Positions 1 through 49,000 of a stretch of DNA of 49,000 nucleotides are shown in pieces. Source of the stretch: Thraustochytrium aureum (Eukaryota); NCBI GenBank assembly GCA_012862495.1, contig BLSG01000421.1, positions 85,191 through 134,190 of the forward strand, written 5' to 3'. Position 1 is the stretch's first letter. Every line of letters begins with the position of its first letter. Position numbers and translations under genes: made by a program. The notes beneath the pieces are model-generated. The model was not told the DNA's origin. It did not search any database and saw only the letters and a list, made by a program, of their open reading frames with translations.

Positions 1-212
1 TCACGCCAAGCGGTCTGGAGGAAAGTGCGCAGCTTGGAACTGGGTTTTCTTTCTCTTGCCGGACCTAATCATAGGTTTGGCGGCGCCGTTTCAATCACGT
101 TTCGTTGGCGGTCGCGCCGCCCGACCTAACACCCAACCACTGGCAAATGGGTACTTGATCAAGAGTACTGAGAGTACATCAATGGAGAATGGAAAAATGA
201 ATCGAGATGGTT

Positions 213-2015
213 CTACTCCTGGCTCAGCCACCCACGGATTGTGCTTGTGCCGCGCTCGTTCCCAGCGAGCTGGAGCGCAGCCGAGATTTCGCCTGAAAGG
301 GCAGAGAAGCTCGACCAGTCGAGCTCTGCGATGCCAGCCTTGCTGTCGATGATGACCACCTTCAAGGTCACCTTGGTCCCTGGCGCGACGCCAAAGTATG
401 GCTGGTCAGCTGTGGTGGCGGAAATCGTGCCGAAGCGAATGGAGTGAAGGTACTCGAAGGCGGCTGGCGTTTCAAGTTCCTCGAATGATTGCGCGGCCTT
501 TAGTGCGTGCGAGGCCTCCTCGCCGAACACTGGAAGGTGTGATAGCTTGATGAGCCCAGGCTCTTGCGCGCCTTTCTGGAACAGGTTTTGGATGTCGCCG
601 AGGTCGCCACCGTTCGTGTTGATGACCACGACCAAAGCATCGCCATCCTTCGCGCCGGCCACGAGGCTTGAGACACCCGTGTTATCCACATAGCCTCCAT
701 CGACAAGGGCAACGGGGCGGGCGGCAGCCGCGTCGGCGAGCCAAGACTTGCACGACTGGCCGTTGCGAGGGCCCATGTCGGACATGCTGCTCATGAAAGC
801 CTTGCTGGCGTCCGACTCGGCGCCACCCAGAAAGACTGTGAGGTCCAAGAGTTGGCGGTACACCGACGTCGGGAGAGGGCTCGCGAGAATCTCGATGTTG
901 GAGTACGCGCTGACGACTTGGCCGAGGAAAGACGAGGACGTGGCAACCGCGTTGGCGAGGCTCGCGGCGTTGCTGCCCATGCCAAGCATCGGGGCTGTGC
1001 TGGCGCTCGTCGAGCTTTCGATCGGCGAGCCGAACGAGAACCAGCCCGGCTTGTCAAGCAGCTCGTAGCTGAATTTGATCAGTTCCCCTTGCCCGATCGG
1101 GCCGCTGGTGAAGGGCAGGGGCGAGCTCCCGGACGTCTTGCCAAGGACCGTGCTGAACGTGACGGGCAGAGACGGGCCGGCATCGGCAGGCCTAGTGGCG
1201 TTGACCGACTCGGCGCGGTACGTGATGGACCTCATGGCGCCATCGCACTTTTGCGCGAGCGAGCCGAAGGCGCCACGACGGGAGCTGAACTGTTCCTGCA
1301 CGATCGCCCCGGCCACTGCCCAGACCTTGCCCTTGCTCCAGTCGTTTACCGTGCCTTGCGCGAGCGACTTTGAGGCGTCCAGGTCACCTGGGATCTCCAG
1401 GATGGCCTCCACAAAGCTCTGCCAGCTCGTGCCCTTAAGTACGACGTGGTTGAAGACGACAAAGCCCCAGTCGCCGAGGCTTCGAGCGTTGGCGACGATC
1501 CACTTCCAGATCGCTTGCAGGATGCCCTGGATGTCGTCCAAGGTCAATTCGACGTTCGGGTCCTCGGCGATCATCGCCAGAGAGGGGCTTCCGAGCCTTG
1601 GTTTCGGAGTCCACGCAAGGAAGGGCTCGATCCACTTTTTCTGGTACACCGCGGCCGTCGCGGAAGGGTCTGCCTTGCCCGCGGACATCTCATCGACCAT
1701 GTCGACAAAGTTGCGCGAGTAGGCGAGCTGCGCGAAGAACCAGGAGCCTCCCGAGTTGGACCCGATCGCCTCGGTGTCCTTGAAGAGGGTCGCGAGCTTG
1801 GTGTGTGCCGAGTCGCCTGGCATGCCACCGACGAGCCCGGCGATCAGTCCGGTGTGGACAGCGTGCGCGCGGAACCCCCCTCCAGAGAAACTGATTACTT
1901 TGGCAGTGGCGTTGTTGTCTTGGAGGTGATCCTCGCCGTCTCTCGTGGCCCTGAGCCTGGCTCCGGCAGCGTACCCTACCAGGAGGAGGGCGTACGAGAG
2001 CTTTCGCAGTTGCAT
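213..2015 (-). CDS. Secreted cPLA2/phospholipase B-like (patatin-fold) lipid acyl hydrolase, 600 aa
   Basis: Intact ORF with a signal-peptide-like N-terminus (MQLRKLSYALLLVGYAAGA). Motifs: SGGGFRA oxyanion loop, GSNSGGSW nucleophile region (cPLA2/PLB GxSGG/S-W) and LVDGG catalytic Asp. Confidence 0.7.
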   Translation of the reverse strand: MQLRKLSYALLLVGYAAGARLRATRDGEDHLQDNNATAKVISFSGGGFRAHAVHTGLIAGLVGGMPGDSAHTKLATLFKDTEAIGSNSGGSWFFAQLAYSRNFVDMVDEMSAGKADPSATAAVYQKKWIEPFLAWTPKPRLGSPSLAMIAEDPNVELTLDDIQGILQAIWKWIVANARSLGDWGFVVFNHVVLKGTSWQSFVEAILEIPGDLDASKSLAQGTVNDWSKGKVWAVAGAIVQEQFSSRRGAFGSLAQKCDGAMRSITYRAESVNATRPADAGPSLPVTFSTVLGKTSGSSPLPFTSGPIGQGELIKFSYELLDKPGWFSFGSPIESSTSASTAPMLGMGSNAASLANAVATSSSFLGQVVSAYSNIEILASPLPTSVYRQLLDLTVFLGGAESDASKAFMSSMSDMGPRNGQSCKSWLADAAAARPVALVDGGYVDNTGVSSLVAGAKDGDALVVVINTNGGDLGDIQNLFQKGAQEPGLIKLSHLPVFGEEASHALKAAQSFEELETPAAFEYLHSIRFGTISATTADQPYFGVAPGTKVTLKVVIIDSKAGIAELDWSSFSALSGEISAALQLAGNERGTSTIRGWLSQE

Positions 2016-2064
2016 TTTTCTTGGGTTTTACGCGGTGGGCTTTGTCGCTTGTGTTTGCGTTTGT

Positions 2065-2098
2065 TGATGCTTGGTGTCTTGCGTCTGATGCTTGGTGT
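2065..2098. repeat. 21-bp tandem repeat running into an assembly gap
   Basis: tgatgcttggtgtcttgcgtc is followed by tgatgcttggtgt and then the N-run. Confidence 0.6.
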
Positions 2099-2628
2099 NN
2101 NNNNNNNNNNNNNNNNNNNNNNNNNNNNNNNNNNNNNNNNNNNNNNNNNNNNNNNNNNNNNNNNNNNNNNNNNNNNNNNNNNNNNNNNNNNNNNNNNNNN
2201 NNNNNNNNNNNNNNNNNNNNNNNNNNNNNNNNNNNNNNNNNNNNNNNNNNNNNNNNNNNNNNNNNNNNNNNNNNNNNNNNNNNNNNNNNNNNNNNNNNNN
2301 NNNNNNNNNNNNNNNNNNNNNNNNNNNNNNNNNNNNNNNNNNNNNNNNNNNNNNNNNNNNNNNNNNNNNNNNNNNNNNNNNNNNNNNNNNNNNNNNNNNN
2401 NNNNNNNNNNNNNNNNNNNNNNNNNNNNNNNNNNNNNNNNNNNNNNNNNNNNNNNNNNNNNNNNNNNGGCCACAGTGAATCAAAGTTCCACTCGCTGAAC
2501 GCGAACGCCAATTCAGTTGGACTCTCTGCGAGCAACGAAGCTTCGTCCGTCCATGGCTCTCAGCAAGTTGCTTGGATCGTCCACGGTGATCGATCGTCAA
2601 CAACTTGATTGAAGTTTGTCGTGGATGC

Positions 2629-2671
2629 TCCGTGCCAACATTGGAAGTCCGTGCCAACATTGGAAGTCCGT
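2629..2671. repeat. 19-bp perfect tandem duplication
   Basis: tccgtgccaacattggaag occurs twice, followed by a partial third copy (tccgt). Confidence 0.85.
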
Positions 2672-3426
2672 CACCCGCCAGGGTCTCTCCTGACTTCAGA
2701 CATTCGGTTGCGCTTCCGCTTCGTCCGTGACTGGTCTGGCGCCTCTTCAGCACGCGGGCGCTGTCCCGCGCAAGGACCGCCAACGACGACAACCCAGACT
2801 GTGTGTCAGTCAGGCAAGCGCGCAGCTTGGTTCGCGCCGCCCGCGCAGTGGGAGGGAGCTCAGCAGGGAATAGGCCCCGACGACGCCTCGAGACGGCGAG
2901 CGGCTGAACGGCCCTCCTTGCATTGAGCTCTTTAGCGCTTGCGTGCTCTGCGAAAGCGCGCCGGGGCAGGACCAAGGCAGCAATTCGAGCCCTCTCGAGC
3001 TGGACCTGCTGCTCGCCGCTGGCTGGCTGGCCGGGCTCATCATCAACAAGCCCGACCGTGGGCTGACGCGTTCATCGTTCTCTTTGTTCGTCCTCGACTA
3101 GTCCATAGTTCCTTGTTCGTTCACGACATCTGGAGGGCCGCGAGCACTGCGCGTCAGCCGCCGAATCCGCTCTTGAAATGAATTTACTAATGGATTGCAC
3201 GGCATTTGTAGCGCCACTCCACTGTCGTCGCGGACCGAAAGGAAGACCTGCTGGTGCGCAGAGTGCCTCGCGTGTGGCACAAGCTCCACGAGTTGATGAG
3301 GCCGCTGCGGGAGTGCACAAGCCGCCGGCGAGCAGATACCGAACGCGACGCACCAGGAGCTGGACAAGTGAACTCGCGCAGGGTCGCAGTGAAGCGTTTT
3401 ATAGGCAGAGCGGAGCGGAGAGCAAG

Positions 3427-3645
3427 ATGCCCACGACCGTGTTCAACGTGGAGATGTCCTGCGGCGGCTGCAGCGGCGCCTGCACGCGCATCTTGAACAA
3501 GATCGACGGCGTGAGCGAGGTGAACGCTGACATGGATAAGCAAAAGATCACTGTGTCGCACTCGAGCGCCGCGTCGCCGGACGCCATGCTCGCGGCGCTT
3601 CAGAAGTGGGCAGAAAACGCTGGCAAGAAGGTGTCCTTGGCGTAA
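3427..3645 (+). CDS. ATX1: Copper chaperone ATX1/ATOX1 (HMA domain), 72 aa
   Basis: MPTTVFNVEMSCGGCSGACTRILNKIDGV carries the MxCxxC metal-binding motif and the protein ends in a GKKV tail. A TTTATA box lies about 25 bp upstream. Confidence 0.93.
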   Translation: MPTTVFNVEMSCGGCSGACTRILNKIDGVSEVNADMDKQKITVSHSSAASPDAMLAALQKWAENAGKKVSLA

Positions 3646-3983
3646 GGCAGCACCGCGTCGCTTGCCTTGCACACTGTGAGATAGGCCAACGGCCGCTGGC
3701 GCTGGGGCCGACCTGCGGCGCTGGCGTGTCGTGCACGGGCGCCCCTCAGCGTGCGAGCAGCATGAGGAGCGGGAAAGGAAAGCCTTGCTGTTTGGCTTGT
3801 CGAATGGCCGGCCCGCGCAGCCGCAGTCGCACGGGAAGGACTAGTTGGATAGAGTGGCGCCAAAGGAATCCAGTTTCTAGTTTATTTGTCGCGTCTCCGC
3901 CTGCGCCGGCTGTTGGGCGGCACTTTGGCCCACCTGCGTCGGGCGTGCGGGCCCGTAGGGCGGCGCCAAGCACTAGGGTACAA

Positions 3984-4654
3984 CTACTTGAGGAGGATCT
4001 GGCAAATTGGTGCATCGCGCTCTTGAGCTCTTGCGGCTCGTGCGCGTTGACAGACACGATCTCGTACTGGCGCGGGATATCCATCTTGTCGCGGATCTCC
4101 GACTCCTTCATCTGGCCCTTTTGCATCTTGACGTTGGCCACGACCATGATTAGCGAGTTGACGAGGTCCACCTCGTGGATCAGCTTGTGAAACTCCTTGC
4201 GCGCGTCAGGCATGCGCGACTCATTGTTGGCGTCAACAACGAAGAGCACTACGTGGGGCTTGGCCGTGCGATAAAAGTGCCTCCACAGGGGCCGCAGCTG
4301 TCCAGGCGGCCGCCTCTCGCCGTCAGCGGCCTGCCTACCCGCTGCGACGCGAGCCCTCGCCAGCCGGCCACTTACATGCACTTCCCCGCCAGGTCCAAAA
4401 AGTGGAACTGGAACCGCCGTTTGCTGTACACCCGCTCGATCACCGCATAGTTGAACCCTGCCGTGGCTGCGGCGTCAGCCAAGCCCGCGACCCGCGCCGC
4501 CCCGCTCCGCACCAGTCCGCGCGCACGTACCTTTCGTCGGGTCAAAGTCCTCGAGCACATCGCCCCCAAGCCGCAGGTTGAAGAGGATCGTCGACTTGCC
4601 CGCGCGGTCGAGGCCGACGAGGAGGACACTAAACTTGGACCTGGACGCGCCCAT
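3984..4654 (-). CDS. ARF-like (ARL) small GTPase with two introns; atypical G3/G4 motifs; 3' end uncertain
   Basis: MGASRS N-myristoylation motif, GLDRAGKST P-loop, PTKGFN G2 across intron 1, DLAG, LRPLWRHFY and LFVVDAN. The stop at 3984 assumes one missing A (FAKILLK*); otherwise the frame reads on to 3746. Confidence 0.8.
4298..4375 (-). other. Spliceosomal intron 2 of the ARL gene (about 78 nt)
   Basis: GTAAGT donor, GCTGAC branch site and CAG acceptor. The phase fits only if one G is missing in the upstream GGGG (giving DLAGEVH|LRPLW) or a weaker upstream AG is used. Confidence 0.65.
4458..4530 (-). other. Spliceosomal intron 1 of the ARL gene (73 nt)
   Basis: AAG|GTACGT donor, GCTGAC branch site and CAG|G acceptor; splicing restores TKG-FNY. 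Confidence 0.85.
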
Positions 4655-5810
4655 CGCCGCCTTGCGCACGCCGCTGCCTGTTCCCACCCGGCAGACAAGC
4701 CAGCAGGCCGTGCACGCGAGCCTGTCCCACGCCCTATGCAGCCCACTGCGCCCAAGCTGCGCAGCCGCGAGCGGCCCACACGTCGCGCTGCGCGTTGCGG
4801 CTCTGGCGGCGGCGGCATCGAAACGCTCGCATGGATCGAGCGAGGAAGGGCCGGGCGCAGCGGCAGACCGCCATCTTTGGACGCAGGCCCGTCAGGCTGC
4901 ACCGCGGCGGCGCCAACGCGACCCTGCGCGCGGCACGCACGGAAAGCGGAAGCCTTGGCGCTANNNNNNNNNNNNNNNNNNNNNNNNNNNNNNNNNNNNN
5001 NNNNNNNNNNNNNNNNNNNNNNNNNNNNNNNNNNNNNNNNNNNNNNNNNNNNNNNNNNNNNNNNNNNNNNNNNNNNNNNNNNNNNNNNNNNNNNNNNNNN
5101 NNNNNNNNNNNNNNNNNNNNNNNNNNNNNNNNNNNNNNNNNNNNNNNNNNNNNNNNNNNNNNNNNNNNNNNNNNNNNNNNNNNNNNNNNNNNNNNNNNNN
5201 NNNNNNNNNNNNNNNNNNNNNNNNNNNNNNNNNNNNNNNNNNNNNNNNNNNNNNNNNNNNNNNNNNNNNNNNNNNNNNNNNNNNNNNNNNNNNNNNNNNN
5301 NNNNNNNNNNNNNNNNNNNNNNNNNNNNNNNNNNNNNNNNNNNNNNNNNNNNNNNNNNNNNNNNNNNNNNNNNNNNNNNNNNNNNNNNNNNNNNNNNNNN
5401 NNNNNNNNNNNNNNNNNNNNNNNNNNNNNNNNNNNNNNNNNNNNNNNNNNNNNNNNNNNNNNNNNNNNNNNNNNNNNNNNNNNNNNNNNNNNNNNNNNNN
5501 NNNNNNNNNNNNNNNNNNNNNNNNNNNNNNNNNNNNNNNNNNNNNNNNNNNNNNNNNNNNNNNNNNNNNNNNNNNNNNNNNNNNNNNNNNNNNNNNNNNN
5601 NNNNNNNNNNNNNNNNNNNNNNNNNNNNNNNNNNNNNNNNNNNNNNNNNNNNNNNNNNNNNNNNNNNNNNNNNNNNNNNNNNNNNNNNNNNNNNNNNNNN
5701 NNNNNNNNNNNNNNNNNNNNNNNNNNNNNNNNNNNNNNNNNNNNNNNNNNNNNNNNNNNNNNNNNNNNNNNNNNNNNNNNNNNNNNNNNNNNNNNNNNNN
5801 NNNNNNNNTC

Positions 5811-6536
5811 TACGTTGAGGTAGATTGGGCTCCTACTTGGACCAGGACACCCGAGCACACTTCAAGGGCGACATGGCGCAGCGCGAGAAGCGTCGCCAAG
5901 CCAAAGTGCGCGCGGACAACCGGCACGACCGGCAGGCGAGGGACAGGCTCCGCAAGACGGCTTTCGCAGAGGCCTACATGGGGTACAACGTGGACTACCG
6001 CGAGTACGCCGAGCGTCAGAGGGCGCAGCAAGAGGACGTAGAGCGGCAGCTCGCCCACGCCTTTGACGCCTCGCTCAGTGGGGCGCCAATTACTGCCGAG
6101 GACGAGGCTGCGCTCGCCGAGGCCATCGAGAGGGCCGCCAAAGGCACCGTTTGGGGCTCCGGTCCCAGGACCAGCGGCTCCTTTTCTGCCATCGTCAACA
6201 GCAACGGGCACTTCCCGGAGCTCGCGTCCACCTCGCCGCCGTCTGGCGCGCTGGCGCCTGCCCCTCCGCCGTCGCGGGGTGGTGGTGGCTCGGCAGGGGC
6301 GGCTTGGGCTGGGGCTGGAGGCGCTGGAGGAGGGTCTTGGGGAGCCGCTGAAACGTCCGCAGCCCTCTGGCCGGCGTCCCTCCGCCTCGCCGCCAGGCGA
6401 GACGAGCGACGCGGCCAGGCCTGCGGGTGCTGGTGCTGGAGGAAACGTGCCACTGGTATCCCTGGCGCCCAAGCATGCAAAGTCCGGCAAGAAGGCCATG
6501 CTCCTCAGCACGACTTCCATGCAGCGGCGCCGCTGA
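5811..6536 (+). CDS. RNF10: RNF10/Mag2-like E3 ligase, C-terminal part (5' end in gap; two apparent frameshifts)
   Basis: YVEVD(L)GSYLDQDTRAHFKGDMAQREKRRQAKVR resembles the RNF10 charged helix. SFSAIV and HFPEL motifs follow, and the C-terminus KSGKKAMLLSTTSMQRRR* (frame of ORF 6063-6536) matches the RNF10/Mag2 tail. The RING domain is not visible. Confidence 0.7.
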
Positions 6537-7326
6537 TCATGACACGAGAAGGAGGCCACCTGGACCAGCCAGTCGGGGTGCGGCCTCGCGCAACGGAGGC
6601 GGTCGCGGCGGCAAGAAGGCAAGGTGGTAGAGGAGTACGTACTCACCGTACTCACCGTATTCGGTCGTGGGCCAGGCTCCGATCCTCCGAACCCGCATCC
6701 GGACCAAAGTTCGTGGGATTCCGGGCGGCGGTCGGGCCCCCAGCAACCGGTGCCCAGGCTCGATCGAGAGGCAGCCTGTTGGCGGAAGCTCGATACCCTA
6801 GCCCAAGCCCGCCAAGTCCGGCAGGAGTTAGGTCATGACTCGCGCGATCTGTTCTGCTGGATCGGGTCCTCGCCGCGATTTCACCCCCGCGAACGGCTAA
6901 ACACCGGCTGCGCCGCTCGCGGTTTCGCACTCCCGAACTGCCGATCCGGTTGGCTTTACGGCCTGCGCTGCCCACCTAACTGTAAACATCTGTGCTGCTG
7001 ACACCGCGCGCGCCCCCTCCGCGCGTCACGATGCCACCCCCGTGTCGCGCCCCGCGAGTCGGTTCGCGTCACCGCGGGCAGGCCGCGCTCGCACCAGGAC
7101 TCCTCGCGTCACTGCTGGCCCCGCGCGTGTCGCGTTCCCCGCCTCGTCCCCGTCACGCAGCTGGCCAGCAGTGACGCGCGGCGCATCTGGTGGTTGGGAT
7201 TGGCGAGCAGGGAAAAAAAGGAAAGGCACCTTGCACACGCCGGCAGGTTGGGAGATAGGGCGCAAGGTGACGGAGACGCAAGGTGAAGCAGCCTTTCCTG
7301 CCCTATTTTGTCAACGAGACTCGAGC

Positions 7327-7463
7327 CAGGCAGGCAGCCAGGCAGCCAGGCACGCAGGCAGTCTCTCGACAGAAGGACGCGCGGGCAGAGCCGAGCAGCG
7401 TGCGACAAAGACAGAAGGCAGTCCATCAGCGCAGGCAGGCAGGCAGGCAGGCAGGAAGGCAGG
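7327..7463. repeat. (GCAG)n/(GCCAG) microsatellite-like tract upstream of the acidic protein gene
   Basis: gcaggcaggcaggcaggcaggcagg at 7431-7455 plus degenerate copies at 7327-7360. Confidence 0.8.
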
Positions 7464-7577
7464 CGCAGTGGCGTGCGTTTGGGGATCTGCAAAAAGTCGA
7501 GTCGGTTGCTCGTAGCTTTTGCGCAGAGCGAGGTTGGTCGCGGTGCGGTGCGGCTGGGTCACGCAGAGCGAGTGAGG

Positions 7578-8066
7578 ATGAGCGACGTGGAGGAAGAGCG
7601 TGTCGTGGATGTCGACGAGGAGGAGGAGGAGGATGCCCGCGATGACGGCGACGACAACGGGGACGACGACGACGACGACGACGACCAGGAAGGCGGAAAC
7701 GGCGGCCTTCCCCTCGACAGCCTCGTGAACACCGAATTCAACGACGAAGAGGAGGAGCAGGACGAGGACTACAACGCCAAATCGTTCGCCAACGACGAGG
7801 ACGATGAGGGCGACGACGACGATGAAGACGACGACGACGACGAAGGCGCAAAGAAGCGCGGCTCAGCTGGGGACGATGACGATGACGAGGGCGAGGGCGA
7901 GGAGGACGACAACGAGGAGGACGACGGTGACCGCCCCAGCAAGCGCGCGAAAGGCGAGGAGGACGACCAGGATGATGGCGAGGAGGATGATGGCGAGGAG
8001 GATGACGACGATGCTGGCGACGGTGACGGAGGTGACGACGAAGATTATGAGGACGACGACGAGTAA
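7578..8066 (+). CDS. Small, extremely Asp/Glu-rich protein (162 aa) with two NLS-like basic patches
   Basis: ATG at 7578; consistent GAC/GAG codon usage; AKKRG and RPSKRAK embedded in D/E tracts. Confidence 0.75.
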   Translation: MSDVEEERVVDVDEEEEEDARDDGDDNGDDDDDDDDQEGGNGGLPLDSLVNTEFNDEEEEQDEDYNAKSFANDEDDEGDDDDEDDDDDEGAKKRGSAGDDDDDEGEGEEDDNEEDDGDRPSKRAKGEEDDQDDGEEDDGEEDDDDAGDGDGGDDEDYEDDDE

Positions 8067-8105
8067 ACCCAACCTCCTGTATTCTCGGCGCCCATCGATC
8101 TCTGG

Positions 8106-8115
8106 CTAGAGCTAG
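8106..8115. promoter_or_regulatory. CTAGAGCTAG 3'-flank motif, copy 1
   Basis: Exact 10-mer about 40 bp after the stop at 8066; function inferred only from recurrence. Confidence 0.45.
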
Positions 8116-8587
8116 AACAGTGAGCAAAGATAGTAGAGAGCGCCTGTCCCCCCCCCGCTTGCCCACGCCGACTTGCCCCGTACTTCGGTTCGCGCGTTCG
8201 TTGGTTCGTTTGTTTTGTTTTGCTGCCGCTGGTGCCTTCTGTGCGGGCCAGCATAGCGGAGCCCTGCCGCAGTCCATGGGAGCATGCGCACCACGCGGCG
8301 AATGGAACCGCCAAGCTGTTCAGTGAAAGTAATGAAACATGGTTGGTGGTGGTGCCCAACTCGGGAAAAAAATAATCTTCATTCCGAACGCACTTCGCAA
8401 GAAACGGAAGCAGTTCACGGGGACCCATCAGACGGAACCGAGGGCTCACCCCAATAATAAGAAAGTCTGCGCCAACCCCCAGGGCGAAGGCCTCGCCCGC
8501 GCTAGCCACCAAAGTGGGGTTGCACTTGTGTAGGTCCTGGGGCTGGTCTGCTCAGCGACGCACTCGACGACAGGACGGGGGGGCTCT

Positions 8588-8601
8588 CTAGCTAGAGCTA
8601 G
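8588..8601. promoter_or_regulatory. CTAG-CTAGAGCTAG 3'-flank motif, copy 2
   Basis: Lies about 15 bp beyond the stop of the minus-strand gene ending at 8617. Confidence 0.45.
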
Positions 8602-8616
8602 GTCTCTCGAGCGGGC

Positions 8617-9408
8617 TCAGGGCAGAGCGCTCGTCTCTGCAATGGCAGAAATCACCGTCAGGCCGATTGCGCTGCCAATCGTCAGCTGGCCCACGCAGAG
8701 CCCAAACGTCAGCACACTCAGGCATGAGGCCTGCTTTTCAAACGCCTCAATGTCGTCTACCTCCTTCTGGTGGCCCAGCTCAATGGACTCCTCCGCAGCG
8801 AGCAGCTTGCGCTCCGCCCACATCGCAGGGAGAATGAAGGTGCCGATCAAGCCGCACCCGACCAAAACCCCCGTCGCAGTCGCCTCGCGAAACGCCAGCG
8901 TAGCGTCGCCGACATGACCTGCCTCGTGCAAGGTTCTGGCGTACGAACGCGACTGCACCACGTAGAGAGAGCCAAAGAGCACAAAGGTCACCGCGAGCGG
9001 CAGGTGCAGCGTGGCGCCGATCGTGTAGCAGACCGCGTTTCTGCTTATCTGCGGGACGACGGCCATGAGAAACCCAAACAGCCCGGCCACGATGGCGAAC
9101 TCGAGGATCGGCAAGTCGAGCAGCTCGTCCTCGCCGAGCTCCGAAGCCGCCTGCTTTTGCCAGAACGCGGTCAGCGGCAGGCAGAACGCAAAGACGATGT
9201 TGCCTGCCAACAAAACATGGTGCGGCACGCCGTGCGGATCGGCGACTGCCGCAGACAGGTATCGAGGCGCGACGCGCTTTACCCCAGCTCCGCGTCTTGC
9301 GGTATCCGCGTTCACCAGCCGCCAGTCGATCAGCACGGCAAGCAGTGCGCATAGAATCACCACCACGCCGCCCACCACGGGCACAACGGTCTGAGCTGTC
9401 ACGGCCAT
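8617..9408 (-). CDS. Multi-pass membrane protein, Frag1/DRAM/Sfk1 (TMEM150/CWH43-N)-like
   Basis: About 6 hydrophobic segments; PRYLSAAVADP after TM1 and LHLPLAVTFV resemble the family's PYIS and H-x3-A-x2-FF motifs. Confidence 0.55.
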   Translation of the reverse strand: MAVTAQTVVPVVGGVVVILCALLAVLIDWRLVNADTARRGAGVKRVAPRYLSAAVADPHGVPHHVLLAGNIVFAFCLPLTAFWQKQAASELGEDELLDLPILEFAIVAGLFGFLMAVVPQISRNAVCYTIGATLHLPLAVTFVLFGSLYVVQSRSYARTLHEAGHVGDATLAFREATATGVLVGCGLIGTFILPAMWAERKLLAAEESIELGHQKEVDDIEAFEKQASCLSVLTFGLCVGQLTIGSAIGLTVISAIAETSALP

Positions 9409-9899
9409 CGCGCGCGGGTCTGCAGGCCGTCCCAATCCAACACCCTCGCGTCAGAAAGTGCAGGATCAAGTGCAACTCTCGAGACGTGCCAGCATTCCAG
9501 GTCTGTTTTCTCGCCTTCTCGCCTCCGGTTTTGGATGCGAATGCGTTGGATTCCCTGCGCTGGCACTGGCATAGGCCAAGAGCAAGCGAAGGGAGGGTTG
9601 TACAGTAGAGTACCTCCTTACTTCCCGCGAATGGAGTGCGACGCGTCCGATTACTCTTCCATGCTCACCCAGTAGAGTACCGCCTGACGAGACCAAAAGA
9701 TCGATCGATCATCCGCCCTCCATGCTGTCTGTCCTTGGTTCACCCCTCTGGTCAAGGTGGTCCTGGCAGGCGCTTGCGCAGCAGCACCCAGCAGGAGTGT
9801 GGAGCATCCTCAACTTCAAACCTTGCTTGTCCTCGACGAGGCACCGCGGAAGACCACGACGTGGCCAGCGCCGTCCCACCCGAGGTGTGCAAGGCCCCC

Positions 9900-10455
9900 A
9901 CCTATTTGCAAGCAGCGCGCAGCGTGCAACCCGTTTCGCAGGATTCGTGGGGCTGCCACGAGCCACCGAGCGACGGAACCCCCTCCCATCGGCCGCGATC
10001 GTTGGATGGAACGGTGTGCGCGGCGGCGCTGGGCCGCGCTGGTCCTCTGCAGGCTCGCGAGGCCGAGCAATTCGTGAACCTGGCCCACACCAGCTTGCTT
10101 GCGCTTGTCCTTCTCGACGGCCTCATCGGGGTGCGCTCCGGCACGGCGTGCTCGGCCAGTTCGCCGGCCATGCGGCCTGCGCCTCGCGCGACGACCGGGC
10201 CGACTCGGAGTTGTGCTTGCTGAGCTTGCCGGCCTCGTTGGCGAGGCGCTCGAAGTCTTCGTCCACGACAGTCGTCCTTCAACCTCTCGGCGCGACGCCC
10301 TCGTCGGCGTGGGCCTGCTCGATGTGCTCGAGCACATCGAGCACAAGCCTCGGCGCGCTTGTTCCTCCACCCCTGCTGCGCCTTGTCGTCGTTGGCGCCC
10401 GCGGCGCTCGTGGTCTTGGATGGGCCGAGGTCCTCCTTGCTCTCGTTGCAGGAGC
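9900..10455 (-). CDS. 3' fragment of a hypothetical gene with several frameshifts (5' end in gap)
   Basis: Protein-like segments appear in successive frames (ESKEDLGPSK..., LVLDVLEHIEQAH, VVDEDFERLANEAGKLSK, HPDEAVEKDKRK). No family recognised and the boundaries are approximate. Confidence 0.3.
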
Positions 10456-11037
10456 NNNNNNNNNNNNNNNNNNNNNNNNNNNNNNNNNNNNNNNNNNNNN
10501 NNNNNNNNNNNNNNNNNNNNNNNNNNNNNNNNNNNNNNNNNNNNNNNNNNNNNNNNNNNNNNNNNNNNNNNNNNNNNNNNNNNNNNNNNNNNNNNNNNNN
10601 NNNNNNNNNNNNNNNNNNNNNNNNNNNNNNNNNNNNNNNNNNNNNNNNNNNNNNNNNNNNNNNNNNNNNNNNNNNNNNNNNNNNNNNNNNNNNNNNNNNN
10701 NNNNNNNNNNNNNNNNNNNNNNNNNNNNNNNNNNNNNNNNNNNNNNNNNNNNNNNNNNNNNNNNNNNNNNNNNNNNNNNNNNNNNNNNNNNNNNNNNNNN
10801 NNNNNNNNNNNNNNNNNNNNNNNNNNNNNNNNNNNNNNNNNNNNNNNNNNNNNNNNNNNNNNNNNNNNNNNNNNNNNNNNNNNNNNNNNNNNNNNNNNNN
10901 NNNNNNNNNNNNNNNNNNNNNNNNNNNNNNNNNNNNNNNNNNNNNNNNNNNNNNNNNNNNNNNNNNNNNNNNNNNNNNNNNNNNNNNNNNNNNNNNNNNN
11001 NNNNNNNNNNNNNNNNNNNNNNNNNNNNNNNNNNNNN

Positions 11038-11975
11038 CCGACCATCAGCACCGACATGCTGGACCGAGTGTACGAGCGGCGGCCGGCCTACAACAACGAC
11101 GAGCTCGTGGCAGGGAGCACGGCCACCAGCATGGCAAAGTACCTCTATTACCTCGCCTTTTGCGGCGCGTACAGCCTCGTCGGGCGGCTGCCAGTGGTCG
11201 TCATGACAAACTCGTCCTGGACTGCCGACCACATAGATAGGCTATGGCAGACGCGCTCCAGCGTCGTGTTCCCGCCCTGCGACACAGAGCAATTTGCCAG
11301 AGCCGCGAGCACCGAAAAGCACCGTGTGATCGTTTCCTTGGGCCAGTTCCGCCCCGAGAAGGACCACCGGTTGCAGATCCAGGCGCTCCAGGCGCTCGAC
11401 TCGAGCTCGCTGCGCAGAGACGGGCGGCAGACTGCGCAGACCCGGCCACGCCGCGCCTTGTGCTGTACGGGAGCTGCAGGGACGCCGAGGACCGCGAGCG
11501 GGTCGATGAGCTGGCCGACTACGCGCAACGCCTCGGCGTAGGCGACCTCGTCGACTTTGCTGTCAACGTTTCCTTCGGTGGGCTCAAAGACGCCATGGGC
11601 CACGCCCTTCTTGGCGTGCATACGATGTGGAACGAGCACTTTGGCATCGCGCCGGTCGAGATGATGGCCGCCGGCATCGTTCTTGTGGCACACAATTCGG
11701 GAGGGCCCAAGATGGACATTGTGCAACACGGGGTGACCGGCTTCCTGGCGACGTGCGCGCAAGAGTATGCTGAGGCATTCGCGCGCGTTCTCGCTTGGCA
11801 CGATTCAGGCGACGCCTCGGAGCTGGATGAAATGCGAAGCCGCGCGTCGGCCTCGGTTGAACGGTTTGCTCAGGACCATTTTGGGCAGCGGTTCTCGGCG
11901 GCTATGAGTGCATTGCTGGGCGAGCCGTCCCAGGCCCCGGTCGAGCCGGCCTCGAAGCCTGTACAGCGAGGATGA
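11038..11975 (+). CDS. ALG11: GDP-Man:Man3GlcNAc2-PP-Dol alpha-1,2-mannosyltransferase (partial; 5' end in gap; one frameshift at about 11400-11450)
   Basis: PTISTDML, NSSWT, VFPPCD, GQFRPEKDH, LVLYGSCR, HTMWNEHFGI and AHNSGGPKMDIV are diagnostic ALG11 motifs. Confidence 0.95.
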
Positions 11976-12233
11976 GGGCGCGCAAACGGCCGCCTGCTTC
12001 TGTGTCCATTGTTCGAGATGCTCGTGCTGCTCTGCGTGCGCAAGGGCCGCGTCTGTTTCAGTCGCTTCAAGGTGCTCACGTCGCAAGGTCGACTCTCTCG
12101 ACACGAATGCGCTCGCTTCTCTAGCTAGCACTAGACGTGCTCGAGAGAGCTAGCCGGCTTTGGGTCTGCCAGTGGCCAACACAAAGTGAAACTAGTTTTT
12201 CTTGCGCGGCTACCTGTGGACTCAGCGTTGACG

Positions 12234-13304
12234 CTAGAGGAGGCCCTCGAGCGGGTCGAAAAAGTTGCGCGCCGGCGGGCGCCTCCTCTCCATAAAGCCC
12301 TGCTCGAGCGCCTCCGCAAGCCGGAGCAGCTTGTGCTCCATCCAGTTGTCGCCAAGCAGGTGCATCCCCACAGGCAGGCCCGTGGCCGCTTCGTAGCCTA
12401 CCGGGACGCTCATTCCTGGCATGCCGAGAAGGTTGGCAAGGAAAATAAACTTCATCGTCTGGAACACGAGCGGCGTGTTGTTCTCGCCAAAGTGCCTCGC
12501 CGCCGCGGGGATCTTGGGGACCTTCACGCCCATCGACGGCGTCACAATGGCCGTGAGTCGCTGCTCCCTGAACAGGCGCTCGCGCACAAGCTGCACGCCC
12601 AGAGACCGGACGCGCTCACCCGCCAGCACTTCATTCGCCGTGAGCGCCTTGCCCAGCGCGATCGTGATGGCCGTGTTGGGCTCCAGCACGACCGAACCAT
12701 CGTGGAATTTCGCGTCCCACCACAGAGCGAACTCTGACATGATCTTGCTCGCGTGCGCAAGGCTCATCTCGCGCAGGTGCGGAATCGTCACGTTGACGAT
12801 CGTGGCCCCGCGCCCCTCGAGAAAGCGAACCGCCTCGAGGCAGCGCTGAACGATCTCGGCGTCTGCGTCCAGGAAGTGGTCCCAGAAAATCCCCAAGCGG
12901 ACGTCGCCGAGGTCTTGCGAGTCTAGCATCCCTGCCACGTGGGGCGGGGCGGGCCCCGGACGCCGCCGTCGTATAGCTTGCCGTAAAAGTGGGCGCGATC
13001 AACGGCTCCCATGACCAAGTGGCCGATCGCCGCGTCTCGCGCGCTCGCGGCGATCGGGCCTGCCTTGATAACCGTGGACGCGGACCCCTCGTACTCGAAC
13101 GGGACGCGGCCCATCGACGTCGCTAGCCCGAACGCGCCCGACATGCTCGACGGCAGCCGGATGGAGCCCCCACCGTCAAACCCCACGGCGAGCGGGATGA
13201 GCCCGCTCGCCACGGCCACGGCCGAGCCGCTCGAGCTTCCGCCGGGGTAGTACGCCGGGTCGTACGGGTTGAACGGACCGTCAAAGTGGGCGTTGTACCC
13301 GAGC
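12234..13304 (-). CDS. Amidase-signature enzyme, fatty acid amide hydrolase (plant FAAH-like); partial, with a frameshift at about 12941
   Basis: NPYDP...PGGSSSGSAVAVASG...GFDGGGSIRLPS is the amidase signature; C-terminal NLLGMPGMSVPVGY...GLPVGM...WMEHKLLRLA. Confidence 0.88.
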
Positions 13305-14303
13305 NNNNNNNNNNNNNNNNNNNNNNNNNNNNNNNNNNNNNNNNNNNNNNNNNNNNNNNNNNNNNNNNNNNNNNNNNNNNNNNNNNNNNNNNNNNNNNNN
13401 NNNNNNNNNNNNNNNNNNNNNNNNNNNNNNNNNNNNNNNNNNNNNNNNNNNNNNNNNNNNNNNNNNNNNNNNNNNNNNNNNNNNNNNNNNNNNNNNNNNN
13501 NNNNNNNNNNNNNNNNNNNNNNNNNNNNNNNNNNNNNNNNNNNNNNNNNNNNNNNNNNNNNNNNNNNNNNNNNNNNNNNNNNNNNNNNNNNNNNNNNNNN
13601 NNNNNNNNNNNNNNNNNNNNNNNNNNNNNNNNNNNNNNNNNNNNNNNNNNNNNNNNNNNNNNNNNNNNNNNNNNNNNNNNNNNNNNNNNNNNNNNNNNNN
13701 NNNNNNNNNNNNNNNNNNNNNNNNNNNNNNNNNNNNNNNNNNNNNNNNNNNNNNNNNNNNNNNNNNNNNNNNNNNNNNNNNNNNNNNNNNNNNNNNNNNN
13801 NNNNNNNNNNNNNNNNNNNNNNNNNNNNNNNNNNNNNNNNNNNNNNNNNNNNNNNNNNNNNNNNNNNNNNNNNNNNNNNNNNNNNNNGCCGCTAAACATC
13901 TGTTGCCGCCTCACCTTGCCTCAGCTTTCATAAATAGAGGGTCACGTTCCTCTATTATATGCGGTGTATTATATTTTGCATGGGGCAGGGTAATATAGAG
14001 GGCCATGCGCGCTGGTGCCAACAGGACGGGCAGACGAACGCGCGCACGTGCATGAGGAAGGAAGGAGGCCGCGCGGGAGCGGGAGGCAGACCCCGAACGG
14101 ACGAGCGAACGGACGGGCGGACGAGCGGACAGCTCAAGCGACGGAGGAAGGCAGCGCGCGGGGCAGGTCCGGCCAGGAGCGCGGGGCCGGCCGGCCAGGA
14201 ACGCTCGTGCAGAGCAGGTCCGCGCCGCACCGCCGGCAGGCAAACGACGCACCTTGCGCGCGGGCCTGACTGGGCAGCGGCGGCGGGCGCGCTGGGAGGC
14301 AGC

Positions 14304-17219
14304 ATGATGTGGGCGCTGCTGACGCCGGTGCAGAAGCTCGCCGCTCTGTGCGTTGCGATGGCGAGGGCGCAGGTGCGAAGCGCGCTGTGGCTGAGCGGGC
14401 TCCAGGCGAGCGACTTTGCGTTCCCAGAGCGGATGGTGGAGTGGAACCTGGCGGTGGACCTGGCAGCGAGAGCGGCGTCGTATGTGGCGCGGATGGTCAA
14501 GGTCATTTTCTACCCGCACCTGCTGTTCCGCAACGTGCTGTTCGCGATTTTGTTTCAGGGCGTGTACGAGGGAGGCGGCCTCGCCTGGCGCAACATGCGC
14601 GAGCGCCTCTCGCAGCTCACCGCAACTGGGCGCAAGCGCGCCGCACTGCGCGAAGCCATGGAGTCAGCCGAGAGCTACCTGGACTTTCGCACCGCCGAGA
14701 AGTCGTTCCAGGCTGAGCTCGGCTCCGCCAAGGTCGCACTCAACGTAGAAGAGCGAGCCATCTGCGACCAGCTAGACAGGCGATTCAAGCGCTATCGCAA
14801 CTTTATCCGCAATAACGACGCGCGCCGACTGCAGTTCGAGTTGCGCAGCGACCTCATACGCAAGCACTTTGGCCACGAACAAACGCACCCCTGCGTGAGG
14901 GCCTCCATCCAGCGCTACGTCGGCATTGTATGCTGCGCGTTCGGGCTGCTAGCGTCGGGGTCGGTGCCGACGCCACTCCGCGACCTCGTGTTTGAGGACA
15001 CCGAGGAAGAGACGCACGACGTCGCCGAGTCGCTTGACAAGTTTGACCACGGCCAGGCCTCGATGCGGCACTCTCCGAGCCTCGTCGAGATGCCCGACCT
15101 CGGGTCAGGCGACGAGGCGGATGAAGACGAGACGGGCGACGACGCGGAGTACAACGGGGATGGCTTCCAACCCGGCCCCGAGCAAAGCGGCCGCGGCCTT
15201 CGCTCCAGCAGCAATGGGTCGTTCTCTAGCCGGATGCCGCACCTGGGCTCCACTCCAGAGGAAAAGCTTCAGCTGGCTCGGTCGCGGCTTGACTTTTTTG
15301 CCGAGACTCGCCACTCGTTCGGGCGCTCCGCGTTGCTGCTGTCTGGCGGGGCGCGAATGGGCCTGTACCACGTCGGGGTCGTCAAGACGCTGATGGACCA
15401 CAACTTGCTGCCGCGCGTGATATCGGGCAGCTCGGCAGGCTCCATCATTGCGGCGGTCCTGGGGTGCAGAACCGACGAGGAGATTCGCGAGCAGCTCTTC
15501 GACCCGGCCAACATGAACCTGCGCTTCTTCGGGCGGTCCGACTCGATCGACTCTGGGCTGCAGTCCCTCTTGAAAGGCGAGGCCCTCCCCGACTACGTCA
15601 AGGAATCCTTGATGGCCGCCTTCACAGGAGAGGAGGGCGAGAAGGGCGGGAACAAGCTCTTCGGCACCATGCTCATGCTCCTGCCGCCACCCTTCCCCTC
15701 TTACATCATGCTCCTCAAAAAGCTCTTGCCGCGCTGGTACGAGAGCAAGGTGCTGCTCGATATCAACGTGCTCAAGACGGCGATCCGGAACGTGGTCGGC
15801 GACATGACCTTCCAGGAGGCCTTCGACAGGACGGGCCGCATCATCAACATCACCGCCACGCCGCATGGCGGCGATCGCGACGTGCCCAACCTGATGAACT
15901 ACCTCTCGGCCCCGTATGTAACCCGTGTGGAGTGCCGCCTGCGCCTCGTGCTGCATCCCAGGCGTCTTTGCGCCCGTCACGCTGATGGCCAAGACCATCG
16001 ACGGCACGCTCGAGCCGTACAACCCGGCCGGCCTGCGCTGGATCGACGGCTCGCTCGAGTCGGACCTCCCCATGCAGCGCTTGGGCGAGCTTTTCAACAT
16101 CAACCACTTTATCGTGAGCCAGGTCAACCCGCACGCGCAGATCCTGGCGCCGCACGATCACACGGAGCTTGAGAATATGCCTTACTGGGACCGGAAGTTT
16201 CTCGGCGCGCTAGGCCGCGCTGTGCGCTTTTGCCGGGACCAAGGCCGCAGCTACCTCAAGCACGTCTCCGCGTTCGGCCTCAAGTCGACGCTGCTCAGCC
16301 CGCTCGGCGTGGGCCTCGTGCCAGTCCTGACGCAAAAGTACGGCGGCGATATCACGCTCTACCCCAAGATGACTGCTGCGGACCTCAGCAAGCTTTTGCA
16401 AAACCCGACGGACGAGGAATACCTGCAATGCATCCTCGGAGGCGAGCGCATGACCTGGCCAAAGCTGCAATCCATCAGGCGTCGATGCATGGTAGAGTTT
16501 ATGCTCGACGACTGCGTGCATGCAATGCAGGCGCAGATCACCTCGCTCGAGCGCCAGAGGCGCGGCCCGCGGCTTGGCGGCGCCTTTCCGCGGTCTACGC
16601 ACCTTTCGCCGCCGCTGCAGCAGTTCCACAAGCAGCCGGGCATGAGCCGCGTGTCCTCATACACGGTCTTCGGGGGCGGTAGCGGCCAGGCAGGGATGCC
16701 AGGGGGTCCTTGAATAGCGCTTCTATCCAGAACGACATGGAGGACCTCAAGGCGCGAGGCCACAGGCCAAGCCCGCTTGGCCTCCAGCCGCGGGCGTTCC
16801 CTCCGCTCGCCTCCCAGCAGCTGCACCAGGGTCCGCACGGCTCGCCTCAGTCCACTTCGGACGGCTCGGTGGACCTGGACGTCTCCGAGTCGCCGCTCCA
16901 CCCCAAGTTCAAGCGCGCGCTGCCGACGCATGGCGCCTTGGGGCGCGAGTCTGCTGGCCGTGCGAGCCGCTCGGACACCGAGGAGATGCTTACGTCCAAG
17001 CTCATGGGCCGGATCCAGTCGGTCCAAGCGCTTTCCTCGCTCGCCGACCTCCCGGACTCGGCAAATGGCCACGCCGCACACCAGGCTGGCGGCTTTGAGC
17101 CCCCGTTCCCAGACTATGAACTCGAGGAGGAGGACGGCGAGGCGGAGGACTCTGATGCAGGCAGCCGCTCGCATGGCCGGCGAAGCGGTACTAGCTCGCC
17201 CCGCGCGGGCGCCAGGTAG
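14304..17219 (+). CDS. Patatin-domain triacylglycerol lipase (TGL3/4/5, SDP1-like); frameshifts at about 15921 and 16702
   Basis: RHSFGRSALLLSGGARMGLYHVGVV, ISGSSAG (GxSxG), TFQEAFDRTGRIINIT, NYLSAPYVT(V)WSAACAS, WIDGSLESDLP and FNINHFIVSQVNPH. Confidence 0.92.
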
Positions 17220-17229
17220 CCAGGTGTCG

Positions 17230-17247
17230 CTCTCTAGAGCTAGAGAG
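17230..17247. promoter_or_regulatory. CTCTCTAG-AG-CTAGAGAG inverted repeat (CTAGAGCTAG copy 3)
   Basis: Perfect 8-bp arms with a 2-nt spacer, starting 11 bp after the stop at 17219. Confidence 0.5.
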
Positions 17248-17263
17248 GGGCCGGGCCCGCTGT

Positions 17264-17325
17264 TGAAAGCAAAAGAGTTTATTTGGTCTGCACGTGAAAG
17301 CAAAAGAGTTTATTTGGTCTGCACG
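17264..17325. repeat. 31-bp perfect tandem duplication in the 3' flank
   Basis: tgaaagcaaaagagtttatttggtctgcacg occurs twice. Confidence 0.9.
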
Positions 17326-17984
17326 GTGCGCTGCGCGAGCGGGCCAGCCGTCCCGGCTCGTCGGCTCAAACGCCAGCCCACCAGAGTCTCCGTCTCCCCG
17401 CGCCCGCCCAACCAGCTACCGAGATGAATACCCCTCATTTCAAACGCGCGTGTTGGCAAAACGTCCGCAACCTCCGACCGCCCGCTCGGCCTCGCCGCGG
17501 CGCGCTGCCCGGCTGCGGTTGCGCCCCGCCCGCGCAAGGCCGCACATCGACGAGCTCGTACTCGCAACACGTCGACTTGCACAGATGGCAACGGTCCCAA
17601 CGGATCCCTGGACGCTCACAGACACGAAACGCGGCGTCCAGTGCGCGAGCACGCGGGCGCTCGGGGCGGGGCGAGCTCTTCTTCCCGCGGATTGCTGCGC
17701 GCGTCGCGTATCGCGCTGCACTGCGCGCGTCTCTCGCGCGTCTCTCTGTTTCGGCCCCTGCCGCGGCCTCGGCCGTTGGCTGCGGCGCGCGAGGATCCAT
17801 CGCGAGAGCAGGATGCGCCAAGGACCCGCCAAGCGCCCCGCTTCCGGCGTGCGGCGCGCTCGGGAGAGGCCAGGGTCGGCAAGGCCAGTCAGACGAGGCA
17901 GGCCGGTGTCGGCACCGCACGTGAGGGAAGATGGGATAGTGGGGCAGGACGCGGCGGAAGGCAAGTCGACGCAGCCGTGGTGGA

Positions 17985-20900
17985 ATGTTAGGGCCAAGGA
18001 TGCCACAGGGCTCGGGGCCCGGACGGGAAAAGGCGGCGCAGCACTCGATCAAGGTTGTCATTCGCGAGNNNNNNNNNNNNNNNNNNNNNNNNNNNNNNNN
18101 NNNNNNNNNNNNNNNNNNNNNNNNNNNNNNNNNNNNNNNNNNNNNNNNNNNNNNNNNNNNNNNNNNNNNNNNNNNNNNNNNNNNNNNNNNNNNNNNNNNN
18201 NNNNNNNNNNNNNNNNNNNNNNNNNNNNNNNNNGTCATTCGCGAGCTGCAAAGCCCAACGTCAGCAGCAAGCCCCGATTGCAGGGAGCCGGCCACGAGCC
18301 TCTTGGCGCCGCCCATCGCAACCGACGCGCGAAGCGACGCTCCGTCTGCGCAAGTCGCCAAGCAACTGGCTGCCCACCAAGCGGACGAGGAGGTTCCACC
18401 AACGAACCTCGCAGGGGATTTGCAGCGCCCCACGCCGAGGAGGGATCCTCAGCTGGCGCCGCACCGCTTGGCTTTGGTCAGGGCAGAGTGCGGCGCCAGA
18501 GTGGAGTTCGTCCGACAAGCCAGCAGCGGACTCTCCGACCTGGCTTCAGCGAGGCAGCGCCCAAGCACTGCGCGACGCGCAGAGCAGCGCGATGGCGCGC
18601 AGAGCGCTCGCGACGCACCTACATCGCTTGAGCGGTTCCAGACCTACTCAGAGGAGGAGCGCGCGCCGATTGTTGAGCGATTTGGGACTGGCCGCAAGCA
18701 GTATCGAACCCCAGCCGGACAGCAGAGCAAACCCCCGAGCAACCAGGAACCCGAGTGCGATGGGCTCGACTACGAGCACGTTCTGGAAGCAGGGGAGCGG
18801 CGCGCAACGCGCGCCCTTTCGCAGTCGTGCTCGCCACGCCGGCCAGCAAGCGCGGCAGAGGCGAGGTCACGCAAGGCCAACGAGCACAGGCACAAGTTGG
18901 TCTTGCAGGCAGCCGCACTCGCCTACAAGCACCAGATCGCGCACCCGCAAGCCGGCGAGCAAAAGCTCGGCTATCAGCTTAAGGCCGAGCGGCGCGCCGC
19001 GCTCGACGCGGAGCATTCTGCGAAAGGGCGCACCAAAACGCTGATGCGCGTCCTTGGCGAACGAGACGAGCGCAGCGAGGACTCTGCGGCTGTGAACTCG
19101 CTAGCGTTTGGGTGGGACGCCGGGACGCCGAGTCGGCCCGGGATCGGCCTGGGAAGCAAAACCGTCTGGGACGGCGTCGCGAACCACATGAGTCTCTCTG
19201 GCTTGCTGAGTGCGACGGGCGGGCGGCCCTGCGCCTTGCCCAACCAGGCTTCAGCAAAGGCGGCGTTCCAGCTTTTGGAGGACGCAAGCGAGGCTACGCC
19301 GGACGAGCTCTTGCGAAGCTCACTGCGCGCCGCTCATCGCGTTTTGCACTCTGCGGTGTACAGCTCGTGCGACGACGTGACTCTGCACGACTCAAACAGC
19401 GCGGAGGCCGTCCTCGACCCTGCGCGGTCCAGCCAACGCACGTTTTGGGAGGACAAGCAGCACCTCGAGGAGCAGAAACGCGCATTAGAGGCCCGCGTAG
19501 ACTCCCTCGAGCGCGAGCTCGCAGCAGAACGGGCGCAGCGTTGCGCATCCATCGTGCCGGCGGCCGACGAGCGGCCAAGCGACGCGGTCGAGGAGGCGTT
19601 CGCGGCGCTTGCCAAAGCATCACGCGAAACCGGGTTCGAGTCGGTCACAGGGCTCGTGGTTGAGATGATCTCGCGCCAGCTCGTGCCGATTGACGCGGAC
19701 GTGTGGGTTGGCATGTTTCACACTCTGCGCGCAGGCGAGCGCGACGCAGCAGACCGGCCACGCACGAGCGAGGCGCTCAGGTGTCTCCTCGCGTCGAGTG
19801 TGGCAACCGACGAGCGGGACGCGGAGCTCGCGCTCGCCGCTTTGTTTGAGCGCGATGATATTGTGCAGGCTGCTCGATGGCTGATGGAGACCCACCCCTT
19901 GCACGAAACGACGCTGCTTCTCACGTCGCGCACGATGGGGCAGCAGGTTGCATTTTGGGAGGTTCACTGGCGATCCTTGTTCGATGTGATGTGGACTTCT
20001 GCCGACCTAGTCAGCAAGCTGGTCGCGAATCGGCAGGACCTGATGGGCAGGCTACTGCTGAGGTACTCGGCCTGGCTGGGCTTCGGAGCCAGCGCTCGGC
20101 GGCTCTCGCCCGAGCACCTTGGCGCGCTCGAGACGCTGCTGGACCAAGTGGTGGAGCGGCACGTCCCTTTCCTCGAGGGGGCCTTGGTCAAGAACCGCCA
20201 AGTGCTCCGCGACGTGCTTGAGTCGGAGAGATACGGCCAAGACCTCATCGCCTCGCTGGCAGAAACGAGCCCGATCACAGTTGGGAGCATGCTGGACCAG
20301 AGCAAGCCGATCCTGGCCAAGCTACTGCGCAAGCGCGCCGCGTTGCTGAGTTCGCTTGTCTGTGAAACCCCCGCTCTGCTGTCGGCGCTGGCGCATGCAA
20401 ATATTCAAGGCTTTGCGCTGGCGCTCGCAGAGGACAAAAGCGTTCTTGTCGCGGCCTGCACGCGGGTTCCGCAGCTCGTCGACCACCTGGTTGGCAGCAG
20501 CCCCAGCACCGTGGCTGCGTCGGTATCAGACAGCGCGAACGCCATCGCGGCTGTCCTGGAGCGTGCCATGGACGACACCTTGGAGAACGAGGTGCTTGCA
20601 GTGCACCAGGGGCTCTTGCTGAAGAATGACGGCCGTCTCGCGAGGCTCGGGCTGGTCAACACGGCGACCTACAGGAGCCGCTGCGCCACATCGCAGGTGC
20701 AGACCGACCCGATCCAGAGCACGGGCCACGGAGAGATCGTGGCTCGTCCGCTCCTTGATATCGTCGGCAAACGGCGGCTCGCCAAGGTCGCCTCGGCAGC
20801 CTGGACCACGGAGACCATGCACGAGACAATCGCCCTCATCTACGCCGCCAAAGTCCAGGCGGATGTGATTGACGACCGAGCGGGGCATCCTCGCGAGCCT

Positions 20901-22412
20901 TTCCCAGAGGTCGTGCACGACTACTTCGTCGAGCAGATGCCTGATGTGGCCACGGCCAAGAAGGCCTTGGCGCCTTGTGTGCGGTGCGAGCGANNNNNNN
21001 NNNNNNNNNNNNNNNNNNNNNNNNNNNNNNNNNNNNNNNNNNNNNNNNNNNNNNNNNNNNNNNNNNNNNNNNNNNNNNNNNNNNNNNNNNNNNNNNNNNN
21101 NNNNNNNNNNNNNNNNNNNNNNNNNNNNNNNNNNNNNNNNNNNNNNNNNNNNNNNNNNNNNNNNNNNNNNNNNNNNNNNNNNNNNNNNNNNNNNNNNNNN
21201 NNNNNNNNNNNNNNNNNNNNNNNNNNNNNNNNNNNNNNNNNNNNNNNNNNNNNNNNNNNNNNNNNNNNNNNNNNNNNNNNNNNNNNNNNNNNNNNNNNNN
21301 TGCGCGCTCGTCCCGCCGAGAGCGTTGCGGAGTGCTTGAGCGAAGAGGGGGGCGAAACGGTCGTGCCCCTCAAGCACGCTGTTGAGCACGTATCGACGAT
21401 TGCAACCATGTACTGGTACGATGAGTGGTCGCGGCGGCAAGTCCTCGACCGCGTTCGCGCCTTGGAGACCTTTGAGGTACTCGAGGACTGCTTTCAAGGC
21501 GACTTTGAGGAGCGCAAGGTCTGGGCCAAGGTCGACCCGGTGGAACTTGGTCTGGCAGAGGACACTGACTTTTTGCCTGCGGGCGAGGGCGGGGTCGACC
21601 GCGAGAACGGGCAGTCGGCAGTGCACGGCGACGATTCGGACGATTTTGGGCCATTCACGAGGTCGCCAGAGTCAAGCCCGCGCAGCCGCAAGCGAAGCGG
21701 GTCGGCGTCTTCTTCGACGAAAGGGCAAAGCCAAGGCCAGGCCAAGACCGAGGGCGGCGCCGGCGCGGCGGCAGCGTCTGTTGTCGGCGCGGGGCGGCCA
21801 ACGGGGCGCAAAGGCCAGACGCAGTTTCGGCAGGTTGTGAAAACCCGCTTGCTCAAGAAGGATCGCCTTGCAAACGAGATTGTGTCCCTCTTGGGTCAAA
21901 AAAAGGCGCAGGACCGCACGAATCGGGCGCGCTCCTCGGCGATGGCGGCCGCATCGCTGCTCGGTGCGTCGCGCCGTCGGACTTCGCAAAGGCGACCCGA
22001 GTCAAGTGCACCGTGCCTCGTTCTGCAGCATGTTCTGGATGTCGTGATGGAGGAGTGGCTCTTGTTTGAGGAGACAGAGGTTGACACGCTCACCGAGTTG
22101 TTTGTGCAGGGCGACTCGGATGGGAACGGAATCCTGGACTTTGGCGAATTCAAGACGATGGTGACAATCGTTGATCCCCACTGCGATGTTCGCACGGTGC
22201 ACCGCATGTTCAAGATGACAGGTGAGGAGACGGAGGACGGCGAACATGTGATCAGCCCGAGTGAGTTTGTTCAGGTGATGCGCGCGCATCGGTACACTGG
22301 GCCTGCGCTTGCGCACCTCATCCAGGGCAAGCATCGCGGACCAGGAGAAAGCGGATCGCACGAGGACCAGGTGGGGCAAGCCGAGCCGCCAGAGGAAGAA
22401 GCAAATAAATAG
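17985..22412 (+). CDS. Large coiled-coil / helical-repeat / EF-hand protein (TSNAXIP1-like, probably ciliary); start uncertain, two internal gaps
   Basis: Long open frame; coiled coil (KQHLEEQKRALEARVDSLERELAAE); IALIYAAKVQADVIDDRAGHPREPFPEVVHDYF block as in TSNAXIP1-like proteins; canonical EF-hand DSDGNGILDFGE near 22113-22148. Confidence 0.65.
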   Translation: MLGPRMPQGSGPGREKAAQHSIKVVIREXXXXXXXXXXXXXXXXXXXXXXXXXXXXXXXXXXXXXXXXXXXXXXXXXXXXXXXVIRELQSPTSAASPDCREPATSLLAPPIATDARSDAPSAQVAKQLAAHQADEEVPPTNLAGDLQRPTPRRDPQLAPHRLALVRAECGARVEFVRQASSGLSDLASARQRPSTARRAEQRDGAQSARDAPTSLERFQTYSEEERAPIVERFGTGRKQYRTPAGQQSKPPSNQEPECDGLDYEHVLEAGERRATRALSQSCSPRRPASAAEARSRKANEHRHKLVLQAAALAYKHQIAHPQAGEQKLGYQLKAERRAALDAEHSAKGRTKTLMRVLGERDERSEDSAAVNSLAFGWDAGTPSRPGIGLGSKTVWDGVANHMSLSGLLSATGGRPCALPNQASAKAAFQLLEDASEATPDELLRSSLRAAHRVLHSAVYSSCDDVTLHDSNSAEAVLDPARSSQRTFWEDKQHLEEQKRALEARVDSLERELAAERAQRCASIVPAADERPSDAVEEAFAALAKASRETGFESVTGLVVEMISRQLVPIDADVWVGMFHTLRAGERDAADRPRTSEALRCLLASSVATDERDAELALAALFERDDIVQAARWLMETHPLHETTLLLTSRTMGQQVAFWEVHWRSLFDVMWTSADLVSKLVANRQDLMGRLLLRYSAWLGFGASARRLSPEHLGALETLLDQVVERHVPFLEGALVKNRQVLRDVLESERYGQDLIASLAETSPITVGSMLDQSKPILAKLLRKRAALLSSLVCETPALLSALAHANIQGFALALAEDKSVLVAACTRVPQLVDHLVGSSPSTVAASVSDSANAIAAVLERAMDDTLENEVLAVHQGLLLKNDGRLARLGLVNTATYRSRCATSQVQTDPIQSTGHGEIVARPLLDIVGKRRLAKVASAAWTTETMHETIALIYAAKVQADVIDDRAGHPREPFPEVVHDYFVEQMPDVATAKKALAPCVRCERXXXXXXXXXXXXXXXXXXXXXXXXXXXXXXXXXXXXXXXXXXXXXXXXXXXXXXXXXXXXXXXXXXXXXXXXXXXXXXXXXXXXXXXXXXXXXXXXXXXXXXXRARPAESVAECLSEEGGETVVPLKHAVEHVSTIATMYWYDEWSRRQVLDRVRALETFEVLEDCFQGDFEERKVWAKVDPVELGLAEDTDFLPAGEGGVDRENGQSAVHGDDSDDFGPFTRSPESSPRSRKRSGSASSSTKGQSQGQAKTEGGAGAAAASVVGAGRPTGRKGQTQFRQVVKTRLLKKDRLANEIVSLLGQKKAQDRTNRARSSAMAAASLLGASRRRTSQRRPESSAPCLVLQHVLDVVMEEWLLFEETEVDTLTELFVQGDSDGNGILDFGEFKTMVTIVDPHCDVRTVHRMFKMTGEETEDGEHVISPSEFVQVMRAHRYTGPALAHLIQGKHRGPGESGSHEDQVGQAEPPEEEANK

Positions 22413-22566
22413 AAATCTAGTTTTCCAGTCCTTGAGCCCCGCCGCAGCGGGCCGAGCCAAATAAATAAAAAGTGAACGAGGAGCACCGCCGGGCAACTGC
22501 AGACGAGCCGGGGCCGTGCGCTGCGGCTGCGACCCGGTGCGGTCATTCATGGAGCGGAGCAGGCGC

Positions 22567-24010
22567 TCAGAGTCCTACGTTTGCTGTGATGCGCCAAAAG
22601 TTGAAGGAGCTGTAGTTGTCGATGGACTGGCACACGCTCGGCGGGAAAGCAAAGTCGACCACCTCCGAGATGTCCACGCAAAACGAAAAGTACGAGCGCT
22701 CGCCAACCAAGACACCGTCCGCCTTTGAACCGAACGACGACCGAGGCGCCCCGCCGCGGCCGATGTCCGAAGCTGGGCTATCAGCTTGATCGGCTGCTGC
22801 ATGGGGCGGGCCCTGCGACGAGCTCTTGAGCGGGAACCGGCGCCCCGCCGGGATCCCGACCGCCTGAAATACCGCCAAGTCGGACGCGGTGTTGCCAAAG
22901 CCCGCAAACATGGGAGCCGCAGCGTCCTGCGCGAACAGGCTCTGCGCCTCGTGGGCACAGTGGAGGAAAAAGCGGCTGCGCGCGGCGCGGCTCGAAAGTG
23001 GGAGCCCCGTCCTGGCGTGCACCTGGTGCGGGCAGAAAATCACAGGCCCNNNNNNNNNNNNNNNNNNNNNNNNNNNNNNNNNNNNNNNNNNNNNNNNNNN
23101 NNNNNNNNNNNNNNNNNNNNNNNNNNNNNNNNNNNNNNNNNNNNNNNNNNNNNNNNNNNNNNNNNNNNNNNNNNNNNNNNNNNNNNNNNNNNNNNNNNNN
23201 NNNNNNNNNNNNNNNNNNNNNNNNNNNNNNNNNNNNNNNNNNNNNNNNNNNNNNNNNNNNNNNNNNNNNNNNNNNNNNNNNNNNNNNNNNNNNNNNNNNN
23301 NNNNNNNNNNNNNNNNNNNNNNNNNNNNNNNNNNNNNNNNNNNNNNNNNNNNNNNNNNNNNNNNNNNNNNNNNNNNNNNNNNNNNNNNNNNNNNNNNNNN
23401 NNNNNNNNNNNNNNNNNNNNNNNNNNNNNNNNNNNNNNNNNNNNNNNNNNNNNNNNNNNNNNNNNNNNNNNNNNNNNNNNNNNNNNNNNNGCGGTCCGGC
23501 TGACTGAGCGTTCCTCCTGGCTAGTGCCGCGTGTCGGGGGTCTGGCTCTGCTAACTCGGTCTGGAGCTCGGCAGAGAGCTGGCTGTCAAAGGAGCAGGAC
23601 GAGAAGGACGAGAGGCTCTCCGCATCGTCATCGTGGGCGGACCTTGGGCTCAAGCCCTCGCGCAGCATCGCCACAAGGAGGTCCTCGCCGCTGGCGCTTG
23701 CAGCTTGGCCCGGCGGCTCCTCGTCGCTGTCGCCGCACATCGTGTCAATAAAGGCCGGAAACATGGCCCGCCACCCGGCGTCGAGCTCCATCCCCAGCCC
23801 GTCCACGTCGCTTCCGTTGCAGGAAACCGCGACCCTGCTGTTGGCCTCTGCCTCTTTGGAGGCGAGAAACTGGACGTGGAACGGGGTGCTCCGCATCACC
23901 CCGTCTCTCGTACGGACCACGACGACATCGTTCGCGCAGCCCTCCGTGGAGTCGCCGCGATAGTATTTGCCCAGCACGCCGCGCAGGGCTTCGGTCACGG
24001 CGTTCATCAT
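22567..24010 (-). CDS. Lipin / phosphatidate phosphatase PAH1-like (catalytic DxDxT region falls in the gap)
   Basis: N-LIP domain (NDVVVVRTRDGVMRSTPFHVQF), C-LIP/LNS2 motif (FAGFGNTASDLAVFQAVGIP) and terminal YSSFNFWR. Confidence 0.88.
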
Positions 24011-24020
24011 CTTCTTGAAA

Positions 24021-24043
24021 ACAACAACAACAACAACAACAAC
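24021..24043. repeat. (CAA)n microsatellite just upstream of the lipin start
   Basis: acaacaacaacaacaacaacaac. Confidence 0.9.
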
Positions 24044-24158
24044 GAGGCCAGTCCGGGCCCAGAAAGCTCTCTCTTCGCCCCTGCGCGTTCGCTGCGCGTT
24101 GTTCGCGACGCCCCGCGCTCTGCTCTGACCACGCTCGCAGCCAGCACTGGCCGGGTCG

Positions 24159-24188
24159 CGATCGATCGATCGATCGATTGACCGATCG
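24159..24188. repeat. (GATC)n palindromic microsatellite in the lipin upstream region
   Basis: cgatcgatcgatcgatcgattgaccgatcg. Confidence 0.8.
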
Positions 24189-24996
24189 CGTTGGCGATCG
24201 GGTTTGGCGCGCGGTGCTTCAATCAATCCACGTCCGAGATGATCGACCATGAGGAGTAGAAAAAGCAGGTTACTGGCTGAAGCCCTGCGTCGTGGCCTGC
24301 GTCACAAGTCCAGTCTCATCGCCGGCGTTCCTCTCACCCCTGGTCGCCTCTCGCATCGAATCCTGGCGGTCGCGGGCTGGGCCTGCGCACACCCGCTCGC
24401 CCATTTCCTGACTCACTCTGTCCAGATAGAGAGCGAGCGAGCCCGCGGCGTGAATGGGCAGAGCCGGGACCGGGGTAACGCTCGCAGGCAGGCTCGCACG
24501 GTAGGTAGGCTCGCACGGTAAGAAACGCGCCAGGGCGTTGTCGGCTCCAACTCGAAGACGCGCTTGGCTGCAGCGGCGCGCTTGCTCGATTGGAGGAGGG
24601 AGGAGGGCGGCTCGAGCTTACTTTCTCTGGCAGGGACGTGGCTGCATGCTCAAGTGCTTGCTTGCATCTCGGGCTACATTCAGGCGCGGAGGAGACCCCG
24701 CTGATGCGCGGGAAGGGGAGGGTTTGTGGCGGCGCGCGCTTCCGGCCTAAAGGCGCGGCACGCCGGTTGAAGGCTGTTGGCGAGTTTTGGGCGGGGATGG
24801 ACGCAGTGGAGGGACTTTCTCTGCCGGCTCGTGAGATTCCGGAAATATTCACGATCACAGAGGAGGCGCTGATAAATAATTTTTTGTTTTTTGTTGCGAT
24901 GAGAGCGTCTCGAAGGAGATGGTCAATCGGAAGTGGACGCGCGTCACCTTGAGACGTAGTGCGGTTTCATTCCTCAACCCGATCCAAGCGAATCCA

Positions 24997-25038
24997 TGCA
25001 TGCATGCATGGATGTTGCATGGATGCATGCATGCATGG
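24997..25038. repeat. (TGCA)n/ATGC low-complexity palindromic tract
   Basis: tgcatgcatgcatggatgttgcatggatgcatgcatgcatgg. Confidence 0.75.
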
Positions 25039-26048
25039 TCACCCTACTGCAGCGCAGACGCACGCACGCTGCACGCTGCCGTCACGCAAGCACGCTGTTA
25101 TCACGCAGGGGTACCTAACTGGATGCGCGCGCAGGCTGCAGGCCGGCCCCCTCGAACGAACGAACGCGCCGCTCCTCCTACCTGCGTGGGTGCCCCAAGT
25201 CACCGAAGCCGGCACCTGCTCTTAGGAGTACTCAGGAGTAGGTAGGTACCTACTCTTTGGAGTGCTCGGTCCCAAGCACAAAAAGCACATGACCCTCTAT
25301 TTGTACAACNNNNNNNNNNNNNNNNNNNNNNNNNNNNNNNNNNNNNNNNNNNNNNNNNNNNNNNNNNNNNNNNNNNNNNNNNNNNNNNNNNNNNNNNNNN
25401 NNNNNNNNNNNNNNNNNNNNNNNNNNNNNNNNNNNNNNNNNNNNNNNNNNNNNNNNNNNNNNNNNNNNNNNNNNNNNNNNNNNNNNNNNNNNNNNNNNNN
25501 NNNNNNNNNNNNNNNNNNNNNNNNNNNNNNNNNNNNNNNNNNNNNNNNNNNNNNNNNNNNNNNNNNNNNNNNNNNNNNNNNNNNNNNNNNNNNNNNNNNN
25601 NNNNNNNNNNNNNNNNNNNNNNNNNNNNNNNNNNNNNNNNNNNNNNNNNNNNNNNNNNNNNNNNNNNNNNNNNNNNNNNNNNNNNNNNNNNNNNNNNNNN
25701 NNNNNNNNNNNNNNNNNNNNNNNNNNNNNNNNNNNNNNNNNNNNNNNNNNNNNNNNNNNNNNNNNNNNNNNNNNNNNNNNNNNNNNNNNNNNNNNNNNNN
25801 NNNNNNNNNNNNNNNNNNNNNNNNNNNNNNNNNNNNNNNNNNNNNNNNNNNNNNNNNNNNNNNNNNNNNNNNNNNNNNNNNNNNNNNNNNNNNNNNNNNN
25901 NNNNNNNNNNNNNNNNNNNNNNNNNNNNNNNNNNNNNNNCGCAACGGTAACTTGATAGGCGCCAAGGTGCGAACGGCAGGCAACGGCAGTGTTACGCACG
26001 CACGGACGAGCAGAAGACCATCCAAGCGAGGCAGGCAGCAGCAGCGGA

Positions 26049-26087
<39 letters not shown>

Positions 26088-26088
26088 C
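26049..26088. repeat. (GCAG)n microsatellite upstream of NCKX
   Basis: About 9 perfect GGCA units. Confidence 0.9.
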
Positions 26089-26309
26089 TAGGCGCTGCAA
26101 GCCGCGCGGCCAGTCGTGGCGGCTTGAGCCTCGCGCGCCCCCCGCGACTGCATTCTCGGTGGGTTGCCGGGAAACCACCCTCAGGCCCGCAAGTGCCAAA
26201 GCAGCGAGGACAGCGCGACGGAGGCTGGACGCGCCACATCGTCGAAAACGGAAAGAAAGCGCGAACGGCTGCTGGCCGGAGCTGAGCCCAGTGTGGCGTG
26301 CCCTCAAAG

Positions 26310-27853
26310 ATGGGCGCCACTGACAGGGCCGTTGGGCCGGAACGCAGCAACGCCCCGCGGCTGAGGACCCGAGACGCCAAGACGAGCAAAAGCCTCGCGG
26401 CCGGCTCAAACACGGCGTGGATTGCAAAGCGCAAGGCCAGAAGGTGCCAAAACCGGAGGTTTAACCGCAAGAGCATGCTCAAGGTCCAGTTCTTCATGTT
26501 CCTGGCCATGTGCGCCTACGTCATGCTCCCTGACCACATGGGCGCCGTTGGGCTCGACTTTGTTTTCGGACCTGCTGAAAACAGCGCGTTCCGAAGAGCT
26601 CTGCAGACGATGGTACTCGATGAAACCGAAAGGGCGCTCGAGGACGAGAGCGTCTCAAAAGAATTCCCACCAGACTTGTTCACTTTGGAGCAGCGCCGAG
26701 GTGGAGCCATCGTCCTTCACATCTTCGCGATTTTCTACATGTTCATCGGCCTTGCAGTCGTGTGCGACGAGTACTTTGAAAGCTCGTTGGAGGCGATCTG
26801 CGCGGACCTCAACCTCAAGGAGGACGTGGCAGGCGCCACCTTCATGGCTGCAGGGGGCTCTGCGCCCGAGCTGTTCAGCTCACTTATCGGCGTGTTCGTC
26901 GCCAAGAGCGACATTGGCTTTGGCACCATCGTGGGGTCTGCAACGTTCAACGTGCTTTTCGTGATCGCAATGTGCGCCTTCATCACAAACAACCTGGTCC
27001 TGAGTTGGTGGCCGCTGACTCGCGACTGCGTCTTTTACTGCATTTCCATCGTCGCTCTTGTCGGCTGCGTGGTCGACCAACAGGTCGTGTGGTGGCAGGC
27101 TCTCATCTTGCTCATCCTCTACGCAATCTACATCACAATCATGTACTACAACGCGGACCTCGAGGTTTGGGTGGGGCGAAAACTAGACCTTGCAGCTGTG
27201 CCCCGCACTGGCTGGCGACTCCAGGTCGAGCGGGCGCTTCAATCCAGCTCATTCACTTTCTTCATCTATGCCGTCATCATTGCGAATTTGGTGGCCATCA
27301 TCTGGGAGGCGACGGACTCCGCGCCGGCGTCCACCTTCGACGCGCTCAATACAGCGTTTTCTTTCGTGTTCATCGCTGAGATGCTCGTGAAGATCATCGT
27401 CTTGACCTTCTTCGGCTACTGGCACGACCCCGTCAACGCCTTTGACGGCACGCTCGTTTGCCTCATCCTCATCGAGTGGTTTCTTTCTTCGAGCAAGGTT
27501 ACTGGCGGTCTGCGAGGGCTCAAGTTCCTCCGCATGCTCCGGGCGCTCCGCGTTTTCAAGCTGTATGTGGCGTCAGCGGTCAAGAAGGTCGACAAGTGCA
27601 CACAAACTGCGGAGGTCGACTGGGGCATGCTCGCCGAGGCAGAGAAGAGCGGGAGCCTCCGAGGAATTGAAGACGCTCCACTCACACAGGCGACCCAGCC
27701 CACGTCGCGCTCTTCGGCCTCGGTGGCGCCCATGCCTGTCGAGAAAAGCGCGCAGGACAGTGTTGCAGCGAAGTCGGAAGGTGCCCCTCTCATTGCCGAG
27801 CGCGTTCGATCTGTCCAAGATGACCAGGAGGTGGACGAAAAGAAGGACAAGGA
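26310..27853 (+). CDS. K+-dependent Na+/Ca2+ exchanger (NCKX/SLC24-like) with an inserted voltage-sensor domain; C-terminal alpha-2 half presumably in gap 27854-28486
   Basis: FPPDLFTLEQRRGGAIVLH...LAVVCDEYF, alpha-1 repeat EDVAGATFMAAGGSAPELF, DIGFGTIVGSATFN and WWPLTRD are NCKX hallmarks. They are followed in frame by S1-S4 helices with S4 LRGLKFLRMLRALRVFKL. Confidence 0.9.
27252..27563 (+). other. Voltage-sensor domain (S1-S4, Ion_trans N-terminal part) inside NCKX
   Basis: S1 FTFFIYAVIIANLVAII; S2 FDALNTAFSFVFIAEMLVKII (FxxExxxK); S2-S3 GYWHDPVNAFD; S4 with R/K at every third residue, six times. No S5-P-S6 follows. Confidence 0.88.
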
Positions 27854-28893
27854 ANNNNNNNNNNNNNNNNNNNNNNNNNNNNNNNNNNNNNNNNNNNNNN
27901 NNNNNNNNNNNNNNNNNNNNNNNNNNNNNNNNNNNNNNNNNNNNNNNNNNNNNNNNNNNNNNNNNNNNNNNNNNNNNNNNNNNNNNNNNNNNNNNNNNNN
28001 NNNNNNNNNNNNNNNNNNNNNNNNNNNNNNNNNNNNNNNNNNNNNNNNNNNNNNNNNNNNNNNNNNNNNNNNNNNNNNNNNNNNNNNNNNNNNNNNNNNN
28101 NNNNNNNNNNNNNNNNNNNNNNNNNNNNNNNNNNNNNNNNNNNNNNNNNNNNNNNNNNNNNNNNNNNNNNNNNNNNNNNNNNNNNNNNNNNNNNNNNNNN
28201 NNNNNNNNNNNNNNNNNNNNNNNNNNNNNNNNNNNNNNNNNNNNNNNNNNNNNNNNNNNNNNNNNNNNNNNNNNNNNNNNNNNNNNNNNNNNNNNNNNNN
28301 NNNNNNNNNNNNNNNNNNNNNNNNNNNNNNNNNNNNNNNNNNNNNNNNNNNNNNNNNNNNNNNNNNNNNNNNNNNNNNNNNNNNNNNNNNNNNNNNNNNN
28401 NNNNNNNNNNNNNNNNNNNNNNNNNNNNNNNNNNNNNNNNNNNNNNNNNNNNNNNNNNNNNNNNNNNNNNNNNNNNNNNNNNNNNNAGAGAGAGAGAGAC
28501 TGGATGGTCGACTGGTTTGACTTTGCCGAACAGGGTGGCAAGTCAGCCACAAGCCGTCCCGGGACGCGCATGCCGCGACCCTCGACCTACCTGTGTGACC
28601 TAGTTATGTGCCAGCTCCACGACTAGCGCTGTCGGCGTTAAAGGTGGCGGTGCCTCGGTGTTTGTCGCCGAGCTTGCCTCGACCTGTGCGTGGCCTTGCG
28701 GAGTGTGACAAGATCAAACAAATTTCACTGTTCCTTTTTCGTTCGACACTAGGCACCGCACGGATTGATTCACCAAGGCGCTGCTCTGCCTCATTAGTCG
28801 AGTAGGTTCTCTGCCGCACAAGTCGAGGGTTCTCCGCAAAGGGAGCGTCTCCCTCCCTGACTGCAGCTCACTGCCCGTCCCGCGACTGACTGT

Positions 28894-29587
28894 CTACCTA
28901 TTGGCAAGCGCCACTTCGGCCTTGGACTCCAGCTGCCTCGAGTACTCGTCCAGCTGGTCGCACGCCCGCTCAAGGTCTAGCACCGCCCGGAAGAGACCGT
29001 CGATCTCCTCAACGGCCGGCCGCATTTCCTCGACTGCGAACCACGCAGCACCGCATCGAGCCTCGCTCTGCCGTCAGCCAACACGAGCCCGTCCACCGCG
29101 TCGCCGACAAGCCAGGCGCGCCTCAAGCAGACAAGTAGATAGGAACTGCGCCAAACGAAGAGCAACAAGCGCGACTTACACTTGCGAAACAGGTCAGCCC
29201 TGAACGAGCCAAGGCCCTCCACGACCGAGGCGAGCTCCTCAAACTTGGCCGCCGAGACGCGGTTCATTTCGTCGAGGCACTGGAGCTCGCTGAGAGCGCC
29301 CTCCGCCTCAGCTCTCGCGTACTCGTTGACCGCGCCGAGCAACCTGTCGACCTCGGCCTAACCAACGACGTCAATGCCCCATTCATCAGCGCGCCCGACC
29401 TCGAGCCCACTTACATCAAGCCTGCCGTGCGCTTCTCCGCGATCATGCAGCGCCTCCTGGGCCGCCGTGGCCTGCAGCTGCGCCGAACGGGCAGCGCGTC
29501 CATGCCCAGCTGCACAATCTTGCGGAAAAGGCCTCCAACCCCGCCGCGCTCGCCACCAGAAGCGTCGCTCCCGCGTGGCGGCTCCAT
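28894..29587 (-). CDS. BLOC1S2: BLOC-1 subunit 2 (BLOS2), with two introns (29358-29414 and 29034-29179); start tentative
   Basis: The spliced product AEVDRLLGAVNEYARAEAEGALSELQCLDEMNRVSAAKFEEL...RK|FEEMRPAVEEIDGL...LERACDQLDEYSRQLESK matches the BLOS2 pattern. Both introns have GTAAGT donors. The start at 29587 requires one frameshift. Confidence 0.8.
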
Positions 29588-29796
29588 GGGCCCTGCGCGC
29601 CGTGCCTGCGTCCCGACGCCGCCGTGCCGCGGGCTGGCGAGGAGGCCGGGAGCGGGATCGAGTCTGGCTGGCGCCATCTTGCGTGTCACATGGCGCAGAT
29701 CCTCCTCGCGCCCGGGCCGGCGCAGCGCGCCGATCCCTCTCGCGCGGCTCCGGCCGTGTGTCGCGGCGGAAGGTCCGCGGATCGCGCGGCCGGAAG

Positions 29797-32769
29797 ATGC
29801 TCGCGGTCGGCCACGACGTGCGCGTTGCCTGCGTGGGCGAGGAGGAGGACGGGGAGGACGGCGGCGTCGTGCTGCGATGCTTCCGCGCGCCGCTCGAGCT
29901 CGAAGCAAACGCCAGCGGCCGCGGCGCGGCCAGCAGGGCCAGCGAGGGCGCTCCGGCAGAGGCTCGCGAGCAGCGCGTGCTCCGCTGGACCGTGAGGCGC
30001 ACGCCAGCAGAGGTCCGCGGGTTTGCGGGAAACGCACTCCGCGTCGTGCCAACGTTGAACTTGAAGCGTGGTGGCCTTGACGAACGCNNNNNNNNNNNNN
30101 NNNNNNNNNNNNNNNNNNNNNNNNNNNNNNNNNNNNNNNNNNNNNNNNNNNNNNNNNNNNNNNNNNNNNNNNNNNNNNNNNNNNNNNNNNNNNNNNNNNN
30201 NNNNNNNNNNNNNNNNNNNNNNNNNNNNNNNNNNNNNNNNNNNNNNNNNNNNNNNNNNNNNNNNNNNNNNNNNNNNNNNNNNNNNNNNNNNNNNNNNNNN
30301 NNNNNNNNNNNNNNNNNNNNNNNNNNNNNNNNNNNNNNNNNNNNNNNNNNNNNNNNNNNNNNNNNNNNNNNNNNNNNNNNNNNNNNNNNNNNNNNNNNNN
30401 NNNNNNNNNNNNNNNNNNNNNNNNNNNNNNNNNNNNNNNNNNNNNNNNNNNNNNNNNNNNNNNNNNNNNNNNNNNNNNNNNNNNNNNNNNNNNNNNNNNN
30501 NNNNNNNNNNNNNNNNNNNNNNNNNNNNNNNNNNNNNNNNNNNNNNNNNNNNNNNNNNNNNNNNNNNNNNNNNNNNNNNNNNNNNNNNNNNNNNNNNNNN
30601 NNNNNNNNNNNNNNNNNNNNNNNNNNNNNNNNNNNNNNNNNNNNNNNNNNNNNNNNNNNNNNNNNNNNNNNNNNNNNNNNNNNNNNNNNNNNNNNNNNNN
30701 NNNNNNNNNNNNNNNNNNNNNNNNNNNNNNNNNNNNNNNNNNNNNNNNNNNNNNNNNNNNNNNNNNNCTTTCTATTCGACCACCGGACGCGGGCCAGACC
30801 CGGCCTGCACCCGCACAGCCTTACCGTGACCAACGCTGATCGCACCCTGACGCTGCACACCAGCTCGCGCGCAGAGCGGGCCCGCTGGCTCAACGCGCTC
30901 AGAAGAGTTTTGAGTGGCAGCACCGTTCGCGGCAGCGGGGCGCCAGATTCTCACTCCGACGGCTTTTTCAGCCCCCAGCGCCGGGACATTCCTGCGCAGT
31001 GGTACGCGTCCGCGCGATTCTACTATCGTGACCTTTACGAGGCCCTTCGCCGTGCCCGTCACGAGATCTTTATTGCTGGTTGGATGATCTCACCGGAGCT
31101 TCGTCTTGTGCGAGACGAACCTGACATCGACCCAGCGTCTTCGGCTTTGGAGGCAGTCCTCGGAGACGCGGTTCGTCGTGGGGTTCGTGTTCATGTTCTC
31201 CTCTATCGAGACGTCGAGATTGCGCTGCCGAACAACTCGCGCCATGCCAAGGCGCGCCTGATGGCCCAGGGCGTCCAGATTATCCGACACGCCGCGCAAG
31301 GGCGGGCGATTACGGCCCAGAACCACCTGTTTGGGCTGTCGGCGGGCGACACGTGGTGGTCCCATCATGAAAAGGTGGTCGTGGTCGACCAGCGCATCGC
31401 CTTCGTGGGCGGAATCGACCTCGCGTTCGGCAGGTACGACGACCACCGCCACAACCTCACCGACCCGCGCTCCGAGATCTGGCCTGGCAAGGACTACTAC
31501 AACGTTCGCGTCAAGGAGTTTGAGCACCTGGAGGACCCAGATGCCGACTTAGTCGACCGCCGGAAGGAGGCGCGCATGCCCTGGCAGGACATACACTGCT
31601 GCGTTGGCGGCGCGGCAGCGCGCGATGCGGCGCACCACTTTATCGCGCGGTGGAACCGGGAGCTCCACCAGCTCCTCTCCTTCCAGCGTTCGGCCAAATC
31701 GTCCTACCACTACCTCCTCCCGGCCGAGTACGACGACGCTGGTCCGCTATGCGCGCTGCTTCCGTATCGCTGCTCGTCGGTGCAGCTTCTGCGGTCCGTC
31801 GGCCCGTGGTCGCTATCCTCCGCCGTCGAACGCTCGGTCAAAGCGCGCTACCTGCAGCTCATCGCCGCGGCGCAGCGTTTCATCTACATCGAGAATCAGT
31901 TCTTCAACTCGTCCGAGGTCGCAGACGCCCTCGCGGACCGCCTCGAGCGCGCTGTCGACGAAGGCCAGTTCGGCCAGCTTCGCGCGATAGTCGTCCTGCC
32001 GCAATGGCCCGCCTTCGAGGGCCTTCCTATCGACAATGCAGCAGCAAAGATAGTCCTGCATTTTCAGCACAGTGTAATCGACCGCGTCGTTCGCCGTCTC
32101 GAGCGCGTTTGCGGGCCAGACCGGCCTGTGGACCAACTCATCTCGTTTTGCTCGCTCCGCAAGGCCGAGTTTCTGCACGGCGGGCTCGTCTCCGAGCAGG
32201 TCTACGTGCACAGCAAGCTGCTTATCGTCGACGACGTCTGCATCATTGGGAGCGCAAACCTCAACCAGCGCAGCCTCAACGGGGACCGCGACTCGGAGGT
32301 GTGCGTGTGTATCACGGACAACCGCTTCGTTCATGACCTGGGCGCGGCGCTTTTCATCGAGCACCTCGGTCTCCACGACGACCGTCGCTGCGCGGGTTGT
32401 CGCCTCTGCTCGCTCAAGCGACGAGATCCCCGCAGCACGCTCGATGGAGCGATGGTTGAGAGGGTCACCGGACGGTCGGGCTGGAAATTGTGGGACCGCA
32501 CGGCGGCCGAAAACGCTGCCGTTCTCGAGGAGCTTTTCCCAGGCATGCAGCCGAGCGACGCGATCACAGACGTGTCCGCTGCGAGGCTGGCGCTCTCTGT
32601 GGCGCAGGTGCCACCGCCCATGGCGGATCACTCTGTTCTCACCATGGTAAAGCGGTTGCGCGGGACCGTTGTCCGCACGCCCTTGCGTTTCCTTCGCGAC
32701 GAGGCCACGATGCTGCCATCGCTTGCCGACCCGGCTATGTTCGTTCTCCCCGTCGACAACTTTGTCTGA
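29797..32769 (+). CDS. Phospholipase D (PH-containing, PLD1/PLD-zeta type); internal gap
   Basis: PH-domain end (RTLTLHTSSRAERARWLNAL), IFIAGWMISPE, HKD1 WSHHEKVVVVD, RMPWQDIH, FIYIENQFF and HKD2 VYVHSKLLIVDD...IIGSANLNQRSL..RDSEV. Confidence 0.93.
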   Translation: MLAVGHDVRVACVGEEEDGEDGGVVLRCFRAPLELEANASGRGAASRASEGAPAEAREQRVLRWTVRRTPAEVRGFAGNALRVVPTLNLKRGGLDERXXXXXXXXXXXXXXXXXXXXXXXXXXXXXXXXXXXXXXXXXXXXXXXXXXXXXXXXXXXXXXXXXXXXXXXXXXXXXXXXXXXXXXXXXXXXXXXXXXXXXXXXXXXXXXXXXXXXXXXXXXXXXXXXXXXXXXXXXXXXXXXXXXXXXXXXXXXXXXXXXXXXXXXXXXXXXXXXXXXXXXXXXXXXXXXXXXXXXXXXXXXXXXXXXXXXXXXXXXXXXXXXXXXFLFDHRTRARPGLHPHSLTVTNADRTLTLHTSSRAERARWLNALRRVLSGSTVRGSGAPDSHSDGFFSPQRRDIPAQWYASARFYYRDLYEALRRARHEIFIAGWMISPELRLVRDEPDIDPASSALEAVLGDAVRRGVRVHVLLYRDVEIALPNNSRHAKARLMAQGVQIIRHAAQGRAITAQNHLFGLSAGDTWWSHHEKVVVVDQRIAFVGGIDLAFGRYDDHRHNLTDPRSEIWPGKDYYNVRVKEFEHLEDPDADLVDRRKEARMPWQDIHCCVGGAAARDAAHHFIARWNRELHQLLSFQRSAKSSYHYLLPAEYDDAGPLCALLPYRCSSVQLLRSVGPWSLSSAVERSVKARYLQLIAAAQRFIYIENQFFNSSEVADALADRLERAVDEGQFGQLRAIVVLPQWPAFEGLPIDNAAAKIVLHFQHSVIDRVVRRLERVCGPDRPVDQLISFCSLRKAEFLHGGLVSEQVYVHSKLLIVDDVCIIGSANLNQRSLNGDRDSEVCVCITDNRFVHDLGAALFIEHLGLHDDRRCAGCRLCSLKRRDPRSTLDGAMVERVTGRSGWKLWDRTAAENAAVLEELFPGMQPSDAITDVSAARLALSVAQVPPPMADHSVLTMVKRLRGTVVRTPLRFLRDEATMLPSLADPAMFVLPVDNFV

Positions 32770-33501
32770 CGAGGCCTCGCGAGGCTTCGATCAGATTGGC
32801 AGCAACCAAACGAAAGCAAACTCGCAATTCAGCTTGACCTTGACCGAGCAAGTGAACATGCGCGACGGGCCTGCGCGCGGCAGCAGCGGCAAGGCTCGCT
32901 CGAGGGCGTCCTTGCTTTCCAAAAAAAGGCAAGTGTCGAGACCGCATTCCCCCCCACCCCTCGCAGAGCACAACGCACTGGGCGCTGGCCATGCTCCGAA
33001 GATGCTCTAGCAATGCGCGAGCGGCAGCAGCCAGCAGCTTGGCCGGGCTCGTTGTGCCCCATCCATGAACATCGATCGACCTCGAAGTTGGCCAGGATTT
33101 TTGAGGTTTTTTCTTTTTCGCGACTGCTTGGGTTGATGCAGACCAGAGTCACCAGAACGCCTTTCGCGCAAACGCGGCAGCAGCAGCGGAGCAGCAGGCA
33201 GCGGTGGCGTCAGTGCGGGCGAGGGCACGGCAGAGGCCGGACGCGAAGAGCAGGTCGAGGCGGAGCGAGAGCGCCAGACCTGCGGCTTTGCATTCTGCAC
33301 GCTCGGCACGCGGTTGGTCCCTGCAATCTCTCCTGGGCAGCAGCGCTCCTGGGTTGTTGCGAGGGCTGGTGAGCGCTGTGCTGCGGGCGGGCTGGGCTGG
33401 GGCGGGGCGAGACGCACTGCTGCTCGCAGCCGTCTTGGCGCTGACGTCGCTGGCCTGTGCGGCGCGATCGGCCGGCAGAGTCGTGCAAAACGCAGGCGAG
33501 A

Positions 33502-36500
33502 ATGGCTCAAGAAGTTGAAAATGTCATCATGACCGTCTATGGCGCCGCTGGCAACGAAACGGCCCGGCGAGAAGCGATTGGCCGTTTACGAGAGTTCTCC
33601 TCCACCCCAGAAGCCTGGAACATCTCATTTCAGCTCATGGCGGGGTCCAAGTCAAGCCACGTCCAGTTCTTCGCCAGCAACATGATCTACACCAAGGTGC
33701 AGAAAGAGTGGCGCAACCAGCCCGACGCAGCCAAGCAAGACATCCACGCGCGAGTCCTAGGAGCGCTCCACACGTATGTGCAGGACGACAATGCCGGCCT
33801 TTCCGAGCTCGCGTTGCGCCGCTTGTGCCTCATTCTCGCTCGGATCGCCGTGCGCTCACCTGAAGTCGTCGAAGGCCTCATCTCGACTGCGTGGACCTTC
33901 CTGCAAGTAGGGCTCGGTGCCCAACCTGCTCTTGAAGGCGCCCCCGGCGCCCGGCACCGGACCGAACCCGCACACGAGCACTGCAGGTGTGCACAGAGCT
34001 GCTCATCGCGCTTCCCGAGGAGAAGGAGGCCGACGCTTCCCCAACGCACAGCATCATCGCCGGCCTCGATCCTGAGGGCGTCGACCAAAAGCTGTCGGCA
34101 GCTTTGCCCACCGTGTTGGAAGCCGTATCGCGGCTCATCCAGCAGCAGAGTACCACCAAATTCTACGCTCGTGCGCTGGACTGCCTCAACTCGTGGGCCC
34201 CAATCGGCGTCGACGTCCTGACCCTCGCCAGATTTAACCTTCAGATGCCAATCGTTGGCGCGCTCAGCACTTGTGCGGACGTGGAGGTCCTTCAAGCTGC
34301 ATGCCGCGCCCTCGAGGCGTGCGTCTCAAAGCCAAGCTTTGAGCGGACGCTGGGCCAGCCAGAGTCCGAAGAACGCCTCCACGCAATGGACCAGATAGTG
34401 GAGGGTCTTTTAGCCTGCCGCTCGCGCCTGGCCGCGACGGACGTCGAGGAGAGTGGCGAGGGAGAAGATGTGGCCCATGCGCTGTGCTCTCTCATCGTCG
34501 CGGTGGCCGAAGACCAGGTCGAGCGGGTCGTGGAGGGCGAGCCGCTTTACCTGCAGCTCGTCGACATTATCATGGGCCTCACTGGGCACCACGACCGCCG
34601 TGTCGCCGCTATCACGCTCAACTTTTGGCTTCGAGTCCAAGACACACCGCTGGCCGATCGCCACGAAAGCCTCCGCGAGCCGTGTTTCCAGGCGCTCATG
34701 GCCGTATTGCTTCGCCAATCTCGGCTGGGCGACGGAGCGGCGACTGGCGACGACCGCGACATTGACGATGAGATCCTTGCGTTCCGCAACAACGGCAGCG
34801 GCGTAAAAGAGCCCTTCGCTGTAACGTTCTTTGTGCTCGGGTCCAGCTTCGTGGAGGGCCTGCTCAACGTCTTACGCACTACCGGGGACTGGCAAGACTT
34901 CGAGGCCGCCCTGTTTGCACTTGGGGCGGCGTCGCGAGAGATCATAGAGCTCGCGATGGCTCCGGGTCGCGCGTCGGGCCCGCGTGGACAGGCGCTCCTT
35001 CAACTGTCCCAGAGCTTGCTCTCTGAGCTGCCCGCCATGCCGATGCTTCGCGCGACAGGGGCCACGATTCGCGCTGGCGTGGCGGTGATGGGGGACTACG
35101 CCAAGCTCCTGGCTCGGATGGAGCGGTCTGTGATCGAGCGCCACCTCGAGTTCGCCCTGTTTGCGCTCCCCCTTTCAGCGCCAGTGAGCCTGGCTGCAGG
35201 TACGGCGTTCGAGCGGGTTTGCAATGCATGCGCGCTTGAGCTGGCAATGCATCCAGAAGGCGTTAAAGCGCTAGCGGTTGGCGTTGAGACAGCGCTTCGC
35301 TTGTTTCCGAGCGCGAGCAACCTCCGCAACCCTGAGAGCTTGCAGCCTGCCGGTGCGCCCGCTGGCGCCGGTTCGTTGCCCCTGCAAGCCCGTATTTGTG
35401 TTGTCCAGGGTATCACGCGCGTGGCGTCGAGCATGAAGCTGGCGCCGTGCACAGAGACCCTCGCTATTTTGCTCAACCCCGGCCTCGTTCGGCTCGGCGC
35501 GGCCGTGGCCGAGGTCAAGCCTGACGTTGTCATTGCAGAGCTAGAGATTTTGCGTGCCTCTGTCAAGTTCGTCGACTTGTCGCAAGGCCTTCCAGACGCG
35601 TCACAGCACCCGGTTGCCGGCATCCTGCACGGCGCGCTCCCGATTTTGGAGCGAATTTACAGCGTCGACGAGCTCCAGAGCAATGCCGAGTTGGTTGACT
35701 CGCTGTATGGCTTAATCTCAACGTCGTTTGTGTCTGCTCGAGTAGTTCTGGCGCCTCACCTCGAGTCTCTGCTCCAGTCTGCGGTTCGCCAGTTCAAGGC
35801 GACCTGGTCACCATGTTGCATCACCTGCATTGGGAAAGCGGTGGAGATCTTCGCCACGAATCCGGAGAACGAAGGCGGCTTTGTGCAGCTGTTTACCCAC
35901 TTGACAGAAGCCGTGGTTGTTTCCATCCGAGACGGGCACGCAACCGAGACGCCAGGTATTGTGTGCGAGTTTTTTGACACGGCGCTGCTGTTTCTGCTCT
36001 TTTGCCCCTCCGCGATCTTCCAGCAGACCGTGGTCGAGATAACTGGGCTCCCGGTACCTGACGCCATGTTTCAGATAATCGTGCAGTGCCTCACTGCGAG
36101 CGAGGCTTCGTCCGTCCGCTCTGTGCTCGTGTTCCTCGATTCTGTTGTGACCCGGGTGACAGGGCCCAACGCCAAGCTCGCCGCCTTTTCACCTGTTTTC
36201 GACCAGGCGCTGTCTCGCCAGGGCGCCGCTCTCGTGGACCAGCTGGTTGTGGGGCTTGCAGACACGTTCGGCTCGGTCCACGTAACCAAGGCGGCTCAAT
36301 CGCTCGGTCACCTGACGCGCGCCTTCGGGCCGCAGGTGCAAGAGTGGGTATATTCTGCTCTGGTTCGTGCCCCGGCCCACTTTGCCAACGTGAGCGATTC
36401 GGAGAAGGAGGCGCTCGTAGCGGCGATCCCGCAACTCGCTGCGCTGCCGAGCAAAGCCAAGGAGGTCTATATCGAGTTTTCCCGCGCGGCCAGGAAGGAG

Positions 36501-36638
36501 TCGCTCTCGACGGACCTGCAGTCGTTCATTGGCGAGGCGTGCAATGCCGCCGCCGCCGCCGCCATTGCAAACGCTACGGCGCCTCCGACAGCGCGGGCTT
36601 CGGGCCTTGGCGGCTCGCCGGTGATCGATCTCTCCTAG
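33502..36638 (+). CDS. Importin-beta family karyopherin, transportin-3/importin-13-like; frame break at about 33950
   Basis: IBN_N-like start (FSSTPEAWNIS...VQFFASNMIYTKVQKEW), ELLIALPEE, ALDCLNSW, ITLNFW and WQDFEAALF; HEAT-like helices throughout. Confidence 0.85.
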
Positions 36639-36843
36639 CCCTGCAAGCTGAACCGTCTCTGGTGCCAACGCGGGGCCGACTTGGGGGCCAGACTGTCTGA
36701 GCGAACCAACTTTGGTATCCGCTCGGCCGACGGCGAGCGTGGAGGATGGATGGACGGGCGAACGGGCGGACGGGTGGTTGCTTGAAGTGGTTTACGCTAC
36801 ACTTCAATTCGAGCGGCGATGAACCTCCCCAGCCCGCGATGCC

Positions 36844-36857
36844 CTCTAGAGCTAGAG
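36844..36857. promoter_or_regulatory. CTCTAG-AG-CTAGAG inverted repeat (CTAGAGCTAG copy 4)
   Basis: Lies about 15 bp beyond the stop of the minus-strand gene ending at 36873. Confidence 0.5.
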
Positions 36858-36872
36858 TGGACTGAAAGAGCT

Positions 36873-39800
36873 TTACTGGTTTTGTGAGCTACTGAGTGAA
36901 CGGCTCCCGCGTCGGCCTCGGGCCATCGACGCCCTCGACGCCGCACGTTGAAGAGCGCGCGAGCCCGTTTTGTTACTCGCCCTGCTCCGCATACTTTGGC
37001 TCCCGTCGCCTTCCGCTTCCTCCTCTTGCACGGGTCGATCGCGATCCTCGCTCAGGTCCTCCCCAGCGCTGCCGTTCGTCTTGCGCATACTCGGCTGACG
37101 TGACAAGCGCCCTTCGGAGCGCGACTGTTCAGGCTGATGCCCTCTATTAATCACGCTTGCTCCAGAGTTTGAGCTCCTGCGCGACCTCACACTCGCCATA
37201 CCTTGAGCAGCCCCAGCCTCGTTGTCATCGCCCCCAGAGTCCTGAATTGCATTCTCGTCGACGAGATTCCCACCAGAGGCGTCGGAGTCGGACCCATCCG
37301 CTTCGTCCTGTCCTCGCTGCATCGTGGCCAGATCTTCGGCGTCGCTGTCGGACCCATCAGAGATGTCAGAGCCCTTCCTATCAAGGCTGATTTGGTCGCT
37401 GCCGCCATCCTTGCGACCAGGACCTTCCGGCCTCGCCTTTGTGACTGCTTTACTTTCCCCGGGATCGGGCTGAGTGGGATTCGCAGTGGGATTCTCAGGA
37501 TCGTCTGTGGATTCGTCCTTGGGCGGCTGGATGTCATCAGGTTTGGCCTCGTGGGTTGAAGTGAGAGCCAGGAGAACGCGTCGCTTTGCGAGCTCTTCGT
37601 TGCGCTTTTTGAAGATACGGCGTTGGTCTCTGGACTGGCACCGCTCTCGAAGCGCGTCCGCTTCGGCTTCGAGTTGCTCGAGGAGACCGTCGGGCGGCGC
37701 CTCGCTCGCTGTTTTAAAGGTCCGGGCCATCAATGTGACGAGGACCAGTTCGAAAAGTGGAAGGAGCTCGTCGATGAAGGTGAGCTTGTCCACAATGGCG
37801 GCGAGCTGCTTTCTCGAAAGAAGCACCTGAGTAGTTTCGTAAAGACTCGGGAAGTGCATGCTGGATGGTGCGGGGCCACTGGTCGTTGTCGCGGGCACGG
37901 GCAGGACCGTTTTCGGCTCAGGTTGCTTTCCCTTCGCGCCATTCGCCCGACCATCTGATCCTTCACCGCGGGCGGCAGCGTCTGTCGCTTCAATCGCGGG
38001 AGTTCCGCCCACCTCATCTTCGTTTGGCTTCTCGCCAGGTGCGGCTGACTTGGGATTGTGAGGGCGCCTCGAAAACCTAGCCAAGAATCCAGCACGCGGA
38101 GCGGCCTTGGCAGCATCGCCGCTCTCGTTTTTCTCCGTGTGGTTGGCTGCTACGCCGCCCTTGTTGGCCCCTTTCCTCTTGAGGACGATGCCGCCGAGCG
38201 CGTGGGCCTTTTTCTCGTCCGGGGCTGATTCTCCAGCCTCTGGCCCGCCAAAACGATGCTGCGCAACAGTGTAGACCAGCGTCGCCAGTACACCGAGGTT
38301 GTTGGCGTTTTTCCGGTCTGGCTTGCGGCCCACGCCAGCTTCCCAGGGGCGCAAGACAATAGGAACAAGGCAGCGGACGAGAACAAAGTTGCCAAGAACG
38401 AGCTTTGCTCGAGACAGGTCGAATACGGAGGTTGCACTCTGGTGTAGCGTGCCTCGAGCGATGCTGTGCCTTTTCTCGCGAACCTTTTGCCAGCCGTCAC
38501 TTGCCTGGACACCCTCGTCCCCTTGTTCGTCCGCGCCAAGTGTTGTGGTGCTGCTGTTCTCTTGGTCGTCAGAAGACGAGGGCTCTTCGCCAGCTGGAGG
38601 CAACATCCATCTCGTGTACTGTAGCGGTGAAAAGTCAAGTGCCTCCCTCTCGTGGGGAACAAGTAGTTTGGTGGAAAGACGCACCCGTCCGTGACAATGC
38701 GGTGCAGAAATGCGCAGGTGCTGCTTTGTAGCGCTGGCTTGTCATCCTGCACAGACCGAAGAATAAGCTCGAAGACGCCCCTTACTCGTACTTTCAGTCG
38801 CAGCACCACCGTGTCGAGCTTGGCTAGCGCTACCGACGCGGCGGCAGAGTCCGCGATCTTGTTTCTAGCTTGGGGGCCGCCGCGAGCCCAGGGCCTAATC
38901 CTCGACTTGCCGGCGCCTCGCGGGTCAAGGATTGTCTCGGGCTTGGTCATTACATCAACGAGCGGCAAATAAAGCACCTGGGCAAGCCAAGCCCTGGTTC
39001 TCTCTGTGTGGAGAATAATGGCGCTCTCCATGCCCCGCGCATCCTTGACCAAGTGGTCTTCGCGCTTCTTTTCCAAAGCAGTCCGCTCAAGGCGCTTCCA
39101 TGCGACCACGGCGAATGCGATTGCTCGGAAGAGTAGCTTTCCTTTCAGCACTTGGTCTGTCGGGGGCTTGAGGACTCCCTCCGCTCGCCATCTGTACATT
39201 GGACGGCCGATTCCGCGGACGAGGAAACGCTGTGCTGTTTGCGCCTTCTTACCTGTCCCTCCAGCGCCGCCCTCTTCGTCAGCGCCTGCACCGTGTTTTG
39301 CCTTGCCGTCTTCGTCGTCCGAGAGCTGCAAGAGGTCGGGGTCGTCGTCCATGAGCTTTTCCCAGACCGAACGTTCTGAGTCGTCAGCGTGGCCTTGGCG
39401 GGGATTCTGCGGGGAGCTCTGGTGTTGCTCCCGTGGTGATTGGTGAGGGGGGTTGTATTCGTTGTGGTTCTCAGCGCCACGAGGGGTTGCGTACGCATTA
39501 TTCTGAGGATCGTACTGTTCCCTTGCGGGACTTGCCTCGCCCCGGCCTGGTAGAGCTGGGCTGTGCCGTTCGGGTTCGCGTCTCCACCCAGATATTGGCT
39601 CGCGGAGTCGAATTGTGGGTCGAGTACGGCTGAGGGATTGCGCCGCTCGCCGGGAGGCGGCTCATGATGTCCTGGACGAGCCGTTGGTGCTGCCGCTCCA
39701 GTCGTTCCTCAAGCCGGCGCTCCTGCTCATTGCGCTGACGTTCCTCGATGTGCGAAGCGAGCTGATTGTCCAGATCGCCAAGGATGGCAGTCATAGATTC

Positions 39801-40287
39801 CTGCTGTGCAGCCATTTGTTTCTGCAGCGCGCGCTCGAGGCGCTTGCGGCTGCTGCGACTGCGGGATCGCTTGTGTGCCGCCCGGCTGTGCGGCGCGCGA
39901 GTAGCCGGCCCCCCCTTACTCCTTGCGCTCGTTCCGCTTCGGTGGCCTTTCCTTTTTTCGCTTTGACCTGGACTTTCGTTCTGCGCGACGCTCGTCTTCG
40001 CTCGAGTCGCGCGAGACGCTCGAGTCGCTTGAGCTTGACAGACTGGTCAAGCCTGGACTTGAGGACTCGTCGCCCCCCCACACCGAGTCGGCAGCGGCAA
40101 TCTGGCCTTGCCAAGCCCCCAGCGAGGCCCCCGCTCCCGAAAATGAAGCCGCAGCGCCTCCGAGCGCTTGTTCGCGTTCCGAGCGCGCTTTGTCTTGCTT
40201 CGCGCGCTCGAGTTCGAGCTTGGCTCGTGTTACTTTGGCGCGCAGCATGAGCGCCGTGCGCCTTGCGTCGAGAGCCGCGTGGTCCAT
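36873..40287 (-). CDS. Large hypothetical protein (about 1100 aa; coiled-coil N-terminus, helical core, disordered C-terminus) broken by several frameshifts
   Basis: Consecutive overlapping ORFs (39916-40545, 39791-40306, 39498-39815, 39145-39498, 38150-39352, 36873-38684) can be joined by small frameshifts, e.g. PPNYLFP(H)EREALDF. Confidence 0.6.
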
Positions 40288-41021
40288 GGCGGCAGCTCCG
40301 CCGCAATCAAAACGCGTCAGCCAAACCNNNNNNNNNNNNNNNNNNNNNNNNNNNNNNNNNNNNNNNNNNNNNNNNNNNNNNNNNNNNNNNNNNNNNNNNN
40401 NNNNNNNNNNNNNNNNNNNNNNNNNNNNNNNNNNNNNNCTGAACTGCTTCTTCCTGACGCCGCGACCGTCTGCGCGGCCGGCTTGTGCAAGGAGACATCG
40501 GCCCGGAAGCCCATCATTAACGGTACTAAAACCCGCAAAAGGCACAACCGCGCGCTAAATCAGGCAGCGCGCGCGGTGGCTCGTCGCGCCTGCACGAAAG
40601 CTGCCGGCCGCAGTCGACTCCGCTGTTCGAGGACAGATTGCTCCCACGCTTGCCGTCCCCAATCGATGCAAACGGCGCTGCTGCCAGCACGCGGACCGTC
40701 TTCCGGTCCTTGCCCCAAGCCCGCATCTCCTCGCCCACATGAGCTTTCTCATCAACCAAGACCGGCATTGCGAGTGCGGCAAGCCTTGCGCGTTGCGCGC
40801 GAGCAGTCCGGGGCGCGCAGCGTGCGCGTGCATCGCAGCGACAGCCCGAAGCCTGACGCCACGAAGCCGCTCGGTCTCCGCTGCCAGCACGCATCAAAAT
40901 CAAAGCAAGTCTGCCGCCCTGTCCGTGCGCCCATCCGCATCGAAGAAAGGATCATCGGCAGACGGCGCTGCCAGCCAGCCAGCCTGCCAGCCTGCCTGTC
41001 CGTCACCAGGCGGTGCGCACC

Positions 41022-41048
41022 GCAGGCAGGCAGGCAGGCAGGCAGGCA
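41022..41048. repeat. (GCAG)n microsatellite
   Basis: gcaggcaggcaggcaggcaggcaggcag. Confidence 0.85.
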
Positions 41049-41318
41049 GCGCACCTGCGAGGCTCGAATGATCCTCGGCGGTGCAAACCACGTCGAAAAG
41101 GAAGGACTGATGGCTGCGCGCCTGATGACTGATGCACAATAATGCGCTCACGGCGAGTTGTTCGCGTGCCAAATGCGAGGGCAATGCAGACCCGCAACGC
41201 GCTGCCGCTGGCACCCGTATGCACTGAGTAGAGTTGAGTGCGACCTGATCTGGCCGTGGTACCAGGACGAGTCGAATTCGATCGTTGTTGCCTCGTGTAG
41301 AGTGCTCGGGTATTGTCG

Positions 41319-41354
41319 AGCTCGCTCGCTCGCTCGCTCGCTCGCTCGCTCGCT
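41319..41354. repeat. (GCTC)n microsatellite upstream of the DUF3712 gene
   Basis: About 8 perfect gctc units. Confidence 0.9.
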
Positions 41355-41484
41355 CTCTTGCTTGCTTGCGTGCTCTGCACGTGGCTCCGCGAGGCGTGGT
41401 TGACGCCGGATTCCTGCGGAGTTGCTGCGTGCCGCGGCGCGGTGCTGTTCGGGCGTGGCCGGAGTGGCTGGGCCCGTGGGCGGC

Positions 41485-43181
41485 ATGAGGTCGGAAGACA
41501 CGGAGAATGGCTGGGCGCCCCTTCTGGATGGGGAGGAGACTGGCGCAGACGATGCACTGGGGTCCCGCCAGCGACCCGGAACTAGGGCCTGCTGTTGCGG
41601 ACTTGGCGCTGTGAGGGCGAGTCTGGTTGGCTTGGGGACACTGGTGCTCCTCGGGCTTGTGGCCGTGTTTGGAGCAGCGCCGCCAGTGGCGCAGCATGTC
41701 GTCAACGAGTCGACCCTGACGACGCTACACATGGCCATGAGCAACCCGCGAGCGGATCGCATCCACTTGCACGCCGTCGCAGAGCTGCATGACGTGGGGC
41801 CGTTGAGCGCCACTCTCTCAGGCGGTGAGATGGGCGTGCACTTTGAAGGCGATCTGCTGGGCTACATCACCATGCCCGAGCTGCAGATTACGGGCGGCGA
41901 GCCGCTGCAGTTCTCGATCGACACCGACATGAGGATTGTGAACGGGACGGCCTTCACGAACGCGACGGCGCGTGTGTTTCAAGGCCACGGTGGCACCTGG
42001 TACGTGAGAGGGAAGAGCGAGGTCCGAGTGACAATGCTTGGCTTGTCGCGGACCATCAACGTCAAGCTCGACAAGCCCCTCCTTATTCCACCAACTCTAC
42101 TGGAGGACGTCCGAGGGTATGGCGGCGACGTTGTGGAGGGCAGTGGGACGGCGACGACCTTGGGCCTCGTTGCGCGCACGTCGCTGTTCAGCTCTTCGAT
42201 TCTCGAGATGCACCACCTCGGCGAATTCGTCTTCGACTTGTACGTCCCCATAGACGAGCAAGGCAAGCTTGTGCGAGACCGGAACTTGGCGCGAGTCTCC
42301 AAACACGTCCGCGTCGGCGAGGTCGCTGTAGACGACTTTGACCTTCGCCAAGGCGTCAACGACTTCGCCAGCAACGGGCTCGTGCTGAAAGAGGCGGGCA
42401 ACGAAGCTGTCCTCAGCCAGTTCATGAGCAACTATCTCGAGGGCGAGGACCAGATTGCGATCATGAAGGGCCCCACTCGGTCCGCTTCTCTTTTCCTGGA
42501 CAACGTTGTCGAGCAAGTCATCGTGTTCGAGGGCTCGCGCGATGCGCGCCCCGTGGAGGTTTCGCTGATCGACAAGGAAACCTCGTTCGTCGGTTTCGAC
42601 CCAAAGGTGCCCAACCCTGCTGCAAGCAAGTTTCGCGGCCCAAAGATCGTCGTGCACAACACGCTCTCCGCCACGATCGTGCAGGAAAACGTGACATCGC
42701 TCATCTTCTTGGAGGAGCCCCTCGGGTTCAACCTCTCGCACCCCGTTCTGGGCTCGCACCACTGCCCGAGTTCGAGCAAGTTTGCCAGGCTCTACACGGC
42801 GCCAGGAATGTATCGGGACGAGCCCGAGCGCGAGCCTGTGATTACTTTTGCACCGCGAGCCAAGCAGACAGTCTTCATGCCGGGAGGCCCGATGGCGGGC
42901 CAGACCGGGGGCCCGTATGCTCGGTGCTTCATGTGCCGCTTGCGGACGGCGCTGACTGCTGCTTCGTTGCCCTCCAGGTAGCTGCTGCATGCCGCGCGCG
43001 GGCGCGTGGCGAGCAGTTCTTCAACACGCGGCTCGAGTCGCTGTTCGTCATGGTCTTTGGCCAATTCCGCGTTGCCTTGGACGTGCACCAGGCGAGCATC
43101 GCGACGAGTTTCACGTCAGAGGTGACGAGTGGATTCCTGGCGGACGCCGAGCTCTCGTGCGCCAACTTCGTCATGCACTAG
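41485..43181 (+). CDS. Type II membrane protein with DUF3712/LEA_2-like beta-sandwich repeats; frameshift at about 42915
   Basis: Acidic N-tail with PLL, a Cys cluster (ACCCG) and a single TM, then PVAQHVVNESTL...SNPRAD...GPLSATL...GYITMPEL...IVNGTAFTN...WYVRG...LDKPL, which resembles DUF3712. Confidence 0.65.
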
Positions 43182-43624
43182 CTGTAGAGGCACCACGTCG
43201 CTTCGAGTCTGTCTTCGCGTTTGGTCTGTTGTGNNNNNNNNNNNNNNNNNNNNNNNNNNNNNNNNNNNNNNNNNNNNNNNNNNNNNNNNNNNNNNNNNNN
43301 NNNNNNNNNNNNNNNNNNNNNNNNNNNNNNNNNNNNNNNNNNNNNNNNNNNNNNNNNNNNNNNNNNNNNNNNNNNNNNNNNNNNNNNNNNNNNNNNNNNN
43401 NNNNNNNNNNNNNNNNNNNNNNNNNNNNNNNNNNNNNNNNNNNNNNNNNNNNNNNNNNNNNNNNNNNNNNNNNNNNNNNNNNNNNNNNNNNNNNNNNNNN
43501 NNNNNNNNNNNNNNNNNNNNNNNNNNNNNNNNNNNNNNNNNNNNNNNNNNNNNNNNNNNNNNNNNNNNNNNNNNNNNNNNNNNNNNNNNNNNNNNNNNNN
43601 NNNNNNNNNNNNNNNNNNNNNNNN

Positions 43625-44541
43625 ATCCGAGCGCAAGAAACCCGGCTCGCCGAACTGCGCGAGGCGCTACGGAAGCGATTCGACGCAGAGCACGGTCCAG
43701 GCGACGCCAACCCCGTGGACGTGCTGGATCGGCTCGCTCGGCTGCAAGCGCGATGCGCAAGAGTACAGAAGAAGATTCAACGCGTCACGGACGTGCAGCG
43801 CGAACTGGCCTCCGCCTTGGCGCCACAGAGCTCCTCCAGTCGAGTGGCCCGTGGCGGGCCTGCGGGCTCAGCCGTCGCAGACGCCCTTGGCTCACTTGGC
43901 GTGAGCTCGCCCGAGCTCGAGAGCGCCAGGCGCGCTGCCATTGAGGCGCACGAAGCTGCCGCGGCCAAGTTGAGCGGCAAGGCGGCGCTCCCGAGCAGCG
44001 CGCACCGACCGGTGCACCTTGGCGCGTTCGAAACCGCAGTCAAGACGCGGGCCGACCTAGACCAAGCCCTCGCGGATCTTTGCATCTCGGAGGGCGCGAC
44101 GGACCGCGCTGGCAAAGGGCAAGAAAACGATCCCAGCACGTCGACGAACGAGCCGCGCGCGGCGACTGTACCGCAGCAAGCGGAGGTGGTCAGCAAGCTA
44201 GAGGGCAGGAAAGACCACGAGCCGCAAGAGATTGTGTATGAGATCGACCCCGTCGCTTTCGATGCCCTGCCCGAGTCTGTTCGAGGTAGAGCAAAGCTCG
44301 CAGAGGTCCGAAAACGCTCGACGCCGTCCTTGCAGCCCACCAGCGCCAGCTTCGGAAACTGCATCGGCCTCAGGGCGGCCGGCGTGGCGCGCCAAGCAAG
44401 AGCGCCCCCGTGTCGCTCAAGGAGCTCGATGCAATGGGAGGCAAGGTCGTGGGTCACACGGGCTCGTGTGTGCTGGCGTGCCTCCGTGCCCTTGGTTTGG
44501 TGCAGGTCTCCAAGGGCGGGGTCGCGCTGGCGCAAAACTGA
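43625..44541 (+). CDS. SKA2: Spindle and kinetochore-associated protein 2-like (5' end in gap; frameshift at about 44312)
   Basis: N-terminal LREALRKRFDAEHGPGDANPVDVLDRLARLQ matches the Ska2 NP motif. The C-terminal domain reads FDALPESVRGRAKLAEV...SLKELDAMGGKVVGHTG..VLACLRALGLV once one A is restored. Confidence 0.65.
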
Positions 44542-44601
44542 CCGCTACGTGCCCGCCGATGCCGCGCTGGCGCAAAACTGACCGCTACGTGCCCGCTGAT
44601 G
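44523..44601. repeat. 40-bp tandem duplication spanning the SKA2 stop codon
   Basis: cgcgctggcgcaaaactgaccgctacgtgcccgc(c/t)gatg occurs twice with one mismatch. Confidence 0.9.
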
Positions 44602-44835
44602 TGGGCGTCAGCAGAAGGGCAGGACAGGCGCCAGCGAGAGGGCATCAAGTGCCAGCAAACTGTGGCGCAGTATGGCCACGGCTCTCTAGCAGAGCTAGCG
44701 ACGACTTGGCCCCAGCGCTGGCTCGCCGCTGGGCTCCCCGGCGCCATCTGTCGACCTAGCTTGCTAGCTACAACGTGAAGGAGAGGGTCGTGCTACAATT
44801 TGGAAAATTCTTTTGCTGCGGCGGGACCCAACGCA

Positions 44836-45556
44836 TCACGCAAGCACGGCCTGGCGCTCCTCTCCCGCAGCGACCGGCTCGGAAGTGTCCACCTCAACCT
44901 GGCTAGGACCGACAGCCGTGCTCGGCGCCGTTGGCAGCGTCGCGTCGATCGCAGCGGCCTCGCTCTCCTCGAGCTCCTCGAGCTCGGCCAGAACGTCTGT
45001 TTCGTCCTCCGGGTTGAGCTCGCCGGAAATAAGCTCGTCGATCTCGCGCTGGCGGTCCATGGCCTCTTGGGTGTCGGCCATGATTTCCTCCACCTCGGAG
45101 ACGTCCAGCTGAAGCTCTTTGAGCGCCTTGTTTCCCGCTTTCATGCCCTCCACCTGCGCACGCAAAGGCAAGCGAGCCAACCGTCAGCGAACCAAGCTTG
45201 AATGGAGCCCGTACCGCCTGCCCCGGCGAGCCCAACTTACGATTTCCACCTGATGCTGCGCCCACTCGACGTTCTGCACGAGCTGCTCCAAGTTGAGCAG
45301 CTGTGCGTTCACCTTTTCAATCTGCGACTCGCGCATTTTCTTGAGCCGCAGCGCGAGCTTGGCCTGGTCCTTCTTCTTGAGCTTGAGCAGCTCCCGCGCC
45401 TTGACCACGTACACATCCTTCTCTTTCTCGTGCTTCTTGCGCGCCTTATCCAGCCGATCGCGAGCCACTTTCAGGTCCAGCACGGCCTTGTCCTTCACGC
45501 TCAGCGTGGGCTTGGCAGCCGCCGCCTGCTTCTGCCCCTTCGAAAACGCCCGCCAT
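44836..45556 (-). CDS. VPS20: ESCRT-III subunit Vps20/CHMP6, with one intron (45154-45240, 87 nt)
   Basis: DKAVLDLKVARDRL...AKLALRLKK...QLLNLEQLVQNVEWA..QVEI|VEGMKAGNKALKEL...VEEIMADT. The intron has GTAAGT, GCTGAC and CAG. The ATG at 45556 is out of frame by a small indel. Confidence 0.9.
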
Positions 45557-45910
45557 CCTGCACGCCCGNNNNNNNNNNNNNNNNNNNNNNNNNNNNNNNN
45601 NNNNNNNNNNNNNNNNNNNNNNNNNNNNNNNNNNNNNNNNNNNNNNNNNNNNNNNNNNNNNNNNNNNNNNNNNNNNNNNNNNNNNNNNNNNNNNNNNNNN
45701 NNNNNNNNNNNNNNNNNNNNNNNNNNNNNNNNNNNNNNNNNNNNNNNNNNNNNNNNNNNNNNNNNNNNNNNNNNNNNNNNNNNNNNNNNNNNNNNNNNNN
45801 NNNNNNNNNNNNNNNNNNNNNNNNNNNNNNNNNNNNNNNNNNNNNNNNNNNNNNNNNNNNNNNNNNNNNNNNNNNNNNNNNNNNNNNNNNNNNNNNNNNN
45901 NNNNNNNNNN

Positions 45911-46957
45911 GAGGACGCCCCGAGTCGCGCGCAGCGGCCTGCACAGGACGCGCTTGACCTGAGCGACCTCGCTGGCTCCGGCGGGGATCACGTCGCGCAC
46001 GTGCTCGCGCTGCTTCAGCTGAGCGAGGATGTGAACGCGCGGATGGGCACGCTGTTCGGGGAGTCGTCGGACGGCGAAGAGCTGCTCGTCGAAATCATCA
46101 AAGGCGCACTTGGCCCTCGCGTTGTAAGGGCCAGGTCGATCGTGCAGGGCAGTTTCGACGCTCTCGGCTCGGCGCTTGGTCCCGCCGCGGAGGCGGCTGC
46201 CCAGCTCGGCGCTGACCAAGCCGCAGACGAGCTTGGCAGGCTCGAGCGGGCGGTCCTGCACGACTTTGAAGCGGCAGCTCGCCGACTGTCGGCGCTTCGA
46301 CAGAGCGCTGCGAACAAGCACCGAACTGTGCTGCAGAGGGCGCACGGGGCGCTGTTGAATGAGGTCCGTCTGCTTGCGTTCGAGGGCGGTTGCGCGCGAG
46401 TCGGTGATGCCCTTGCACAGCGCGAGGAACTCGCGAGCCTCCAAGCGGAGCACTGGGACATGCACCAAGGCGGTGCCGTGCGGCTCTCAGAGAAGGAGAT
46501 CGCTCACGTGGCGCACCTACGCTCTTCTGTCGGAGTAGGCGGGGAAGGTGGTCGCGACTCCACGACAAGCGCGCAGGTGGGCCTCTTCTTCCAAAAGGCC
46601 GTCAGGGTGGCCAACGACAGAGCCGCCGTTGCAGCCGCCAGCAAGTGCTCTGCGGGTGCGCGATTGGCCTCCGTGAAAGATGCTGCATCCTGCAAGGCGC
46701 TGGAAGGCGAGCTCAGATGCGGCGACGCGGACAAGCAAGTTCTTCTCGATGCGCTTGGGGTCAGCGTGTCGACAGACGATCGGGGGTGCGCGCTCGCACA
46801 AGTCATTGGGTTCCTCAACGGGCCACGAGCACAAGTCGTGGATCTGGCAGCGACTTGGGCGGCCAACAGCGACGTTGAGACGAGGAAGCGCGTCATGGGC
46901 GCGCTACGCGAGCTGGTTTTGCGGGGCTCGCAAATTCCTGGCGTGTGGCTATCGTAG
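45911..46957 (+). CDS. Hypothetical alpha-helical protein, 3' part (5' end in gap)
   Basis: Open frame of about 348 codons with typical codon usage and Ala/Leu-rich helices; no family recognised. Confidence 0.6.
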   Translation, partial: EDAPSRAQRPAQDALDLSDLAGSGGDHVAHVLALLQLSEDVNARMGTLFGESSDGEELLVEIIKGALGPRVVRARSIVQGSFDALGSALGPAAEAAAQLGADQAADELGRLERAVLHDFEAAARRLSALRQSAANKHRTVLQRAHGALLNEVRLLAFEGGCARVGDALAQREELASLQAEHWDMHQGGAVRLSEKEIAHVAHLRSSVGVGGEGGRDSTTSAQVGLFFQKAVRVANDRAAVAAASKCSAGARLASVKDAASCKALEGELRCGDADKQVLLDALGVSVSTDDRGCALAQVIGFLNGPRAQVVDLAATWAANSDVETRKRVMGALRELVLRGSQIPGVWLS

Positions 46958-47112
46958 CGATCCTGTCCCGCCGCCACCCTGTTTCGTGCGTGCTTTCAAG
47001 AGACAAGCGACTGACGAGACAATTTTTGATGAGCTCTAGGTCAGCTACGAAAGGAGTAACAGCGCCACAGACGAGGCGCCACGAGCAAGACTGCGGGGCC
47101 GTACAGGGGCCC

Positions 47113-49000
47113 CTAAAAGTCGATGCTTATTTCATGAACCGTGCCAATGTACACCCACGACTCCGAAAGCCCCCACGGGTAGGGAAAGACCGCCGCAGCA
47201 ACGGTGTACCTCACGCCGGGATATGTGTGGTCGAGCACGCCAACCTCAGCAAGCTTGGACATAATCTCCTGCACGTTGATCGTCTTGAACGAGTAGATCG
47301 ACCCGTTCCAAATCGCTGCTGGCGGCAGCTCCCTGGCGAGAGCCAACGGGATGCCCAGGTGGTTGCCCGCTTCGAGCGTCCGCGACTGCGACACCTCGCT
47401 GGACTGAGCGAGTGCGTTGCACTCCACGATCTGCGCCTTGGACCTAAACAGCTCGCCTTGGAGGATACGGGACAGGTTTGTGTCAAAAAGCGTGTCCGGC
47501 AGGAACAGGTTGTGCTGGCGGTAGAGCGAGATTGCATCTACAAGGTCGCTCAACAAGATCTTGGACTCGAGAGCCTTGTGGCGGCACGCCAACGAAGGGA
47601 GCATGGCAAAGTCTGGCGGGGCATACACCGGCTGCATGTCGCCGATCGACCGGAGAGCGGCACCTGTGAGGAAAGGCTCCCAGAGTCTCTTTTTGCCGTT
47701 CGCATTCGCCAAGGAACTGAATGTTGTGCGCCCAATCATTGTGCTTCGATGCGCGTTCATCCACAGGTTCTTGTCGTTGAAAATGCACCGTATCGTTTTT
47801 GGGGCGTGGGGGTCGTCCTGGGTGAACCAAACCCCGGTGGCCGGGTTCCAAAACCTGATCGAAACGTCTTCGCGGTCCTTGCGAACAGAGAGCATCTCAT
47901 TTTGCCGGCGGAAGTCAAAGCTGGTCGGAGCCACCTTGAAGCGCCTGTTGCCAAACACGATGTCCTCGGCCTCGGCGTCCGCGTCGTCGTCGTCCCGGTC
48001 CTGGGGCTCCGCCCTGCTTCCCGGGGCGTTACCCCCCATCCAGTTGAGGTCTCGGAATGCGGTGGAGGTGCGGCTCGCTCCCGTCGACACCTTGCGCTCT
48101 GGACTGTCCTCCTGGCGACCGCGACCAGATTGGCCCAATCCACTGCCTTGAAGCTGGTCGGGATGGTGCTTGTGGTGCTTGTGGTGGGGGTGGTGATGGT
48201 GGTTGGGTTGCGCGGCGTGTTGAGCGGTCTCGGCTGCGCCTTGCGGCGTCGACTGCTGCTCGTCGGGGCTACACGCGCTCTCTGCTTCGCGGTCAGGATT
48301 CGATTCTCGGCGAGGGTGCAGCGTGAGGACCCACGGCTGCTCTGTCTCGCAAAAGCAAATATATGCCGCCTCGCCAAGGCCCAAGAATACTCCGCAGAGC
48401 AGGATCGCTGCCTCAATCGACGAAACCTTCTTGGACATGAGGCCCAAGGAAGGCGATACGATCGTCTCGTACTGCCAGTCGCTGTTGGACGAGTCGCACT
48501 GCGCAAATGCTCCAGAGTCCAGTGCCGCGATTGCAGCTGCAGCTTGATTCATGTCCCGCACGCCAATGCCCTGGAAGGGCTGGACAAAGTTCGGCAACAG
48601 ATGGAAAGCGCCGTATTCGTCCTTGGCGAGGCACTTGAACCTGCGACGAGGGAACCGTGAGAAGAAAAAGTTGCGCCGCCTCTTCCAATAAGCGAAAAGG
48701 TCGAAGACCTGTTCAGTTGGCTCGATTTCAGAGGATCGAAACGTGGCTGATGAGCGGGCCATGCTGTAGTTTGAAAAGGTCTGCTCGAGGCTTCGTCGAA
48801 TCGATTCTGCATAGGCAACAGCCCGAGGTTGCACGTTTTTCACCTGGTACGTGTGCCAGAGCTGAACGAGCGGCTCTGGTATCGTGATGGCAAGCTCCAC
48901 AGTCGGCTGCACTTGGTACTTGGACGCCGGGGAAATGGTGTTGAGCTCAAGCCTGCAGGTAACCGGAGCTCCGTCCCGCGCATTGGCGAGGAACCAGGAA
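47113..49000 (-). CDS. CC2D2A (MKS6)/CEP76-family protein, C-terminal transglutaminase-like region (continues beyond the window)
   Basis: AAILLCGVFLGLGEAAYI...WVLT, FWNPATG...IRCIFNDKNLWMN and C-terminal AAAVFPYPWGLSESWVYIGTV match the CC2D2A/CEP76 pattern. The frame is open to the window edge. Confidence 0.78.
   Translation of the reverse strand, partial: SWFLANARDGAPVTCRLELNTISPASKYQVQPTVELAITIPEPLVQLWHTYQVKNVQPRAVAYAESIRRSLEQTFSNYSMARSSATFRSSEIEPTEQVFDLFAYWKRRRNFFFSRFPRRRFKCLAKDEYGAFHLLPNFVQPFQGIGVRDMNQAAAAIAALDSGAFAQCDSSNSDWQYETIVSPSLGLMSKKVSSIEAAILLCGVFLGLGEAAYICFCETEQPWVLTLHPRRESNPDREAESACSPDEQQSTPQGAAETAQHAAQPNHHHHPHHKHHKHHPDQLQGSGLGQSGRGRQEDSPERKVSTGASRTSTAFRDLNWMGGNAPGSRAEPQDRDDDDADAEAEDIVFGNRRFKVAPTSFDFRRQNEMLSVRKDREDVSIRFWNPATGVWFTQDDPHAPKTIRCIFNDKNLWMNAHRSTMIGRTTFSSLANANGKKRLWEPFLTGAALRSIGDMQPVYAPPDFAMLPSLACRHKALESKILLSDLVDAISLYRQHNLFLPDTLFDTNLSRILQGELFRSKAQIVECNALAQSSEVSQSRTLEAGNHLGIPLALARELPPAAIWNGSIYSFKTINVQEIMSKLAEVGVLDHTYPGVRYTVAAAVFPYPWGLSESWVYIGTVHEISIDF

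Follow-up and report, generated by a model that had tools for sequence, protein, structure and literature searches.

A voltage-sensor domain within an NCKX-type exchanger of Thraustochytrium aureum and its protist relatives: candidate voltage-gated Ca2+ exchangers

The window analysed here, a 49,000-nucleotide stretch of Thraustochytrium aureum contig BLSG01000421.1, contains a reading frame that begins as an NCKX-type Na+/Ca2+-K+ exchanger and continues into a voltage-sensor domain (VSD) of the kind found in ion channels. We asked whether these two parts belong to one protein and what a voltage sensor could do in a Ca2+ exchanger. Judged from sequence and structure models, an intact Cav/Nav-type sensor has been inserted after TM5 of an NCKX-type exchanger, and S4 movement likely switches exchange; we give this reading a probability of about 60%.

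One reading frame, two modules and an assembly gap

The features of the gene are as follows.

26310..27854, plus strand: open reading frame up to the assembly gap (515 codons; predicted full length about 739 amino acids)
26478..26525, plus strand: N-terminal hydrophobic helix, residues 57-72, at the signal peptide/TM0 position of NCKX (sequence; model helix 53-71; homologs have a helix at the same position)
26661..27152, plus strand: NCKX N-terminal half, TM1-TM5, residues 118-281 (Pfam Na_Ca_ex; 60% mean pairwise identity in the family)
26832..26876, plus strand: alpha-1 repeat, with Glu187 (26868-26870) as the equivalent of NCKX2 E188 (alignment to residue 188 of frog NCKX2, P0074)
27153..27245, plus strand: two-helix cytoplasmic linker between TM5 and S1 (helices 281-295 and 302-310), the second a channel-type pre-S1 helix (the Cav structural match begins at 297)
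about 27246..27578, plus strand: VSD, S1-S4, with N326, E333, N347, F354, E357, D379, E389 and six S4 charges at 402-417 (Pfam, alignment, model)
27591..27614, plus strand: putative LC8/DYNLL-type linear motif (D-4 K-3 T-1 Q0 T+1), 14 residues past the last S4 charge (alignment, consensus)
27615..27854, plus strand: short helix, then a low-complexity cytoplasmic loop with an acidic run at the gap (sequence, model; 20% mean family identity)
27855..28486, plus strand: assembly gap of 632 N; presumed content TM6-TM10, including the alpha-2 repeat, and stop codon

From the ATG at 26310 the frame is free of stops up to the last sequenced base and then enters the gap. The single uninterrupted reading frame described in an earlier note on this DNA was confirmed, with its end at 27854 instead of 27853. 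Within the frame, 17 positions vary (11 silent, 6 residue-changing, none creating a stop). A GGCA-type short tandem repeat lies 5′ of the start codon, at 26041-26095.

An assembly chimera or a mis-prediction, with the sensor contributed by a neighbouring channel gene or spliced out of the transcript, would be suggested by the gappy, low-depth assembly and by the position of the C-terminal half in a gap. Against it, both domains share one frame in 66 of the 120 longer homologs listed and in 31 of 80 metagenome loci, 27 of which hold all three parts. The named carriers Mucochytrium quahogii (57% identity), Keelungia sp. and Petalomonas cantuscygni have transcript-style identifiers, so the sensor is present in the mRNA of these three genera; we take Mucochytrium to be a labyrinthulomycete and the other two to be euglenids. 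At the locus itself, the TM5-S1 junction is crossed by a contig from run X1 (26955-27594), which may itself be the source sample of the assembly, and by one from run X2 (27060-27440), a separate study with strain differences. A chimera or a spliced-out sensor, which the earlier note had named among the outcomes that would refute it, is thereby refuted for the family and is barely credible for this gene.

The alpha-2 half of the T. aureum gene lies outside the sequenced part of the window, and we infer that it sits inside the gap at 27855-28486, together with the stop codon, because a terminal Cys codon and stop, an in-frame length and the lengths of homologs all fit. An 849-base contig from run X2 reaches both flanks of the gap, with a left overlap of only 24 letters (bridge threshold 31). 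In both X1 and X2 a loose end of 30 letters encodes Cys followed by a stop, 22 bases before 28487. If the X2 contig begins with those 24 letters, the 675 implied coding bases are whole codons, which give 224 residues and a total of 739. The five nearest relatives have 723-833 residues, and four of them end in Cys. Close homologs have Cys as the last residue or near the end, and 265-303 residues follow their post-S4 motif, compared with 306 implied here. A search for a gap-derived protein fragment with the C-terminal half of P0002 as query returned relatives at no more than 63% identity and no recognisable piece of the window gene.

The exchanger part was identified by Pfam as Na_Ca_ex (residues 138-279, E 2e-27). 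Two such stretches occur in all seven full-length members scanned, which also display the predicted order Na_Ca_ex, Ion_trans S1-S4, Na_Ca_ex. The K+ dependence of NCKX resides in D575. The alpha-1 Glu is kept in 67 of 67 members, and the D548 and D575 equivalents of the alpha-2 repeat are each kept in 65 of 66 full-length homologs, the region being the gap in the window copy; E188, D548 and D575 are ion-site residues of NCKX2, with D575 given as a cation-site residue in the accessible text of PMC12150658. A full-length model of the homolog P0004 has the CaCA fold with 5+5 TM helices and matches NCLX, NCX_Mj and NCX1. By its predicted sites and modelled fold the window protein is thus an NCKX that departs from the family in one defining feature, a wholly cytoplasmic central loop: four TM helices lie in that loop, which makes it a variant and not a canonical NCKX. 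Just N-terminal of the alpha-1 core, Trp replaces Phe in 23 of 67 members.

The surroundings of the gene are listed for orientation; by position alone, several lipid-signalling genes lie near it.

13959-16172, plus strand: patatin-like lipase gene, neighbour
17985-22412, plus strand: gapped ORF of 1475 codons whose sole Pfam match is a weak EF-hand at the C-terminus
22781-24250, minus strand: lipin N-terminal domain gene, neighbour
28977-29357, minus strand: BLOC1S2-like fragment, neighbour
29374-32769, plus strand: phospholipase D gene, neighbour
47113-48762, minus strand: gene with a CEP76 peptidase-like domain (Pfam)

The voltage sensor and the segment behind S4

Residues 313-419 match Pfam Ion_trans at profile positions 2-109 of 241 only, corresponding to S1-S4 without a pore (E 2e-17). 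The earlier note had placed the sensor at 27252-27563; the location holds and the extent is slightly wider. Its quoted motifs, FIAEMLVK in S2, NAFD in S3 and six S4 charges, are all present, with every third S4 position charged. AlphaFold2 placed helices at 313-334, 340-372, 374-394 and 405-423; pLDDT is mostly 88-97 for S1-S3 and 68-79 for the region of S4. Residues 297-421 of this model superpose on the Cav1.2 sensor (Z 15.4, rmsd 1.9 Å, 117 residues). The best sequence match is Cav3.2 (E 9e-25, summed over repeats), and among solved chains the T-type Cav3 channels come closest by sequence; sensors of Cav3/Cav1/Nav-type channels are the likely donor class. S5, pore loop and S6 were sought behind S4: in every member scanned the Ion_trans match breaks off between profile positions 108 and 116 of 241, and residues 428-515 have no pore-like Pfam match and are modelled mostly at low confidence, in agreement with the low-complexity loop reported before. 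An AAA-lid match in the loop of the window protein was weak and below its cut-off, and was disregarded.

The residues expected of a working sensor are conserved across 67 members: N326 in 66, N347, E357 and D379 in all 67, F354 as Phe in 62 and Tyr in 5, and E389 as Glu in 64 and Asp in 3. In SLC9C1, the residues N691, E698, N736, Y743, E746 and D767 of the working sensor, which have the same spacing as those of NCKX-VSD, hold S4, as described in the accessible text of PMC13095418. In 65 of 67 members every third S4 position is charged, with 6-10 charges in all. Mean identity is 54-60% in the exchanger halves, 40-46% in the sensor and 20-22% in linker and loop. Taken together, the sequences suggest that both modules look intact, in sensor chemistry as well as in exchanger ion sites. 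It is improbable that the domain survives merely as a structural, oligomerisation or trafficking module that has lost voltage sensing. The sensor does evolve about 1.75 times faster than the exchanger, and the charge run is interrupted in 2 of 67 members, as such a role would allow; a scaffold, however, would have no need for the features that are conserved, namely countercharges, aromatic plug and a charge at every third residue.

Conduction of protons or other ions by the sensor itself, as in Hv1 or as an omega current that feeds or balances the exchanger, is very improbable. RxWRxxR in S4 is a signature of Hv1; this string is absent from S4 of the window protein and occurs in 3 of 67 members (P0010, P0012 and P0017), which have it despite Asn instead of Asp in S1. 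The sensor lacks a pore, and currents through the sensors of SLC9C1 and CatSper3 in isolation are described in the accessible part of PMC10651576. The mid-S1 Asp needed for proton selectivity of Hv1 (PMC13095418, as far as accessible) is found in none of the 67 members, 66 of which have Asn and one Ser, and the Hv1-like conduction considered in the earlier note is accordingly unlikely. An omega current usually requires a gap in the charges (PMC10651576, accessible part), and 65 of 67 members have a long run without interruption. For these counts the mid-S1 position was assigned by the spacing that it has to the outer S1 Glu in the Hv1 sequence.

How the sensor is mounted on the exchanger was assessed from models. 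The TM5-S1 linker, formed by two helices predicted with good confidence, has 27-35 residues in 51 of 52 members. For full-length P0004 the model pTM is 0.75, compared with rough estimates of 0.55-0.65 for a free sensor and 0.69-0.78 for a sensor placed on the core; for the window protein it is 0.61, compared with a rough free-sensor bound of at most 0.47. These bounds are rough assumptions judged without PAE. ESM Atlas models of two members agree (TM 0.77 over 615 residues). Because the pTM values of P0004 and of the window protein exceed the free-sensor bounds, the sensor appears to be held in a set position on the core.

Behind S4 the members diverge into a variable, low-complexity loop of 35-253 residues before TM6, and at its start we found a post-S4 TQT that is a candidate LC8-type motif by its sequence and is new with this analysis. 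In 36 of 67 members TQ[TVW] lies no more than 25 residues behind S4, whereas shuffling each loop 500 times gives an expectation of 0.35; in 31 of the 36 it stands 14 residues past the last aligned S4 charge. None of 13 full-length VSD-less exchangers in the same alignment has it. Motif carriers have Asp at -4 in 29 of 41 cases, Asp or Glu at +2 in 17 of 41 and Ala at -3 in 25 of 41, where the window protein has Lys. LC8 binds two chains and would therefore link a pair of S4 tails, the role that a coiled coil has in Hv1. The LC8 consensus is given as [D/S]-K-X-[T/V/I]-Q-[T/V]-[D/E] (PMC3078936, PMC6607443, accessible text), and Ala at -3 is less favourable for LC8 (PMC6607443, likewise). The preferences of the carriers at -4 and +2 agree with this consensus. 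Five of the six specified positions match in the window protein, which has Ala at +2 and Glu at +3, and its motif segment (426-434) is disordered in the model (pLDDT <50).

Of the 67 members, 26 lack the motif, among them a whole subfamily of 18 (P0039, P0043, P0046, P0048-50, P0052, P0056-59, P0062-67 and P0083; clade support 99). In many of these 18, S1 and S2 are separated by an extracellular insert that contains Cys, and P0008 has a far longer Cys-rich insert at the same place. The insert is possibly a ligand- or redox-sensing add-on.

Distribution and history of the fusion

A profile search with clustering at 50% identity recovered the sensor in 30 of 150 proteins listed, comprising 17 of 134 new proteins and 13 of 16 already seen. 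An ESM Atlas cluster has 71 members, all of them eukaryotic, with Haptophyta as the commonest phylum among the 20 with a record. Aureococcus anophagefferens is represented by a cluster member that comprises N-terminal half and sensor. The earlier note, which proposed a search of stramenopile proteomes, underestimated the range, since several protist supergroups carry the fusion. The VSD was found in prokaryotic genomes at 0 of 80 loci (80 of 163 relatives kept), and none of 23 pattern matches on viral contigs was a relative. One locus, L081, has a eukaryote-like NCKX N-terminal half (52% identity, E 3e-60) and no sensor, on a contig labelled as a bacterial MAG; it may represent contamination or transfer.

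To reconstruct the history of the sensor, a FastTree phylogeny was computed from exchanger columns only, with 256 rows reduced to 174 by dropping proteins without either half and near-copies above 80% identity (P0001 is absent). In this tree 47 of the 52 sensor-bearing rows, together with two sensor-less rows, form one clade (support 98), and five VSD members fall outside it with weak support, giving four label changes. An 80-row tree has three label changes and does not reject a single VSD clade (AU p 0.265); in it the window protein forms a group with four further proteins and that of Mucochytrium (support 98). The trees of the two modules are congruent: the VSD tree recovers 12 of 16 strong exchanger splits, none of its own 6 strong splits conflicts, and the pairwise distances of the two parts are correlated (Mantel rho 0.51, p 0.001). 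Because the insertion point is fixed, the trees agree and the sensors have common family-specific motifs, one old insertion followed by later losses is the simplest reading of these sequences.

The two sensor-less rows, P0160 and P0396, are complete exchangers nested in the main VSD clade that have lost the sensor. Because their ion sites are intact, the exchanger can evidently exist without it. In NCX structures TM1 and TM6 form the gate, and TM1 bears a Glu at its inner end (E157 in the window protein) in 85% of 52 sensor-bearing exchangers compared with 0% of 120 others; this residue is a candidate contact of the sensor on this gate. Because P0160 and P0396 retain this Glu, it may reflect mere ancestry rather than contact.

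Proposed working and comparison with known systems

In the proposed mechanism, the core would exchange 4 Na+ for 1 Ca2+ and 1 K+ in the manner of NCKX, and the sensor, packed on the core through the two-helix TM5-S1 linker, would move with voltage. The cytoplasmic extension of S4 would then press on or release the cytoplasmic ends of the TM1/TM6 gate; an LC8 dimer bound to the TQT motif probably ties this extension to that of another copy, an arrangement that would give S4 something to pull against. Exchange would be blocked on depolarisation and released on repolarisation, a polarity that we favour only slightly over its opposite, by analogy with SLC9C1 (PMC10620092, accessible text). A Ca2+ spike could thus build before it is cleared, and reverse-mode entry would be avoided at high internal Na+. 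With seawater assumed outside, the computed reversal potential is +45 to +240 mV at 10-30 mM internal Na+ and -25 to +61 mV at 60 mM; at these values a block on depolarisation would let the spike build and would prevent reverse entry under Na+ load.

Several observations count against gating by S4. A structured cytoplasmic domain is lacking, S4 reaches TM6 only through the variable loop, and the nested sensor losses point to an exchanger that can do without its sensor; the absence of the motif from 26 members and the frequent Ala at -3 weaken the LC8 step. In a rather unlikely alternative, the sensor moves but signals outward, through an LC8-binding tail or a partner, or only fine-tunes a self-sufficient exchanger. 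The long floppy S4-TM6 loop fits such a role, the nested sensor losses fit an exchanger that is independent of its sensor, and TMEM266 is a precedent, its sensor being functional although no effector is known for it (PMC13095418, accessible text). The fixed length of the TM5-S1 linker, the history common to sensor and core and the fixed position of the sensor in the models argue against it and leave S4-switched exchange as the preferred reading. A wider proposal is more tentative, and we lean slightly against it as a whole: an ancient and widespread protist family of voltage-gated Ca2+ exchangers, with a Cav-like sensor between the CaCA halves and an LC8 dimer clamping two S4 tails, from whose sensor-bearing ancestors animal NCKX could even descend.

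If S4 does switch exchange, this would be a second voltage-gated transporter on an unrelated fold, and electromechanical gating of carriers would have evolved more than once. It would also provide, at about 730 residues and without a CNBD, a far more compact system for studying S4 control of alternating access, in which transport is electrogenic, as in NCKX, and natural sensor-less relatives exist. For abundant haptophytes, pelagophytes, labyrinthulomycetes and euglenids, it would mean a voltage-controlled off-switch for Ca2+ signalling.

SLC9C1 is called the only known VSD-regulated transporter in the accessible text of PMC10620092. The VSD reviews PMC13095418 and PMC10651576 name, in their accessible parts, channels, SLC9C1, VSP, Hv1, TMEM266 and a cyclase fusion, and no Ca2+ exchanger. 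A CaCA survey that includes Emiliania and Aureococcus mentions, as far as its text is accessible, only variable TM counts (PMC3355786), and its TM-count Table S3 may include such proteins unnamed; the accessible parts of PMC12223298 and PMC2784329 contain no description of NCKX-VSD. Databases already carry automatic labels for both domains. The NCKX-VSD fusion is real, conserved and apparently undescribed in the literature searched, which lay mostly outside subscription journals and supplements; the novelty supposed in the earlier note stands within that scope.

The protein is not a member of SLC9C, not an Hv1 and not a channel. With SLC9C1 it has in common a secondary transporter joined to a pore-less S1-S4 and a matching, equally spaced set of polar and aromatic residues in S1-S3. 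The hosts differ, with an NhaA fold of 13 TM helices there and a CaCA fold of 10 here, and so does the substrate; the SLC9C1 sensor follows the transporter, whereas that of NCKX-VSD lies between the two halves, in the central loop. S4 movement is transmitted by helices and a CNBD in SLC9C1, whereas NCKX-VSD has a short S4 extension with an LC8-type motif. An NhaA-fold module or CNBD was sought with Pfam in full-length members, which yielded only Na_Ca_ex and Ion_trans. Because the host folds are unrelated, the two fusions originated independently, as had been supposed.

Full-length members have the TM0 + 5 TM + loop + 5 TM plan of SLC24/NCKX, both alpha repeats and the E188/D548/D575 equivalents, and the window protein is predicted to follow this plan; identity to animal NCKX over the N-terminal half is about 50-58%. 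The family differs in the four extra helices of the VSD in the loop and in its separate branch of the family tree. The sensor of the window protein is closest to Cav3.2 by sequence and to Cav1.2 by fold, and unlike the sensors of Cav3, Cav1 and Nav channels it is a single copy without S4-S5 linker, S5, pore loop or S6. Hv1 and TMEM266 resemble it as pore-less sensors with a possible dimerising element behind S4; the NCKX-VSD sensor is instead fused into a transporter, with Asn in place of the S1 Asp, 6-10 S4 charges and a linear LC8-type motif in place of a coiled coil.

P0112, P0113 and many hits of the search with the C-terminal half of P0002 are protist NCKX proteins with EF-hands in the central loop. 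EF-CAX, these EF-hand NCKX proteins and NCX with its Ca2+-binding domains likewise carry a regulatory module there (PMC3355786, accessible text), and the NCKX central loop appears to be a place where one regulatory module can be swapped for another. The EF-hand modules of CaCA proteins are soluble and read Ca2+, whereas that of NCKX-VSD is embedded in the membrane and would read voltage.
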